A stretch of DNA of 64,000 nucleotides from a virus: positions 1-64,000 of IMG/VR virus record IMGVR_UViG_3300042448_001704. The stretch is one strand, 5' to 3'. The stretch's first letter is position 1; the number at the start of each line of letters is the position of its first letter. The translations under genes and the position numbers were made by a program. Positions 1 through 64,000 of this stretch are shown piece by piece. The notes beneath the pieces are model-generated. The model was given only the letters and a program-made list of their open reading frames with translations. It made no database searches and was not told the origin of the DNA.

Positions 1-1875
1 GCGCTCTTCTGCTGTTGTGCGTCTCTCGGCACGCCCTGGGGTGCGCTGTCTAGCTTTGTTGTAGGCTTCCTCTACTGCTGGACCGTGATACTTATCCCAT
101 TCTTCACGATTAAGGAATCCGGCTTCTCCACCACGTTCACGAATTTCACGAACACGTCTTTGATGTTCATTATATTTACGGTCTTTGTATTGCTGAAGAG
201 TCTCCGCCGCTGATGGGGCACCTCTGGGAACAGGAACCTTACTGATTAAATCTTTTGGTGGCTTTGGTGGCTTTGCGTCAGGTGTAACCACATCGGCAGC
301 TTGCCTTGCGTTCCATTCTTTTTCCACCGTTGGACCATGAAACTTTTCCCATTCGGAACGGCGCAAAAGGCCAACATTCTCTCCGCGCTCAATGGCTTCA
401 CGAACTCTTCTTTGATGTTCGTTGTATTTGCGAAGTTTAAACTCTTCTAATGTTTCACTTTGTTGCGGAATAATATCTGGCAAAGGAATAGCACTATCTG
501 GAGTCGGAGTCTTGCTAGGAGTAGGTTTTGCTGTTTGACGAGCATTCCATTCTTTTTCTACGGTAGGGCCGTGAGTTTTTTCCCACTCTTCTCTACGAAG
601 AAGCCCCACATCGTCTCCACGCTCACGCATTTCACGAACTCTTCTTTGGTGTTCGTTGTACTTGCGATCTTTGAATGCTTCCAATGTTTCACTAACAGCA
701 GGAGTTATGTCTTTAGGAAGCGGTGCTGGCTTTGAACTGTTATTTGTCTCTGGTTTAGGACGAACTTCAGCAGGCTTGCGAGGACGACGCGGACGAGGGG
801 GTGTTGGCTTATCTGGTTTTGGTTTGGATCCTGGAGTCTTGGGTGTTGGTGTCACGTTTATTGGTCGTGACGGATATCCAGGTCTTCCTGAAGGAGGTGA
901 CCAGACTGGAGTTACGGGAGCGATTGGTCCTGGTGCTGGCGTACCTGGGACAGTGGTTGGTGTAGGGCTTGGGAATCCACCAGACGGGGTAGGGCGTGGA
1001 GTTCTAGGAGTTCCCGGTGTTCTTGGTGTTCTTGCAGTTGCTGGTGCTGGTGCTGGTGCTGCTGGAGTTCCAGGTGTGGGTTGACCGCGGCGAATATACG
1101 AGTTAATCGCATCGTTCAATGGAGTATCTTGCGTTCCTGATTGCCCTGGCTTATTAAGCCTTCTAAGCATTCTTGCGTTTCTTCTATCAACTCTTCTTTT
1201 TCTTCTATCATCAGAAGCGTCTTCAAGTCTTTCGCCAACATCAGTCAATTGATTAGCAAGTCTTCTGGCTACTCCCCATCCGCAGTTGCGACCGAATCTG
1301 TCGGTGATTTGGCCACCATAACGGGTTCCTACTGGACAACGAAAACCACCACGGCGTTCTGTTCCTGGGATGGCAAGACTTGGGTCCCAGGTTGCTCGTG
1401 TTCTTTTTATCTCATATGTAAATGTTGACTTGTTTGAGTCTGCCAAGAAGGACATTGACTTAAAGTTGATTCCATTTTTCCACTCCGAGTTAGTGAAATC
1501 ATTTATTTGAATGTCCATGATTGAAATTACTGGAAGCATAAAATCTTCTTCAGTATTAAATCCTAAAGACTTCTTGTCTAGTTTAATTTGTGACTTACTG
1601 CTTGCCTTGGTTGGGGTTGCTTTTTTGATTAACTCATCAATCTTTATTTTGTTACTTCTATTCGGCGTAAGTGGGCCTTCAATAGATAATGACGAGTCAA
1701 GAGTTTGAGTTAGTTCTGCTTTTGAAATTTTGCGAGTAGAAAAATCATCAGCCATCCATTTAGCCCAATCTTTTGCATTTTCAGCTATTGGGTAAAATTC
1801 TGTTCCTCCAGCAAGGATAGAGATAACGGCATATGGGTTTTTGTTATTGTCTGTAATGATGAATGCTGATTGCAT
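1..1875 (-). CDS. Large putative head-associated/cargo protein, 3'-truncated by the window edge (>=625 aa); not in the ORF track
   Basis: Manual translation from ATG at 1875 (MQSAFIITDNNKNPY...) stays open to base 1. Contains GGFRCPVGTRYGGQITDRFGRNCG, a Pro/Thr-rich linker and three ~50-aa repeats. Starts just after the stop of 1878..4037. Confidence 0.85.
   Translation of the reverse strand, partial: MQSAFIITDNNKNPYAVISILAGGTEFYPIAENAKDWAKWMADDFSTRKISKAELTQTLDSSLSIEGPLTPNRSNKIKIDELIKKATPTKASSKSQIKLDKKSLGFNTEEDFMLPVISIMDIQINDFTNSEWKNGINFKSMSFLADSNKSTFTYEIKRTRATWDPSLAIPGTERRGGFRCPVGTRYGGQITDRFGRNCGWGVARRLANQLTDVGERLEDASDDRRKRRVDRRNARMLRRLNKPGQSGTQDTPLNDAINSYIRRGQPTPGTPAAPAPAPATARTPRTPGTPRTPRPTPSGGFPSPTPTTVPGTPAPGPIAPVTPVWSPPSGRPGYPSRPINVTPTPKTPGSKPKPDKPTPPRPRRPRKPAEVRPKPETNNSSKPAPLPKDITPAVSETLEAFKDRKYNEHQRRVREMRERGDDVGLLRREEWEKTHGPTVEKEWNARQTAKPTPSKTPTPDSAIPLPDIIPQQSETLEEFKLRKYNEHQRRVREAIERGENVGLLRRSEWEKFHGPTVEKEWNARQAADVVTPDAKPPKPPKDLISKVPVPRGAPSAAETLQQYKDRKYNEHQRRVREIRERGGEAGFLNREEWDKYHGPAVEEAYNKARQRTPGRAERRTTAEER
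60..690 (-). repeat. Three imperfect ~50-aa protein repeats, ETLxxxKxRKYNEHQRRVRExxERGxxxGxLxRxEWxKxHGPxVExxW/Y
   Basis: Copies at about 535-690, 300-460 and 60-205, separated by Pro-rich spacers. Confidence 0.85.
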
Positions 1876-1877
1876 GA

Positions 1878-4037
1878 CTATAACCCCATGATGGATAGGA
1901 AGTTCTTTTTTTGCGATACTAGAGATTTTAGTCTAGTTTCAAAAAGGTCTTTAATAATAGAAAGATGTAAAATTTCTCCTGAAGATAAACTACTGTCTGA
2001 AGAGAGTCTGGATATGTATTCTTTCCAGTTTATATTTTTTGCTCTCTCAATTAAGTCGTCAAGCAATTTTATGTTTAATGCTTTTTCTGTTTCAGAGAGA
2101 GAACCGTTTTTTCCAGAAAACAATTCAGTAACTCTTCCAGGTATTTTGCTCATATCAATTGCAAATTCTTTATCTTTTGCATTTTTAAAACCAGCCATGA
2201 GACTTAGTTCGTTTCCTGATGGAACTACCGTAAGTTTTCCATTTACGGTCGTAGGAACCAAAGATGCTGGTGACCTATCTCTTCTGTCAGTTAAAAGGTC
2301 AACAACTGCGACTCTAAAAAAGTCAAGGTTGTCAACTTTTGCAAAAGACTGATTAAAGTCAATCTTGTTTCCACCGTTAGTGATATCTGCCTGAAGGACT
2401 GATCTAGAATTTGGTTCACCATAAACACGAACAGCCGGCGTAAAAAGACCAAGTTGTGCAGCAACGTCGGAATATACTTTTTGAGCAACTGCTCCGTTTT
2501 CTATTGTTTCTGAAGACAAAGTAAACGAATCACCATTTTTGGCGGTGTACCTGACGGAGCTGGCACCAATCTGTTCGCGCTTATACGAATCAGATTTTTT
2601 CATTGCGGCATCAAAATATTGTGACGGTATGTCAAATGGGCTTGAGCCATCATTCAGTAACTTGACTGCATCTTCTACGGAGGCAGCCTGAGTGCCGATT
2701 TTTTCTACGCCGTCTTCACGAACAACATCTTTTTCAACAGGTTTTTTATTAACTTTACCTTTTTTTATAAATGTCTCATAAACCCACCTACGAACTTCAA
2801 CTTTTTTACCGTCGTCAGTTACCTGTATGACATCAAGAGGATTCTTTATCTTTGGGAATTCTTCAGAATACTTATAAGCACCACCAGAGTTGTTTGCAAA
2901 CTCACGAATTGAATTACCAACATCGTATTTATCGCCAGTAGCACCAGCACGGTTTAGTTGACGACCAAATTTTCTACGTTCACCAACAGTCAAATCCCTC
3001 TGACGCTCAATTGTTAACACTGTTCCGTTCGGGGTGACATAGGCAACTTGACGCATGGCTGGACCAGTAAGCAAAGCCAAGTCATCCCCAACGATGTCTT
3101 CTGGTTTATCAATAGCCCGAATAAAAACACCATTTTCCATATCTGGGTTACCGCTGAAATTGCGCAAAACAGAAGATGGAACTATTGGGCGAAGCAAAAC
3201 ACCGTCTTTACGGATCATTCTTCCTTCACCAGAAGGAGCACCAGTAAGAACCTTAATTGACTCACGAAACGCATTAAGTCTTGCTGTCGGGTTTTCTGCA
3301 CCGCTTCTAGGTATTTGTGCCATTCTTTGAATCATGGATGATTGAGAAGGTGACTCGCCTGGTGTGACAACTCGTGAAATATCTTGAGCATTAGCAGAAC
3401 CTCTGGCGAGTGCACGAACTGTTCCAGCCAAAAGACTTAACGGTCCTGGTATTTCAAACAACTGAGCTCCGCATGTGCTGAATCTATTGTCAGTAAAACG
3501 ACCACCGTGTTGAAAACCAGCAGGGCATCTATATCCACGATTTTGAGGGCGTGGAATTGAAGGTTTTCTTCCTCCGCCACCTGGTGTTAATGCGCCATAA
3601 ACGGTGGCACGACCAGGGGAACGAATGATTGATGTGTCCCCAGGAATAGCGTATGAAGCGGCTCCTTGAACAGACTGACCAAGACGACTGTTTGCGGTGA
3701 TTAATCCAACTTTGACTTGAATGTCTGCACCAATGCGAACTTTTGTGGCAGTTGCGTATGCTGCTGCTTTGTAGTTAATTATGTTTCTGTTAGACAGATC
3801 GTGACTAACTCGGAGGATTTCGGAATCTCTACGGACATATGCTTCATGGGCAGGCTTGAACGATTTTTGTTCTTTTCCGGCTTCGCTAATGGAATTTCTC
3901 AGAATGAAAGAATCTTTGCGATTATTTAAATAATCAAATGTATTAACATCTTCACTTAGTACAGTACGACGAAATGGTGCGTTTTTTAACAGCATTGGCT
4001 TATAATGACGAATTACTTTATTGATTGTATAATCCAT
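1878..4037 (-). CDS. Putative head-cargo protein with RCP motif and a degenerate HipA/PI3-4-kinase-like C-terminal domain
   Basis: 719 aa. Contains GYRCPAGFQHGGRFTDNRFSTCG. C-terminal VAAQLGLFTP...VVDLLTDRRDRSPASL resembles the DxxxxNxDRHxxN kinase loop. Confidence 0.6.
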   Translation of the reverse strand: MDYTINKVIRHYKPMLLKNAPFRRTVLSEDVNTFDYLNNRKDSFILRNSISEAGKEQKSFKPAHEAYVRRDSEILRVSHDLSNRNIINYKAAAYATATKVRIGADIQVKVGLITANSRLGQSVQGAASYAIPGDTSIIRSPGRATVYGALTPGGGGRKPSIPRPQNRGYRCPAGFQHGGRFTDNRFSTCGAQLFEIPGPLSLLAGTVRALARGSANAQDISRVVTPGESPSQSSMIQRMAQIPRSGAENPTARLNAFRESIKVLTGAPSGEGRMIRKDGVLLRPIVPSSVLRNFSGNPDMENGVFIRAIDKPEDIVGDDLALLTGPAMRQVAYVTPNGTVLTIERQRDLTVGERRKFGRQLNRAGATGDKYDVGNSIREFANNSGGAYKYSEEFPKIKNPLDVIQVTDDGKKVEVRRWVYETFIKKGKVNKKPVEKDVVREDGVEKIGTQAASVEDAVKLLNDGSSPFDIPSQYFDAAMKKSDSYKREQIGASSVRYTAKNGDSFTLSSETIENGAVAQKVYSDVAAQLGLFTPAVRVYGEPNSRSVLQADITNGGNKIDFNQSFAKVDNLDFFRVAVVDLLTDRRDRSPASLVPTTVNGKLTVVPSGNELSLMAGFKNAKDKEFAIDMSKIPGRVTELFSGKNGSLSETEKALNIKLLDDLIERAKNINWKEYISRLSSDSSLSSGEILHLSIIKDLFETRLKSLVSQKKNFLSIMGL

Positions 4038-4381
4038 TAGTTATTCCAACGATTGTTTTTGGGATTTGACCCAACTTGTGTGCGGGGGGACTTAGGCGCT
4101 TTAAAATCCGGATCACTTTTAATAGGTGATATAACTATACTAGACGACCAAGGTGCCGCTTCGGATAAACCAGCCCTTATTGTTGCAACAGTAGCATCGT
4201 AATCATTTGGACTAACATTTGCCATATAGTCTTCAAAGTCATACCTATGTGCCTTGACTTTTTTTCCAGACGTAACGAGATATTCTATTTTCTGCATGGC
4301 CGAATCGGAACCATTAACTCCGCGATCCGTCCATTCAATAAACTCTTTTGTTTCTTTGTTTGTGAAGCGTATTGGCATCAT
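4037..4381 (-). CDS. Hypothetical protein
   Basis: 114 aa ORF overlapping both neighbours (translational coupling). Confidence 0.75.
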   Translation of the reverse strand: MMPIRFTNKETKEFIEWTDRGVNGSDSAMQKIEYLVTSGKKVKAHRYDFEDYMANVSPNDYDATVATIRAGLSEAAPWSSSIVISPIKSDPDFKAPKSPRTQVGSNPKNNRWNN

Positions 4382-7161
4382 TTGGGGCCACCTGCTGTTT
4401 TCGGAGCAATGCCAAATTCAGAAGCAAACTTATTGGCTTCGTCCAGAACTTCTTGAATATCCATATCCACGACTCTCACATTTAGGGGAAGGTCACCAAC
4501 AGCACCGTCTTCAAGATCGCGACCAACTTGAGCCGCCCATCTATGGTGACCATCAATTACATAACCATCACGACTGACAAAGATTGCCTCTCCTGCTGGA
4601 TCAAAATCAGGATTGTCCATCATCCCTGCAACTTTTTCACCAACTAGTTCATTCTGTGATGCCTTTAGGGTTGATGCAAGAACAGTTCTTTCTTCAACCC
4701 CAACACCCAGACCTGTCATGTGATCAACAAATGCGTTAGTCCCATCAACTTCACCTTTTGAGTTTTTAGGCATTGAATCAGCCGGTGAACCAGCCTCAGG
4801 AGAACCACTGAATTGAGGCATCTTTTTTCTAGGTATCCCCTTTGATTCACCACAGAACAAGTTTGTTCCAGGAACAGAAACCTGACAAAGGTCATAATCT
4901 GGTGCTTTTCCTCCAGACGCCTTTGCTTCTTTTGCCATTTTAGAAAGTTCACCCAACAATGTATGTGCGTCTTGTTGTGACTCAACAACTGCTATTTCGT
5001 TGTTGTCAATAACACTTAATGCTTCCTGAGGTGTGGATACATTTACTTCTGGTCGGCCCTCAACAAATACTTCTTCTTTTTTCTGTGGTTCTAACCCTGG
5101 AGCAATACGGGAAAGAGCAACTAGTGATCCAAGAAAGTGGCGGGCAGAATCAATATCGCCAGCCGATTCAGTAGAACCAAAAATATTTTGATGAGCAACA
5201 GCACCAAGCTCTTTAGTCATCATTCCTCTTGGACTTGCAGAACTTGCTTGCATTAGACCCTGCGCAGAAACATTTTCCCCTCCTTCAAACTGTGCCTCTA
5301 AAGCGGATAGTCTTTCTGGGTATGCACCACCATAAACTTTGCCTTGATACATGTTGTCAAAATCATCTTCGTAGGCAACTTCTCCATCTTTGTAACTATT
5401 GTTTGGAAGCAAAGCAGAAAGTTGCTTAGGCTCAGATTCTGGATCAACTCTTAGGCTTGTTCTACTTGCAACATGACGGTAAGAAAGTTCATCTTCACGC
5501 GGTTCAACATCCTGATAACCATGAAAAAGTTCATGTCCAAAAACATCCTCAAATCCGCCCCATAAACCGTTCGGTGTGGGGGATTCACTGGAACTAGGAC
5601 TCATGTTTATCCCAATGACATATTCTCCATCTTTGAGACCAAAAGTGCAATTAGAACGCTTTTTGTTTCCATCTTTATCAATATTTATATGTAATTTTAT
5701 TCCTTGTTTTTCTAAATCATCCCAGAAGTATCTAGGAATTGTATCCAATATGGGTGTTATGGATTCCATTACATTTTTGTAGTCGGAAGATCCTGGTTCA
5801 AGAAGACCATCCCTGTTAAAGACCCGCCCCATTAAACTAACATCATCTTTTCTTATTTCAATAAGCGAAGCCGCTTGCTCTGGTGAACCAGGACCCATCA
5901 TGATTCCAGCATCACGCAAAGACTGAACAAATATTATTCTTTTTCCTACAGCAAAATCACTTTTGGCTTTTTCTACGGCAAGATTTCCATCTTCATTTTT
6001 GGCTTGTCTAAACTCATTATTATTACTTAGCGTTTTTGCTGTGAAGTCAATTACCGCGCTAAGGACTTCTTCTGGAGGATGGCTTGCTCCATCAGTACTA
6101 CCAACAAATTCAAATACTGGAACATCACCAGTGTCGTCGGCAAGTTTGTCGCTATTCATATTTAGCGCCACTCTGAAAGTATAGGCAACCTGTGCTCCAC
6201 CGCCACGTTCGCGAGAAATCATAGGTATGGTTAATTCTGCTAGAGCAATGTCTGGTTTGTCGTCCATTCGTCCGGTAAATACCAAGTGCTTGCTTTTAAT
6301 AAATAGCGGGAATTCAACAGCTAATTCGTCGGCTATTTTTGTTTTATTATCTTGCCACTTTTTAAATGCAGCGGCGCTTTCTCCCAAATGTTTCTCAACC
6401 TTATAAACATCGGATAGATATTCCTGCAAAACAGCCAACCTCTGTGAAGACGCATCTAAAATATCATCACCTAGTGCTCTAATGGTCTGCTCTGCTAGTA
6501 GTTCATCGTTTGATACTTGAAGGGGGGATGCAGTTGGGTTATCAATAGAAGAAGCTTTAAAAAAATCTTTTCCTACAGATGCGATATCAACAATTCTTTC
6601 TGACATTCTTTCACGAGGAGTTTTAGATGGATCACTCACGAAATCTTTAGTATTGCGTATTCTTCTATTTTCTTTATCAAGTTTTGTCTTGCCACCAACA
6701 GCCAGAGCAGCCAATTGTCGTTCTTCCAAAGACATCTGCTGAACTTTTTTTACAGCCGTAGCCATAGATTCTGGATTACTAGCAATTCCTAAATCAGTCA
6801 AAATAGCATCTACTGCAATTATGTCACTTTGAAGCCCTATGTCGTCTCCGCCAATTTGCTGTGCCATTTCAACGCCAGCACTGAGTGCGGTTCTTACACT
6901 TGGTGCACCACAGTTAGACAACTGAACATCAGTAAACTGGTTTGCGTTGGGTGTTCCTGGTGGACACCGCAACTTGCCGTTTGCGTCTGGTATTGCACCA
7001 GCACGAATAGCAGCTCTTATTCCAACACTTGGAACAGCATCATTTTCTCGTATGGTTCGCCCAAGGAAGCCCTTGGATGCAAAACGAATGGTGTGAAAGT
7101 CAGCAGTATCTTGAAGGGATTTTATGCGCTGGTTAGCGTCAAAGTTATTATTTTGTCCCAT
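4378..7161 (-). CDS. Multidomain putative head-cargo protein: RCP motif, HExxH zincin-like motif, C-terminal ParB/Srx-like domain
   Basis: 927 aa. Motifs LRCPPGTPNANQFTDVQLSNCG, FGHELFHGY and LKASQNEL...IFVSRDGYVIDGHHRWAA. Confidence 0.65.
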   Translation of the reverse strand: MGQNNNFDANQRIKSLQDTADFHTIRFASKGFLGRTIRENDAVPSVGIRAAIRAGAIPDANGKLRCPPGTPNANQFTDVQLSNCGAPSVRTALSAGVEMAQQIGGDDIGLQSDIIAVDAILTDLGIASNPESMATAVKKVQQMSLEERQLAALAVGGKTKLDKENRRIRNTKDFVSDPSKTPRERMSERIVDIASVGKDFFKASSIDNPTASPLQVSNDELLAEQTIRALGDDILDASSQRLAVLQEYLSDVYKVEKHLGESAAAFKKWQDNKTKIADELAVEFPLFIKSKHLVFTGRMDDKPDIALAELTIPMISRERGGGAQVAYTFRVALNMNSDKLADDTGDVPVFEFVGSTDGASHPPEEVLSAVIDFTAKTLSNNNEFRQAKNEDGNLAVEKAKSDFAVGKRIIFVQSLRDAGIMMGPGSPEQAASLIEIRKDDVSLMGRVFNRDGLLEPGSSDYKNVMESITPILDTIPRYFWDDLEKQGIKLHINIDKDGNKKRSNCTFGLKDGEYVIGINMSPSSSESPTPNGLWGGFEDVFGHELFHGYQDVEPREDELSYRHVASRTSLRVDPESEPKQLSALLPNNSYKDGEVAYEDDFDNMYQGKVYGGAYPERLSALEAQFEGGENVSAQGLMQASSASPRGMMTKELGAVAHQNIFGSTESAGDIDSARHFLGSLVALSRIAPGLEPQKKEEVFVEGRPEVNVSTPQEALSVIDNNEIAVVESQQDAHTLLGELSKMAKEAKASGGKAPDYDLCQVSVPGTNLFCGESKGIPRKKMPQFSGSPEAGSPADSMPKNSKGEVDGTNAFVDHMTGLGVGVEERTVLASTLKASQNELVGEKVAGMMDNPDFDPAGEAIFVSRDGYVIDGHHRWAAQVGRDLEDGAVGDLPLNVRVVDMDIQEVLDEANKFASEFGIAPKTAGGPK

Positions 7162-7181
7162 TCCGGAACTCCCCGGTTGGT

Positions 7182-7421
7182 TTACTTATCCTCTGATGCT
7201 TTTTCAGCTACGACTGTAGCTTCTTCTGCTTCTTCAGATTCGTTGTCGTCCTTGTTTGAACGACGCTTGCGAACAGCTTTTGCTTCTTCAACAATCAGTT
7301 CATCAGTAACTTCAACAAGCGACTCAATAGGAGCCACCACTTCAGCAACTGCTGGAGCTACGGCGACTACTTCTGGTGCTACAAATCCAGAACTATCTGG
7401 TTGGCGTACTTTTGGTGCCAT
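7182..7421 (-). CDS. Small acidic Ala/Val/Glu-rich hypothetical protein
   Basis: 79 aa, directly follows 7424..8821. Confidence 0.7.
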   Translation of the reverse strand: MAPKVRQPDSSGFVAPEVVAVAPAVAEVVAPIESLVEVTDELIVEEAKAVRKRRSNKDDNESEEAEEATVVAEKASEDK

Positions 7422-7423
7422 GA

Positions 7424-8821
7424 TTATGCCTCAATATCTGTTTCGGTTGCAAGCATCTCAAACTCCAGCAGACTGCTTAGGAATTCTGTTGCTTCAATAT
7501 CTTCTGCTGATTTTTCTTCAGCTTCTTCAGTAGTGTCTTCAAGAGATTCTGCCTCTTCGTTCGCCATCTTCCAACTCTCAGGAATCATGTCTTCCTTACC
7601 GAGTTCCATGGCGCGCTTCTTGCAATGCATTTTGACTTCATCAGGATTGGAAGCCCGACCAACAGCCATGATTGCATTCTTCAAGTCTTCTTCATCCTTG
7701 ATTGGATAAGAACCATCAGGCATGGCCATTCCGCCCTTAGCCATTTCCATGCGCTCGTCATCGCCATACATTGCCTTCAATGCAAGATCAGCGATTTCTT
7801 CATCAATATCTGCTGCTTCTTCAGGCTCGTATTCGTCCCATCCAAGAATTGAACCATCAAGAGATACGAAAACATCATAAGACTTTCCGTCAAGACTGTC
7901 AATTTCAACGGCAAAAGCGTCACGGCCTTCAAACATGTCTGCATCAACGCTGATTACATCACCTTCAATAGACTTGGTTGCAATTTCTGCTGCATCAGCA
8001 AATGAAATAACCTTGATTCCGTCAATCTCGGCAATCTCGCCAATGACTTTTTCGTTGAGCATGTGCCAACCCATGCATTCGCCAGTTGTTCCATCAAAGA
8101 ATGCTTCAACTGGTTTTCCATCTTTGCGCTGAACATCAACAACAAACATGTCGGTGCTGTCTGCGTATCCAGAGTCAAGAACTTTACCGCTGAACATGTC
8201 TTGTGCTATTCCTTCAATTTCAAGAAGTGACGGCATGTCTTGTTCTGGAGCGCAACCACCTGGGCACTGTGCGCAGACTGTTGCTTGACCTGGGTACATT
8301 TTGCGCTCAAAAGCACAAATAAACGCATCATCATCCCAATCAGCAGACTTCATTCCCATGCTTTCAAGACGAGTCTTGCGAGCCTTCTTGCGCTTTGCTA
8401 CTGGGGTTTCATCCATTTCGTCTTCTGCCATTTCTGCCATTCCTTCAAATTCTGGAACAGGCATCTTGGTTCCCTTGGTGTCGGTATCTGCGGTTACCCA
8501 TCCATCGGAGTCGTCGTCTGAGACTTCAAGACTCTTAACGTTCTCAGCAGCAGCGCCACATTTTCCACACACGGGTTGTCCAACCTTGTAACCGCATTCG
8601 GTTAGTTCAAGATTCTTAGCACACGTGATTGTTCCATCGGCGGCTAGTTTTACGGTCGGTTCATTTGCCATATTATTTTTCTCCTTGTATTGCATTGTTG
8701 ACGAAACGCAAGTTCTGGGATTTGTACATCCAGCACAAGGCTCCATGCGCTTTTCGCCTGAAACCATGCAATGAAATTTTGATGCGATTTTTGGTAAACC
8801 GTTTTGAGAAGTATACGCCAT
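7424..8821 (-). CDS. Acidic protein with CxxC clusters, two PepSY-like repeats and a PDGSYPI domain; possible scaffold or protease partner
   Basis: CAGC, CGKC and CAQC motifs. ISFADAAEIA...GDVISVD...FAVEI...DGKSYDVFVSLDGSIL is PepSY-like. AMPDGSYPIKDEEDLKNAI is a motif typical of phage head genes. Confidence 0.6.
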   Translation of the reverse strand: MAYTSQNGLPKIASKFHCMVSGEKRMEPCAGCTNPRTCVSSTMQYKEKNNMANEPTVKLAADGTITCAKNLELTECGYKVGQPVCGKCGAAAENVKSLEVSDDDSDGWVTADTDTKGTKMPVPEFEGMAEMAEDEMDETPVAKRKKARKTRLESMGMKSADWDDDAFICAFERKMYPGQATVCAQCPGGCAPEQDMPSLLEIEGIAQDMFSGKVLDSGYADSTDMFVVDVQRKDGKPVEAFFDGTTGECMGWHMLNEKVIGEIAEIDGIKVISFADAAEIATKSIEGDVISVDADMFEGRDAFAVEIDSLDGKSYDVFVSLDGSILGWDEYEPEEAADIDEEIADLALKAMYGDDERMEMAKGGMAMPDGSYPIKDEEDLKNAIMAVGRASNPDEVKMHCKKRAMELGKEDMIPESWKMANEEAESLEDTTEEAEEKSAEDIEATEFLSSLLEFEMLATETDIEA

Positions 8822-8835
8822 AAGAGTATGTTTCC

Positions 8836-10833
8836 TTAGTAAGACTCATGCGCTTTATCTGCTGACTTGTATCCATTGATCACATTTCCGATAGCTGATT
8901 TAGCATCTTCTGAAAGACTAGTACTAAAATAGATACCGGACTCCCTAACTTCAGAATCAAGTTTGTAGTAATCAACGATTGGTGATATTGCTTCATTAAT
9001 GCTGTACAGGTGGTCACCTGTTGCTTTAATTCTTATTTCACCAGAAGCCTTCATTTGCATTTCTGGGGCTTGCGCAGCTTCAATTACTGCTGCAATAATT
9101 TGCATTGCTTCTTTTAGCTTTCCCATATTTCTGTTGCTAATCATGCGACCAGCTTTGGTATCCATATCGGTTTCAATTGACTTTTGAAGAGAAAGCAAAG
9201 CGTTAATCATTCTCATTGCTGGTTTTGGCTTATCGGTTTCATCGCCACCGCACCCGCACCCACTGCCGCTTGATTCGCCGGCTTCACGACCAATATGAAC
9301 AACTATGGCACCAGTCTCATCTTCACCAGAATGTTCCCAGTTGGAATCATCAGAAAGAAATTTCATCATTTCTGGTTCTTGGTCAATAAATGTTTTGAGT
9401 TCGTAAACTGCTGATTTCTCAAATTCTGCATACTCTTCAGGTGACTCAAGACCCTTACCAAAACGAGAATCCATACGGTCGTTCCATTGACGGTCGTTCC
9501 AGAGAGAACCGTTAATGCCTTTTTTAATCTTATTACGGCAGTTCTTCATTCCAGGATGATGACATCCCTCATTCGGCCACAGACCCGTTGTTTCGTGGTG
9601 TAGCCAAGCACAGATATTATTCAGTGGATACAGTTCTGGGTGGTCAGCAAGAATTACCCGACAACGACGGAAACCGCCCTCTTTGCGCATAATTGGACGC
9701 CAATACCTGAGCAGTTGTTCAAGATTGCCTCTACGAGGACCGTAACCTCTTGCTACATCCCCCGTGACTCTTTCTTGTGGTGCATCCACTCCTACGATGT
9801 TTGCAATCTGGTTCAATGCATCCGCACCTGGTGCTGCTTTTTCGTCAGTTGACTTTTCACCCATGCATCCACAGCCACATGCTTTTGGTTTGATTTCATC
9901 GGGAACGCCAGGCTGATTGAGTTCGTCGCGATACTGTGAAGCAAATGGATTGCTTTGTGGTTTTTTGCCATTTGGCTGTGGCATTACTGCTGGAGCATTG
10001 TCATTTTCTGGAATGTACATGATTTCTGGCTTTACCCTCATTGGGTTTCCAAACATGAATTCATCACCATCAAAATGGTAAGTGACACGCATGGTCATCT
10101 TTTCGCCTTCATGCATATGGTCAAATATTGCAATGTTTTTATCTGCTGTGCGTAGACGAACTGCGCCACCAAAACGGGTGGCAATTGCTCGTGCAAGGTT
10201 TCCGGCTATGCCAGAACTTGGGTTCATTGCTGGAACTCCACCATCTTCTCCACGAGGACCTGCATAATTGTCGGTATCTTCAACGTCGTAGATGCCAGCA
10301 TTTTTTTCATCTGACTTTATTGAAATGGTTGCAGTCAGTTGGTTTGCGCCATGAAGAACTGGAGAAACTTCGTAAAGTTCAACTTCTTTAAGGATGTTTG
10401 CTTGCATTCCTTGGTCATAATCGGCGTTTAGCGTCTTGTATCCAATAGACCATTCTTGTTCTTCACCAAAGAAGGAAACATCGGCAAATGCTTGCTGACC
10501 ACGATCAGACTTGAGATTGAACTGCACGCGGGCGTAAAGACCACCGATACCAGCACGCTTCATTTTCATTGGAAGGCGTGGGTCGTTAGGGCTTACTTCA
10601 TAAATCTCAAGAACTTTACCTATTGGTTCGTTCCAGTTATGACCCCACACAACACGAGGCTTACGGCGCTTGAGACTTTCAGTAAAGCAGCCTGGAACAC
10701 AAATATCGCCAACTGAGTCTTTGTTGCCGATACCAGCAACGAAGCATTCAACAATGCCTTGTGCCTCGTCAATGTTTATTTGACCTGGCATTACTTTGTA
10801 TTGTGTATCAATTGCTTGCTGAACTGTAGGCAT
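8836..10833 (-). CDS. HK97-family prohead maturation protease with long C-terminal extension
   Basis: GNKDSVGD...F..SL...WGHNWNEPIG...GLY...EWSIGY...LKEVELYEVSPVLHGAN; the catalytic His/Ser pattern is intact; lies downstream of the portal. Confidence 0.92.
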   Translation of the reverse strand: MPTVQQAIDTQYKVMPGQINIDEAQGIVECFVAGIGNKDSVGDICVPGCFTESLKRRKPRVVWGHNWNEPIGKVLEIYEVSPNDPRLPMKMKRAGIGGLYARVQFNLKSDRGQQAFADVSFFGEEQEWSIGYKTLNADYDQGMQANILKEVELYEVSPVLHGANQLTATISIKSDEKNAGIYDVEDTDNYAGPRGEDGGVPAMNPSSGIAGNLARAIATRFGGAVRLRTADKNIAIFDHMHEGEKMTMRVTYHFDGDEFMFGNPMRVKPEIMYIPENDNAPAVMPQPNGKKPQSNPFASQYRDELNQPGVPDEIKPKACGCGCMGEKSTDEKAAPGADALNQIANIVGVDAPQERVTGDVARGYGPRRGNLEQLLRYWRPIMRKEGGFRRCRVILADHPELYPLNNICAWLHHETTGLWPNEGCHHPGMKNCRNKIKKGINGSLWNDRQWNDRMDSRFGKGLESPEEYAEFEKSAVYELKTFIDQEPEMMKFLSDDSNWEHSGEDETGAIVVHIGREAGESSGSGCGCGGDETDKPKPAMRMINALLSLQKSIETDMDTKAGRMISNRNMGKLKEAMQIIAAVIEAAQAPEMQMKASGEIRIKATGDHLYSINEAISPIVDYYKLDSEVRESGIYFSTSLSEDAKSAIGNVINGYKSADKAHESY

Positions 10834-10941
10834 TAAATCTCCCTGTATTCATACAAGAGTAGAACATTTTACAGAGGATCAAAGAAACAAAGGCTAATTA
10901 TTTTAGTCTTTACTTAAAGTGATTTAGAGGGTTTACTGAAA

Positions 10942-13176
10942 CTATCTAATTCTAAGTCTGCAGCGACAGTTGATTGTAGATCCAATTGGAGCAAGAGGGT
11001 CGCCTGGGAATCTAAGCGTTTCGCCGTCAATTACAAATCCTTCGTCCAAATCAACAGTTTTTCCGTGAAGAAGAACATGCTCCCCCCGAACACGACTGTC
11101 CTTACGGGTAATCCATGTTTTTTGAGGTGATCCAGCGGACTTTCCAGCAAAATAAATTCCAGCATTGTGTGATGTTTGTGCTTCAAGTTCAGCCATAGTG
11201 CGTCTGCGTTTGCCGATCAAGTTAGCAAAAATTGCAATTAGTGCGGCCCTAAGCATGCTGTGCTTGTCTTCGTCATCACCAAGAGCCATTGCAATCATTA
11301 CTGCTGCGGCAACTTCGTCACGGGTGTTTGTGTTTGCTTTTTGCAGTCTTGCAACTTGTTCAGAGACAATCTGTTCTATATCTGCTTCTTCAACATCAGG
11401 AGGCATCCCTGACCTTTGTGAACTCAACACAACGGCGTCCATGCCAGCAGATTTAAGAACGGGATAGATGTCTTCGGCAAGTTGTTTGTCCCAAACTTCT
11501 TTGTCAAAAATTGCATCAACTGAAAGATTCTTTTGAATCAATGCTTTTCCTGATTTCGTTCCAGAAGCTTTTTCTAGAACAACACGCTGTTGACGTTCAA
11601 AAAGTCTTTCAAGGGCACGGTCAAGTATTTCAACCCACCTATCGGAGTCTTGTTCTTCTTTTGTGTCCCAATCGTCGTTAATCATTTCGTAATCAGCAGA
11701 TTTCGTCATGAGTTCAGAAGAGGAACCAGAGAGCATGCCGTCGGGAGCCGGAGGAGTTGCCGTCTGCATACCCGCAGGAGCGCCATCAGGTGCCGTAGTC
11801 GGCATTGGTGGAGTTGTGCCCATTGGTGGTAGTTCAGGCGTTGGAGCCTGCCCTGCGGTGTCTGTTAGTGATCCTGGAACGACTCCTGGCATTCCCGGAG
11901 GAGCACCAGCCGCGGCCATATCAACAGGTTGCTGTTCTTCTGGCTTAAATGGTTTTTCAGTATTGGCAATCGGGGTCAAGTTAGGGTTAGCCAAAAGACT
12001 GTCAGCCAATTCTGAATCAACTTTCTTTTTGCCTGTTCCGTCACGATATTCGTTGACACTGATAAGACCCTGTTGATACTCGTCCATCAAGTAGCGCGCA
12101 CGTTCCTGCTTTGCCATGATGAGGATAGGAACGCTTCCCGTATCAAAATCAATATAATACTTTTCATCAAGATCATCCAAAGCACGAGCAAGAGGTTCAA
12201 GGTGTGGAAGCATTGTTTCCAACCAAAAGACTCGCAGTTCTTCTGATGCGTTAGAAAAAGTACGCCCTGCAGCGTTTCCGATAACTGATTCAGGTACACC
12301 AAACGCAGAAAGTATTTCTTCTTTTTGGATTTGACGCATTTGCGTGTAGGCAGCATCTCGTGGCGAGGCTGAAGTGTCAATATAATCAACACCATCTTCT
12401 GATGCGATAACCGTAGTTGAGCCAGTACGACTCAAGTTTCCTCTAAACCTGTTACGCAACTCTTCCTTGTCGTCGTCTTCCATTTCACCACGAACAACAA
12501 GAAGTCCACCCGGACGGCCGTCATTGAGCAAATAGTTGCGGTTATAGAGTTTTGATAAGTTTTCTAACTCAATCGCAATTCCTGCCGCCTCCATTGGAGT
12601 AATAGAAAGATAAGGATCAAGAGGGTGTGGTCTACGAATCCAAATAACATCACTTGGTTTTAGAATGACTTTGGTTCCATTACGCATATCAACTTCATAT
12701 CCAGAAACGAATGTCTTGGGATCAGGAATTGGGGCGGTGTGTTGAGGCGGAAGAAGATGAAGGGCGATAATTTGACCGTCACGCCCTCTTACTTTTTCAA
12801 TAAACACGCCTCTTGAACTCATTAAAAGCTGAGAAGAAACTCTATAGCGGAATATGAAGGAGTTTTCTCCCATATTGGCTTTTGAGTTAAGAATATCTAA
12901 AAGCGGATTGTTTTTATTAACAACTTGACCAGTAGGTGAATTGTCTTTACGCAAAATCATCGGCAGTCTGGCTTGGTTTCCAGCAATTGCATCAATACAA
13001 CGGAAAACCCAAGTTACCTTTTGGACACCTTCACGGTATGCGCGCTCAATATCCCACGAATCCTTGTATGGCTTTCCCGCCATGCCAGCATTGAAAGCAA
13101 CAGGTGCTCCTACATTAAGAATTGACTTTTGTTGCACACCTTGCAGTGATTTTTCATTAAACGAATTCCACGCCAT
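10942..13176 (-). CDS. HK97-family portal protein fused to a MuF/SPP1 gp7-like head morphogenesis domain
   Basis: N-terminal VFRCIDAIAG...PLLDIL...VIWIRRPHP...ILSAFGVP...ISVNEYR (portal). C-terminal KTWITRKDSRVRGEH...PGDP...INCRC (MuF). Confidence 0.92.
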   Translation of the reverse strand: MAWNSFNEKSLQGVQQKSILNVGAPVAFNAGMAGKPYKDSWDIERAYREGVQKVTWVFRCIDAIAGNQARLPMILRKDNSPTGQVVNKNNPLLDILNSKANMGENSFIFRYRVSSQLLMSSRGVFIEKVRGRDGQIIALHLLPPQHTAPIPDPKTFVSGYEVDMRNGTKVILKPSDVIWIRRPHPLDPYLSITPMEAAGIAIELENLSKLYNRNYLLNDGRPGGLLVVRGEMEDDDKEELRNRFRGNLSRTGSTTVIASEDGVDYIDTSASPRDAAYTQMRQIQKEEILSAFGVPESVIGNAAGRTFSNASEELRVFWLETMLPHLEPLARALDDLDEKYYIDFDTGSVPILIMAKQERARYLMDEYQQGLISVNEYRDGTGKKKVDSELADSLLANPNLTPIANTEKPFKPEEQQPVDMAAAGAPPGMPGVVPGSLTDTAGQAPTPELPPMGTTPPMPTTAPDGAPAGMQTATPPAPDGMLSGSSSELMTKSADYEMINDDWDTKEEQDSDRWVEILDRALERLFERQQRVVLEKASGTKSGKALIQKNLSVDAIFDKEVWDKQLAEDIYPVLKSAGMDAVVLSSQRSGMPPDVEEADIEQIVSEQVARLQKANTNTRDEVAAAVMIAMALGDDEDKHSMLRAALIAIFANLIGKRRRTMAELEAQTSHNAGIYFAGKSAGSPQKTWITRKDSRVRGEHVLLHGKTVDLDEGFVIDGETLRFPGDPLAPIGSTINCRCRLRIR

Positions 13177-13352
13177 TATTCACGTCCCAACAGGTATCCG
13201 TAGACGCCCGAACAAAGCCCTATGGTTATAAGTCCATAAGGCAATTCTATTAGTGCTGCACCAGTTCCAGTAAAAAGTATAAAAGAAATCATTAATAAGT
13301 GAGCATTGCTTTGGCGCATTAAAAACCGTTGGAGCAAATCTTTTATTTTCAT
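13176..13352 (-). CDS. Small two-TM membrane protein upstream of the portal
   Basis: MKIKDLL... with two hydrophobic segments; its stop overlaps the portal start. Start moved from 13403 in the track to the ATG at 13352. Confidence 0.65.
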   Translation of the reverse strand: MKIKDLLQRFLMRQSNAHLLMISFILFTGTGAALIELPYGLITIGLCSGVYGYLLGRE

Positions 13353-13418
13353 GTGTATGTACCTTAGCGCAGTTACTTTCCAATAGTACAGTACATACAG
13401 CAAGAAGAAAGCATTATT

Positions 13419-14723
13419 ATGCCCGACTGGAACAAAGTATTAGAATATTTGCAACCGAAGGAGCCTTTATTCTGTCCTGAAGAACCATCAATAACACAAA
13501 AGGTTTTCCTACGTACTTACGCAATGGAAGCTCTTTTTGGTGGCGCTGCCGGTGGTGGGAAGTCGTCTGCGTTGTTGATGGCCGCAATGCAATATGTAGA
13601 TGTACCCAATTACTCTGCAATTCTTTTCAGACGCACCTATGCCGACTTAGCACTTCCTGGTGCTCTCATGGACAGATTCAAAACATGGATTGGCGGACAG
13701 GATGAAATTCACTGGAACGCAAACTCTTATGTTGCGACATTTCCGTCTGGTGCAAGAATCTCGTTTGGATATCTAAACAACACGAACGACTATCTTCGTT
13801 ATAAGGGTTCGGAGTTTCAGTTTATCGGCATGGATGAGGTCACTGAAATTCGTGAATCCGACTACAGATACTTGTTCTCTCGTCTTCGTCGCCCTGCAAC
13901 GGGCCCTCTTTCTCAGGTTCCTTTAAGAATGAGATCCGCTTCAAACCCTGCACCTAATTGGGTTAGGCAGAGATTTATTGTGGAAGGAAAGGAAACTGGA
14001 AGAATTTTTGTTCCTTCTCTTCTGACTGATAACCCTGGAATTGACGCTGATTCCTACCGACAGGCGCTGACTGCTCTTGACCCCGTAGAGCGTCGCCGGC
14101 TTGAGATGGGTGATTGGTGGTCAACCACTTTGGGAACTATGTTTGATAGGACAAACTTTACAATTATAGATTCCACAGAAGTGCCAAATGTCACATCAGC
14201 AGCACGGGCAGTCCGGTTTTGGGACCTTGCAGCCACCGAACCATCTCATTCAAACCCTAACCCAGACTGGACCGTAGGGACATTGATGATTTTTGATCAG
14301 GGAATTGCCTACGTTCTGGATGTCCGCAAAATACGGGCAAAAGGTGAAAAAGTAGAGGCTTTGATTGCCCAAACGGCAGCTGAAGATGGACGAATGGTGG
14401 CTATCAGAATTGAGCAAGAACCAGGTTCAAGCGGAAAAGCCCTAATTGACCAATATGCGAGATATGTGCTCCCAGGATATGATTTATCTGGAATCAGAGC
14501 GACTGGCGATAAAGTGACCAGAGCAAGACCTTTCAGTGCTGCGGTAGCAAATGGCAATGTGCGGATTGTTCGGGCACCTTGGCTAACTGATTGGTTGGAT
14601 GAAATGGCATCATTTCCTGAGGCTTGCGACCACGATGACCAAGTTGACTCTGCTGTGGGTGCGTTCACTCATTTGGCTGGCCTGGGGTTGCCTCAGCGCC
14701 GTCGTGCCAGTATCATAATGTGA
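13419..14723 (+). CDS. terL: Terminase large subunit
   Basis: Walker A GGAAGGGKS, Walker B FIGMDE, coupling motif SASNP, nuclease FWDLA...HDDQVD. Confidence 0.95.
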   Translation: MPDWNKVLEYLQPKEPLFCPEEPSITQKVFLRTYAMEALFGGAAGGGKSSALLMAAMQYVDVPNYSAILFRRTYADLALPGALMDRFKTWIGGQDEIHWNANSYVATFPSGARISFGYLNNTNDYLRYKGSEFQFIGMDEVTEIRESDYRYLFSRLRRPATGPLSQVPLRMRSASNPAPNWVRQRFIVEGKETGRIFVPSLLTDNPGIDADSYRQALTALDPVERRRLEMGDWWSTTLGTMFDRTNFTIIDSTEVPNVTSAARAVRFWDLAATEPSHSNPNPDWTVGTLMIFDQGIAYVLDVRKIRAKGEKVEALIAQTAAEDGRMVAIRIEQEPGSSGKALIDQYARYVLPGYDLSGIRATGDKVTRARPFSAAVANGNVRIVRAPWLTDWLDEMASFPEACDHDDQVDSAVGAFTHLAGLGLPQRRRASIIM

Positions 14724-14759
14724 CAACTAATATTCTATTTATATATTGAAAGGTTCAAA

Positions 14760-15260
14760 ATGGCCTCTATTAACGACCTGTTTTCCGAATTAATGAAAAC
14801 AGTCATGGACGCGGAAGATCAGTTAAATGACTTCCTTGCCCAGAATCCATCCCCTGAAGAACTGGCCGATGCCGTAGTTGCTTTGCATTCTATGAAAAAT
14901 GCGTTTAGTGACGTTTATGGAATGTTTTCAGCACAAGTGATGACCACGCTGCAAAAAGCCAACATTGAAGAAATGGATGCGCATGGTGGAAAGATTGAAA
15001 TTAAAACATCTTCAGATAGAAAGAAATGGGATCACGACAAACTGATTAACGAAGTCGGGCGTCGTCTTATTCAATCATCGGTTGACATGAGTACTGGAGA
15101 AGTGGTACTGTCAACGGAAGACCTCTTAAAAAAGGTTTTGGACTACATACAACCGTCGTATTGGCGGGTTAAAGAACTATCAAAAATAGGTATAAACGCA
15201 GATAATTACTGTGAAGTAGGCGACTACAAAACAAGCATTATTGTTAGAAAGGCAAAATAA
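14760..15260 (+). CDS. Conserved phage hypothetical protein in the recombination module
   Basis: 166 aa, RBS-like GAAAGG upstream, abuts the annealase gene. Confidence 0.8.
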   Translation: MASINDLFSELMKTVMDAEDQLNDFLAQNPSPEELADAVVALHSMKNAFSDVYGMFSAQVMTTLQKANIEEMDAHGGKIEIKTSSDRKKWDHDKLINEVGRRLIQSSVDMSTGEVVLSTEDLLKKVLDYIQPSYWRVKELSKIGINADNYCEVGDYKTSIIVRKAK

Positions 15261-15917
15261 ATGTTAGCAAATACATATCAAAACCTCTACGAGCCATTCG
15301 CTCCCGAAGTAGAAAAAAACCTTAGCAAAGGCGGAGCAAGACTTACTTACATTCCAGTAAGCGAAGTGATTACTCGTCTTAACAAAGTTCTTGGACTTGA
15401 CTCATGGTCATTCAACATTTTGTCATGCTCTCGTGACGCAATTGATCCCGATTACATCGTTGCCCATGTTCGCCTTATGTGGCACACAGATGCAACTCGT
15501 CCAGATTCGTGCATTATCCGCGATGGATTCGGTGGTCAAAAGATTAAGCGCACAAAAACCGGCGACATTGTTGACCTTGGTGACGAAATGAAGGGTGCTG
15601 TTTCTGATGCACTCAAGAAGGCCGCACAAACGCTTGGTGTTGGTCTTTATCTTGCTCGCAGTGAAGAAGCGCTGAGCGCCGAAGAGCCACCAGAACCAGT
15701 AATTGATTCAGCCATTGTGGAACTATGGGACAACTTTGTTCAAGTATCAAAAGGTCTTGACACAGCAGGAAAAACACAACTTGGAAGTTTCTGGAAAACA
15801 TACGCTGGTTCTCGTCCGAAGCCAACAAAACAAACCGCAACAGTAAAAGATTTAGAAGAACTAATTGGCGAATGCCTGCGTATCTCTTTTAGTGGAGCAC
15901 CATCTACTGATGAGTGA
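15261..15917 (+). CDS. Rad52/Rad22-family single-strand annealing protein (Sak-like)
   Basis: LTYIPVSEVITRLNKVLGLDSWSF and KGAVSDALKKAAQTLGVGLYL are Rad52-family hallmarks. Confidence 0.88.
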   Translation: MLANTYQNLYEPFAPEVEKNLSKGGARLTYIPVSEVITRLNKVLGLDSWSFNILSCSRDAIDPDYIVAHVRLMWHTDATRPDSCIIRDGFGGQKIKRTKTGDIVDLGDEMKGAVSDALKKAAQTLGVGLYLARSEEALSAEEPPEPVIDSAIVELWDNFVQVSKGLDTAGKTQLGSFWKTYAGSRPKPTKQTATVKDLEELIGECLRISFSGAPSTDE

Positions 15918-16680
15918 GTTTATTCTTAAACCACCTCCGTATCTTTCTCCATCTTCAATTTCAACATTTCAACAATGTCCGCTGAAGTATAAGTTTTCTA
16001 GAATTGATGGTCTTCAAGATCCGCCAACGGAAGCAACTCTTCGTGGCAACTTTGTTCATAGCATTTTAGAAGATTTATACTCTTTGCCTAAAGATGAACG
16101 AACCCTAGATAGGGCAAAGTTGGTTGCTAAAGAATGGTGGGAGATGGAATATGCCGAAAAGATTGCCCCCTATGTAAAGGGAGACGAGGCCGTACGACTC
16201 TTTAGATGGAGTTCGTGGTGGTGTGTTGAGAACCTGTTTGCAATGGAAGACCCAACAGCGCTTCATTTTGATGGAATTGAAACCGAACTTAACGACACTA
16301 TTGATGGTGTTGCCATCAAGGGCTTCATTGACCGATGGAGAAATACTGATGACGGAATTATTGTCGGTGATTACAAAACCGGAAAAACACCATCTCCTAG
16401 ATATCGTGATGATAAGTACTTTCAACTCCTTCTCTACGCTTATGTGTTGGAAAAACAACTAAATCAAACCGTAAAAGAAATTGAACTACTGTTCATTAAA
16501 GACGCAGTTCTTCTCTCAAAAACAGTTACAGATGAAGATAGAGAAAATGTAAGAAGCACGGTGGTGCACATTCGTAAAGAAATTGACTTACGGTGTGTCT
16601 CTGGTGAATTTGAACCAATCAAGCACAGATTATGTGATTGGTGTAGCTATAAAAAAATATGTCCAGAATGGAATAAATAA
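15910..16680 (+). CDS. RecB/Cas4-like PD-(D/E)XK exonuclease with an Fe-S cysteine set
   Basis: LSPSSI...QCP, GFIDR...DYKTG, QLLLYA, CDWCSYKKIC. Start moved to the ATG at 15910. Confidence 0.9.
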   Translation: MSEFILKPPPYLSPSSISTFQQCPLKYKFSRIDGLQDPPTEATLRGNFVHSILEDLYSLPKDERTLDRAKLVAKEWWEMEYAEKIAPYVKGDEAVRLFRWSSWWCVENLFAMEDPTALHFDGIETELNDTIDGVAIKGFIDRWRNTDDGIIVGDYKTGKTPSPRYRDDKYFQLLLYAYVLEKQLNQTVKEIELLFIKDAVLLSKTVTDEDRENVRSTVVHIRKEIDLRCVSGEFEPIKHRLCDWCSYKKICPEWNK

Positions 16681-17189
16681 TGAATGACGATTCCTTCGCA
16701 AGGCTAGTAGCCGAAGAAATCAAAAATAAAGTATCGGATCAACAGCGCGAGTATCTTAAACTTCCAGAAAACTGGGGAAGATGGCAGCGTGCTGTAAGTA
16801 TTTTATTAAAAAACCTAGACAATCAAGTTGAAGAAATCATAAAAGGCGAACAGCAGGATGTGGCTACATATCAGGCGCTCGGCAGTGAAGGCATAACCCT
16901 TATAGCTGAGGTTGTTTCTGATTCAGCAGAGCGCCGAAAGAAGATTGACCGATTTCGGTTTCATGTTGCTCACCGTCTTGACGAGATAACACGGATGATT
17001 GCTATGTCCACCGATCAGGTTGAAGAACGAATGAAAACTGTTGAGTTTTTACGTCGTGCAATCAAGTCACACAAAGACCTTATGTACGAATATGACCTTG
17101 AAGAAACTGCTATTGATACCGCACTATGGGCAACACTTGACGGGTATTGGACATTTGACGATATTGACGAACACAGTATTTTGGGATAA
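16680..17189 (+). CDS. Hypothetical helical protein
   Basis: 169 aa, coupled (TAATG) to the nuclease gene. Confidence 0.8.
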   Translation: MNDDSFARLVAEEIKNKVSDQQREYLKLPENWGRWQRAVSILLKNLDNQVEEIIKGEQQDVATYQALGSEGITLIAEVVSDSAERRKKIDRFRFHVAHRLDEITRMIAMSTDQVEERMKTVEFLRRAIKSHKDLMYEYDLEETAIDTALWATLDGYWTFDDIDEHSILG

Positions 17190-17191
17190 AA

Positions 17192-17467
17192 ATGGCAGAA
17201 TCAGTAAACTCTACAAATACGCCGATTGGAACTCTTATTTTGAGATATCTAAAAATGAAAAACACCACTGGTGCAAGCGCTTCCCAAATACTTGGAATGT
17301 TCCCTCACCGATTTTCTAAACCTTCGCGGGTGAACGAAAGATTGACTGATCTTCACTCCAAAGGTTATATTAAAAAGAAAAATTCTATGTGTTGGATAAT
17401 CACACCCATAGGAACAAATTTTTTGCAGCGCTATGCTAAAAAGTCCGCATTGCAGGGATCGGATTAA
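17192..17467 (+). CDS. Small winged-helix-like DNA-binding protein
   Basis: Basic, 91 aa; ILRYLK...RLTDLHSKGYIKK...WIITPIG is a wHTH pattern. Confidence 0.6.
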   Translation: MAESVNSTNTPIGTLILRYLKMKNTTGASASQILGMFPHRFSKPSRVNERLTDLHSKGYIKKKNSMCWIITPIGTNFLQRYAKKSALQGSD

Positions 17468-17539
17468 TATGTACATATTTGTAGATATTATTTTGTTTTG
17501 TTCAATGTTTTTTCTTGGAGTTTTAGTGGGGAGTTCAAA

Positions 17540-17773
17540 ATGGAAGGACTAACAATGCAGGAAAAACTTCTAGAAGAACTTAATCAAAAACTATTAAACA
17601 TTGAGCAGTTTGTTGATTCAACAAGCAATAAAGATTTAAAAGAACTATTCTCTTCTGTTATTGATTTAACCGACGAGTATGTTGGTTTCATAGACAAAAT
17701 CAACAAACTTGAATCGCTAGTAAGTGCAAAAGATGCAGAAGTTCAACGCCTCTCCCAGATAGCAAAGTACTAG
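17540..17773 (+). CDS. Small coiled-coil hypothetical protein
   Basis: ATG at 17540 after GGGGAG; heptad pattern. Confidence 0.7.
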   Translation: MEGLTMQEKLLEELNQKLLNIEQFVDSTSNKDLKELFSSVIDLTDEYVGFIDKINKLESLVSAKDAEVQRLSQIAKY

Positions 17774-17777
17774 GCAG

Positions 17778-18914
17778 ATGCCAAGACAGAGAATGTTTCT
17801 AGATATGAGTTGCGTTGATGCGGCCCGTCAACGAATAAGGCACATATATGATACTTTTGATACTGTTTGCGTTCAGTTTTCTGGAGGAAAAGATAGCACA
17901 GCAGTGCTTTATTTGGCTAAAGAAGTTCATGAAGAAAGAGGACTCGGGCCAGTCAAAGTGATTTTCCGAGATGAAGAAATGGTAAGCCCTAAGGTTGTTG
18001 AGTTCGTAGAAAAAGTACGAGATTATGACTGGATTGACATGGAATGGTACTGCCTTCCGGCTGGTCAAGAAATTTGGATTTTGGGTCGCCGTGAATACTG
18101 CTTACTGTGGTCGCAAGCTCGGGCAGATAGAGGTCTTTTGGTTAGGGACATCCCTAAAGGTGCAATCACCGCTAAACACTTTGGCATTGATCCGTATTTT
18201 CCAGCGCCAGAAGGTCACGACTATTACACAATGCAGGGAAAAATGGGAAGAACTGCGTTTCTTAACGGTGTCCGTGCAAATGAGTCAATGATTAGATACA
18301 GATCGTGTGTTCAGAAACTCCACGAAAACTACATCGTTGCGCCTTTCAAGGTTAAGAAGTCAATACCTCTAAGGCTTGCAAAAGTAATTTACGACTGGAC
18401 AACTGATGATGTCTTGAAATTCATCACAGAAGAACACGGTGCTGAGTACTGCGAGTATTACGACCTTGCTTCACTTACTGGAAGCAATACGAGAATTGGA
18501 ATACCTTTGCATTCTGTAGCGATACGGAGAATTGGTGATGTTGTTTCAACTGAACCTGAATTTTATGACAAGCTTTTTGATTGTTTTCCACAAATAGATG
18601 CACAGCGTCGGTGGTGGCCTGAGTTCAACATTGAGAAACTTATCGCCTCTTACGCCAAAAATGGTTATGACGGGGTTCGTGATTGTATTGAGCAAAATAT
18701 GCTCACTCCTGGAATCAAAAATGCAGCGTATAAATTTGCTGGAGAATTTAGGAAAAAGCAAACTAATGATCCTTTTGGGTTTCCAACAGATCATTTGCTT
18801 CGCATTTTGTTGCTTAATGATTTTCAGGCAAACTCTCCTTCGCCTGTCGGTCCAGGAACAAGAGCGCACACGATGAGAATGATTGCTAATGAACAAATGG
18901 AAGAAAATTTATGA
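17778..18914 (+). CDS. PAPS-reductase-like PP-loop protein (IbrA/YbdN type)
   Basis: VCVQFSGGKDS PP-loop, FRDEE, GVRANESMIR, IYDWTTDDV. Confidence 0.85.
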   Translation: MPRQRMFLDMSCVDAARQRIRHIYDTFDTVCVQFSGGKDSTAVLYLAKEVHEERGLGPVKVIFRDEEMVSPKVVEFVEKVRDYDWIDMEWYCLPAGQEIWILGRREYCLLWSQARADRGLLVRDIPKGAITAKHFGIDPYFPAPEGHDYYTMQGKMGRTAFLNGVRANESMIRYRSCVQKLHENYIVAPFKVKKSIPLRLAKVIYDWTTDDVLKFITEEHGAEYCEYYDLASLTGSNTRIGIPLHSVAIRRIGDVVSTEPEFYDKLFDCFPQIDAQRRWWPEFNIEKLIASYAKNGYDGVRDCIEQNMLTPGIKNAAYKFAGEFRKKQTNDPFGFPTDHLLRILLLNDFQANSPSPVGPGTRAHTMRMIANEQMEENL

Positions 18915-19456
18915 AAATTGTATTTATGTCTAACTCTGCTTTAAAGCCAGCTGATTGGCGAACAACTTATTTGTTAAAACCAGATTTTAATTTATTGCGT
19001 GAATCAATGATGGATTATGGGTGGGCGCAACCAATTGTCGTTCAGGAGAAAACTTCTACAATTATTGATGGTTTTCACAGATGGGCGATAGCTCAAGAAG
19101 ATAAGTTCATCAAGGTTCACGGAGATCAAGTTCCTGTTTATTTTAAAGACATTGATGATATTGATTCAATGATTATGCATATAAGACTCAACAGAGCAAG
19201 GGGTTCAATTCTTGCTAAAAAAATGTCAGACATAATTATTGATATTTGTGTAACTGGAAAATACGACACAGAAGAACTATTGACACTTTTGGGTCTCACC
19301 GACGATGAACTTGACTTAATGCTTGCGCCCAATTTAATTAAGCATCGCAAGGTTCCTGAGCATAAGTATTCACGAGCCTGGATTCCTATTGAGGCACCCA
19401 AGATTGATGAAAAAAATGTACCTAAATTTGAACGACCACCTAATTTAGATAGATAA
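18911..19456 (+). CDS. ParB/Srx-like protein (IbrB/YbdM type)
   Basis: LLRESMMDYGWAQPIVV...IIDGFHRW...IRLNRARG; ATGA overlap with the PAPS-reductase-like gene. Confidence 0.85.
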   Translation: MKIVFMSNSALKPADWRTTYLLKPDFNLLRESMMDYGWAQPIVVQEKTSTIIDGFHRWAIAQEDKFIKVHGDQVPVYFKDIDDIDSMIMHIRLNRARGSILAKKMSDIIIDICVTGKYDTEELLTLLGLTDDELDLMLAPNLIKHRKVPEHKYSRAWIPIEAPKIDEKNVPKFERPPNLDR

Positions 19457-19510
19457 ATACTTTACAGTCATTTTATGGTATCGTTGAGGCAAGTCCGATC
19501 GGAGGATTTT

Positions 19511-19771
19511 ATGCCCAACTCCACAATGACACGCGATATTGAGCTGTTCACACGTCCAGGCGGCGGAAGAGAACAAAGAATAATTGAGCGCCCTCTCTAC
19601 ATCAATGGACGGCGTGTTCCCGGAAACGCAGAAGCCTATAACCGTACCCCAGGTACTGCCCCAGGCCTAGTTGCCGCAAGACGAGCAGGCGAAATTGGCG
19701 GAAGACGAGGAAGACCAGGCCGTGGTGCCGCTGCAGGAGCAAGGGCTGCTGGTAGAGCAGTAAGAAGATAA
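19511..19771 (+). CDS. Small Arg/Gly/Ala-rich basic protein
   Basis: GGAGG at 19501, ATG at 19511; ends AARRAGEIGGRRGRPGRGAAAGARAAGRAVRR. Confidence 0.75.
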   Translation: MPNSTMTRDIELFTRPGGGREQRIIERPLYINGRRVPGNAEAYNRTPGTAPGLVAARRAGEIGGRRGRPGRGAAAGARAAGRAVRR

Positions 19772-19812
19772 ACCTTCTCGGTTTATTTCTCCCCTTATTA
19801 AGGTAATTCATC

Positions 19813-20679
19813 ATGCTTGTAAGCGTTTCACAATTAGCAACATATATGGATATTCGGTTCAGTAACAGGCAGGAAACCGCCGCTGAATATGTCCTTGAAG
19901 GTCTACAAAGCGAACTTGAGTCCTACCTGCGTCGTCCTATAGAGCTAACGGATTTTGAAGAGACTTACGTTCTTGAATCAAACTTTGTTGGCGTACCGAT
20001 GTCGTCATTTTTCTCAAACGAAACCTCCGCATCAGATGACTCTATTGGGATGGTCACATACGCTCAACCTCCCCAGACTATCTATATTCGCAATTCTCCA
20101 ATTGTTTCAGTACAAAAAGTAACTGTTTCTAATCTGAATGAAACTGGTCGTCTTCTTGGCGAAGCAGTAATAAGAAATGCAAATATTACTTCGGTAACTG
20201 TTGCTGGAACAACTGTCACATATACGGCTTCTAACCACGGTTTTACTGTCGGGCAAAAAATTAAAGTGAGCGGTTTGAGTACTTCTGCTCTAAATCTTTC
20301 ATCTAATGTTATTTCTTCTGTTGCTACCAACACTTTCACGGTGACACAGAGTGGTCTTACTGCGGGAACTTTTGCTCAAACTGGAACGGTTGTTGCATTA
20401 GGTAATGATTACACCGTGAGAAGATTTGGAATTGACTGTTATCGTGGTTTTGCCAACGACATCATCACCATCTCCTACAGAGCAGGTTTAGCCGGAGATG
20501 GAATAAAGGTTTTTCAGTTAATGATATTAAGAGCAGCTTCAAGAGAAATGCAGAATATGCATGACGACGTGGTTGGTATTAAGGATTTGAATCCTCGTGA
20601 AGTTGCACTTCAGGAAACAGGATTTTTGGAAAAAGAACTTGCTGCGGTTAAAAGATGGCGAAGAACTAGGGTCGCATAA
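19813..20679 (+). CDS. Head-tail adaptor/connector with an inserted beta-rich (FCCH-like) domain
   Basis: MLVSVSQLATYM...LESYLRR, ITISYRAG and C-terminal EKELAAVKRWRR fit connectors; insert VTYTASNHGFTVGQKIKVSG. Confidence 0.7.
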   Translation: MLVSVSQLATYMDIRFSNRQETAAEYVLEGLQSELESYLRRPIELTDFEETYVLESNFVGVPMSSFFSNETSASDDSIGMVTYAQPPQTIYIRNSPIVSVQKVTVSNLNETGRLLGEAVIRNANITSVTVAGTTVTYTASNHGFTVGQKIKVSGLSTSALNLSSNVISSVATNTFTVTQSGLTAGTFAQTGTVVALGNDYTVRRFGIDCYRGFANDIITISYRAGLAGDGIKVFQLMILRAASREMQNMHDDVVGIKDLNPREVALQETGFLEKELAAVKRWRRTRVA

Positions 20680-21138
20680 ATGAGTCTTAGCATGAATATT
20701 TCTTGCAATGCGGATAACGCTATTAGGCGTATGGATCAAATGATTCGCAGATCTCAAGACTTTCGTCCAGTATTTGGTTGGGCAAAAGGTTATCTAAAAA
20801 GAGCAAACGCCTTAAACTTCACTACTTCAGGACTCATGGTCGGTGGATGGGATCCTCTAGATGCTCGCTACGCCGCTTGGAAGGGCGTTCGTTATCCAGG
20901 AAAGCCAATACTTCAGCAGTCAGGGGCACTTTTCAAGAGCCTTTCTGACCTCAATGGCCCAGAGAACCATATTGGTTTTACCAGAGCTGAATTTGGAACC
21001 TCGGTTGAGTACGCAAAATTCCACCAATATGGAACATCAAAAATGGCTAAGCGTCAAGTAGTTTTTGAACCACCGTTTTTTGCAAAAATGCTAGGAATGA
21101 AAACACGTGAACATGTCGTGGGAAATGATATTTCATAA
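20680..21138 (+). CDS. Virion morphogenesis / tail completion protein (Mu gpG/P2 gpS-like)
   Basis: WDPL...ILQQSGALFKSL...GTSVEYAKFHQYGTSKMAKR. Confidence 0.8.
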   Translation: MSLSMNISCNADNAIRRMDQMIRRSQDFRPVFGWAKGYLKRANALNFTTSGLMVGGWDPLDARYAAWKGVRYPGKPILQQSGALFKSLSDLNGPENHIGFTRAEFGTSVEYAKFHQYGTSKMAKRQVVFEPPFFAKMLGMKTREHVVGNDIS

Positions 21139-21737
21139 TGACTGATTACTTAATGCAGGGACCACAGTTCGCTAAGCAATATGTGAGCGATTATCTCAAA
21201 GCTGACATTCCTGGAAGAATGCTTAGGTACAGAAATGGTTGGGATTTGGATGACGAAACCCTCCCCGATCCGCTTCTCTATCTTTCCCACGAACCTATAG
21301 CCCTTGATCATTGGCCAACTTTGATTACGGTATCAATTTCAGCCAATAGGTTTGACCAGTCTGGTTTTACATATACAGGCGATGCTGTTTACCGTGTCAC
21401 ATATTCTATGCGTACTTATGTTTGGACTAGAAGTGATAGTTCTGAAGAAGTAACGTTAATGAGAGACAGGCTTACGACGGTGGTTCGTTCTGCGCTTCTT
21501 GATGTTCCTTCGTTGCAAACGTTAAACGACGCAAATGGAGACTACGAAGCCTATATTGATTCGTCTAGTATTACTGAGGAATTTTCTGATTTAACTATGT
21601 TAAAAGGCGACCGGGTTCTTGCAGGTGCTTATATAGGGTATGATTTAGTAATCAATGAAATTGTTTATCGCCAGCAAATTGCAATGGTAGACACTTATGA
21701 AATTGAGATGCTAGACATGGATCCAAGCGAAGGTTGA
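21138..21737 (+). CDS. Putative tail terminator/completion protein
   Basis: 199 aa, between the morphogenesis gene and the sheath; positional inference. Confidence 0.55.
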   Translation: MTDYLMQGPQFAKQYVSDYLKADIPGRMLRYRNGWDLDDETLPDPLLYLSHEPIALDHWPTLITVSISANRFDQSGFTYTGDAVYRVTYSMRTYVWTRSDSSEEVTLMRDRLTTVVRSALLDVPSLQTLNDANGDYEAYIDSSSITEEFSDLTMLKGDRVLAGAYIGYDLVINEIVYRQQIAMVDTYEIEMLDMDPSEG

Positions 21738-21749
21738 TTGGGAAAACTT

Positions 21750-22103
21750 ATGAATACATATCAAGAATATGAAGGAAAACTAGTCACCCTTCTTAATGGT
21801 TCAATCAGTTCAACCTCATACAACGAAGCAGGAGATCGCCTAGATAACGGCAAAAGTGTTTCTGTTGAGTGGAATCCAGTAGCCTTAGCCAATGTGCGAA
21901 AAGGCCATTTAGTCGTTGTTGATGTTGTTATTGAGCAAGAAACAGACACAAAATCAACAAAAAAAACATCTTCAAAAAAATCTACTGAAGTTACAGAAGA
22001 GCCGATTCAAGAACAAACCACACCTGTTGAAGAAACAAAAGAGGAAATTGTTGAAGAAGTAAGTTCTGATACTACAGAAGTTCCTGAAGAATCGGTTGAA
22101 TAA
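21750..22103 (+). CDS. Small protein with acidic disordered tail, upstream of the sheath
   Basis: E/T/K-rich C-terminus; alternative TTG start at 21738. Confidence 0.65.
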   Translation: MNTYQEYEGKLVTLLNGSISSTSYNEAGDRLDNGKSVSVEWNPVALANVRKGHLVVVDVVIEQETDTKSTKKTSSKKSTEVTEEPIQEQTTPVEETKEEIVEEVSSDTTEVPEESVE

Positions 22104-22172
22104 ATGTATACTCGCAGTAAGGACTGACGAGGCCAATTTAATCGTCCAAACATAATTTACGGAGGATGGCGG

Positions 22173-23651
22173 ATGCCCGGAGTAACAATCAACACAGCAA
22201 TCAGAACAGGTGCTTCGGCATCTACCACTGCACCAGGGGCAACATTTTTTGTTGTTGGTGAAGCGGAACGCGGTTCAGATACTTTTGCTGTTGCATGTAC
22301 AAGTATTGACGACTACACGACCGCTTTTGGCGATTTCGTATCTGGTAAGTATCTTTACCAAAGTGTTTACACATTTTTTGAAGAGGGTGGCTCTCTTTGT
22401 TATGTAGCAAGAGCTACTAAGAGCACTGGTTCAAACGCCAAAGCTTCTTTGGGTTTGATTTCCACAGGATCTACTGTTGCAGTAACACTCACTGCGGCTG
22501 GTCGCGGCGACTGGGGCGAGAATATCACTGTTACTGTAAGCGCGGCTGTTTCTGGTGTTTACACATTTACCATCTTGTATGAAGGTGAATCAATCTTCAC
22601 TGGTGGATATGAAAACTCTGGAGCTTTTGTTGATGCAGTCAACAACAGTGCTGTTCTTAAAAACTACGTAACAGCAGCCACCACGAATCGTGCAAATACC
22701 GCTTTTGTTACTGTTTCTACAGCCGCTGCGCTTGCTAACGCAGGAACTGACGGTGCCGCCACAACAGCAGATTTTATTTCTGCTCTTGCTCTTTTCACAG
22801 AAGATCTTGGCACTGGTTGTGTAGCCATTCCTGGTGTGGTTGATACCGCAACTTCAACAACACGTGAAACAGATTTCTGGAACCCTATCAAGACACATTG
22901 TGTGGCAAACAACAGAGTTGCTCTTCTTTCGTTTGAAGAAACAGACGATGCAAGTACTGTTGCCACGATGTCAACTGGTTATGTGGGTGACGATCATGAG
23001 TACCTTGCGATGTACTATCCGTGGATCACGATTCCTTATCTTGGTAACTCGATTAGTATCTCTCCAGAAGCATATGTTGCGGCTGCTCGTTCAAAAACTG
23101 TTACCGCAACTGGAACTTGGGAAGCTTACGCAGGTGAAGTTACAATTCCGAAATTTGTTAATGGAGTTGTAACCGTTGTCGGCAGAACAACCGGTGATAC
23201 TCTTGATGCTGCTTATGTTAATGCAATCAGAATCATTAACGGCGATGTAAGAGTTTACGGTGCTCGTTCTCACTCAACGAATGTTGCTCAGTTCAGATTT
23301 ATTACAAATAGAGACACAATCAACTACATCGTTGACAGATGTGAGCTTCAACTTGAATCACTCATCTTTTCTTCTATCAATGGAAGACAGACACTTTACG
23401 GCAACATTGAATCAGCAATTCAAGGAGTTCTTGAACCAATCAGACTTTCTGGTGGTTTCTACGAAGGATTTGATTCTCGTGGACGTCGTACAGACTATGG
23501 TTACACCATTGCGGTTAATGATACAATGAACCCGGTTTCACAACTCCAAACAGGTCTTATCAAAGCCCAAGTTGGAGTTCGTATCTCAAGTGTTGGTGAC
23601 AAAATCACTGTAAACATCATCAAGTCAAACCTGACAACTAACCTCGCCTAA
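22173..23651 (+). CDS. Contractile tail sheath protein
   Basis: MPGVTI, FVVGEAERG, GDWGENITV, AMYYPWI, VNAIRII...VRVYGARS, FITNRD; GGAGG RBS. Confidence 0.92.
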   Translation: MPGVTINTAIRTGASASTTAPGATFFVVGEAERGSDTFAVACTSIDDYTTAFGDFVSGKYLYQSVYTFFEEGGSLCYVARATKSTGSNAKASLGLISTGSTVAVTLTAAGRGDWGENITVTVSAAVSGVYTFTILYEGESIFTGGYENSGAFVDAVNNSAVLKNYVTAATTNRANTAFVTVSTAAALANAGTDGAATTADFISALALFTEDLGTGCVAIPGVVDTATSTTRETDFWNPIKTHCVANNRVALLSFEETDDASTVATMSTGYVGDDHEYLAMYYPWITIPYLGNSISISPEAYVAAARSKTVTATGTWEAYAGEVTIPKFVNGVVTVVGRTTGDTLDAAYVNAIRIINGDVRVYGARSHSTNVAQFRFITNRDTINYIVDRCELQLESLIFSSINGRQTLYGNIESAIQGVLEPIRLSGGFYEGFDSRGRRTDYGYTIAVNDTMNPVSQLQTGLIKAQVGVRISSVGDKITVNIIKSNLTTNLA

Positions 23652-23665
23652 GACGGAGAACCACC

Positions 23666-24187
23666 ATGACATCAAACTCTAGCGGAACTGCATACAACAT
23701 TAGAAATAATGCTGCAAAGATAGCTCCACAACGCCAAATTGTTGCTTCTATTAGCCCGTCACCTAATCAGGCAGACACAACGCTTGGGGAGATGCCAACA
23801 TTTGCTGAGTTTTTTGCTCAAGTATCTGGCGGTGAAATTCAAGCACAGGTTGAGAAGGTGTACCACGGTGGGTCAAAGTGGCCATCCATTGTTACGGCTC
23901 CAGCAGAAGTAGGAGACATAACTCTCACTAACTACGCAGTTGCGGATACTGTCTTTATTGCAAACATGCAATTACTCCGTCAGCTTGTTGGAAGAATTTA
24001 TTACGACATCACTGTCAAGGTACTGAACACTGGTATTGCATTGGTTGGAAACGACAGATTCTATGGTCAGGCTCTTTTGGTCGGTCTTACAGAACCAGAC
24101 GGCGATGCTTCAAGCGGAACCCCTGCCACTTTTGGTCTGACTTTCATGATCTCTTCAGTTGCGGTTCCAACGACTGCACCAGCATAA
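23666..24187 (+). CDS. Tail tube protein
   Basis: Follows the sheath; FAQVSGG...EVGDITLT...EPDGDASS...FGLTF. Confidence 0.8.
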   Translation: MTSNSSGTAYNIRNNAAKIAPQRQIVASISPSPNQADTTLGEMPTFAEFFAQVSGGEIQAQVEKVYHGGSKWPSIVTAPAEVGDITLTNYAVADTVFIANMQLLRQLVGRIYYDITVKVLNTGIALVGNDRFYGQALLVGLTEPDGDASSGTPATFGLTFMISSVAVPTTAPA

Positions 24188-24240
24188 TTAAATTTTGATA
24201 GTTCCGGTTGTTACAAACCGGCCATGATAATGTCACTTTC

Positions 24241-24750
24241 ATGGATACACCTTTCACAATCATGCCAGCAGACGACACCCCCGGTGCGTCAAATGAGCCA
24301 ACAATCCTTGCGCAACTCAAAAAAGTTATTGAAGGAAGCGTAAAGCGTCCTGATATCTTTGTTGAAGTTCCAGAGCGACCCGGCGTTACCGTCCGCGTTT
24401 CACCCAACGTTACTCAGCATCAGTTGAAGTCTTGGAGAAAAAACGCAGGAGAAGAAAGCAAATCAGGGATGGACACCCTCAAGTTTGCTTGCTCAGTTAT
24501 CGGCCATACAACCACAGGTATCGCATTTAATGGCGAAATAGTTACTGATGGCAACGGTTATGAAGTCAACTTTGCTTCTCCAGAAATCCTTGAAATGACC
24601 AAGACGACACGCGCTCTTCCTGATTGTGTTCGTGCCTTCTTTGGTCTTGAACCCCATGTTGAAGCTGCTGCGGTGGCAATCATGGAAGCATCTGGATATG
24701 GGGACTCGGTGGAAACTATGGACCCTACGAAGGGGTCATCCAATTCTTAA
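24241..24750 (+). CDS. Tail assembly chaperone (G-like)
   Basis: Between tube and tape measure; ends ...MDPTKGSSNS. Confidence 0.75.
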   Translation: MDTPFTIMPADDTPGASNEPTILAQLKKVIEGSVKRPDIFVEVPERPGVTVRVSPNVTQHQLKSWRKNAGEESKSGMDTLKFACSVIGHTTTGIAFNGEIVTDGNGYEVNFASPEILEMTKTTRALPDCVRAFFGLEPHVEAAAVAIMEASGYGDSVETMDPTKGSSNS

Positions 24751-24908
24751 CTGAAGATGTGCGGGTAATTTCTGCCGCACGCTTAGGTGAATTGTTTGGT
24801 ACTGACCCCATCAGAATCCTTGATGGTGATGATACGGAGTGGTTGATAAGAGTAGCGTGTGCTAAAGTTATTGGAGATGATAGAGAGCGCGCTTCTAAGG
24901 AGAAGTAG
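24720..24908 (+). CDS. -1 frameshift extension of the tail assembly chaperone (GT-like)
   Basis: The -1 frame is open from GGA CCC TAC (24720) to TAG (24908): PYEGVIQFLTEDVRVISAARLGELFGTDP...SKEK. No ATG of its own; fills the gap before the tape measure gene. Confidence 0.7.
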   Translation, partial: GPYEGVIQFLTEDVRVISAARLGELFGTDPIRILDGDDTEWLIRVACAKVIGDDRERASKEK

Positions 24909-24945
24909 TTAAAACTCGTATTATATTTAATACTTCGGAGTGCAT

Positions 24946-27900
24946 ATGGCTGAGAATGTCACAATTAAAATTGACGTTGATGCCGATATTGCCAGTATCA
25001 CCGCAGTACGCGCAGCTCTTAACGCAATGTGCAGTGAAGTTGATGACTGCACCAAAACGATGGATAAACATCGTAAGAAGATGGATGAAGTTACATCCAC
25101 TCACGACACTCTTGAAAAAGGCACAAACAAAAACAGCAAGGCGCTAAATAGTCATTCTGGTGCAACTAAGAATGCGACTAAAAATCAGGATAGTTTTCTG
25201 AAAAAACTTTTTCATGTTAACGACGCAACCAAGACCCTTCTGGGCGGATTGCACAAACTCATAAAATTTGGCATTAAACCAATGGCTATTGAAATGGCCG
25301 CTGCAGCGCTTGCTATTGGGGCGTCGGCACTATTGTTTAAGTCGGGCGCAGCGGTCGCTAAAGGGTATCAATTAGCTCTATCAGGTGTTGCTTATGCAAT
25401 AGTTGCGGCAACGGCTGCTTTTGCCACATTCTTAGCAGCTCAGAGAGAGTTTGCGTCAACTTCTTTTGCTCCAATGTTTGCTGATGGGGCAACAAATACA
25501 GCCAGTAGTGTTGAGGCTGCTTCTTCCGCAATGAAGATGTTTGTGGATGATGCTCAATTAGCAGTACTTGGATCAAAGTCGCTTACCGCAGCCTTCTCAA
25601 CCCTCTCCAAGCAGGGACCTGTCACTGGTAAAACAACCGCAGCTTTTAGAGCCTTAGCGGATGTTACAAGCGGTATGGGAGGGGACATAGGCAAGAACTC
25701 AGAAGAACTAGCAAAGTTTATGGCTGAGTACCAAAAGCGCGGAACATTTGGTTCCAAAGTTCAACAAGCCGGTAAAGCGCTTGGCCCAGAGTTCACGAAA
25801 ATACTTAAAGAAGCAAACGCTCAGGGAATCAACACTTATGACAAGTTTGCTGAAGCTGCTGTTAACGGAACACTAGGAGATACTTTCAAAAAGTACTCTG
25901 GTCAACTTGGAAACATGAACAACACGCTTGTTGGTCAAGCAAAGGGTGCCTTGAGTGAAATCAAGGGAATGTTTGTTGAAATGGGTGAACCTCTTCTCGG
26001 GCCGGTCAAGCAAATTTTCCAACAAATGACGGGCGACATAAGAGTCTTGTTCATGCGCATCAATGCCGAAATGGGTGGCGTAGTAAATGGCGGAACGCTT
26101 CAGAAACTTGCCGATGGTTTTGGAAAAATAACCAATGCTATTGGAAGACTAATTGAGACACGTGTTCCTGACGCTACGAATGCTCTTGGAAGATTGAGTG
26201 ATGGTTGGAAAACCTTTAGTAACTTAGCCAGTAGAATAGTAGAATGGTTGCGTCCTTTGCAGGATGCTGCTTCTGGTATCTGGAAAGCTCTTTTACCCGC
26301 TTTGCGCGCTGTTGCTTCAAGCTTTGGTGGAACCGTTGATCAGATTGCCATGTTCTTTACTGACAAATCGTTTTTAGACAATTTAACAAAATTTTCTATG
26401 GCATTTGCCGAAGTTTATTTGGCACTTTCTGATATTGGAACACAAATAAAAGACGCCTTTGTTAAAGCTCTTCCAGTTATGACTATTGTTGCAAAAGTAG
26501 TTGCTGCAATTCTTACAGCAATGGGAGCGCTGCTTTCCCTAACAAACAAACTCCCTGGAGCTCTTGGTGGTATAGCAACATTAGGCGCTGCTTTTATCGG
26601 TATGAGGGCGCTCAAAATGGGCGGGGCACAAGTTAAAGGAAAAGTTGGTGGAGCACTCAATGCTGGCGCTTCAAAACTAACTGGCGGTACAGGTGCCATG
26701 CCTGGCGTTGCTTCTTCCACGGGCACAATGAATGTCACGGCTGGTTCTGTGTATGTAAATGGAACAGGAGTCACTGGAGGCGCAGCGGGGACTGTTGCGA
26801 ATACAGCAGCGACACGTGCAATAGGTGGTGCTGGTGCTGCTGGACGAATGAGTATGGGTCAGCGATTTGGTAACTATAGATCAAGAGTTGGTGGTGAATT
26901 TCAAAGAATTAGAGGAGGAATAGGACAGATTGCTTCACCTAGCAATGGATTGAACCGACGTGCAAATTTTGGGAACATGTTTTTTCCACCTACTACAACT
27001 CCAGGTCTTGGAGCCAGCGCAACAGGATCTTTAAATTATGGACAAAGAGCCGCTAATGCTTTTCAGGGTTCTCGCTATGGTGGAGCAAGCATAACTCAAT
27101 CTTTAAAAAATTCCCGAAAAGCTGTAGGTAGACAGTTCGCAGCATCTGGCGGCATGGGCAATGTGGCAAGTAAGGTTGGCAATATTGCAGGAAACCCAAT
27201 GGCGCTGATGATGGGCGGTCAAGCAATAAGCGGTCTTGATGTCGGTGGAAAACAAGGAAACGCTGTTACTGGTTCTGCTGGCAGTGCAATGCAGATGGCG
27301 GGTATGGCAAAAATGATGGGTGCTTCTGGTCCAGCTGCAGCGATACTTGCTGGTGGAACCGCTGCTTGGAAACTTGGTGGAGCGGTTTCTGCTGGAATGT
27401 TCGGAAACAGCGACAGCAATGTTGCAAAAGCCGGAGGAGGACTTGCTGGTGCAGCCACTGGTGCGGCAATTGGTGCAACTATCGGAAGTGCGGTTCCTGT
27501 TTTAGGAACAGCCCTTGGTGCGGCTCTCGGTGGTGCTATTGGTTTTGCGGCAGGAGTTTGGAACGCTGGAAAATACAACAAGCAAGCACGTTCAGCAGCT
27601 AAAGAATTTATTGCTGGTTATGCAACACGCCTAGATGATGCCATGAGTGCTGGCGACCTTGAAGGTGTTCAGTCTGCTGTTGACAATGTTTACGCAGATG
27701 CCGCTGCTGCTGGCAAAGGAAACATTGATGTTTACAACAAGGAAATTGAAAAGCGCAAAAAAGAAATTGATGCACTAAGCAAAGGCGCATCTAATTATTC
27801 TAAAAATGCTGGATTGTTTCAAATAGTATTTGGTGCCGACGCAAAAGAAATGGTAAAGATTGCGAACAAGGCCGGTGTTGGGATAGATGGTCTCAAAAAA

Positions 27901-28737
27901 GGCATTGTCGGAGTTATGGATGTTGCCAAAAAAGCGGGAATAAATCTTACGGAAAAAATGGCTCCCGGTTTAGCTAACATGAATGCCCAAATGCTTGACG
28001 CAAAAATGGCATTGTTTGACGCTCCTCTTCAAGCTCTTGACATGCAGAATCAATTTGACTCCATGCAGGACAAGATTGCAAGCGGTGATACAAGCAAATC
28101 CACGATTATTCAGTTCTTAAAAACAGGATTTCAACGTGGTTACGCTTTAACTGGAAGTTCTTCAAAAGCAACAGTAATGCTGGAAGACACGATGAAGTCT
28201 CTTGCGGATGTAATGCCTGGACAGATTGACAAAATAATGGAAGTTGCGTCTGAGATTGGTGTTTTTGATTCAAAGAGAGAGTCGGAATCGTTTATAACAT
28301 CCAAGGGTTCTACATATTCTTCAATATTTGGCGAAGCCATAAGGAATTCGGGCGTAGAGGGAGTTTCGGATACTCAAATTTTGACTCAAATAGGTAAAGT
28401 TATTGCGGAAGGTGGAGCGGGTGCTTCGGTTGCAATGGATGACCTTTTAAATAATGTTTTGTTAGGAAAATCATCAGGTAAAGATATTCTTGCTTTCCTT
28501 AACACTGGATATTTGAATACTCCTAATCCTGGTGCACAGGGGAATGATGTTCTTCCGAGTGGAAAAAGAGTTGCTCCCGTTGATCCAAGTTCGCTTTCTA
28601 CACAGGTTGCATATGCACCAAATATTCAAATTAGTGGTGTTATTTCTGTTGATGATAAAGCAGCACAAAAGGTCATTACTGATATTGTTGATGCGCAGTG
28701 GCTAAAAATAAAAAGACAAAATCAAGGTGCTAAATAA
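24946..28737 (+). CDS. Tape measure protein
   Basis: About 1263 aa, Ala/Gly-rich, helical, with hydrophobic segments; canonical position. Confidence 0.9.
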   Translation: MAENVTIKIDVDADIASITAVRAALNAMCSEVDDCTKTMDKHRKKMDEVTSTHDTLEKGTNKNSKALNSHSGATKNATKNQDSFLKKLFHVNDATKTLLGGLHKLIKFGIKPMAIEMAAAALAIGASALLFKSGAAVAKGYQLALSGVAYAIVAATAAFATFLAAQREFASTSFAPMFADGATNTASSVEAASSAMKMFVDDAQLAVLGSKSLTAAFSTLSKQGPVTGKTTAAFRALADVTSGMGGDIGKNSEELAKFMAEYQKRGTFGSKVQQAGKALGPEFTKILKEANAQGINTYDKFAEAAVNGTLGDTFKKYSGQLGNMNNTLVGQAKGALSEIKGMFVEMGEPLLGPVKQIFQQMTGDIRVLFMRINAEMGGVVNGGTLQKLADGFGKITNAIGRLIETRVPDATNALGRLSDGWKTFSNLASRIVEWLRPLQDAASGIWKALLPALRAVASSFGGTVDQIAMFFTDKSFLDNLTKFSMAFAEVYLALSDIGTQIKDAFVKALPVMTIVAKVVAAILTAMGALLSLTNKLPGALGGIATLGAAFIGMRALKMGGAQVKGKVGGALNAGASKLTGGTGAMPGVASSTGTMNVTAGSVYVNGTGVTGGAAGTVANTAATRAIGGAGAAGRMSMGQRFGNYRSRVGGEFQRIRGGIGQIASPSNGLNRRANFGNMFFPPTTTPGLGASATGSLNYGQRAANAFQGSRYGGASITQSLKNSRKAVGRQFAASGGMGNVASKVGNIAGNPMALMMGGQAISGLDVGGKQGNAVTGSAGSAMQMAGMAKMMGASGPAAAILAGGTAAWKLGGAVSAGMFGNSDSNVAKAGGGLAGAATGAAIGATIGSAVPVLGTALGAALGGAIGFAAGVWNAGKYNKQARSAAKEFIAGYATRLDDAMSAGDLEGVQSAVDNVYADAAAAGKGNIDVYNKEIEKRKKEIDALSKGASNYSKNAGLFQIVFGADAKEMVKIANKAGVGIDGLKKGIVGVMDVAKKAGINLTEKMAPGLANMNAQMLDAKMALFDAPLQALDMQNQFDSMQDKIASGDTSKSTIIQFLKTGFQRGYALTGSSSKATVMLEDTMKSLADVMPGQIDKIMEVASEIGVFDSKRESESFITSKGSTYSSIFGEAIRNSGVEGVSDTQILTQIGKVIAEGGAGASVAMDDLLNNVLLGKSSGKDILAFLNTGYLNTPNPGAQGNDVLPSGKRVAPVDPSSLSTQVAYAPNIQISGVISVDDKAAQKVITDIVDAQWLKIKRQNQGAK

Positions 28738-29645
28738 TGCCTGACAATAAAACTATTATTAATAAAAGAAACAATAAGGTAAGTGGAACATCTGTTTCAA
28801 CAATCAGTATACCTTTGACTGGTGCCGCACTATTGGCGTTTAATGAGACTCAAGCGCAAATCAGAACCACCAAGAGCAGTCTAGTTAGTAGTAACTCTTT
28901 TACAAGTACTTATAATATGAACATAGATCCATATATGAGGTTGCTAAAAAATGTTGAAACTGATGAGTTTTACGATTTTTATTTTCCTTTTTCCCCTGGT
29001 GAAATATCATACGAACAACTTTCTAATGAAATAGTTGAAGTCCCCAGAGCCGGCAGAACACCGTTGGTTATGTATAAGTCACAAAAGTTAATGAAACTTA
29101 GTTTTGAGTTTATGCTTGCGGTTCCTTTTGACGGTATGGTTGAATCAGTTAGTGATTCAATAGAACTGTTAAGGAAAATGGCTACGGACACAACCCGAAG
29201 TGTTCAATTTTTTAATTTTGACGATATGCTTACTAAGTCGTTGTTTTTATCTAAAGCACCTGTTACTTCTTTTTCAATAGTAGAAAGAACGAATAGGTTT
29301 TTTATTGCAGATCTTACAATTAGTAGTATTAGGAGAAATGCTGACAATCAGGTTACGAACGCAAATGTAAGCATTTCTTTTATTGAAAACAGAAACCCAG
29401 ATATAACAATTGTTGATATTCCAAAATTTAGAAAAGATCCTGTTCTTACTTGTCCTCAAAAATGCAAAAAGAATAATAAACCAGGCGCAAAAAGAACGGC
29501 ATGTATAGCAAAATGCTCTAAACCCCAACAAAAGCCATGCACTCTTCCAAAAGTGAGTTGCATGATGGATTCGTCAGGTAGAAATCGTAAGTATATTAAA
29601 GGGAAAATCACCACCGAACCATGCCCAGTGTGTAAGAGTAAATAA
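28737..29645 (+). CDS. Baseplate/tube-initiator protein with a Cys/Lys-rich C-terminal tail
   Basis: FPFSPGEISY...EVPRAGRTPL...LSFEF...ANVSISFIE, then a tail with 8 Cys. Confidence 0.6.
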   Translation: MPDNKTIINKRNNKVSGTSVSTISIPLTGAALLAFNETQAQIRTTKSSLVSSNSFTSTYNMNIDPYMRLLKNVETDEFYDFYFPFSPGEISYEQLSNEIVEVPRAGRTPLVMYKSQKLMKLSFEFMLAVPFDGMVESVSDSIELLRKMATDTTRSVQFFNFDDMLTKSLFLSKAPVTSFSIVERTNRFFIADLTISSIRRNADNQVTNANVSISFIENRNPDITIVDIPKFRKDPVLTCPQKCKKNNKPGAKRTACIAKCSKPQQKPCTLPKVSCMMDSSGRNRKYIKGKITTEPCPVCKSK

Positions 29646-29647
29646 AA

Positions 29648-30607
29648 ATGCTTCATATAAGTGATTTACATATAAAAAAACCAAACGGCAAAGCTGATTT
29701 TAATGAATCAATAACATCAATGACGGTTAACTGGACAATGGACGGAGCTTCGCGTTTGGAAGTTGATGTTGTTGATAAAGGTTTCAAAATGCTTAGAAAT
29801 GATTATTTTGAGCTTGACACCGTATACGAATGGGGCACGCGTGATTTTTTGCTGTCAACAATCAGTGTTCGTCAAGGAGATGGTGATTTTGCTGTGATTT
29901 CTCTTGAATTGTTTGAATCAAAATGTCAACAACTTAAAAACAATAAAAATCCTGGATCTTTCAAAGCGTTAAACGGTTTTCAGTATGCGGCAAATGTCGC
30001 CGCAAAAATGAAACTTGAATTTGTAGGAGAGAGAGTCAAGGGAGATCAACAAGCGATTCAGGTTAAAGCGAAAAACAATAGGGAGAGCGTGTGGCAAGTG
30101 CTTCAACGTACCGCTCAAGAAAACCAGTATGTGTGTTTTATAGCTAATAACACATTGTTTTTTGCATCCCCTATGTATCTTTTAGGAAGGTGGGGGGTTG
30201 ATTCTAAAAACTATCAACCAAAAGGGGAGTCGTCTGCCCGTAAATTTAGTTATGTTCCACTTGAATGGCCGACCCCAGAAAAAGAAAAAAGATTTTTATT
30301 GATGCAAATGCCAAAACTGCAAATAGCTAAAGATATGCCCACGAGTGGTTCTGGTTCTGCTTTAGTCTGGAGAGATAATGGATATAAACTTAGGGCTGGA
30401 ATGACATGTATCATTCGTGGCATTAGTCCCCAATTTAATAAGCCCTATTTGATAACTTCGGTTGAGTACAAAGTTGACGAACCAGAACCTGTGGCTATTG
30501 AATTTGCTACTGTTGATAAAATTTCTAATCCAGACACGAGAAACCTTGATGAAGTAGAAGATGACCCACCAACGAATGAAGTTATTATTGGAACCGAAGG
30601 TGATTAA
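29648..30607 (+). CDS. Baseplate hub (gp27/gpD-like)
   Basis: ESVWQVLQRTAQENQYVCFIANNTLFF, LRAGM...YLITSVEY; position. Confidence 0.75.
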   Translation: MLHISDLHIKKPNGKADFNESITSMTVNWTMDGASRLEVDVVDKGFKMLRNDYFELDTVYEWGTRDFLLSTISVRQGDGDFAVISLELFESKCQQLKNNKNPGSFKALNGFQYAANVAAKMKLEFVGERVKGDQQAIQVKAKNNRESVWQVLQRTAQENQYVCFIANNTLFFASPMYLLGRWGVDSKNYQPKGESSARKFSYVPLEWPTPEKEKRFLLMQMPKLQIAKDMPTSGSGSALVWRDNGYKLRAGMTCIIRGISPQFNKPYLITSVEYKVDEPEPVAIEFATVDKISNPDTRNLDEVEDDPPTNEVIIGTEGD

Positions 30608-30609
30608 TA

Positions 30610-30897
30610 ATGTTTAAATCTGATCCTTTTCGTAATATACAAGCACCTGAGAGTCCTGCGGTTCTTAAAGAACCTGGCATATATGTTGGGGTTGTAAAAA
30701 CAGTTGATGCGACAACTAGAACGGTGACTGTAATTGTTCCTGCGGTAGCGGATCAGAATACTGCCCTTGGCCCAGCAAGAGTGATGGCACCAATAGCTAG
30801 TGGGACACCGGCAATGCCAACTATTGGAATGAAAGTTGTTGTGGCTTTTTTAAATAACTCATACGATACTCTTGTTGTGTTGGGCAAATATGTTTGA
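30610..30897 (+). CDS. Baseplate spike OB-fold protein (gpV/gp5-N-like)
   Basis: GIYVGVV...VTVIVP...MPTIGMKVVVAF...VVLG. Confidence 0.75.
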   Translation: MFKSDPFRNIQAPESPAVLKEPGIYVGVVKTVDATTRTVTVIVPAVADQNTALGPARVMAPIASGTPAMPTIGMKVVVAFLNNSYDTLVVLGKYV

Positions 30898-30914
30898 TAT
30901 GAGAGAATAGATAA

Positions 30915-31211
30915 ATGGACACAATTAGAACCCCGCTTTCTTTCAATAGCGACGGAACAACAAAACATTATGTCGTTGGAACTGACGACTATTATGCGCA
31001 TCTAATAAGACAGATAACTCTCATACAGCCTGGGGAGTTGCCTCTGACTGTTAACTATGGAGTTGATGACCCTTCATTTGCTGAAATCAAGACGGCTACC
31101 ATTAGGGAAAAAATACATAAATATGTGGATAATGTTAATATAACGAAGGTTGCTGTTCAGCAATCCGATTCAGGTAATGTTAATCTATTGATTAGCTTTG
31201 AGGTAGTTTAA
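30915..31211 (+). CDS. Baseplate wedge gp25/gpW-like protein
   Basis: QPGELPLTVNYGVDDP; position before J. Confidence 0.75.
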   Translation: MDTIRTPLSFNSDGTTKHYVVGTDDYYAHLIRQITLIQPGELPLTVNYGVDDPSFAEIKTATIREKIHKYVDNVNITKVAVQQSDSGNVNLLISFEVV

Positions 31212-31212
31212 A

Positions 31213-32385
31213 ATGTCGTCACCAGATTTTTCTCAATATGTTGATTTAACTCTTTACGATGTTGAACCGCAAGATGTATATAGTGCTGCTTTAACATACG
31301 CACAAACAGCACTTCCTGAATTTATTCCCGTAATTGGAACAGTAGAAGACGCAGTACTTCAGGCAACAAGTTATATGACATACATTCTTGCCGCCGGAAT
31401 CAACAGAGTGCCCAACGGACTGATGGAAGGCATTATTAAATTAATGGGCTTCTCTAGACGTGAAGCAACATTTGCTACTGGTTCAGCATTGTTTACACTT
31501 AGCGTTAACACTGGAACAACAATTCCAGAAGGCACAATCATTGCCTACACCACGACGATTGACAACGAAGTTGTTGCCTACTCTTTTGCAACCACGACAG
31601 ACACGATTGTTCCATCTGGCAGTGACACGGTAAGCATTGCTATTGAAGCAACAGAAGAAGGACAATATCCCACTCTTTTAGATACGCAACAAATGATTTT
31701 AATTTCTTCCGTGCCGACCATCTTGGAAGTTTCCCTTGATGCCGACATCGTAAACGGTATCAATTCTGAAACAGATGCTCAATATTTTGACAGAGCAGCA
31801 CAGTTTCTTTCTTCAACAAATACTTCACTAGCAACAAAAAGACAATTAGTTAACTACATTGCTGCAAACTATCCTACTGTCAACATTTCCGCCGTTTACG
31901 ATACTACTAACTCTGCTGGCAATCTTTTGTTTGCAACCGCTGCGGCACCTGGATATGTAACCATTGCTGTTGCTCAAAGTGATGGCACAGCACTGGGTTC
32001 AACCATCAAAAACGCACTTCAGGCAGATGTAGCAGGAAAAGCAATAGCTGGCTTAACTGTCGGAGTGATTGACCTCTCTTCGTTTTCATGCTCAATAGCA
32101 GTTTCAATTGCTGTTGTTTCTGGATATACGCCCGCAACTGTTCAAGCAAGCGTTGCTGACGCTGTTGAGTCATACATTTCTCCCTTGGGGTGGGATCAGG
32201 AACAAACAATTAACCCCAACAAAATTGTTGCCTTAATTGCTGTTCTCCCAGGAGTTGGATATGTTTCCAGTGTTACCTTAACAATTCCTACATCTCCAGC
32301 AAACGTGACACTAGCTTCAAATGTAATAACCATTGCAAAAAAAGCATATTTTCCGGTAGGAATTGCCACCGTAACGGTGATTTAA
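31213..32385 (+). CDS. Baseplate J-like protein
   Basis: RREATFATG...TIPEGT...GINSETDAQYFDR...PGYVTIAV...LPGVGYV. Confidence 0.88.
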   Translation: MSSPDFSQYVDLTLYDVEPQDVYSAALTYAQTALPEFIPVIGTVEDAVLQATSYMTYILAAGINRVPNGLMEGIIKLMGFSRREATFATGSALFTLSVNTGTTIPEGTIIAYTTTIDNEVVAYSFATTTDTIVPSGSDTVSIAIEATEEGQYPTLLDTQQMILISSVPTILEVSLDADIVNGINSETDAQYFDRAAQFLSSTNTSLATKRQLVNYIAANYPTVNISAVYDTTNSAGNLLFATAAAPGYVTIAVAQSDGTALGSTIKNALQADVAGKAIAGLTVGVIDLSSFSCSIAVSIAVVSGYTPATVQASVADAVESYISPLGWDQEQTINPNKIVALIAVLPGVGYVSSVTLTIPTSPANVTLASNVITIAKKAYFPVGIATVTVI

Positions 32386-32386
32386 A

Positions 32387-33643
32387 ATGGGTTTCACTAC
32401 CACTTTAATGAACACTGGGAGCAGTGTATTCACTTCTTCAGTTGTGCCACCATCTTTTAGATGGTCTTTTACTAATGCAACTTCAACAATAGATTTGAAT
32501 GAATACAAAACAGCCGGATACGGTTCAATCTTTGTAGAAGCAGTTTCTTCCAGCACTTACACCTGCACGTACAACAAAGCGTTTACGACTGGTTGGACAA
32601 CAACAAGCCTCACTACTGATGGTGTGCGCGGATCAAAAATTGATTTTTTTTGTTTCATAAAAACATCAGAAACAATATCTATTTCGGCACAAGTTAACCT
32701 TCATCAAATTACTTCTGGAGGCAGTGAAGTCAACCTGATTTCAGGAGAAGTATTTAATACTAGTATTTTATCGGGTGACTGGACATTAGTCAGGGCAACA
32801 AGCGGTCTTGTTCCTGAAGACACGAACACGTACTCAATAGAAGTGGTTCTTTCAGTAACGGCCACAACTACCAATAGTGATATTTATATTCACAGACCTG
32901 TAATTTATAACAGATATGCATTTCTTGAAAACAATGCGATGGTAGAAACGCTAGATAATGTTCCAACAGTTTTTCATGAAGACGATTCACAGTATAACGA
33001 TTCTTTATTATCGCACCCATTTTATAGACTCATGGACATATTGACAGCCTCAATGGATGACATACTTTCGTTAATAACAACAATACAATACAACGATATT
33101 TCAGATGGTTACGATGTTGCTATTCCTGAAACAAAAAGTATTTTAATTGATGCAGATGTGGTGGCTCGTGGTTATACGGATTGGTTAGCGCAATTTGTTG
33201 GAGTAAAACTACAAAACCCCTCTGGTATAGCAACCCCTTGGGAGAACTTGCCAGGAACATGGAATGGTATTGACTTAATTGACACGGTTGATTCGGCTGG
33301 TGACTCTGTTCAATGGAAACTTCTTGAAGCGTACAATCCTGAACCTTCTAACCTTTTAGAATTTCTACGTTGGCAAATAAAATATGCATATACGGGAATT
33401 AATGCAGGTTCAAGAAACTCTGTTATTAATGCCGCAAAATGGATGTGCACGGGGACTAAGCAAGTCAATTTGACCTGCGATGTTGCAACGACTCCATTTG
33501 TTCTTGCGGTTACAACAAAATTGTCTGAATTTTCAATTCCAGATACCGACTATGTTGTCGGTGACGACTCTCAAGAGATAATAGACATTTTAAATGAAGT
33601 TAAGCCTTTGGGCTACACAATTACCCATAGTTTTATTTCATAG
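32387..33643 (+). CDS. Baseplate I-like wedge protein with an N-terminal beta domain
   Basis: DWLAQFVGV...LRWQI...GSRNSVINAA...EVKPLGY. Confidence 0.7.
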   Translation: MGFTTTLMNTGSSVFTSSVVPPSFRWSFTNATSTIDLNEYKTAGYGSIFVEAVSSSTYTCTYNKAFTTGWTTTSLTTDGVRGSKIDFFCFIKTSETISISAQVNLHQITSGGSEVNLISGEVFNTSILSGDWTLVRATSGLVPEDTNTYSIEVVLSVTATTTNSDIYIHRPVIYNRYAFLENNAMVETLDNVPTVFHEDDSQYNDSLLSHPFYRLMDILTASMDDILSLITTIQYNDISDGYDVAIPETKSILIDADVVARGYTDWLAQFVGVKLQNPSGIATPWENLPGTWNGIDLIDTVDSAGDSVQWKLLEAYNPEPSNLLEFLRWQIKYAYTGINAGSRNSVINAAKWMCTGTKQVNLTCDVATTPFVLAVTTKLSEFSIPDTDYVVGDDSQEIIDILNEVKPLGYTITHSFIS

Positions 33644-33672
33644 TTGTATACTAGGTAGGTTCAGGAGAATAT

Positions 33673-34821
33673 ATGGCAGCGACACAAAGCAACTCACCTC
33701 GGTTTAGTTTATACACATGGGGATCAAGCTCTGACGACTTCACTCGTGAACAAATGACTTTATCGCATGAAAATGTTGAATCATACGGTGCGTTATTCTT
33801 AACGGGAGCTGGTGCCCCGAGCACTGCAAACAACACAACAGAGCGATCCATATTCTGGGACTCAACCAACTCTCATCTTTATTTTCGTGGAACAAGTGGA
33901 ACGGCGTGGACGAGAATACCTTTCTCTTTCGGTACAGGAATAGTTCAAATAACAGCCGGAGCAACCCTTAGTGGTGGTTCTGGATTTGACCTAGCACGAG
34001 CCAACCATGTTCATAGTGTTTCTACAGCCGCGGCTTCAAGTCTCGGTTCGGCAAACGCAGAGGGTTCATCTTCTTCTCTTGCTAGAGCTGACCATGTTCA
34101 TACAATTGCGGCCGGCCACATTGTTGACGCAATGGTTTCTGCAACTGCGGCTATTGCTGGTTCAAAAATATCTGGTGCGGTTCCTACTGCAAGTGCTTGG
34201 GCGACAGGAAGAACCATCACCCTTGCGGGGGATTTAACTGGCTCTGTTACTCTTGACGGAAGCGCAAACGTCACGCTTACAGCAGTTGTCGTTGATGAAA
34301 GCCATGCTCACGCAGCTCAATATCAGCCTGTTGACGCCGACCTGACGGCACTTGCAGCACTCTCCACTACGGGAATTGTTGCCCGAACAGCATCTAATAC
34401 TTATGTTCCACGAAGCATTGCAACTTCTGGAACTGGCATAAGTATTTCTAACGGTGATCTTGTTTCTGGCAATGCAACAATCACCCTCAACAGCGATACT
34501 ACGGCAACCATAAATACAATCGTTTTACGAGATTCGGCTGGTCGGTTCCGTGCGGTAGATCCATCACATGTGTCAGATGTGGCTACAAAAAACTACACCG
34601 ACACAGCAGACGCCCTCAAAGCCAACTCAGCAGATGTTTACACAAAAACAGCAGTAAACAACGCAAAACTTTACCAGTATGGAAACACCACAAGCGGACA
34701 AGGCGTAGGACTTCCAACAGACGCCGCTCGCGTCACGCCACGCATATATGTCCAAGCAACCGAGCCAACATACCCATCGGGTCAGGTTGCGGTAACTGGC
34801 GACATTTGGTTTGAAATCTAA
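33673..34821 (+). CDS. Tail fibre protein
   Basis: ARANHVH/ARADHVH repeats, RTITLAGDLTGSV, DADLTALAAL, ATKNYTD, GDIW. Confidence 0.8.
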   Translation: MAATQSNSPRFSLYTWGSSSDDFTREQMTLSHENVESYGALFLTGAGAPSTANNTTERSIFWDSTNSHLYFRGTSGTAWTRIPFSFGTGIVQITAGATLSGGSGFDLARANHVHSVSTAAASSLGSANAEGSSSSLARADHVHTIAAGHIVDAMVSATAAIAGSKISGAVPTASAWATGRTITLAGDLTGSVTLDGSANVTLTAVVVDESHAHAAQYQPVDADLTALAALSTTGIVARTASNTYVPRSIATSGTGISISNGDLVSGNATITLNSDTTATINTIVLRDSAGRFRAVDPSHVSDVATKNYTDTADALKANSADVYTKTAVNNAKLYQYGNTTSGQGVGLPTDAARVTPRIYVQATEPTYPSGQVAVTGDIWFEI

Positions 34822-35003
34822 TGCCCGCCTGCCGCGTTTTCATTGATAATGAATGGAAACTAGTTAAGAATTTCTATATTAATAAAGATGGTTTTGGATT
34901 TGTTCCTCTTGAGTCAATTAAAGTTATGTCTGATACTGGATGGGTTATTGTCCAGTCAGAAGGATGGACAACGCTTCTGTCTAGCGAACTTGTTGGCATC
35001 TAA
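34821..35003 (+). CDS. Small fibre-associated protein
   Basis: 60 aa; Trp-periodic beta pattern; coupled to both neighbours. Confidence 0.6.
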   Translation: MPACRVFIDNEWKLVKNFYINKDGFGFVPLESIKVMSDTGWVIVQSEGWTTLLSSELVGI

Positions 35004-35350
35004 TGGGAGACACCGCAAACACTATTTTTACGATTGTTGGGTTAATTACCGCAACCATTTCGGCGTTTGTAGTTTTGAGAGGTCAAAATCTTAATTTCAG
35101 AACATCCCTACATGGGAACAGTAATCAGGAAATGAAAACAATTTTTGACGCTTATTCTTTAGTTGTTGAAGAATTAAGAAGTGAAGTTGAAAGACTTAAT
35201 GTGGTTGTTTTAGAAAACCAGGAAGCATTATTTGAACAGGGCGAAGAAGTCATTAGATGCGAACAAAGAAATAATGAACTTATAGATTTGATTAATGTAT
35301 TACAGGACAGAATAAGCGTACTGGAGGCCACCAATGGCGGACAACAATGA
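35003..35350 (+). CDS. N-terminal TM plus coiled-coil protein
   Basis: IFTIVGLITATISAFVVL followed by heptads. Confidence 0.7.
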   Translation: MGDTANTIFTIVGLITATISAFVVLRGQNLNFRTSLHGNSNQEMKTIFDAYSLVVEELRSEVERLNVVVLENQEALFEQGEEVIRCEQRNNELIDLINVLQDRISVLEATNGGQQ

Positions 35351-35576
35351 GGAAACTGTTCTTAAAACATTTCTAGATCTTATGAAAAATTCAATGCCCG
35401 ATTCTTTAATCTCTAACTATGTGGTTATTGCTGAGGTTGTTGGCAATGAAGCAAATCAACTTTCTATCCTTACAAGCCCTGGTATGACGCCGTGGTTAGC
35501 GCAGGGGATGTTGCAATCTTCCATAGACATGATTATGTCTGGGCAAGAAACATATTTTGAAGACGAAGACGAATAG
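35334..35576 (+). CDS. Small acidic hypothetical protein
   Basis: GGAGG RBS; YVVIAE...MTPWLAQGML. Confidence 0.7.
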   Translation: MADNNEETVLKTFLDLMKNSMPDSLISNYVVIAEVVGNEANQLSILTSPGMTPWLAQGMLQSSIDMIMSGQETYFEDEDE

Positions 35577-35641
35577 CACATTTACTTACCCTGATACGCT
35601 ATTTCATAGTCTAAAATTAGCATCAGGTAACCGGAGGAACC

Positions 35642-35995
35642 ATGATTGCTGGAATTTATAATATAACTTGCGAACAGGGTGCTACATTTACACGAACTTT
35701 CACAATAACTGACCCAGATGGTGACATTGTTAACTTAACTGGTTACACAGGCCGTATGCAGGTTCGTAGAGATATTGACTCTACAGCGACACCACTAGTA
35801 GAACTGACTACAGCTAATGGAAGACTTGTAATAGTTCCATTGTTGGGTGAAATAACCATCACCTTGACGCCACAATTAACAGCACCAATTACACGTGATG
35901 GTGTCTATGACCTTGAAATAGTTAACACAAGTTCTGGGGTTGTTTACCGCGTACTAAAAGGTTCATTTAAGATTGACAAAGAGGTCACTCGATGA
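35642..35995 (+). CDS. Ig-like virion structural protein (BppU-N-like)
   Basis: YNITCEQGATF...NLTGYTGRMQVR...VYDLEI...RVLKGSF...EVTR. Confidence 0.7.
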   Translation: MIAGIYNITCEQGATFTRTFTITDPDGDIVNLTGYTGRMQVRRDIDSTATPLVELTTANGRLVIVPLLGEITITLTPQLTAPITRDGVYDLEIVNTSSGVVYRVLKGSFKIDKEVTR

Positions 35996-36171
35996 CTCTT
36001 CCTCTTGACCCCGCTTTTGATGTAACCGTAGAGGAACTGCGGAATACGGTAATAGTTGATCAGGCTGCTCCAAATAACGTAACTGTTCAAGTCAACACAA
36101 AACTTAAATCCGGATCTGTTGCCATAGGCTACGGTTCGGGTGCGCCCTGGACGATAGTAGTGGACATCTAA
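35992..36171 (+). CDS. 59-aa hypothetical protein, below the track cutoff
   Basis: ATGA overlap with the previous gene; MTLPLDPAFDV...YGSGAPWTIVVDI; TAA followed at once by an in-frame ATG at 36172. Confidence 0.65.
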   Translation: MTLPLDPAFDVTVEELRNTVIVDQAAPNNVTVQVNTKLKSGSVAIGYGSGAPWTIVVDI

Positions 36172-36507
36172 ATGCCAAACATTGCAAGCGATTACGGCGA
36201 CATTGGTGATTACTACATAGATGTTGACAGTGGAGACTTTTACGGTCCCAAAACAGCAGACGGATGGCCTGACACTCCGTTCTTTACGGCTGTTACAACA
36301 GATACTCAGCAAAACGAGCGACACGTTCACACACAAAGCACATCAAGTACCATATGGACAATAAATCATAGCCTTGGAGGTCGTCCGTCGGTTACCGTAG
36401 TTGATTCTTCTGATACTATGGTAATTGGTGAGGTAACATATGTGAACAGCACACAAGTACGTGTTTCTTTCTCAGCAGCATTCTCCGGAAAAGCATATCT
36501 CACATAG
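36172..36507 (+). CDS. Small virion/fibre protein
   Basis: GDYYIDVDSGDFYGPK...W and HTQSTSSTIWTINHSLGGRPSVTVVD...FSGKAYL. Confidence 0.75.
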   Translation: MPNIASDYGDIGDYYIDVDSGDFYGPKTADGWPDTPFFTAVTTDTQQNERHVHTQSTSSTIWTINHSLGGRPSVTVVDSSDTMVIGEVTYVNSTQVRVSFSAAFSGKAYLT

Positions 36508-36517
36508 GTGGCATTAA

Positions 36518-37822
36518 ATGGCAACAAAATTTTTAACAAACCTTGACCTTAATCAAAACCAACTACTTAACGCCACGTTTGAAGTATTGGCCACCGACCC
36601 TAGTTCTGGCAACTTTGAGGGCAGGTTAATCTACAACTCAACAACTGACACGATTAAGGTTTATGCCAATAGTGCTTGGCGCTCACTTCCTCATTCAATC
36701 GTTTCTGGTGGCGGAGCCGGAATCGCTGAAGCACTTACCGTTTCTGAGTCAAACGGTACAGTTACCCTCACTCTCAATGTTGCAGATACCGACAGTGCTG
36801 GTTTGCTTCCAGCTGCAATGTGGAACATGCTTACGGACGCAACTCCTGATGCAACTGCTTCTAAATTGGTCAAAAGAGATGGAAATGGTAATGCCAAAGT
36901 TGCCACCCCGACAGATGCGGCACATATTGCTACCAAGGGTTATGTTGACGCTGCCCGCCAGGGTCTTGATGTCAAGGCTTCAGTAAGAGCTGCCACCACT
37001 GGAGCAATTAACCTTTCAACCGATCTTCAAAACGGCGATGTACTTGACGGGGTAACACTCGTTACTGGAGACCGCGTTCTTGTCAAGAATCAAGGTTCTG
37101 CTTCCGAAAACGGTATTTATGTTGTCGTTGCTTCTGGCGCAGCTTCTAGATCATCAGACGCAAACGGAACAGCCGATACTGGTGAGCTTACAAGTGGAAC
37201 CTTCACTTTCGTAGAAGAAGGAACTGTCAACTTTGATTCTGGTTTCGTGGTTTCAACCAATGGAACAATCACTGTTGGTACAACAGGCATTGTTTGGACA
37301 CAGTTCTCTGGTGCTGGTTCATTTGAAGCTGGCGACGGACTCTCAAAGTCTGGTACGACAGTAAATGTCAATGTCACCGCCAACAGAACAGCAATTACCG
37401 CTGATGCGATTGATATTGCATCAACATATGTGGGTCAGTCTTCAATCACGACCCTTGGAACAATCACCACTGGTGTTTGGAACGGTACAGATGTTGCGGT
37501 CGCAGACGGTGGTTCTGGTGCATCCAACGCCTCAGACGCCCGTACAAATCTTGGATTTACAACAACCTCTGGTCAAACAACTTCTACCGCAGTTCTTGCT
37601 CGCGTCGTTAATCAGCAATGTGCGGCTTCAGTTGGTACAACCTCAGTAACAACAGTTACACACAACTTTGGTACTAAAAATGTCGCTGTGCAGATTTACG
37701 AAGTTTCTTCTGGTGCAACCGTCATTGGCGATGTTGTTAGAAGCACAGATGATTCGGTGACCGTAACAATGAACGGTTCTTCAATATTGTTAAACGATTA
37801 CAAAATTGTTGTAACAGGATAG
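36518..37822 (+). CDS. Tail fibre protein
   Basis: ATKGYVD...GLDVKASVRAATT...GDRVLVKNQ...ENGIY; GQSSITTLGTITTGVWNG; ARTNLG. Confidence 0.82.
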   Translation: MATKFLTNLDLNQNQLLNATFEVLATDPSSGNFEGRLIYNSTTDTIKVYANSAWRSLPHSIVSGGGAGIAEALTVSESNGTVTLTLNVADTDSAGLLPAAMWNMLTDATPDATASKLVKRDGNGNAKVATPTDAAHIATKGYVDAARQGLDVKASVRAATTGAINLSTDLQNGDVLDGVTLVTGDRVLVKNQGSASENGIYVVVASGAASRSSDANGTADTGELTSGTFTFVEEGTVNFDSGFVVSTNGTITVGTTGIVWTQFSGAGSFEAGDGLSKSGTTVNVNVTANRTAITADAIDIASTYVGQSSITTLGTITTGVWNGTDVAVADGGSGASNASDARTNLGFTTTSGQTTSTAVLARVVNQQCAASVGTTSVTTVTHNFGTKNVAVQIYEVSSGATVIGDVVRSTDDSVTVTMNGSSILLNDYKIVVTG

Positions 37823-37828
37823 GAAAAT

Positions 37829-38017
37829 ATGAAAATCACAGCAGAACAAAAAGCAATGGCAGCATCGTACGCAAGAAGCGTCCTTGGTGCAGCAGTCGCA
37901 GTTTACGCTTCAACAGGAGATATCAAGATGGCGGCAAATGCTCTCTGGGCAGCAGGCCTTCCTGTTATCATGCGTTATCTGAATCCAAACGACAAAGCAT
38001 TCGGCAAAAAGGCTTAA
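37829..38017 (+). CDS. Small holin-like membrane protein
   Basis: 62 aa, two hydrophobic helices, basic C-terminus MRYLNPNDKAFGKKA. Confidence 0.55.
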   Translation: MKITAEQKAMAASYARSVLGAAVAVYASTGDIKMAANALWAAGLPVIMRYLNPNDKAFGKKA

Positions 38018-38060
38018 TGCCTTGCCCTGAGGGGCATTAACAAAGAAAGCGATTGAGGTC

Positions 38061-38510
38061 GTGGCACAGAAATTTACAGTTCCCGTAACTATACGCAACC
38101 TAACTTCTGCCAGCTCCGAAGCTTTCACAATATACGTTGACCAAGATGCTCATCCACGCCTACAAGTTCAGGCTGGTGGTCGTCTTGTTTGGGGTACTGG
38201 TGGGGTAACTGGAGATGTGAACCTTTACCGTTCTGATACAAACATACTGACAACAGATGATTTGTTTAAAGCAGCTTCCGGTCTTGTCACGCTTACTACT
38301 GCGGGCCCACCGACAGCATCTCTTCCTGACGGTGCTCTTGCTGTTGACTCGCTTAATGATGATTTTTACTTTCGCTCTGGTGGCGAATGGAAACTTACTA
38401 GTGGTGGATCAATATCGGGAGACATTGATGGCGGAAACACGCTTAATGATATTCTTGAGGCAGAAGTTTCAAATTATGCGATAATTACATTTGACGGAGA
38501 AGAACTATAA
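38061..38510 (+). CDS. Fibre-associated protein
   Basis: GTG start after GAGG; GRLVWGTGG...DVNLYRS...FYFRSGGEW...IDGG. Confidence 0.7.
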   Translation: MAQKFTVPVTIRNLTSASSEAFTIYVDQDAHPRLQVQAGGRLVWGTGGVTGDVNLYRSDTNILTTDDLFKAASGLVTLTTAGPPTASLPDGALAVDSLNDDFYFRSGGEWKLTSGGSISGDIDGGNTLNDILEAEVSNYAIITFDGEEL

Positions 38511-41500
38511 TGGCTGGTGCAAGAATACAATTAAAGCGCGGTTTAGCGGCGCAGTGGACTGCATCTACTACAGTTTTACTTTCTGGTGAAATTGGATACG
38601 AGACAGACACCGACAAGTTCAAAATTGGTAACGGCACATCCCTGTGGACATCTCTTCCGTATTTCAACGGGAACTTAACTGGGTCAAACCTTAACGATCT
38701 TGCTGATGTAACTATTACTTCTGCTGCCAATGGTGACTTCCTTCGTTGGAATGGTACGGCATGGATTAACGACGCTGTAAACCTTTCAACAGACACTGTT
38801 GGGGATTATGTTGGTTCTCTTGTTGCTGGAACCGGTGTCACTCTTGCAAATAACTCTGGTGAAGGCGCAACACCTACTGTCACCGTTGATACATCGGTAA
38901 TTCAAGCAAGGGTTGCAAATGTAACAGACACAGAAATCGGCTACCTTGATGGTGTCACCTCTGCCATTCAAACACAGTTGGATACCAAATCACCTACTAA
39001 CTCACCGACATTCACAGGGACAGTAACCCTTCCAGATAACACTGTTGCTCTTGGAACCAAAACAAGCGGAGACTATGTTGCATCTTTGGTTGCTGGAACA
39101 GGTGTAACGCTCACCAATAACTCAGGTGAAACAGCAACACCAACTGTTGCAATTGGACAGGCAGTAGCCACAAATAGCAATGTTACTTTTAATGACGTAA
39201 TTGTTTCTGGAAACTTGACTGTTAGTGGATATACAACATCAATAAATACTGAAATACTTACCGTTGATGACAATGTTATTATTCTTAATAATAATGTAAC
39301 TACTGCGCCAACAGAAAACGCTGGAATTGAAATTGAGCGCGGAACATCACCAAATGTTCGTGTTCTCTGGAATGAAACAACCGACAAATGGGAAACAACT
39401 AACGACGGAACCACTTATGGAAACATAGTTACAACTGCGGATTCTGGCACTGTCACTAGCGCAATGATTACTGACGGAACCATAGTCAATGGCGATATTA
39501 ACGCTTCTGCGGCAATCGCTCTTTCAAAACTCGCTTCTGGAACATCCGCACAAGTCGTTGTTGCTGACGCTTCAGGTGTTCCAACCTACGCAACTCTTAC
39601 TGGAGATGTCACCATTTCCAATACTGGAGTTACCACAATTACGGCCAACTCAGTTTCTCTTGGAACAGACACAACGGGTGACTATGTTCAAAACCTCGTT
39701 GCTGGAACTGGAGTTACCTTAACTAACAATACTGGTGAAAGTGCTACACCTACAGTTGCAATCGGGCAATCTATAGGAACTGGCGACTCTCCGACATTTA
39801 CTGGTCTTACCATCAATGGTGCGAGCGTTGTCTTTGAGGGTGCAACGGCAAACGATTTTGAAACGACTCTTGCCGTCACTGATCCAACTGCCGACAGAAC
39901 AATCACTTTTCCTGACGCAACAACAACGGTTGTTGGAACAGACACAACTCAGACCCTTTCTAATAAAACTCTTACTACTCCTGTAATCAATGGACCGACA
40001 ATTACGGCAACTGGTCAAACACCAGTTATTCACGGTATTTTGCTTCCAGCAACACATAACATCATTTTTGAGGGAACAACAGATGATGATTTTGAAACAA
40101 CGCTGTATGTCGTAGAACCAACTGCCGACAGAACCGTAAGCCTCCCTGATGCGACGACCACCCTCGTTGGCAAGGACACAACAGATACTCTTACCAATAA
40201 AACACTGACATCTCCTAAAATTAATGAGGATGTTGCCCTTACTGCATCTGCTACCGAGTTAAACATTCTTGACGGTGCGACTCTTTCAACCACGGAACTT
40301 AACTATGTAGACGGTGTAACAAGCGCAATTCAGACACAAATGGATTTGAAATCACCACTTGCGAGTCCAACATTTACAGGAACAGTAACCGTTCCCGACA
40401 ATACTATTGCTCTTGGAACTAAAACAACTGGAGACTATGTAGCAACAATAACTGGCGGAACTGGTGTTAGTTCAACAGCCGCAACAACTGGTGAGGGAAC
40501 AACCCACACGCTGTCTATCGGTCAAGCAATCGCAACAACAGATTCACCAACCTTTGCAGGACTCACCGTCAATGGAGCAAGCGTTGTATTTGAAGGCGTA
40601 ACAGCAAACGATTTTGAAACAACCCTTACTGTCACCGACCCAACAGCGGATAGAACAATCACAATCCCCGACGCGACCGGCACAGTTGCCCTTACCTCGG
40701 ATGTTACGACTCACGCAAACCTGACGGAAGCACATGGTGCAACTGGTGCAGTAGTTGGGACAACGAACACTCAAACACTTACTAATAAAACGCTGACATC
40801 ACCAAAAATTAACGAAGACGTTGCATTGACTTCTACGGCAACAGAACTAAACGTTCTTGATGGTATTACTTCATCAACAGCAGAACTGAATATTCTTGAT
40901 GGTGTCACAGCAACCGCTGCAGAACTGAATATTCTTGACGGCGTGACCGCCACTGCGGCAGAGATTAACACTCTTGACGGAATTACTTCTTCTGTATCAG
41001 AACTAAACATTCTTGATGGTGTTACTTCCTCTGCTGCGGAACTAAATATTCTTGATGGGGCTACTCTTACTACTACAGAACTTAATTACGTAGATGGTGT
41101 AACAAGTGCGATTCAGACACAGATTGACGCGAAAGCACCAACCGCAAGTCCAACTTTTACTGGCACAGTCACACTTGCCGCAGATCCAGCATCAGCATTA
41201 CAAGCAGCAACAAAACAGTATGTTGACAATGTTGTTTCTGGAGTAAACTTTCATGCATCAGTAGTTGCAGCAACATCTGGCAATCTCGCTGGAACATACA
41301 GCAATGGAACCAGCGGTGTAGGCGCAACGCTAACAAAAGCAACAAATGGTGCAATTGGAACTATTGACGGTGCAACAGTAGTTGTTGGAAACAGAATTCT
41401 TCTCAAGTCGCAGACTGATGCTAAAGAAAACGGTATCTATATCGTTACCGCAGTTGGCAGCGTCAGTGCCCCTTGGGTAGTAACCAGAGCAACAGATGCT

Positions 41501-42310
41501 GATAACAATCCATCAGGCGAATTGGCTAATGGCGACTTCTGCTTCGTAACTGGTGGCTCAACTAATGGTGGATACGGATACATCAATAGTTCTTCTGCAA
41601 ATCCAATTGTTATTGGAACTGACGATGTTACGTACGCAGTATTTAACGCAGCTCAAATTGTAACTGGCGGTGCTGGTCTTGCTTTTACTGGAAATGTTCT
41701 TGATATCGGCACTGCATCAGTTAGCAGAATTGTTGTCAATGCTAACGACATCGATCTTGCTTCTGGTATTGCGACAATCGGAACCTATCAATCAGTAACT
41801 GTAGATACATATGGCCGAGTAACTGCTGGAACAAACCCAACAACGCTTTCTGGATACGGCATCACTGACGCAGCGCCAATCAATAACGCATCATTTACGG
41901 GAACATTCTCTGCTCCTTCTGGAACTATCACTAGCACGATGATTACGGATGGCACAATCGTCAATGGTGACATCAGTACTTCAGCCGCAATTGCTCTATC
42001 AAAACTTGCTTCAGGAACGTCTGCTCAAGTAATTGTTGCCAGCAGTGCTGGTGTCCCAACATATGTAACACTTTCTGGCGATGTCACCATCTCGGATACG
42101 GGTGTTGCCACAATTCAAGCCGACTCAGTAGCTTTAGGGACAGACACAACAGGTTCGTATGTAACATCCCTTGTTGCAGGAACTGGTATAACATTAACCA
42201 ACAACTCTGGAGAAAGCGCCACTCCGACAGTTGCTGTAACGGCAAACACTTATGACGCATATGGTTCCGCACGGAATCTTGAAATTAAATTCCTTATGGA
42301 GGTTATGTAA
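38510..42310 (+). CDS. Long repeat-built tail fibre with an Mtd_N-like N-terminus
   Basis: RIQLKRG...W...LLSGEIGYETDTDKFKIGNG...W..LPY, followed by multiple internal repeats; 1266 aa. Confidence 0.85.
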   Translation: MAGARIQLKRGLAAQWTASTTVLLSGEIGYETDTDKFKIGNGTSLWTSLPYFNGNLTGSNLNDLADVTITSAANGDFLRWNGTAWINDAVNLSTDTVGDYVGSLVAGTGVTLANNSGEGATPTVTVDTSVIQARVANVTDTEIGYLDGVTSAIQTQLDTKSPTNSPTFTGTVTLPDNTVALGTKTSGDYVASLVAGTGVTLTNNSGETATPTVAIGQAVATNSNVTFNDVIVSGNLTVSGYTTSINTEILTVDDNVIILNNNVTTAPTENAGIEIERGTSPNVRVLWNETTDKWETTNDGTTYGNIVTTADSGTVTSAMITDGTIVNGDINASAAIALSKLASGTSAQVVVADASGVPTYATLTGDVTISNTGVTTITANSVSLGTDTTGDYVQNLVAGTGVTLTNNTGESATPTVAIGQSIGTGDSPTFTGLTINGASVVFEGATANDFETTLAVTDPTADRTITFPDATTTVVGTDTTQTLSNKTLTTPVINGPTITATGQTPVIHGILLPATHNIIFEGTTDDDFETTLYVVEPTADRTVSLPDATTTLVGKDTTDTLTNKTLTSPKINEDVALTASATELNILDGATLSTTELNYVDGVTSAIQTQMDLKSPLASPTFTGTVTVPDNTIALGTKTTGDYVATITGGTGVSSTAATTGEGTTHTLSIGQAIATTDSPTFAGLTVNGASVVFEGVTANDFETTLTVTDPTADRTITIPDATGTVALTSDVTTHANLTEAHGATGAVVGTTNTQTLTNKTLTSPKINEDVALTSTATELNVLDGITSSTAELNILDGVTATAAELNILDGVTATAAEINTLDGITSSVSELNILDGVTSSAAELNILDGATLTTTELNYVDGVTSAIQTQIDAKAPTASPTFTGTVTLAADPASALQAATKQYVDNVVSGVNFHASVVAATSGNLAGTYSNGTSGVGATLTKATNGAIGTIDGATVVVGNRILLKSQTDAKENGIYIVTAVGSVSAPWVVTRATDADNNPSGELANGDFCFVTGGSTNGGYGYINSSSANPIVIGTDDVTYAVFNAAQIVTGGAGLAFTGNVLDIGTASVSRIVVNANDIDLASGIATIGTYQSVTVDTYGRVTAGTNPTTLSGYGITDAAPINNASFTGTFSAPSGTITSTMITDGTIVNGDISTSAAIALSKLASGTSAQVIVASSAGVPTYVTLSGDVTISDTGVATIQADSVALGTDTTGSYVTSLVAGTGITLTNNSGESATPTVAVTANTYDAYGSARNLEIKFLMEVM
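40840..41105 (+). repeat. Tandem 14-aa (42-bp) repeats ELN(I/V)LDGxTxxxx in the long fibre
   Basis: About six to seven consecutive copies (ELNVLDGIT, ELNILDGVT x2, EINTLDGIT, ELNILDGVT, ELNILDGAT, ELNYVDGVT). Confidence 0.85.
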
Positions 42311-42669
42311 TGGCATTGACACAAAAGCGACTTGCTGGTCCCGCGCAGTTAACGGCATCTTCTGCTGTTTACTACACGGTTCCAGTCAGCACAACGACAA
42401 TTGTTAAACAGATTATTTTGACAAACACAACAGCATCGGCCAAAACCGTAACCGTACGCCTGAAGCCATTGGGTGTTACTGAAGCAGCAACCCACGACAT
42501 CGTTAGCGCAATGTCCCTTGCAGCAAATGAAACCATGTCCTTTAACTGTTCATTAGTTTTAAACAACAACGGATCAACAGCAAGTGCTACGAATAGTGAT
42601 CAATTGACTGCTCTTTGCAGTTCTGCTACTTCTGTTAATATAACCGTGGTTGGTGTAGAAGAGGCATAA
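42310..42669 (+). CDS. Small beta-sandwich virion protein (fibre adaptor-like)
   Basis: YYTVPVSTTTIVKQIILTN...VNITVVGVE; coupled to the fibre gene. Confidence 0.7.
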   Translation: MALTQKRLAGPAQLTASSAVYYTVPVSTTTIVKQIILTNTTASAKTVTVRLKPLGVTEAATHDIVSAMSLAANETMSFNCSLVLNNNGSTASATNSDQLTALCSSATSVNITVVGVEEA

Positions 42670-43379
42670 TGGCTGGAATGGTTCGCTACCCTGCGGCTAA
42701 CGCAATGGCGTCATTTATTGATGCTCCAGATCCTGTTTATGGAACAGGGTCTGATGGTGATGCAACCCTTGATGGAACTACAACCGTTTTGAGCATGGCA
42801 CCGTCGTCTAGTGTTTATTCAATGACGCAAGATTTGTATTTTAATAACTTGATAATCAATGCTGGCGTTACATTAAAACCAAACGGTTACAGAATATTTG
42901 TAAAGAATTTATTAACTTTTGGTGGAAACAACTCAACAATTGGTTTCACGACTGGATACGCAACTAGCGGATCAATCTTTCAAGGCGGAGCCGCCGCCAC
43001 TGCTGTCACGCACAGTCTTGGTGGATCAGCAACTGGTTTTACGGCAACTGCACCAACCGCGGGTACTGGCGGTAGCGCATACTACACAATTCCACGACAA
43101 GCAGTTCAGGGATACTCTATAACAGCGTCAGGAGGCCCTACATGGCTTCGTGGGGGTGCTGGTGGCACTGCGCAGGCTGGTGGGGCTGTAATCATCCTTG
43201 CAGCTCGTTACATTGCGGCTCCACCTTCAGGGACTGGATACATTAAAGCTCCAGGTACAGCACCTGCGGGTGGTGGAGTTATTTTAATTGTTTCATCTGC
43301 AGCCACTTTACCTGCTGGCGTCTCTACAGATGTAACAGGTCAAAACGCTGGAACAGTGAATTACATGCAGTTGGTGTAA
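42669..43379 (+). CDS. Gly-rich virion protein, paralogue A
   Basis: YGTGSDGD...YFNNLII...GYRIFVK...GGAVIILAA...GGGVILIV. Confidence 0.75.
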   Translation: MAGMVRYPAANAMASFIDAPDPVYGTGSDGDATLDGTTTVLSMAPSSSVYSMTQDLYFNNLIINAGVTLKPNGYRIFVKNLLTFGGNNSTIGFTTGYATSGSIFQGGAAATAVTHSLGGSATGFTATAPTAGTGGSAYYTIPRQAVQGYSITASGGPTWLRGGAGGTAQAGGAVIILAARYIAAPPSGTGYIKAPGTAPAGGGVILIVSSAATLPAGVSTDVTGQNAGTVNYMQLV

Positions 43380-43380
43380 A

Positions 43381-44802
43381 ATGGCGGGAATTCAAAAATC
43401 TGGTTCGTTAGTAAAAGTACAGCGCGCAGGAAATGATCAGCTTTATGGAAATGGCGCTGATGGTGATGTGACAATCTCTGGAACAGTCACATTAACTAGT
43501 GACAAGAATTATAATTCTTTAACCGTCCCATTGGGAACATTTCTATACACCGCCGGCTTCAGAGTATTCGTCAAAACGACAGCCGTCATTAACGGTGTTG
43601 TCGGTGTTGCAACAGTCACAGGAAACTCTGCTGGCGTATCCAACGGCACCATCACTAGTCCTGGATCTTTAATATCAACAGGAACAGCACCAGGCCACAC
43701 CAACTCTTCAATTACATACCGTTTAGGTGGTGAAGGCGGAGGAGCAACTGCTCCAGGGACTTCAGTTCTTCCTTCTTTTTTAATTAAAAAATTTGAGGCT
43801 TTAACTGGAACAATAATTGATGCCACATATGCGTCTACACCTATTGCGCTTGCTGGTGGTTCAAAAGGAACAACAGGGACAGTCGGAACAACCACCCCGA
43901 TTGTTACGGGAACATGGCCCGGGAAGTCCGGTACCGCAGGTTCAAACGGTGGACACCCAACAAATGGCACAACTGTTGGTGCAGCAGGCGGTAAAGGTGC
44001 TACAGGCGCTGATGGAACAACAACTGGTGCCACCACTGGCGCAGGTGGTGCAGGTGGCGCTGGCGCTGCAGGTGGCGCAGTGGTTATTTTGATTGCTAAA
44101 ACAATCACAGGAACCGGAACAGTTGCTTCTCTCGGGATGATTGGTACTGTTGGATCTGCTGGTGCTACAGGAAACCCTGGAACCGCAGGCGCAGCAGGCG
44201 CGGCCGCCCCTAACTACACGGTTACTCCGCATTCAGCTTCACCAACGCATCACCATACACCGAATGGACATGTGCATCCGCATGTGCATACACACCCACA
44301 TCATACTACTCACCCACATCATTTGGTGTACCCACATCATCACGTAAACCATACGCATACGGTGCATCCGCATCACCACTACAACACCGGTTATTCCGAC
44401 ATACATGACCATACCCCTGGTGGGCACCATCATGTGGGTCATCACCATACGACCTATAACCACCACCATACACCAGGTGGGCATCACCATACACCAGGTG
44501 GGCATCACCATACACCCAACGGACATGCGCATCCACATAGTCACGTACAAAGTCATTCACATCATGTTGCCAATCCAACTATTCATTATGCAGGTGGTGC
44601 AGGCGGTGCAGGCGGTGCAGCTTCTCCTGCGGTGACGGGTGGAACAGGAAAACGCGGTGGTGCAGGCGGTGGCGGATCAATAATTGTTCTTACTGAAACG
44701 ACACCATCTGGGCTAAACTATGATGTACGCTCAGGTACGACGGCAGATTCTGATACTTTTTCAGGTTCTTCTGGAACGACCTACATACTTTTAAACGCCT
44801 AA
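43381..44802 (+). CDS. Gly-rich virion protein, paralogue B, with a His-rich insert
   Basis: YGNGADGD...YNSLTV...GFRVFVK...GGAVVILIA...GGGSIIVL; about 48 His in 119 residues at 44230-44586. Confidence 0.8.
   Translation: MAGIQKSGSLVKVQRAGNDQLYGNGADGDVTISGTVTLTSDKNYNSLTVPLGTFLYTAGFRVFVKTTAVINGVVGVATVTGNSAGVSNGTITSPGSLISTGTAPGHTNSSITYRLGGEGGGATAPGTSVLPSFLIKKFEALTGTIIDATYASTPIALAGGSKGTTGTVGTTTPIVTGTWPGKSGTAGSNGGHPTNGTTVGAAGGKGATGADGTTTGATTGAGGAGGAGAAGGAVVILIAKTITGTGTVASLGMIGTVGSAGATGNPGTAGAAGAAAPNYTVTPHSASPTHHHTPNGHVHPHVHTHPHHTTHPHHLVYPHHHVNHTHTVHPHHHYNTGYSDIHDHTPGGHHHVGHHHTTYNHHHTPGGHHHTPGGHHHTPNGHAHPHSHVQSHSHHVANPTIHYAGGAGGAGGAASPAVTGGTGKRGGAGGGGSIIVLTETTPSGLNYDVRSGTTADSDTFSGSSGTTYILLNA
44461..44523 (+). 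repeat. 21-bp tandem repeat encoding HHHTP(G/N)G, three copies
   Basis: caccaccatacaccaggtggg catcaccatacaccaggtggg catcaccatacacccaacgga; related units near 44248 and 44404. Confidence 0.85.
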
Positions 44803-44815
44803 AATTGGAGACATC

Positions 44816-45043
44816 ATGGAATTTGAACTAACGGCAGAACAAAAAATAAGTGCTTTGAATAATGTCAAAATACAAGTTATCAATGAAATGTATTCAATGA
44901 TTTTGTTTCTTGGTCTTGATCCAGATACTTTTGATTCATCAACATGGGTGCACGACGACACCCCAACAGGTAATGAGGCACGACTGATTTCTCTTATTTC
45001 TACCGTTGCTATGGTTAATACAAAGATTGCTGCACTGTCATAA
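44816..45043 (+). CDS. Cassette small protein, copy 1 (unknown function)
   Basis: 75 aa; LTAEQKISAL...EMYSMILFLGLDPDTFD; similar to 54949..55188. Confidence 0.8.
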   Translation: MEFELTAEQKISALNNVKIQVINEMYSMILFLGLDPDTFDSSTWVHDDTPTGNEARLISLISTVAMVNTKIAALS

Positions 45044-45058
45044 TTTTAAAAGGTATAA

Positions 45059-46159
45059 ATGAGTGATATCTCAACAATAGACACTTCCCTGTATGAATAC
45101 TATTATTTAGTTGATACTCAAGAAGATTTTAAGCTATATACAAGAACGCCTAATGGTGATACAGAATTTACTGATTATAATGTATTTTCTATAGATGAAA
45201 AATCAATATTAGCGTTTAAGAAAAATATTAAAAGGCCTTTAATAAATTATAGTTATTTTTTAAAAACAGAAGATAATGAATATGTTATAAATTCATTAGA
45301 CTATGAACAATATATAACACTTATTTCACAAAATAATTTTTATTCTAAAAGTCTTTATACAATAATGAATTTTGTTCCTGCTGAAAATCATAGAGCAGTA
45401 GTTCATAATTTAATTTTGCCATATGATACTAGATGCGATACATCAACTTTTTCTTTTATTCCGTATCAAATTTATGATGGAGTAAAGACCACGACTAACG
45501 ATCCAACAAGGTTAAATGTTTCAACAATTGAAACACATACACCACTCATGACATCTACTGGTATAAGTGCAATTTCATTAACAGTAGTATCAAATATAGA
45601 AACTTCTTTTCGTGATTGGCCAACGGTTACACGTAGTGCAAAAACAATTATGGGTGTAATGAAACTTCTAATTGAATGGGCTTCACTGTTAGATGCCCCT
45701 TTCAATAGTTCTGATGAACTCCCGCAAGATGCAAAAAATTTTATTGATTCTTTAAAAATACCACAAGCAGTTCTTGATGAGATATCAATAACACAAGAAG
45801 ATATGCCTCTTTATAGGTATTTAAAAGGCATACCCAATTCGCGTCATGGATTCATAGAACAAGAAGAATTATCGCCTCTTTTTGCTGAATGGCTTTACAA
45901 GCAAATGATGTTTAGAACCCTTAACTCAATGGCTTTAAATCATCCCGATACTCCAAATTTTCCAGAAGAAGTGCTTAACTTGGAAAAAGCAAAAATAGAA
46001 GCAATTATTTATGGTGCCTGCGTCCTGTATGGACTAGATTATGAAACAGCAACACCTGACCAAATTATCAGTTCCCTTCCTCTTGAATCCGAAATATATC
46101 AAGTAGAAACTATTAAAACCGTCAAGGATGCAATAAACAATCGCAACGCATACCTGTAG
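45059..46159 (+). CDS. Cassette large protein, copy 1 (unknown function)
   Basis: 366 aa; EWASLLDAPFNS...LDEI...DMPLYRYLKG; similar to 54237..54947. Confidence 0.8.
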   Translation: MSDISTIDTSLYEYYYLVDTQEDFKLYTRTPNGDTEFTDYNVFSIDEKSILAFKKNIKRPLINYSYFLKTEDNEYVINSLDYEQYITLISQNNFYSKSLYTIMNFVPAENHRAVVHNLILPYDTRCDTSTFSFIPYQIYDGVKTTTNDPTRLNVSTIETHTPLMTSTGISAISLTVVSNIETSFRDWPTVTRSAKTIMGVMKLLIEWASLLDAPFNSSDELPQDAKNFIDSLKIPQAVLDEISITQEDMPLYRYLKGIPNSRHGFIEQEELSPLFAEWLYKQMMFRTLNSMALNHPDTPNFPEEVLNLEKAKIEAIIYGACVLYGLDYETATPDQIISSLPLESEIYQVETIKTVKDAINNRNAYL

Positions 46160-46164
46160 GAAAA

Positions 46165-47670
46165 ATGAATAACAAAATATCTTTTGCAATAGTTGGTTCT
46201 GGCACAGCAGGATTAGTAGCCGCATTAATGCTAAGAAAAGCTTTTAGAGATGCAGACATAACCGTTATCTCATCTTCTCAAATTGGGATAGTTGGTGTTG
46301 GTGAAGGATCAACAGAGCATTGGAAAATGTTTATGGAATCTTGCGATATTCCAGTAGAGGAACTAATTGTAAATAGTTCAGCGACCCATAAAAATGGAAT
46401 ACGATTTGAAAACTGGACTAATCATACTCCCGACTATTTCCATAGCATTGGTGGAATAGATGAAATTTTTGCCAACGGACTTTATGCATCCTATATGGGT
46501 ATGATTGAAAATAAACAATTAATTACTAATCAGACATCAAGTGTTGGATTGGTAACTAACAAAATTGGACGCAACAATATACACAAAACAGTAAATCAAT
46601 TTCACTTTGATACATATCAACTTAACGACTATTTAATGGGTATATGTTTTAATAGAATGATTAAATTTGTTGAAGGAAATGTAGATTCGGTTAATCTAGA
46701 TTCTGAAAATGGAACAGTCAAATCAGTCAATGTGAATAACGGAACCATGGTTGATGCTGATTTTTGGTTTGACGCAAGTGGTTTTTCCCGCGTAATCATG
46801 AATTCCCTAGAGAATACTGAATGGGAATCTTTTTCTCCTTACCTATTGGCGGATTCTGCAATCGCATTCCCAACAGAGTCTGACCCAAATGGCCAGATAC
46901 GACCATACACACGCGCCCGTGCGGCATCTTCTGGTTGGATGTGGGAAATACCAACACAAGAGCGGCGGGGAAACGGTTATGTATTTTCGTCTGCGCACAT
47001 ATCTGTAGATAAAGCAATAGAAGAAGCTGAGAAGATTAGTGGATACAAGGTTAAAGACAATCCACGAACATTCAAATATGATGCTGGTTATCTAAAAAAT
47101 CAGTGGGTTAAGAATTGTGTTGCCGTTGGTCTTGCAGGTGCTTTTGTTGAGCCGCTAGAAGCGACAAGTATTGGTAGCACGATAATTTTAATGAAGTCTT
47201 TAATGCAAAGCCTTTCTTCATATACTAAAGAGTCTGAAAAAATGCAGACTGCATACAACAAGATGACTAAAGAAACAATGAGAAACATACTAACGATGAT
47301 AAGACTTCATTATGTTTCCGATAGAAGAGATACTCAATTTTGGATAGATCAATCAAACATGCCAATCAATGATGAATTGCAAGAGCTGATTGATTTATGG
47401 TCAGAGCGTCCACCATCTCGGTATGATTCATACAATCAACAACATCTAATGTTTCAAACCCCTCATCTGGCTCATGTAATGCAAGGACAAGGACTAATAC
47501 CTCCTGAACCTTCCTCAATCGCCCTAGACAGACTCAACATAAGAGATATTGTACGTGCGGAAATTGATAAAATCAGAAATTCACGACACGCACATGAACT
47601 TATTGACCATAGAGTAGGGTTAATGGAAATCAAACTTATTGACGAGGAGTACAGCAATGGAATTCAATAA
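46165..47670 (+). CDS. Flavin-dependent tryptophan halogenase-family protein
   Basis: GSGTAG, VGVGEGST, ATHKNGIRFENW (catalytic Lys position), DASGF, WMWEIP, FVEPLEATSI. Confidence 0.92.
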   Translation: MNNKISFAIVGSGTAGLVAALMLRKAFRDADITVISSSQIGIVGVGEGSTEHWKMFMESCDIPVEELIVNSSATHKNGIRFENWTNHTPDYFHSIGGIDEIFANGLYASYMGMIENKQLITNQTSSVGLVTNKIGRNNIHKTVNQFHFDTYQLNDYLMGICFNRMIKFVEGNVDSVNLDSENGTVKSVNVNNGTMVDADFWFDASGFSRVIMNSLENTEWESFSPYLLADSAIAFPTESDPNGQIRPYTRARAASSGWMWEIPTQERRGNGYVFSSAHISVDKAIEEAEKISGYKVKDNPRTFKYDAGYLKNQWVKNCVAVGLAGAFVEPLEATSIGSTIILMKSLMQSLSSYTKESEKMQTAYNKMTKETMRNILTMIRLHYVSDRRDTQFWIDQSNMPINDELQELIDLWSERPPSRYDSYNQQHLMFQTPHLAHVMQGQGLIPPEPSSIALDRLNIRDIVRAEIDKIRNSRHAHELIDHRVGLMEIKLIDEEYSNGIQ

Positions 47671-48421
47671 AAAAGTGAAACCTGGTCAAGTAAGAATAAC
47701 ACCAGAAGACAATCGCTTAATGACAATGCCCCCATATCTTAATGGTCCAACAAGCATGCCTAAATGGTACAGAGCATTAAGCAAGTCTCGTGGAATGAAG
47801 AAGTGCGCAGCAATAAACGACTATTTGTCTCTGGGGATGACAATGCCTCTTTGGAGCAATATCTTTTTTAGACCGTCTCCAGAAGGTAATTTTTGGGAAT
47901 CACGAATTGAAAATATGCAACCCCCTCTTCGCAACCTTCAAATTGATGGTTTCAATTATGAACAACATGGGCAATGTCCAATAACTGGAGTGCGCAAAAT
48001 TGAAAATGCACAAATTCCTAAAATAGTAACTCCTTGGAGAATAGAAACAGCACCAGGTTGGTCTTGTTTGTTTCTTCCAGTTCTATGGGAACCAAGCAAC
48101 GACTATGATGTTCTTCCAAGCATTGTGCATACTGATTTTTATCACACTGTAAACATTGTTTTAAATATAAAAACAAATACCGATTTTGTGATTCCATATG
48201 GAACATCGATGTATCACATTATTCCATTTAAAAGAACAAGTAATTTCAAAGAAATTAAATTTGAAGATGAATCACGTTTTAAGTATGTTGATGTTACTGG
48301 ATTTGGATCTGGATTCTTAATGCCAAGCACTGGAACAGCCGGACCATATAGGCGCGCCAGACACAAAATTGATTTAGGGTTAGAAAACAAAAAATCCAAA
48401 TGGTGGAATTTTAATAAATAA
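47657..48421 (+). CDS. Conserved phage protein (DUF6065-like), typical neighbour of oxygenases
   Basis: PKWY...MKKCAAINDYLSLG...PWRIETAPGWSCLF...SIVHTD...IPYGT...IIPFKR; family name from recall only. Confidence 0.6.
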   Translation: MEFNKKVKPGQVRITPEDNRLMTMPPYLNGPTSMPKWYRALSKSRGMKKCAAINDYLSLGMTMPLWSNIFFRPSPEGNFWESRIENMQPPLRNLQIDGFNYEQHGQCPITGVRKIENAQIPKIVTPWRIETAPGWSCLFLPVLWEPSNDYDVLPSIVHTDFYHTVNIVLNIKTNTDFVIPYGTSMYHIIPFKRTSNFKEIKFEDESRFKYVDVTGFGSGFLMPSTGTAGPYRRARHKIDLGLENKKSKWWNFNK

Positions 48422-48467
48422 AACAAGGTATTGTCTTGTTTGCAATAAAGAAATATAGTTGTTTATT

Positions 48468-49049
48468 ATGAATGAAATTTTTCCATCAATCTGGGTCTAT
48501 AGCCAGATATTTCAAAATTCGCAGCTAGTAATTGATTCGCTAGAAAAAGCGATAGATGAAAATGTTTTACTTAATTGGGTTTATGCAAGTACTGGAAATC
48601 ATCAAACTGATGGAAGTGTGAAAAACCCTTACAGGAGCAATAAGACCATCTCTCTGCCAAACGATATTAATACTGCCGATGGTTCCGGAAATCTTGATTC
48701 ATTTATTTTTAATCAGGTAACAGAACTAACTAATGAATATTCGTCTCATTTTGGTTTAGGGGGAATGAAAGACGAAGGATATTCTGTTTTAAAATATGTT
48801 GATGGGGCGGAATATAAACAACATTTTGATTGTGGCGGGGATCACAAAGATCGAGTTGCTTCAATGGTTCTGTATTTGAATGATGATTACGAGGGTGGGG
48901 AACTTGAGTTTCCATTTTTTGGAATCAAATACAAGCCCTCTGTCGGTGATGTGATTTTTTTCCCTTCTTCCTATACTTTTGCCCATATTGCACATCCAGT
49001 TACGAGTGGAACAAAGTATGCTCTCGTAACATGGTTGGCCTATGAATAA
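48468..49049 (+). CDS. 2OG-Fe(II) oxygenase, prolyl-4-hydroxylase-like
   Basis: YKQHFD...SMVLYLNDDYEGGELEF...FFPS...AHIAHPVTSGTKY (HxD...H). Confidence 0.9.
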   Translation: MNEIFPSIWVYSQIFQNSQLVIDSLEKAIDENVLLNWVYASTGNHQTDGSVKNPYRSNKTISLPNDINTADGSGNLDSFIFNQVTELTNEYSSHFGLGGMKDEGYSVLKYVDGAEYKQHFDCGGDHKDRVASMVLYLNDDYEGGELEFPFFGIKYKPSVGDVIFFPSSYTFAHIAHPVTSGTKYALVTWLAYE

Positions 49050-49623
49050 TGTAGACACATTCCGCCAAAACAATTTTGTCTACCTTGGGAATATTATTTC
49101 ACAAGATCTTGTTTCTGCCATTTCTGGATACGCCCTCCTTCAGGAAACATACGCTTTTACTCCTGACACTGAACAGGTAATAAATGCCCACGCTGTGTAT
49201 TCAGACTTTTTAATGGAGTCACTATTGGTTCAGTACAAACCGATAGTTGAAGAAGCAACTGGTTTGTCCCTTCTGCCAACTTATTCTTTTTATAGGGTTT
49301 ACAGAAGAGGTCAAGAACTGGTTCCACATATTGATAGACCGGCTTGCGAAATATCAATGAGTGTCTGTTATGACTTTGACTATATGGGTAAAGATTACGA
49401 CTGGCCACTATATATGGAAGACGATCCGCTGGTTATGAAACCGGGCGATGCGGCTATTTACCGCGGTATGGACTTAAACCACTATCGGCCAATATTTAAT
49501 GTTCCTCAAAACTCATACCATATTCAGGCTTTTTATCATTATGTTGATGCAAACGGTCAATATGCCGAATATGCATATGATAAAAACAAAAACTCTCATC
49601 TGAAAGTAATAGAAACAAAATAA
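49042..49623 (+). CDS. 2OG-Fe(II) oxygenase-like protein
   Basis: LLPTYSFYRVY...LVPHIDRPACEIS...PGDAAIYRG...HYR...QAFYHYV. Confidence 0.82.
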   Translation: MNNVDTFRQNNFVYLGNIISQDLVSAISGYALLQETYAFTPDTEQVINAHAVYSDFLMESLLVQYKPIVEEATGLSLLPTYSFYRVYRRGQELVPHIDRPACEISMSVCYDFDYMGKDYDWPLYMEDDPLVMKPGDAAIYRGMDLNHYRPIFNVPQNSYHIQAFYHYVDANGQYAEYAYDKNKNSHLKVIETK

Positions 49624-49624
49624 T

Positions 49625-49915
49625 ATGTTTTTTAAGAAAATTATTTCCGCCATTAAGACCATGAGTTCCAAAGATTACTGGACACGGGTTAACACCGTTG
49701 AAGCGTGGGGTTTTTCTACCAAGATTGCCATTATTTTTCCTGGTCTACTGTTGGGGAAGCAATTTTGGTGGCTCTACATCTTTGCTATCGTTTCCAGCGT
49801 GGCTCTTATTTGGACTTCCACGAAGAAAACTCTTCCAACAATTATTTTGTTTAATGTCTTGTGGGTGATACTCGCAAGTTTGTCAATTATTAAACACTTT
49901 TGGTGGTTTGGCTAA
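49625..49915 (+). CDS. Small multi-TM membrane protein
   Basis: 96 aa, three hydrophobic segments. Confidence 0.7.
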   Translation: MFFKKIISAIKTMSSKDYWTRVNTVEAWGFSTKIAIIFPGLLLGKQFWWLYIFAIVSSVALIWTSTKKTLPTIILFNVLWVILASLSIIKHFWWFG

Positions 49916-49945
49916 ATAATACCTTTCCATCAAAAGCCTTATAAA

Positions 49946-49954
49946 TGCTAAAAT
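49946..49954 (+). promoter_or_regulatory. Extended -10 element TGcTAAAAT, leaderless-type
   Basis: Ends 5 nt before the ATG at 49960; no clear RBS. Confidence 0.55.
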
Positions 49955-49959
49955 AGGCC

Positions 49960-50367
49960 ATGGAACGATTCTGGTATGGGGCAACCCTTAATAAAGTAAT
50001 TGATGGGGACACCATCGAGTTAATGGTTGATCTTGGCTTTAATGTTCATCACAAAATCCGCGTTCGCCTATACGGTGTGAATACCCCAGAATCACGTACT
50101 AAAGATTTGGCCGAGAAGGCTATGGGGCTGAAAGCTAAACAATTTACTCAAGAATGGTTGACAAACCATAAGTGGGTATTTGTTAACACCATCCCAGACA
50201 AGAACGATAAATACGGCCGAGTCTTGGCTCGCATATTTTCTTCCGATGATATTAACAACCCGACTACTGCCTGCCTAAACATAGACATAATAGAATCTGG
50301 ACTAGCCAGAGAATACTATGGCGTTGGCGACAAAACTTGGGATGAATATAAAAAGGAAACAAAGTGA
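49960..50367 (+). CDS. Thermonuclease (SNase-like)
   Basis: VIDGDT, RVRLYGVNTPE, DKYGRVLA, GLA. Confidence 0.9.
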   Translation: MERFWYGATLNKVIDGDTIELMVDLGFNVHHKIRVRLYGVNTPESRTKDLAEKAMGLKAKQFTQEWLTNHKWVFVNTIPDKNDKYGRVLARIFSSDDINNPTTACLNIDIIESGLAREYYGVGDKTWDEYKKETK

Positions 50368-50732
50368 TGTCAGAAGAAAAATCAATATTCAGTATGATGA
50401 TGGCAGGTATGCCAGTAAGAATCATGGACAGAACCGAAGCTTTCCAGCACCCTCTTGCTCCCGAAGAAAAAGAGCTGGCGGACGCCCTTGTTGGGATTGC
50501 CGAAAGATATGGCAAGTTCAATGAAGACAAAAAAGGAATCTGGGCAGGCTACGACGATGCTTCTAGTAATACTGTTGCAAGAATTGGTGTTAAGTGCGCA
50601 AACTGTGTTTTGTATATGGGTGATGGTCAATGCCGTATAATCCTTCAAACTGTTGAGCCTGAAGGAAAATGTAGATTTGCTGTTATTCCTGATGGTGTCG
50701 TGCAAGCGACAATGAATAACCAGATTATTTAA
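50367..50732 (+). CDS. Four-Cys (HiPIP-like spacing) small protein
   Basis: KCANCVLY...CRII...VEPEGKCRF. Confidence 0.65.
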   Translation: MSEEKSIFSMMMAGMPVRIMDRTEAFQHPLAPEEKELADALVGIAERYGKFNEDKKGIWAGYDDASSNTVARIGVKCANCVLYMGDGQCRIILQTVEPEGKCRFAVIPDGVVQATMNNQII

Positions 50733-50744
50733 TAAGGAAATAAA

Positions 50745-51515
50745 ATGACATTTTTTAATGAACTATTGGGGGAAATTAAAGGTTTTAGGTTTGAGCAAGA
50801 CCTCAAAGCTCTTGGCAAACCAATAAGACCTAGAGGTCCTGATATTCCGTTAGACGGTGATGGTGATGGTTTCGTTGTAGATCCAATTACTGGAGACGAC
50901 AATATTCCTTTTGTTCCCGATGTTGTTCCAAGGTCAATATCAATTAGAAAAAACCACAAGCCGGCACCAGCGATGGTTGATAAGTGGCAAAAAGACTTAG
51001 AAGACATGACACCTGTCTGGCGCGAAGATCCAATGAAAGCAGCTGATGGGTCATATTACGACTGGGAATGGGCTGATGAAACTGTCTACAAACTTAGTCA
51101 AAATCCAGATGGTTCTACACTTTCCAAATATGACTTAGAGGGTATAAAGGCTCACTACAAAAAAGAAATTGATGACCATAATCGCCGTGATCCAGAGAAT
51201 AAGAGCAAATCTGAATTGGCTGAATCGCAAGCAGCGCTTGATGAGGTTCAAAAAATGATTGACGATAAGCCTCAAACCGACAAACGAACTCCTGATCAAA
51301 AGTTAGATGCACTATTTTTTCAAACAAGAAAAGATAAAACTGGCCCTCCTGGAAAACAAGTCAGAACAAGAGAAAATGACCGTCAAATACAACAAGATGC
51401 TGACAATATAAAATTTCTTCAAGAGCAATTAAAGCGCTTTGAGAAAGACCCAGAAAAGACAAAGCTAATCAACGAATCAATATCTCACCTTCAAGAATTC
51501 AAGAAGAAGAAATAA
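50745..51515 (+). CDS. Hypothetical protein with GxIxGFRFE N-terminal tag and DGDGDG motif
   Basis: MTFFNELLGEIKGFRFEQDLKA...PLDGDGDGFV. Confidence 0.75.
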   Translation: MTFFNELLGEIKGFRFEQDLKALGKPIRPRGPDIPLDGDGDGFVVDPITGDDNIPFVPDVVPRSISIRKNHKPAPAMVDKWQKDLEDMTPVWREDPMKAADGSYYDWEWADETVYKLSQNPDGSTLSKYDLEGIKAHYKKEIDDHNRRDPENKSKSELAESQAALDEVQKMIDDKPQTDKRTPDQKLDALFFQTRKDKTGPPGKQVRTRENDRQIQQDADNIKFLQEQLKRFEKDPEKTKLINESISHLQEFKKKK

Positions 51516-51961
51516 TGACAACCTGGGAAGACTATACGGGATCAATTGTGGGGTTCAGATTTGAATCAAAAGCAGATAAAGAAAATTGTCCTCGCGCAAC
51601 TCAAGACATTGGTGTAAATATTAAGAATCGCCAAAAAGCGATAGAGACTGCCGACTACGGCCCTTTAAACCCCAAAGAAGCAAACGATGCTTTCTGGAAG
51701 AAAAAAGGTGATCGTTGGGACGTTTCTCCAGAAGAAGCGAAGAAGCAAAAGTGTGGCAACTGTATTCTCTTTGTTCGTTCTCCACGAATTCTTAAATGTA
51801 TTGAGGGTGCTCTCGGTAATGAGTCAGGTTCTACTTGGGACATCGTTGATGCTGGTCAAATAGGATACTGCGAAGCCTTTGACTTTAAGTGCCACTCAGA
51901 GCGCACTTGTGATGCTTGGGTTGTTGGAGGCCCAACTGTTACAGACGGTAAAGAAAAGTAA
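51515..51961 (+). CDS. Cys-cluster protein with GSIxGFRFE N-terminal tag
   Basis: MTTWEDYTGSIVGFRFESKA; CGNC...GYCEAFDFKCHSERTCDAW. Confidence 0.75.
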   Translation: MTTWEDYTGSIVGFRFESKADKENCPRATQDIGVNIKNRQKAIETADYGPLNPKEANDAFWKKKGDRWDVSPEEAKKQKCGNCILFVRSPRILKCIEGALGNESGSTWDIVDAGQIGYCEAFDFKCHSERTCDAWVVGGPTVTDGKEK

Positions 51962-51968
51962 CTACATC

Positions 51969-52580
51969 ATGCTTTGGAAAGATTATAAAGGAAGCATCAA
52001 GTCTATAAGATTTGAAAATAGCGAAGATTCTTTTGCTCATAATGAAAAATCATTAAAAGAGTGGTTTAAGGAAAAATGGGTTGACTTATCTAGACCCAAA
52101 AAAGATGGTGGATTTGAGCCTTGCGGTAGGGACGACGCAGACAAGGGCAAATACCCTAAATGTGTTCCGGCTTCCAAAGCAAGCAAAATGACTGCTGAAG
52201 AAATCCGTTCTGCCGTATCTAGAAAAAGAAGAGCAGAATCAACTCAAGTCCGAGACGGTAATAAACCTATCAATGTCTCAACAGATAAAAAAGATGGTTC
52301 TGATATTGAAGAAAAATCAGCCATACCTACAGACGCTGTTTTGTATGCGCGGGTAAAAGCGGAAGCAAAAGCCAAATTTGATGTTTACCCTTCCGCTTAT
52401 GCCAATGCTTGGCTGGTTAGGGAGTACAAGAAAAGGGGTGGCGGTTATCGTTCTGAAAAGGCAGATAATGGCGAATATGAAGAGTTGCTTCAAGACCTCA
52501 CGGAAATTCAATTGTCTGATTTCTTTGATTGGGTTGACGAAAACGATAAGACTGCTAGGCTTCAAGTTCCTAACCCATAG
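51969..52580 (+). CDS. DUF5872-like protein with GSIKSIRFE N-terminal tag
   Basis: ATG at 51969; SLKEWFKEKWVD...PCGR...YPKCVP and LYARVKAEAK...YPSAYANAWLVREYKKRGGGY; family name from recall. Confidence 0.7.
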   Translation: MLWKDYKGSIKSIRFENSEDSFAHNEKSLKEWFKEKWVDLSRPKKDGGFEPCGRDDADKGKYPKCVPASKASKMTAEEIRSAVSRKRRAESTQVRDGNKPINVSTDKKDGSDIEEKSAIPTDAVLYARVKAEAKAKFDVYPSAYANAWLVREYKKRGGGYRSEKADNGEYEELLQDLTEIQLSDFFDWVDENDKTARLQVPNP

Positions 52581-52597
52581 TTTCGTTGAGGTATAAT

Positions 52598-52762
52598 ATG
52601 TCAGAACAACTTAATCCACAGTCAATTATTGATGAACTTATTAAAAGAGTAAATGCATTAACTCTTGAAAATGTCGTGCTCGCTGCGCAACTTCAAGATC
52701 ACCGCAACCATCATGCTTCCAGCCAAGCAATTGATAAGGATGATGTATTTTCGGAGGATTAA
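52598..52762 (+). CDS. 54-aa coiled-coil protein, below the track cutoff
   Basis: GAGG then ATG at 52598; MSEQLNPQSIIDELIKRVNALTLENVVLAAQLQ...; ends 3 nt before 52766. Confidence 0.65.
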   Translation: MSEQLNPQSIIDELIKRVNALTLENVVLAAQLQDHRNHHASSQAIDKDDVFSED

Positions 52763-52765
52763 CAT

Positions 52766-54223
52766 ATGGCGGCTAAAACAGTACACGCCTATACGGGCGC
52801 AGCTTATGTGGCCGCTATTCCTCGCAAGGCCTCAGCCTCGGCAATTAAAAGGATTTTTTCCAGCGTTACAACCAACATCTGGGAAGGATATCCAAATGCT
52901 GTAACGTCCGTATCGGGTTCAAACACGGCCACCGGAACTTTCCCAAATAAAACAAGCAATGTAACAGTCTCGTGGAGCAATCCAGCGGACACTAGCTTGA
53001 CTGCATCCTACGATATTTTCTTTGATGTCGGTAGTTCTGGAGCTTTTACAAAGCACAACTCAACAGCCATATCAAAGTCTTCTACTTCATACACATTTGG
53101 CGCTATTCCTGCTGCAACAAACTATAGATGGTTTATTAGAACGATTGGAACATCTGGTTTAACTACAGACTCTGCAACTTCTAGCGTTTTCTCTTTAAGT
53201 GCACCGGCTTCACGGTCATTAACAGCAAACACTGCTGTTTTAACGAATGGCATATCGTGGACTGCAACTGCTGGCGTGTATCAAAGATTTTATGTTTACT
53301 ACTCTTCAAACAACAGCACATGGACTGGACCTATAGAAGTTGCTTCTAGTATTAGTCAAACTTCATACGCGTATCAGATAACGACCGTTGAAAACACAAA
53401 TAGATATTGGCGCATGTCTGGTCAAAACACAAATGCACACTGGAGTCCAGAATCAATAGCAACGGTCTACACCCCTGTAAATTGCACTAACTATGGTACG
53501 GCAGGTGCAGACCATGGTTGGACTGCTGGAACACCAGTAGCCAACACGCCCACAGGAACATGTGGAAACAGGGTTTATACAAATACAACCACTTGGACTA
53601 AAACATTAGCAGGCACTATATGTTCTTCTTACACAACAACAAGTGGAGAAATAGCAGCGCCTAGTTGTGTTGATAGTTGCTACGATACTGGAACTGCGAC
53701 AACTGAGACTATTGGTTGTCAATGTAGTGGTAGTTTTACGAGAACGACAACCCCCTACACAGCAAAATCGGGAAGTAACTGTGGGGCAAAAGCCAGTACC
53801 GTTTCAGATTCGGCGTGTGCTGGCAACTGCACAAACAGCGATGCTGATTGTTATACCGCCACTGTGACCGCTTGTGAATCTGGCATAAAAGATGGTGTTT
53901 CTGCAGCATGCGGAGCAGGAATAACATCATATGTTCCAGTTGAAACTGCTGTGCCAAAATGCGGAGACACGGCCAATACTGGATCGTGCGGAAACTTTAA
54001 TACTGAAGCTCCGCTTCCTGCTGGATGGATAAACGCTTCATCTCTATATGCAGGAACATTTCAAACACCTGGTTATGGTATTGACGGTTGTGGTTGCGAT
54101 GCCTTCCACGCGTACCGTAGATATCAATGCAGTACTGATGCTGCCATTATTAAAACAGTAGATTATGGTTGCATGCAGTGGACTCTTTCATGCGGTGGCG
54201 GCGGTAGCGGCGGAACTATTTAA
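52766..54223 (+). CDS. FN3-like plus Cys-rich putative virion/fibre protein
   Basis: Two FN3-like units (VTVSWSNP...YDIF...YRWFIR; ISWTA...RYWRM), then 20 Cys in the last ~245 aa. Confidence 0.75.
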   Translation: MAAKTVHAYTGAAYVAAIPRKASASAIKRIFSSVTTNIWEGYPNAVTSVSGSNTATGTFPNKTSNVTVSWSNPADTSLTASYDIFFDVGSSGAFTKHNSTAISKSSTSYTFGAIPAATNYRWFIRTIGTSGLTTDSATSSVFSLSAPASRSLTANTAVLTNGISWTATAGVYQRFYVYYSSNNSTWTGPIEVASSISQTSYAYQITTVENTNRYWRMSGQNTNAHWSPESIATVYTPVNCTNYGTAGADHGWTAGTPVANTPTGTCGNRVYTNTTTWTKTLAGTICSSYTTTSGEIAAPSCVDSCYDTGTATTETIGCQCSGSFTRTTTPYTAKSGSNCGAKASTVSDSACAGNCTNSDADCYTATVTACESGIKDGVSAACGAGITSYVPVETAVPKCGDTANTGSCGNFNTEAPLPAGWINASSLYAGTFQTPGYGIDGCGCDAFHAYRRYQCSTDAAIIKTVDYGCMQWTLSCGGGGSGGTI

Positions 54224-54236
54224 CGTGTGGAAATAA

Positions 54237-54947
54237 TTATATTTCTATTTCTCTCAACATTTGAGTAGTTTCCTTAGGGGCAAACTCTTGTTGTTTTTCT
54301 TTAAACCAAGCCATCATTTTCGGAGACATTTGAGGGTAAGTCTCTGAAAGTTGCCTATGATTCACATCGCCTTTCAGATATCTTGCTAAATGCATATCTG
54401 GCAGTGAATCTATTTCATGAAGCAAACCTAAAGGAACTTCCAAGATATCTAGCGCAAGTTTTGAATATATTGCCATTGGGTGATCCGAATTAAAAGGTTC
54501 TTCTACCATGAATGACCATTCACGCATATTTTTTAAAAGTTCAATTATTGATGTTCCAAACCATATTGTGCAAGGGGCACCGCTGGTGTCAAACAAATCG
54601 TCTGTGGCAAATGTATTTCCATCTATTGTGTTTTGATAGAACGCCACATATGTAATCACAAAATGAGGGGCAGCATCAATTACTTTTACTCCAGATTGTA
54701 TATCTAGTATTCCAAGAGGCATTCCTGTATAAGGAGATGTTTCTCCCATATACATACCTTCATCATGGTATGGAGTGTGAACTGTCGGTAATTCCATGCT
54801 GTAAGTCAAAGAATCACATCTGCCAGAATACGGAGTATTAACACCATCAACTACGAGCAAACTTTTATGAAGTATGAAACGACCACGGTTGGCTGGTGAT
54901 GCATCTCTGAAAGTTACCCAATCGGGGAGAGATTGGCTGTGTTCCAT
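54237..54947 (-). CDS. Cassette large protein, copy 2
   Basis: 236 aa; EWSFMVEEPFNS...LHEI...DMHLARYLKG. Confidence 0.8.
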   Translation of the reverse strand: MEHSQSLPDWVTFRDASPANRGRFILHKSLLVVDGVNTPYSGRCDSLTYSMELPTVHTPYHDEGMYMGETSPYTGMPLGILDIQSGVKVIDAAPHFVITYVAFYQNTIDGNTFATDDLFDTSGAPCTIWFGTSIIELLKNMREWSFMVEEPFNSDHPMAIYSKLALDILEVPLGLLHEIDSLPDMHLARYLKGDVNHRQLSETYPQMSPKMMAWFKEKQQEFAPKETTQMLREIEI

Positions 54948-54948
54948 T

Positions 54949-55188
54949 TTATGATCCTAGTTTTGTGTCAATTATTTTAAGGCCTTCGCACAGTCTGCTT
55001 ATGGTCTGGTTATATGTCCACAACGAGTTAGAAGTTTCCAGAGTATTAGTAAAGGTTGTGTAGTCAAGGTCGTCTGGGTCAATTCCTCCCCTTATACACC
55101 ATGTGTATAATTCGGCAAACATGCGAGAACGCAAGGCTTCCAAAGCTGCGGTTTTATCATCCGTATTTAAAAATTGTTCTAATCCCAT
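54949..55188 (-). CDS. Cassette small protein, copy 2
   Basis: 79 aa; LNTDDKTAAL...ELYTWCIRGGIDPDDLD. Confidence 0.8.
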   Translation of the reverse strand: MGLEQFLNTDDKTAALEALRSRMFAELYTWCIRGGIDPDDLDYTTFTNTLETSNSLWTYNQTISRLCEGLKIIDTKLGS

Positions 55189-55236
55189 TTTTTGGTTCTT
55201 TCCGTCCGTGCGCTTACCTCACACTAGTATAGAACC

Positions 55237-55482
55237 ATGGTATCTCATTGGGATGAATGGAAAAAGAAGAATGCTAAACGTCAGGAAACTGGCGTCGTAC
55301 GACCGTGGGATGTAATAAACCCCGAAACGCAGTATCTGGAGCCAGAGGACGCTAAGGCGCGACTAGATATCTGTAACAGCTGTGAGTTCCTTAATGCCCT
55401 GCATCAGTGCCAGAAATGTGGCTGCTTGATGCCTGTGAAGGTAACCCTAAAACACGCAACTTGCCCAATAGGAAAATGGTAG
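55237..55482 (+). CDS. Small Cys-rich metal-binding protein (DUF6171-like)
   Basis: RLDICNSC...CQKCGCLM..K...CPIGKW. Confidence 0.8.
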   Translation: MVSHWDEWKKKNAKRQETGVVRPWDVINPETQYLEPEDAKARLDICNSCEFLNALHQCQKCGCLMPVKVTLKHATCPIGKW

Positions 55483-55494
55483 CCACTTAAAAAC

Positions 55495-55503
55495 TGGTAT
55501 AAT
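55495..55503 (+). promoter_or_regulatory. Extended -10 element TGgTATAAT upstream of the surface protein gene
   Basis: Consensus match in a short intergenic gap. Confidence 0.55.
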
Positions 55504-55530
55504 TTCATAGTCACTACTTTAGGGAAGACT

Positions 55531-58500
55531 ATGAAGAAATTCGCAAGCTTAACAAGATTGCTTATATTTATTCCTGTTTTGTTTTTTGGGCTTAGTAGCC
55601 CTCCTGTTAAAGCCTCAACCATTACGGACACCTTTGACAACCTAGATGGTTGGACTATTAATAGTGGGAATCCAATTGCTAACGGATCACTACGATTCAC
55701 TTACTTCTACAGTTCAGTTACAAAAACAATTTCGGTTCCAGGGGCGGGAACCCTTACGGCGTCCATAGATGTAAACAACTCCGAAACAAACTGCATAGGA
55801 AACTGCACTCCAGTTCCCGACACATACGCATTCCATCTAGGTGACGCACACATAGATTCCTCAACTGCCCATGCAACAATCAGGCTAACCCAAAGCGTGA
55901 CTACGACTAGTGCTGGTGATGTAGTGCTCTACCTTGGCGGTATTGACAACGGGTTCTGGGGTGGACATTACGGACCTGTTATGGACAACCTGTCTTACGA
56001 GTTTGTCCCTGCAGCCCCGGTTGCGACTGGATATCCAGCAGATCAGAACTGGGAAGCCGTCACTTACGGGGATGGAAAATTTGTTGCTGTCGCCTCGTCT
56101 GGCGACGGTAATCGCGTTATGACATCAACAAATGGCAACTATTGGGTTTCAAGAACTTCTGCTTCTAATAGCAACTGGCAAGGAATTACATACGCCGATA
56201 GTCAATTCGTTGCCGTCGGATCAAATGCGGTAATGACATCTCCTGACGGAATTACATGGACATCAAGAACTGCACCAACAGGAGAATGGCAAGCAATCAC
56301 AAACTGCGGTGGTCTTTTTGTTGCTACTGCAACATGGGGAAACAACTATATTATGTCCTCGCCCGACGGAATTGATTGGACGGTTCGCTCCCCATCCACC
56401 GCATGGTCACACGATGCAGTCGCTTGTAGCGCAACAGTTCCACGGTTTGTTTCTGTATCAATGTTTGGTAGGGGCTGGTCTTCTCCTAATGGAATTACTG
56501 GTTGGTCCACACAAAACCCTGGTGCAATAGTTGACATCCGAACAGTTGCGTTTGGCAACGGACGTTTCTCATGGCTTGAATACAGCACAAATTCAGGAAA
56601 TAGATATGGTGCTTACTCTACTAACGGAGTTAACTGGACCAACACCGCAAGTGCTCCAGCCAACCAGTGGAAATACATAACATATGGTGGAAACAAGTTT
56701 ATTGCCGTAGCAGAAGGTGGAGTTAATACACGCTCTGCTTATTCAACAGACGGTGCAAACTGGACGCTTGGTTCTGGGGTTCCAAACAACTCATGGCAAG
56801 GTGTTGCTTATGGTGCAGGAAAGTATGTTGCTGTAGCAAACTCTGGCACAGGAAACAGAGTAATGACGTCCTCTGATGGGCAATCATGGGAAAGTCTTTC
56901 TGTTGCTTATTTCAACGCTGTGCAGAACTTAACTGCGGTAGCGAACGAAGACGGAAGCGTAACTCTTAATTGGGACGCACCAGAAGCAAGCAACACTGAA
57001 ATATATGGATACTCAGTAAATTTTGTTGACTATGACGATGGTGTTGAACGTGGTGGTTGGGGTGTTTGGACAACTGCTGCGAACACTAGTTATTTGCTTA
57101 GTCACGATATGTTTGATGGAGGCAACTCAGTAACAACTGGATATGGATCTGTTCGTTTTAAGGTCTACGCAATGAATGGGCCATGTGCTGGAGTCGGTAG
57201 CGGTTCTTGTTTATATGGTCCTAGTACGAGCGCGGATGCGATTGTTTTGGAACCAACTGTACCTACTACGACTACTAGTACTACCAGTACGACAAGTACA
57301 TCATTACCGCCCACAACGACCACAAGCACAATAGTAATTTCACCTATTAATAATACAACAACTACTACCGAGCCAGTGGTTGTTCTTCCTCCAACAGACA
57401 ACACCACTGTCTCAATTCCTGAGTTAGACCTAACTCCAGTTTTAACTCCAGAACCAGAAACAACAGTTACAACAATTTCGCCAACTACTACAACTCTTAT
57501 TGAAACAATATTTGACACACCAGTGGAGGTAACCCCAGTTGAGACACCCGCGAGCGAAGGTAACACCGAAGGCGATGGACCCATCACCTCGATACCACAA
57601 TATGCCCCAGAACAAGAGACAACAACACAAACGGACGAACCGCCGGTAGTTGTGCCAGAAGCCGTACAAGACGCAGCAGATGCTGCTGTTGAAGACATTT
57701 TTGACGGCCCTATGTCTAATGCAGGACTTGCAAATGCCGTTGACGATTTGGTTGCAGACGCCGAGACCCCAGAACAACTGACAGCAGTTGTTAATTCTCT
57801 TCTTGACCAAGAACTCTCAGACACACAGTTTGCGACCGTTATTGATTCAGTTTTCTCCGAGCCTTTAACAGACGAGAACTTTGCCGCTGCCGTGGACGCA
57901 GTATTTGAAGATCCAACTCAACTTTCAGATGCGCAATTTGAAGACGCAGTTGTAGCAGTTTTTGATGGCCCATTGTCTAACGCTCAATTTGAAGACGCGG
58001 TAGAAGCGGTCTTTGAAAACACAACATCTCTTAGTGATGAACAGTTTGACGCTGCTGTACAGGCGGTCTTTGATGAGCCACTAACTACAGAACAATTTAC
58101 TGAAGCCCTAAGCGCCGTCTTTGATGAGCCAATCACTGACGAGAAGTTTGATGCAATCATTGATGCGGTTTTGGATGAACCACTTACTGAAGAGCAGTTT
58201 GAGGAACTGGTTAATGTCTTGGAATCAGATACAGTTACCGAAGAACAGGTTTCGGCCGCAGTTGATTCGGTTATTGAAAACGGCGTTACGGAAGACCAAG
58301 CCGTAGATCTTGCTACTAGCGCAAAAGTTTTGGAAAGCGTTGACGGCGAACAAGCAACAGAAATCTTTGCTACGGTTGACATCAGTGCAGTAACCGAAGA
58401 AGAAGCGGCACAACTTGTTGAGGCAGTTCAGAGCGCACCGACTGAAGTTAGAGAAGCAATGGAATCTGAAATCAATGTATTCCAAGGGGCGATTGACACA

Positions 58501-58605
58501 TATGTCCCTATTGGTAGTTCTATTCCCATCTCCACGAGAAGAGTTCTTATAGCAATGGCTGCATGTGCAATGGTTGCCCCTGTATCAATTAGGCGCGTCC
58601 TGTAA
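55531..58605 (+). CDS. Secreted, C-terminally anchored surface protein: beta-propeller, FN3, Thr/Pro stalk, acidic repeats
   Basis: Signal peptide MKKFASL...VKA; WxxVxYGxGKFVAV...SxDGxxW repeats; poly-Thr; C-terminal RRVLIAMAACAMVAPVSIRR. Confidence 0.8.
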   Translation: MKKFASLTRLLIFIPVLFFGLSSPPVKASTITDTFDNLDGWTINSGNPIANGSLRFTYFYSSVTKTISVPGAGTLTASIDVNNSETNCIGNCTPVPDTYAFHLGDAHIDSSTAHATIRLTQSVTTTSAGDVVLYLGGIDNGFWGGHYGPVMDNLSYEFVPAAPVATGYPADQNWEAVTYGDGKFVAVASSGDGNRVMTSTNGNYWVSRTSASNSNWQGITYADSQFVAVGSNAVMTSPDGITWTSRTAPTGEWQAITNCGGLFVATATWGNNYIMSSPDGIDWTVRSPSTAWSHDAVACSATVPRFVSVSMFGRGWSSPNGITGWSTQNPGAIVDIRTVAFGNGRFSWLEYSTNSGNRYGAYSTNGVNWTNTASAPANQWKYITYGGNKFIAVAEGGVNTRSAYSTDGANWTLGSGVPNNSWQGVAYGAGKYVAVANSGTGNRVMTSSDGQSWESLSVAYFNAVQNLTAVANEDGSVTLNWDAPEASNTEIYGYSVNFVDYDDGVERGGWGVWTTAANTSYLLSHDMFDGGNSVTTGYGSVRFKVYAMNGPCAGVGSGSCLYGPSTSADAIVLEPTVPTTTTSTTSTTSTSLPPTTTTSTIVISPINNTTTTTEPVVVLPPTDNTTVSIPELDLTPVLTPEPETTVTTISPTTTTLIETIFDTPVEVTPVETPASEGNTEGDGPITSIPQYAPEQETTTQTDEPPVVVPEAVQDAADAAVEDIFDGPMSNAGLANAVDDLVADAETPEQLTAVVNSLLDQELSDTQFATVIDSVFSEPLTDENFAAAVDAVFEDPTQLSDAQFEDAVVAVFDGPLSNAQFEDAVEAVFENTTSLSDEQFDAAVQAVFDEPLTTEQFTEALSAVFDEPITDEKFDAIIDAVLDEPLTEEQFEELVNVLESDTVTEEQVSAAVDSVIENGVTEDQAVDLATSAKVLESVDGEQATEIFATVDISAVTEEEAAQLVEAVQSAPTEVREAMESEINVFQGAIDTYVPIGSSIPISTRRVLIAMAACAMVAPVSIRRVL
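57680..58320 (+). repeat. About 15-aa acidic repeats (L(S/T)DEQFxxAVxAVFDEP) in the surface protein
   Basis: More than ten imperfect consecutive copies in the translation. Confidence 0.85.
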
Positions 58606-58652
58606 TTAAAATGATACAATATGTATTGTCCCTATGCATTTAACGAGGTTGC

Positions 58653-58823
58653 ATGTTTAGTCATTTAAGAGATGAACTGGTAGCTACGATTTGGACCCTT
58701 GCTGGCACGGCATTGGTTCTAATTACCCTGAGTGGGGACACTCAAAAAAAGGGATTACTTATCTCTGGTGGTGCCTTCGTACTTCATGTGTTCGGTTTGA
58801 TGTTCACAAAAAGCGAAGAATAA
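58653..58823 (+). CDS. 56-aa two-TM membrane protein, below the track cutoff
   Basis: GAGG then ATG at 58653; MFSHLRDELVATIWTLAGTALVLITLSGDT...FTKSEE. Confidence 0.7.
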   Translation: MFSHLRDELVATIWTLAGTALVLITLSGDTQKKGLLISGGAFVLHVFGLMFTKSEE

Positions 58824-58847
58824 AAACACTTTAATTAGTAACGGACG

Positions 58848-59105
58848 ATGAAAAATATGGCAATGATCAAAAACATTTTACTTAGAATTATCGCAGTCTT
58901 TGCTGCGTCAGGTCTTGGCGTCATAGGAGCCGGAGCAATAGCGGGAATACCTCTCTGGAAAGCATGCTTCATGGCGGGCATGGCGGGCGTTGCCACGGTC
59001 GTAGAAGGGCTTTCACGGGCGTTCCTTGATGACGGCAAGATAGACGCTTCAGAAATAAACGACGTATTTGCCAAGGTTGACAAAAAGAAAGCTGCTGCGC
59101 AATAG
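58848..59105 (+). CDS. Holin-like two-TM protein
   Basis: Two hydrophobic helices, charged tail, immediately upstream of the putative endolysin. Confidence 0.55.
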   Translation: MKNMAMIKNILLRIIAVFAASGLGVIGAGAIAGIPLWKACFMAGMAGVATVVEGLSRAFLDDGKIDASEINDVFAKVDKKKAAAQ

Positions 59106-59148
59106 GTTCTACTGTATAATATAGTTATCCAATTAGGAGGACTTTATC

Positions 59149-59676
59149 GTGGCACGTAAGTACAGCTATTATCCCGCATTTGACGGTAAGGGCGCACAGC
59201 CTGGCACGGAAAAATTAAACGCACTTTGTGCGGCACGTTGGAAAACCCGCAATCTGGGGATTTATTCCGCACGTTTGATGAGAAATTCTCACACAGAGGG
59301 TAAGAAAATTGGCGATCCAGGCATGGAAAAGTGGCTATCGGTTCACGCAACTGGGGCTGCCATAGACATCGGATATACGGATCGCAAGGTTGGCGTAGCA
59401 ATGTGGGATTGGTTCTTGGCCAACACCGCAGCTCTCGGTATTGAAGAAATTCACGACTATGCCTTTGATGCAAATGCAAAAGACAAGAACAAAGGCTTCG
59501 GAAGAGGCTTCCGCTGCAGCCGCGGCGAAGGGGCTAAGGGCGTAAAAATTTTCACCGCCGATGACAATGCCGGAAGTTTCGGCGGCCTTTGGTTGCACGT
59601 AGAGCTTTCTCCAGAAATGGCAAAAGACGCAGCTAAATTTGAAGCCGCCTGGCGCGCTCTTCCAAAACCTGCATAA
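59149..59676 (+). CDS. Putative endolysin, Zn peptidase of the M15/LAS type
   Basis: SVHATGAAID (HxxxxxxD) and WLHVE; AGGAGG RBS. Confidence 0.7.
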   Translation: MARKYSYYPAFDGKGAQPGTEKLNALCAARWKTRNLGIYSARLMRNSHTEGKKIGDPGMEKWLSVHATGAAIDIGYTDRKVGVAMWDWFLANTAALGIEEIHDYAFDANAKDKNKGFGRGFRCSRGEGAKGVKIFTADDNAGSFGGLWLHVELSPEMAKDAAKFEAAWRALPKPA

Positions 59677-59756
59677 ATAAAACATTTATCTTGTTGTCTG
59701 GGTACCGCCCAAAAAATAAGATTTATCGGAATTAGCCTAATAAACAACGCCTAAAG

Positions 59757-59765
59757 TGCTACTTT
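59757..59765 (+). promoter_or_regulatory. Extended -10 element TGcTACTTT, leaderless-type
   Basis: Ends 6 nt before the ATG at 59772; no RBS. Confidence 0.5.
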
Positions 59766-59771
59766 ACTTGT

Positions 59772-60110
59772 ATGGCTGCTCAAACCGATGAACTCATATG
59801 GCATAAAGATGGCCACAAAATTGAGTTATTGATCCAAAAATCAAGTCTTCTTATCGTTAATGTGTACTGCCCTTTTCAAGGTGCCGAAGATGCTCCATGT
59901 AGTCACTGGGAAACTCCATGTGTAGTTAAGTGGTTTATTGACCTATACGCACTTGAATGCAACGTTGGGGTGTGTGTACCTCAAAAAGAACTAGAAATTG
60001 CTTGGTCTTTCGCCGGTTCCAAGGAGAAAGATATTGCTCAATGTCAGGTCTGGTTCATTCCTACCGAAGACGAGGCTTTTGCCGCTTGGCTAGTCACTCA
60101 GATTGAGTAA
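59772..60110 (+). CDS. Hypothetical Cys/Trp-containing protein
   Basis: 112 aa ORF with an extended -10 element just upstream. Confidence 0.75.
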   Translation: MAAQTDELIWHKDGHKIELLIQKSSLLIVNVYCPFQGAEDAPCSHWETPCVVKWFIDLYALECNVGVCVPQKELEIAWSFAGSKEKDIAQCQVWFIPTEDEAFAAWLVTQIE

Positions 60111-60543
60111 TTATCTTGCTGATAAAGGAAATTAAGCGCCGTATATCGCTGTGGTTTTCGGCGTTTTCAAAGACTATTGAGTATTCAAACCGACCGTTTA
60201 CTTTTGTTCTTGCTATGAGGTCTTCTGACTGAAGCTTTGTAATTGCTTTAGTGATGTTTGTTTCGGTAACTCCAAGAAATACAGACATTTCCCTCACTGT
60301 TAATCCTGGTCTTTCAATCAATAAAATCAACACTCTTCCGTAGGGGGTCAGTAGTGACACTATGTTTTGAGGCATGTATGAAATTATGTTCTGTTCGTCA
60401 AGAGATGTAAGAATATTCTCAACAAGCAGTTTCACATCTGCCGTATCGCCAATAACCGACCTCACCGTATTCTCAAGAGGTGTTCTTAAAACATGATCGC
60501 GCTTTGACTGATGACGAGATTGTTTTGGTTTGGGTCTAGACAC
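60094..60543 (-). CDS. MarR-like winged-helix regulator
   Basis: LTPYGRVLILL...PGLTVREMSVFLGVTETNITKAITKL...LIART. Confidence 0.8.
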   Translation of the reverse strand: MSRPKPKQSRHQSKRDHVLRTPLENTVRSVIGDTADVKLLVENILTSLDEQNIISYMPQNIVSLLTPYGRVLILLIERPGLTVREMSVFLGVTETNITKAITKLQSEDLIARTKVNGRFEYSIVFENAENHSDIRRLISFISKIITQSE

Positions 60544-60608
60544 GAGACTTACTGTACTCTATAGTAAGTCAAGTTAGCAAACAAACTGCACTACAAAAAT
60601 GGAGTCAC

Positions 60609-60848
60609 ATGTCAGAACTGTCCGAAAGACTAAAAACAATTTCGTCTGGTTCAAAAACCCCCTGTCCTTTGGGGAAGATACTTTTAGATCTTGATAAAGA
60701 AACATCAGAAGCGCTTCAACTTGCTTTGGAAAGTAGAGTAGCAACAAGAATAATTCATCTTGAACTATCTGGTGCTGGCATGAAAATTGGAAGAGACACA
60801 ATAACTCAACACCGCAATGGTTGGTGCAGATGCGGAAAGGGTCAGTAA
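60609..60848 (+). CDS. Small protein (CP...HRxGxCxC) coupled to the phosphoesterase
   Basis: GGAG RBS; TAATG overlap with the next gene. Confidence 0.75.
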   Translation: MSELSERLKTISSGSKTPCPLGKILLDLDKETSEALQLALESRVATRIIHLELSGAGMKIGRDTITQHRNGWCRCGKGQ

Positions 60849-62044
60849 TGACTACAAACAAAAAAACACCCGGACTATCAAATCGTCTCACAGAAGCCGC
60901 TGGAAGTATCAACAAAAAAGAAGCTAACGCTAAACTTCTTGGTTCAATTGCAGAAATGCTAGAACGTAAAAATATTGATATCACCGAAATCGGAGATATT
61001 AAACGCGTTTCTCTTTATCAATCAATGATTAAAGATGACCAAGGCGAAGCGCAAATTCACGACCTTGCCGCAATTCAATTTTCACCAAAATGGGAGTCTG
61101 GTCCAGAGTGGCCCGTTGTACAGCAAGGGAAACCAGTACAACTACAAAAGACAACGACAAAACCCAAAACAGCAACAGACTTCAAAACGTGCATTGTGGT
61201 ACCCGATATACAGTTCGGTTTCTTTAGAAACAAGAACGGTGAACTGGAACCAACACACGACGATGCGGCAATTGCAATTTTGTTAGCAATGATTAAAGAC
61301 GTAAAGCCGGATTTGATTGCCTGTGTTGGTGACAACCTTGACCTTCCAGAAATGGGCAAGTACATCAACTATCCGTCGTATGCACAAACAACACAAGCGT
61401 CAATTGACCGAGCAACAATGTTCTGTGCTCAAATGCGAGACGCTGCACCACACGCACGGATTGTTTGGCTTGCTGGAAACCACGAAGAAAGAATGCCGAA
61501 GTATCTAGTTCAAAACGCTGGAGCGGCATATGGATTGAGAAAAGGAATGACACCAGAGTCATGGCCTGTTCTTTCAGTTCCATATCTTTGCCGTATGGAA
61601 GATTACGGTGTTGAGTACAAGCCTGGATATCCAGCAGCTGACCTTTGGATTAATAAGAAGTTAAAAATTATTCATGGTGACAGAGTTAAGTCCAACGGTT
61701 CTACTGCACATGTATATTTGAATGCAGAGAAAGTATCGGTTATTTATGGGCACATCCACCGCATTGAAACGGCGTTTAAAACACGCGAAGACTACGATGG
61801 TGCTAGGACAATCATGGCTGCATCTCCTGGGTGTCTTGCTCGTATTGATGGTGCTATTCCTTCTACCCGAGGTGGGGTAGACCTAGACGGTCGTCCTTTG
61901 ACACGTTTTGAAAACTGGCAACAAGGCATTGGTGTAATTACCTATGAAGAAACCGGCGATCACAAGTTCTCTTACGAAGTTGCAACTATCTATAACGGAT
62001 GGTGCATGTATCGTGGCAAAGAATACATCGCTGAAAGAAGCTAA
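60848..62044 (+). CDS. Calcineurin-like metallophosphoesterase
   Basis: VVPDIQ, VGDNLD, AGNHE, IHGD, YGHIHR. Confidence 0.88.
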   Translation: MTTNKKTPGLSNRLTEAAGSINKKEANAKLLGSIAEMLERKNIDITEIGDIKRVSLYQSMIKDDQGEAQIHDLAAIQFSPKWESGPEWPVVQQGKPVQLQKTTTKPKTATDFKTCIVVPDIQFGFFRNKNGELEPTHDDAAIAILLAMIKDVKPDLIACVGDNLDLPEMGKYINYPSYAQTTQASIDRATMFCAQMRDAAPHARIVWLAGNHEERMPKYLVQNAGAAYGLRKGMTPESWPVLSVPYLCRMEDYGVEYKPGYPAADLWINKKLKIIHGDRVKSNGSTAHVYLNAEKVSVIYGHIHRIETAFKTREDYDGARTIMAASPGCLARIDGAIPSTRGGVDLDGRPLTRFENWQQGIGVITYEETGDHKFSYEVATIYNGWCMYRGKEYIAERS

Positions 62045-62050
62045 ATATCC

Positions 62051-62308
62051 TTGAGGCGCAAATCAAAACAGAAAACAGATGTTGATCTGCTGGATGAAAT
62101 AAAGTATTTGACTTCCGAGTTGAGAATAATGTCTTCAATGTGTCTTGAGGAAACAGCCCTTGCTGACCTCATGCATCAAACCATTGTCAATATTTTAAAC
62201 AAACTGCCTGTTGATTGGCGTATGGAAATACTTCCTGAAATTAAACACGCTGTTCTTTATTACGAAAACCGTAGAGATGGAGAAGAAGACGACCCAGATG
62301 ATTGGTAG
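62051..62308 (+). CDS. Hypothetical protein
   Basis: 85 aa, TTG start uncertain. Confidence 0.55.
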   Translation: MRRKSKQKTDVDLLDEIKYLTSELRIMSSMCLEETALADLMHQTIVNILNKLPVDWRMEILPEIKHAVLYYENRRDGEEDDPDDW

Positions 62309-62322
62309 TCAATACTGACTAT

Positions 62323-62493
62323 CTATTTTTTGGTTTTCTTGTCAGTGGCTTTAGATTCAAAAAAATCATCAAGCGCTTGTCTTATAATGGAACCGCGTGA
62401 GAGTTTAAGTTGATCTGCGATTGAATCAAGTTTTTCTGCCCGTTCCCGGGAAATGTGAATTACTAGTTTCTCAAAATCTTTATTTTCAGACAT
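62323..62493 (-). CDS. Ribbon-helix-helix (CopG-like) regulator
   Basis: KLVIHIS...KLDSIADQLKLSRGSIIRQALDDF; ATG at 62493 after AGAGG (the track start lies inside the tRNA). Confidence 0.8.
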   Translation of the reverse strand: MSENKDFEKLVIHISRERAEKLDSIADQLKLSRGSIIRQALDDFFESKATDKKTKK

Positions 62494-62511
62494 TTTGCCT
62501 CTTTGTTGTAG

Positions 62512-62587
62512 TGGTGCCTTCGGTTGGACTTGAACCAACGACCTGCGGATTAGAAGTCCGTTGCTCTATCCGCTGAGCTACGAAGGC
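62512..62587 (-). tRNA. tRNA-Arg, anticodon UCU, with encoded CCA
   Basis: GCCTTCG TAGCTCAGCGGATAGAGC AACGGA CT TCT AA TCCGC AGGTC GTTGG TTCAAGT CCAAC CGAAGGC A CCA; 76-nt cloverleaf. Confidence 0.95.
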
Positions 62588-62633
62588 TTAATTGTTTTAT
62601 GTTATCAGGCGTAAAAATGCTACGCTTCTGTTT

Positions 62634-63293
62634 ATGCAAGAAACAAATAGAGAAATTATTGACAAACAACTAAACGACTCCCTCAATGCTCCGAGAAGTA
62701 AATATAAACTTTCCGAGACAATAGAAACGATGACTTCTAGTTTGCGCAAAATAATCAGCAATATATATTTTGTTGATCCGTTGTACGAAAATGAAGAACT
62801 ACTAGAAACAGCAAAACGTTTAGAGCATTTAGTTGAAAAAGCGAAAATAGATGAACTTTTTCCTCCCTGGCTTAATATCTCTTACAAAAATCCATTGTCT
62901 GGATTAATGAACCCAATAGCTCCTCCATTGGTTTACCCAAAAGTTGGTCAAACAGACTTTCATGTTTCGTTCAACAAGGCACACCAAGGAATGAACAATG
63001 TTGTTCACGGTGGTGTTCTTGCTTCCGTTCTTGATGAAGCAATACAGAAAACAAGTCAGCAGATAGGAAAATTTTGTGCGACTTCCGAGATAACTACAGT
63101 TTTTAAAAAACCCACACCAACAAATGTTGAGCTAATTATAAGAAGTAAAATAGTTGACATTCAAGAAAACAGAATACTCATAACGGCCGAACTGTTATGC
63201 AATGAAGTAATTACAGCAGTAGCAACTGCCACTATGGTGCCGATTGATATAGAAAAAATTAAAAAATCGGTTTCCGATACTCTAAAATCTTAA
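62634..63293 (+). CDS. PaaI-family hot-dog thioesterase
   Basis: PLSGLMNPIAPP...HQGMNNVVHGGVLASVLDEA...FKKPTP. Confidence 0.85.
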   Translation: MQETNREIIDKQLNDSLNAPRSKYKLSETIETMTSSLRKIISNIYFVDPLYENEELLETAKRLEHLVEKAKIDELFPPWLNISYKNPLSGLMNPIAPPLVYPKVGQTDFHVSFNKAHQGMNNVVHGGVLASVLDEAIQKTSQQIGKFCATSEITTVFKKPTPTNVELIIRSKIVDIQENRILITAELLCNEVITAVATATMVPIDIEKIKKSVSDTLKS

Positions 63294-63361
63294 CCAACCA
63301 GAGCGATGGCTGCAATTAGAACGACTGCTGACCATGCAATAAACTTAACTACGAATTTCAT
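63290..63361 (-). CDS. 23-aa hydrophobic micropeptide
   Basis: MKFVVKFIAWSAVVLIAAIALVG; ATGA overlap with the stop of 63358..63549; fills the gap exactly. Confidence 0.5.
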   Translation of the reverse strand: MKFVVKFIAWSAVVLIAAIALVG

Positions 63362-63549
63362 TTTGATCCTTGTTTTTGTGATTGGTAATAGGGGTTATTC
63401 TTATCATGCACCAGGGTCGCATACCCTGCCTGAAGGTAATCGCCCCAATTGTCGTTCATATATTTGAACCATGCTTTACGATCAGATTCTGACATGTCTT
63501 TCCAGACTGCAAAGTTGGCTCCTATTTCAGGTTCGCTACCGATTGCCAT
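63358..63549 (-). CDS. Small hypothetical protein
   Basis: 63 aa, AAGG RBS. Confidence 0.7.
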   Translation of the reverse strand: MAIGSEPEIGANFAVWKDMSESDRKAWFKYMNDNWGDYLQAGYATLVHDKNNPYYQSQKQGSK

Positions 63550-63558
63550 TACAAAACC

Positions 63559-64000
63559 TTACGAAAATACTGTTGGGATAGTTGAGAGAACAACAGCACC
63601 GAACAGCCATATGAGTACCGAAAAGGTTGATAGATAAGCAACAAGGTTTTTCATCTTCATGACGGTTGTGATACCTAGAAGAAACAAAGAAACAGCGAAT
63701 AGTCCTGTGAGCATCTGAAGTTGATTGCTGTATTTTCCCTCAGTATCAGACAAATTTGTCCAATACTCGCTGCTTTTGTGTGTTTCAGTGTACGGGTTAT
63801 ACAGTTCGTCCATATAAGTCTTGCAGCCTGGTAGAAACCCTTTTGGATTTTCATAAAAACACGGCATAGCAAACACATACAACTCGTAAGACCCATTGGC
63901 TGTCTTTATGTCGGAGTAAATGTCATCCATACTAACACCGTCCACCAACACACGAACTTGTTTGTCTTTCCATACAGACAGGTCGTCTCGGTATTTTACT
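63559..64000 (-). CDS. Membrane protein, 5'-truncated by the window edge
   Basis: Frame stays open to the end of the window; two C-terminal TM helices. Confidence 0.7.
   Translation of the reverse strand, partial: VKYRDDLSVWKDKQVRVLVDGVSMDDIYSDIKTANGSYELYVFAMPCFYENPKGFLPGCKTYMDELYNPYTETHKSSEYWTNLSDTEGKYSNQLQMLTGLFAVSLFLLGITTVMKMKNLVAYLSTFSVLIWLFGAVVLSTIPTVFS

Follow-up and report, generated by a model that had tools for sequence, protein, structure and literature searches.

Receptor-binding tips and their dedicated helpers decide the host range of phages, and such tips are hard to make recombinantly without the right helpers. A 64,000-nucleotide stretch of DNA from an uncultured lake phage (here called the window) raises the question of what is done by a pair of genes, one small and one large, that occurs twice among its fibre genes. 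The terminase is closest to Gordonia/FelixO1-type phages (44 %), and the phage is not T4-like. An initial annotation had described the pair as a duplicated two-gene cassette and as a dedicated maturation module for metal-ligand-rich tips. Both gene pairs are present as open reading frames: copy 1 on the plus strand, with SMALL-a (44816-45043, 75 aa) and the long form of LARGE (45059-46159, 366 aa), and copy 2 on the minus strand, with SMALL-b (55188-54949, 79 aa) and the short form of LARGE (54947-54237, 236 aa, core domain only).

Pairwise BLASTP aligned the small proteins with 28 % identity across 46 aa (E 2e-7) and the large ones with 24 % identity across 217 aa (E 2e-12), including the motifs RCD, EW..PFNS and DM.L.RYLKG. 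The copies are old, diverged paralogues with distinct conserved contexts and not the result of a recent cassette duplication, so that this part of the annotation had to be given up: SMALL-a goes with a His-rich gene and SMALL-b with LARGE. In the tree, the copy-1 gene falls into a SMALL-a clade of 29 rows (support 100/98), all small proteins encoded 3' of a His-rich gene, and the copy-2 gene into a stand-alone SMALL-b clade (support 96/87). The gap between SMALL-a and the His-rich gene is ≤15 nt in 29 of 29 loci. The SMALL-to-LARGE gap is likewise ≤15 nt in all 37 pairs, with a median of -4 (a 4-nt overlap), and amounts to 1 nt in copy 2; elsewhere among the relatives the two genes are sometimes apart. 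Translation of the two genes would thus be coupled, and the proteins probably form a complex. SMALL-b lies directly upstream of LARGE in 33 of 36 short forms vs 0 of 13 long forms, and the C-terminal tail of the long form resembles SMALL (hhalign 77 %, E 2e-5). The C-terminal domain of long LARGE is therefore probably a fused SMALL-b partner; the partnership, with this probable fusion, can be tested directly.

Neither gene had been assigned to a family from the sequence, and searches of Pfam, PHROG and NCBIfam bore this out. For SMALL (P0001, P0003), a PDB profile search added weak matches to designed helical repeats only. LARGE comprises 246 clusters at 50 % identity and was found in viruses only and not in cellular genomes; close relatives of the short form account for 94 clusters. 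It had no relative in the PDB either (best Z 3.3), and structure prediction combined with database searches yielded no known unrelated enzyme family. The AF2 model of the short form (pLDDT 87, pTM 0.86) reached a top PDB Z of 3.3 with zero Foldseek matches; that of the long form (pLDDT 79, pTM 0.81) matched Ig-like and helical-bundle structures only (Z 3.5-6). In the long model, a putative Ig-like N-domain (residues ~10-85; matched by VIA-align with many Ig/fn3 domains along ~65-70 residues, Z 3.5-4.3; no Pfam match) precedes the family core (~95-290) and the SMALL-like helical C-domain (~303-366), and the pTM suggests that these domains pack together. The core is predicted to be alpha/beta, with no detectable structural relative. 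Its invariant polar residues are R-C-D, E-W and E, and the His residues conserved in the short forms are not conserved in the long ones. The C-terminal half of the short form is very strongly conserved, the N-terminal domains vary within the family (P0220, for example, carries a phrog_7759 domain), and the Gly content is 3-5 %. These searches define two uncharacterised, virus-only protein families that are tied genetically to unusual His-/Cys-rich tips of abundant lake phages.

SMALL proteins range from 75 to 93 aa and are conserved at both ends (L5, K10, E24, D35-P36, L60, K70) around a variable middle. They may be helical adaptors with an invariant D-P turn, their helicity being read solely from the homologous C-domain in the long LARGE model. 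A RiPP precursor was considered and rejected: conserved, helical ends with a variable middle are unlike a leader-core architecture, and LARGE has no RRE/PqqD or other Pfam match. An acyl or peptidyl carrier protein was rejected as well, with no PP-binding match and the invariant D-P where the Ser of G-x-D-S-L would stand.

As annotated, copy 1 lies directly 3' of a His-rich protein and 5' of a halogenase. The former is a His/Gly-rich putative distal fibre or tip protein of 473 aa (43381-44802, plus strand) with 10.6 % His, 19 % Gly and 21 overlapping HxH, its His-rich segment spanning residues ~290-395; it had no PDB or Pfam match. A Gly-rich protein of 236 aa (42669-43379, plus) is a paralogue of its N-terminal scaffold without the His insert (BLASTP, 33-34 % over ~120 aa) and in related loci, too, immediately precedes the His-rich gene, 58-71 % conserved. 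Downstream of LARGE, all on the plus strand, follow the flavin-dependent, Trp-type halogenase (46165-47670; PF04820 1.8e-105, phrog_2928), 34-38 % identical to Kyanoviridae halogenases, and P260 (47639-48421; phrog_7084 1.8e-23, a PHROG without function label; no Pfam or NCBIfam match), which adjoins the halogenase in all modules. Of the two 2OG-Fe(II) oxygenases proposed initially, Pfam supports one, of the P4H-type family (48459-49049; PF13640 4.6e-16, phrog_61). The other candidate frame, P193 (49042-49623), has no Pfam match and hits only phrog_2954 (3.5e-44) and phrog_3531, both labelled ferrochelatase in PHROGs, a putative assignment, and 47639-48421 is P260.

Across ~60 related viral contigs, the genes usually come in the order Gly-rich protein, His-rich protein, SMALL-a, a protein of ~135 aa, 2OG oxygenase, halogenase, P260, SMALL-b, LARGE and a small membrane protein, and His-rich homologues with 6-15 % His stand upstream of nearly every halogenase-type module. 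The enzyme block encloses SMALL-b and LARGE, immediately 3' of halogenase-P260, in ~25 loci, a P450 gene directly follows LARGE in ~11 loci, and the enzyme block duplicates jointly with the His-rich gene and SMALL-a. Together with the invariant polar residues of LARGE, this arrangement speaks for a part of the pair in oxidative tailoring, in which it would recruit the substrate as a scaffold, or act as a catalytic subunit, and so present the His-/Cys-rich tip, or else a small peptide, to be halogenated, hydroxylated or cross-linked. A substrate for viral halogenases is indeed still sought: the active site of VirX1 is large and open, and the natural substrate of these enzymes has not been established (PMC8407142). 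Such a role nevertheless appears unlikely, given stand-alone pairs without any halogenase, 2OG oxygenase, P260 or P450, halogenase-bearing cultured phages without LARGE, a second enzyme module without LARGE in a contig (L017) with two His-rich/enzyme modules, the conserved His residues that the long forms do not share, and a SMALL that is conserved over its full length. Since stand-alone pairs do without the halogenase, the tie of the pair is to the tip and not to the enzymes. Separating the tip-linked set (SMALL, LARGE, DUF6171) from the oxidative block allows sharper experiments on the viral halogenase substrate.

Copy 2 represents the stand-alone context and forms an opposite-strand island relative to the structural genes, 13 nt from the convergent gene. 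In agreement with the annotation, it sits between a protein with 20 Cys and a small Cys-rich one. The first is a Cys-rich tip protein of 485 aa (52766-54223, plus) with a weakly fn3-like N-terminal part, all Cys beyond residue 240 and a tail ending in GCGC..C..GC..SCGGGG. The second, divergent from SMALL-b, is a DUF6171 protein (55237-55482, plus; PF19668 1.4e-6, phrog_13558 7.9e-17), whose gene adjoins the pair in every stand-alone context and also in three further loci (L034, L036 and L041). Blastn collinearity with a 95 %-identical phage (L003) breaks at 53685 and restarts at 55242; the relative has ~746 nt there, with a different tail and no pair. The Cys-rich C-terminal ~180 aa and both genes of copy 2 are thus exchanged as one block between these phages. 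A Cys-rich C-terminal tail adjoins the pair in 8 of 8 stand-alone loci, and no pair accompanies Cys-rich alleles whose tails differ.

Scoring the neighbourhoods of homologues in viral contigs gave a consistent and not random linkage to His-rich or Cys-rich tip genes, kept in either orientation and in three gene orders, so that the claim of genes travelling with metal-ligand-rich tips was upheld. This linkage, the joint exchange with the tip tail and the constant ≤15 nt between SMALL-a and the His-rich gene also make it improbable that the pair has nothing to do with fibres (serving e.g. in anti-defence, superinfection exclusion or regulation) and owes its place to a structural region prone to recombination. 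Accessory genes are known to accumulate in the fibre regions of phages, and such a function would fit the opposite-strand island of copy 2, so close to its convergent neighbour, and the failure to find a functional annotation anywhere in Pfam, PHROG or NCBIfam.

Because the pair is inherited and swapped with His-rich and Cys-rich tips, it most likely helps to build or complete them. We tentatively favour, at somewhat less than an even chance, a complex of coupled SMALL and LARGE as an assembly partner specific to the tip, by the logic of T4 gp57A/gp38. SMALL and LARGE would form a virus-specific two-protein unit serving the distal tail-fibre tip protein, with the SMALL-b partner fused as a C-terminal domain in long LARGE and the second paralogue, SMALL-a, linked to the His-rich tip gene. 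As a chaperone-type factor, the unit would bind the tip and fold, oligomerise or complete its His- or Cys-packed domains, which probably bind metal.

In T4, the HxH needle of gp37 holds seven Fe ions by way of His, and gp37 depends on the small, helical gp57A as well as on gp38, which is specific to this tip (PMC6957217). As in T4, a small, probably helical protein of ~75-80 aa and a larger, tip-specific one are encoded beside an HxH-rich distal fibre protein, and tip and partner are exchanged together between relatives. Unlike T4, the phage has a His content far above that of gp37, two SMALL paralogues and interleaved oxidative enzymes. Pfam, PHROG, PDB and fold searches revealed no sequence or fold similarity of SMALL or LARGE to gp57A, gp38, Tfa or any chaperone. 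Tfa-type accessory genes that are swapped with the tip C-terminus as a module are a general precedent. Tfa/Caudo_TAP chaperones (Mu, P2, lambda-type) and the V22-type RBP chaperone likewise lie beside the receptor-binding tip, whereas the system here has two components, which in one of its contexts run towards the tip gene instead of following it; Pfam (E ≤1) and PHROGs (E ≤0.01) gave no Caudo_TAP/Tfa match.

In the comparison with the 95 %-identical phage, LARGE of copy 1 is among the few mosaic, divergent genes, with fibre and Cys-rich genes, while nearly all remaining genes are 94-100 % identical. Its patch 45209-45658 is only 59-67 % identical, and synonymous divergence is likewise high, which argues for recombination and leaves positive selection unproven. 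The His-rich protein, its presumed client, is 95-97 % conserved where LARGE is divergent, a better fit to a host-contacting protein than to a chaperone. Being mosaic and hypervariable as the fibres are, LARGE may determine specificity no less readily than it may be a housekeeping enzyme of maturation. The proposed dedicated maturation module stands as to travelling with tips, and falls as to a single cassette; the His-rich/enzyme module also duplicates without a second LARGE.

LARGE could instead be part of the virion, an adhesin or adaptor seated on the His-rich or Cys-rich tip domain and in contact with the host like T2/S16-type gp38, with SMALL as connector or private chaperone, which is possible, if on the unlikely side. 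Ig-like domains are typical of virion-exposed proteins, and the putative one in the long forms speaks for this alternative and against an assembly partner. So placed among fibre genes, mosaic together with them, variable in its N-terminal domains and exchanged along with the Cys-rich tail in a block of host-range type, LARGE resembles such adhesins, which lie beside the distal fibre and vary between close relatives; it too is encoded with the distal tip. However, the short forms have no obvious exposed or variable domain, their strongly conserved C-terminal half is unlike receptor-binding surfaces, copy 2 is encoded opposite to the structural genes, and the divergent patch reflects recombination. 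Nor is LARGE itself Gly-rich, as the adhesin type is with its PGII motifs; it has no family match, and its fold searches peaked at Z 3.3 with no gp38 structure among those listed, which by itself proves nothing. Two further observations on LARGE sit uneasily with the favoured assembly partner: its invariant R-C-D and E-W motifs might just as well belong to an active site, and one genome has two His-rich/enzyme modules for one LARGE.

In cyanophage S-SRM01, a halogenase separates the tail fibre from a Gly-rich protein annotated as 'gp37-gp38 adhesin tip complex' and containing a Cys/Trp-rich insert, a layout like the Gly-rich scaffold with His-rich insert of the window; this protein has no BLAST similarity to the His-rich or Gly-rich proteins of the window, and S-SRM01 has no LARGE. 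The likeness to VirX1 and the cyanophage flavin-dependent halogenases belongs to the neighbouring halogenase and not to SMALL or LARGE, neither of which occurs in the cultured phages that have the halogenase. In composition (~19-29 % Gly, 6-15 % His), the putative clients resemble the Nereis jaw proteins Nvjp-1 and Nai11527, Gly/His-rich, Zn-binding, halogenated and cross-linked, which also co-occur with halogenating and oxidising chemistry (PMC13120676). Those are animal extracellular material without homology, and the likeness is an analogy of composition and neighbouring chemistry. It is a long shot that SMALL and LARGE hold the His-/Cys-rich tips as a recognition and delivery component for metal loading and for the enzymes nearby (halogenase, 2OG oxygenase and P450) to halogenate, hydroxylate or cross-link. 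If so, the tip that binds the receptor would be hardened chemically and bear metal, as the phage counterpart of halogenated His/Gly-rich biomaterials, and the class of natural substrates that has long been sought for viral halogenases would be identified. The module in the window is closed by P96 (49625-49915, plus), a small hydrophobic, membrane-type protein by the hydrophobic segments in its translation, which is 75-95 % identical across loci where other genes are 35-60 % identical.

All four open reading frames named in the initial annotation are present as described: SMALL-a (75 aa) and a long LARGE (LARGE1, 366 aa) in copy 1 (44816-45043 and 45059-46159, plus strand), SMALL-b (SMALL2, 79 aa) and a short LARGE (LARGE2, 236 aa) in copy 2 (55188-54949 and 54947-54237, minus strand). 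The proposed homology of the two copies was borne out, with 28% identity over 46 residues for the small (E 2e-7) and 24% over 217 residues for the large proteins (E 2e-12). Neither gene had been assigned to a recognised family, and searches of Pfam, PHROGs and NCBIfam likewise gave no match for any of the four proteins.

Copy 1 follows the gene of the His-rich protein (43381-44802, plus strand; 473 aa, 10.6% His, 19% Gly, 21 HxH motifs), a putative fibre-tip protein. Its neighbours include a halogenase of the Trp-halogenase family (PF04820, 1.8e-105). One of the two announced 2OG-Fe(II) oxygenases was confirmed by Pfam, and the other neighbours are a phrog_7084 protein (P260) and a phrog_2954 protein (P193). 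The module is closed by P96 (49625-49915, plus strand), a hydrophobic protein of 96 aa with no family match. P96 is 75-95% identical across phages whose adjacent genes reach only 35-60%, which is unusual for a small membrane-type protein. Copy 2 is accompanied by a DUF6171 protein and by the second putative fibre-tip protein (52766-54223, plus strand; 485 aa), which contains 20 Cys, every one of them past residue 240. Between the stop codons of LARGE2 and the Cys-rich gene convergent with it lie only 13 nt (54224-54236), too few for a terminator; the two transcripts must therefore overlap or read through.

Near-length relatives of the long (26) and the short LARGE (94) are all metagenomic and unnamed. 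When 1.84 billion representatives were searched exhaustively with a profile, 246 clusters emerged, 192 with E<=1e-10; they fall into two length classes of about 215-255 and 340-395 aa. Ten distant members had no match in Pfam or PHROGs except for a differing N-terminal domain in the 361 aa metagenome protein P0220, in which the LARGE core is fused to a phrog_7759 domain. The N-terminal module of LARGE is thus exchangeable. In cultured cyanophages and pelagiphages the phrog_7759 domain stands by itself, and P0220 matches cultured phages through this unrelated domain only. No LARGE relative was found in a contig scan of cellular genomes from 185,579 species, nor did region megablast and tblastn searches with the proteins P0002 and P0004 and the distant member P0272 match any of 50,697 phage records. 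Four cultured phages that bear a halogenase likewise yielded no LARGE in a profile search, an outcome that by itself proves little.

The AlphaFold model of the long LARGE (pLDDT 79, pTM 0.81) consists of an Ig-like sandwich (residues ~10-85), a core (~95-290) and a three-helix C-terminal domain (~303-366), while that of the short LARGE (pLDDT 87, pTM 0.86) comprises the core alone, a beta-sheet followed by helices. Compared with 48,161 PDB representatives, the core model gave only seven matches at Z>=2 (best Z 3.3), and Foldseek retrieved no PDB entry at E<=0.001 for either LARGE model. A VIA-wide search with the long model returned Ig-like and small helical-bundle resemblances only, matches in BFVD were confined to uncharacterised proteins of uncultured phages, and neither PDB profile searches nor the ESM Atlas produced a credible or usable match. 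Relative to the libraries searched, both families and the core fold are novel. Residues invariant in long and short forms are R-C(-D/E), E-W, P(-F-N), E, M and W; the two His conserved in the short LARGE are not retained in the long forms.

ORF calling in 66 fetched viral loci gave 49 non-identical LARGE genes, which occur in three gene contexts. The canonical context A (~25 loci) reads Gly-rich protein of ~240 aa, His-rich protein, SMALL, a ~135 aa protein, 2OG oxygenase, halogenase, P260, SMALL, short LARGE and P96. In context B, a long LARGE stands either straight after the His-rich gene and SMALL and before the halogenase, as in the window, or after P260. Context C, represented by copy 2 of the window and by L010 and L021-L028, is a stand-alone arrangement of a divergently oriented DUF6171 gene followed by SMALL and a short LARGE, convergent on the last gene of a fibre operon. 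In about 11 loci a cytochrome P450 (PF00067, 1.3e-25) lies immediately past LARGE on either strand (L057:8648-9895, L054:8725-9957, L040:2558-3937 and about eight further loci); the window has none.

Sixty-five distinct proteins were recovered with the SMALL HMM, 24 encoded right after the His-rich gene, 32 right before a short LARGE, five in both of these positions, the arrangement of the window, and four in neither. In the maximum-likelihood tree, the copy-1 SMALL belongs to a 29-row clade of after-His proteins (support 100/98) and the copy-2 SMALL to an eight-row clade of the stand-alone type (96/87). The two "cassettes" of the window are therefore old paralogues with different roles: the idea of a two-gene cassette present twice holds insofar as both pairs are real and homologous, but the tree and the gene contexts resolve it into two SMALL roles and one LARGE. 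Readings of SMALL as an ACP-like protein or a RiPP precursor were rejected by membership tests.

SMALL-b lies immediately upstream of 33 of 36 short LARGE genes and of none of the 13 long ones. Aligned by hhalign, the C-terminal domain of the long LARGE matched SMALL with a probability of 33% when the alignments were small and of 77% (E 2e-5) with 65 versus 93 sequences, and SMALL-b (64%) was the better match, ahead of SMALL-a (39%). Hence, the long LARGE is probably a fusion with a SMALL-like C-terminal domain. Junctions from SMALL to LARGE measure <=15 nt in all 37 pairs, with a median overlap of 4 nt, as do all 29 junctions from the His-rich gene to SMALL-a. From the linkage of SMALL-b split by LARGE form, the likeness of the C-terminal domain and the tight junctions together, we infer a physical SMALL-LARGE complex.

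A protein rich in both His (6-15%, with 5-21 HxH) and Gly precedes nearly all A and B modules on contigs that reach far enough, and all eight proteins facing stand-alone pairs carry 10-20 Cys in their C-terminal part only; most of these proteins terminate in a recurring tail of the type GC.C..C..GC..SCGGGG. No PDB sequence match was obtained for the His-rich and Gly-rich proteins. The closest relative of the window, L003, is collinear with it (~94-95% nucleotide identity) as far as 53685, a point within the Cys-rich gene, and collinearity resumes at 55242. Between these breakpoints, L003 has ~746 nt versus 1,557 nt in the window; neither this segment nor the rest of the 33 kb L003 contig encodes a SMALL or a LARGE, and the tail of the L003 Cys-rich protein differs. 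The Cys-rich proteins of L004 and L014 also have other tails and lack the pair. Tip tail and pair therefore move as a single block. The Cys-rich genes of L004 (7834-9477) and L014 (16430-18070), whose ~472 aa products differ in their C-terminal tail, each precede a same-strand 67 aa ORF at the site that the convergent LARGE/SMALL pair occupies elsewhere; this ORF may be a different small partner.

Block exchange of a tip tail with dedicated partners is a kind of system already known. In T4, the needle of gp37 binds seven Fe ions via His and depends on both the small protein gp57A and the tip-specific protein gp38 (PMC6957217). The closest logic for a tip-specific partner pair is found in gp57A/gp38, an analogy of function and not of family, as membership fails at the sequence level. 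The best-supported reading, which we put forward tentatively, is that the pair forms an accessory complex dedicated to the tip and acts as a chaperone or assembly partner. The maturation module travelling with the tips that the initial annotation proposed is partly supported: the linkage is real, the biochemical role putative.

Along an 11.8 kb collinear stretch, all genes of the window and L003 are 94-100% identical except the Cys-rich gene (79.9%) and LARGE1 (80.5%, with a patch of 59-67% over codons ~50-200); the fibre gene upstream is mosaic too. Synonymous differences are numerous in the LARGE1 patch as well, so that the patch reflects recombination, with positive selection not demonstrated. 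This mosaic patch and the Ig-like domain of the long LARGE speak for the main rival, in which LARGE is a virion-borne adhesin or adaptor; we regard it as rather doubtful.

Pair and halogenase are separable: context C has the pair and lacks the enzyme, and cultured phages carry the halogenase but no pair. L017 carries a second full block (13220-20744: Gly-rich, His-rich of 709 aa, SMALL, 151 aa protein, 2OG oxygenase, halogenase, P260) and yet a single LARGE; the 273 aa gene closing this block, where LARGE would be expected, is unrelated. The association of the enzymes is thus closer with the His-rich gene and SMALL-a than with LARGE. A candidate role of the pair as scaffold or subunit of an oxidative tailoring pathway is made attractive by VirX1, whose natural substrate is unknown and whose active site is open (PMC8407142), and by the halogenated, Zn-binding Gly/His-rich jaw proteins of Nereis (PMC13120676), and appears unlikely. 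Least likely, and improbable in our view, is a hitch-hiking accessory function.

In the cultured freshwater Synechococcus phage S-SRM01 (L071, 4965-9573), the layout parallels that of the window: the halogenase has a tail fibre and a fibre-like protein of 667 aa on one side and, on the other, a Gly-rich 'gp37-gp38 adhesin tip complex' protein into which a Cys/Trp-rich segment is inserted. There is no homology, however, the adhesin having no BLAST similarity to the His-rich or Gly-rich proteins of the window.

The window belongs to an IMG/VR viral contig of 88.8 kb (~60% complete) from a contractile-tailed phage, whose tail sheath is encoded at 22173-23651 and whose fibre-type proteins lie at 33673-42310. 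Its large terminase (13419-14723, plus strand) is closest, at 44%, to those of Gordonia and FelixO1-type myophages; the phage is therefore not T4-like, and an assignment to T4-like phages or Kyanoviridae was dropped. In contrast, the halogenase is nearest to Kyanoviridae enzymes, and cyanophage-like accessory genes reside in a non-T4-like lineage. The T4 late-promoter motif TATAAATA was not enriched, and a sigma-70 promoter scan gave no excess over shuffles. Metatranscriptome run X20 contained related-strain contigs over parts of the fibre, His-rich and halogenase genes and none over 53772-55099; such contigs cannot show transcription, and the gap carries no weight. Near-identical DNA was present in some 19 metagenome runs from lake water. 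The fibre gene at 38510-42310 (plus strand; 1266 aa) is internally repetitive and, compared with L003, mosaic, with many off-diagonal blastn matches to L003 (70-78%) between 38.8 and 41.2 kb and, in metagenome contigs, joints that skip or repeat units.
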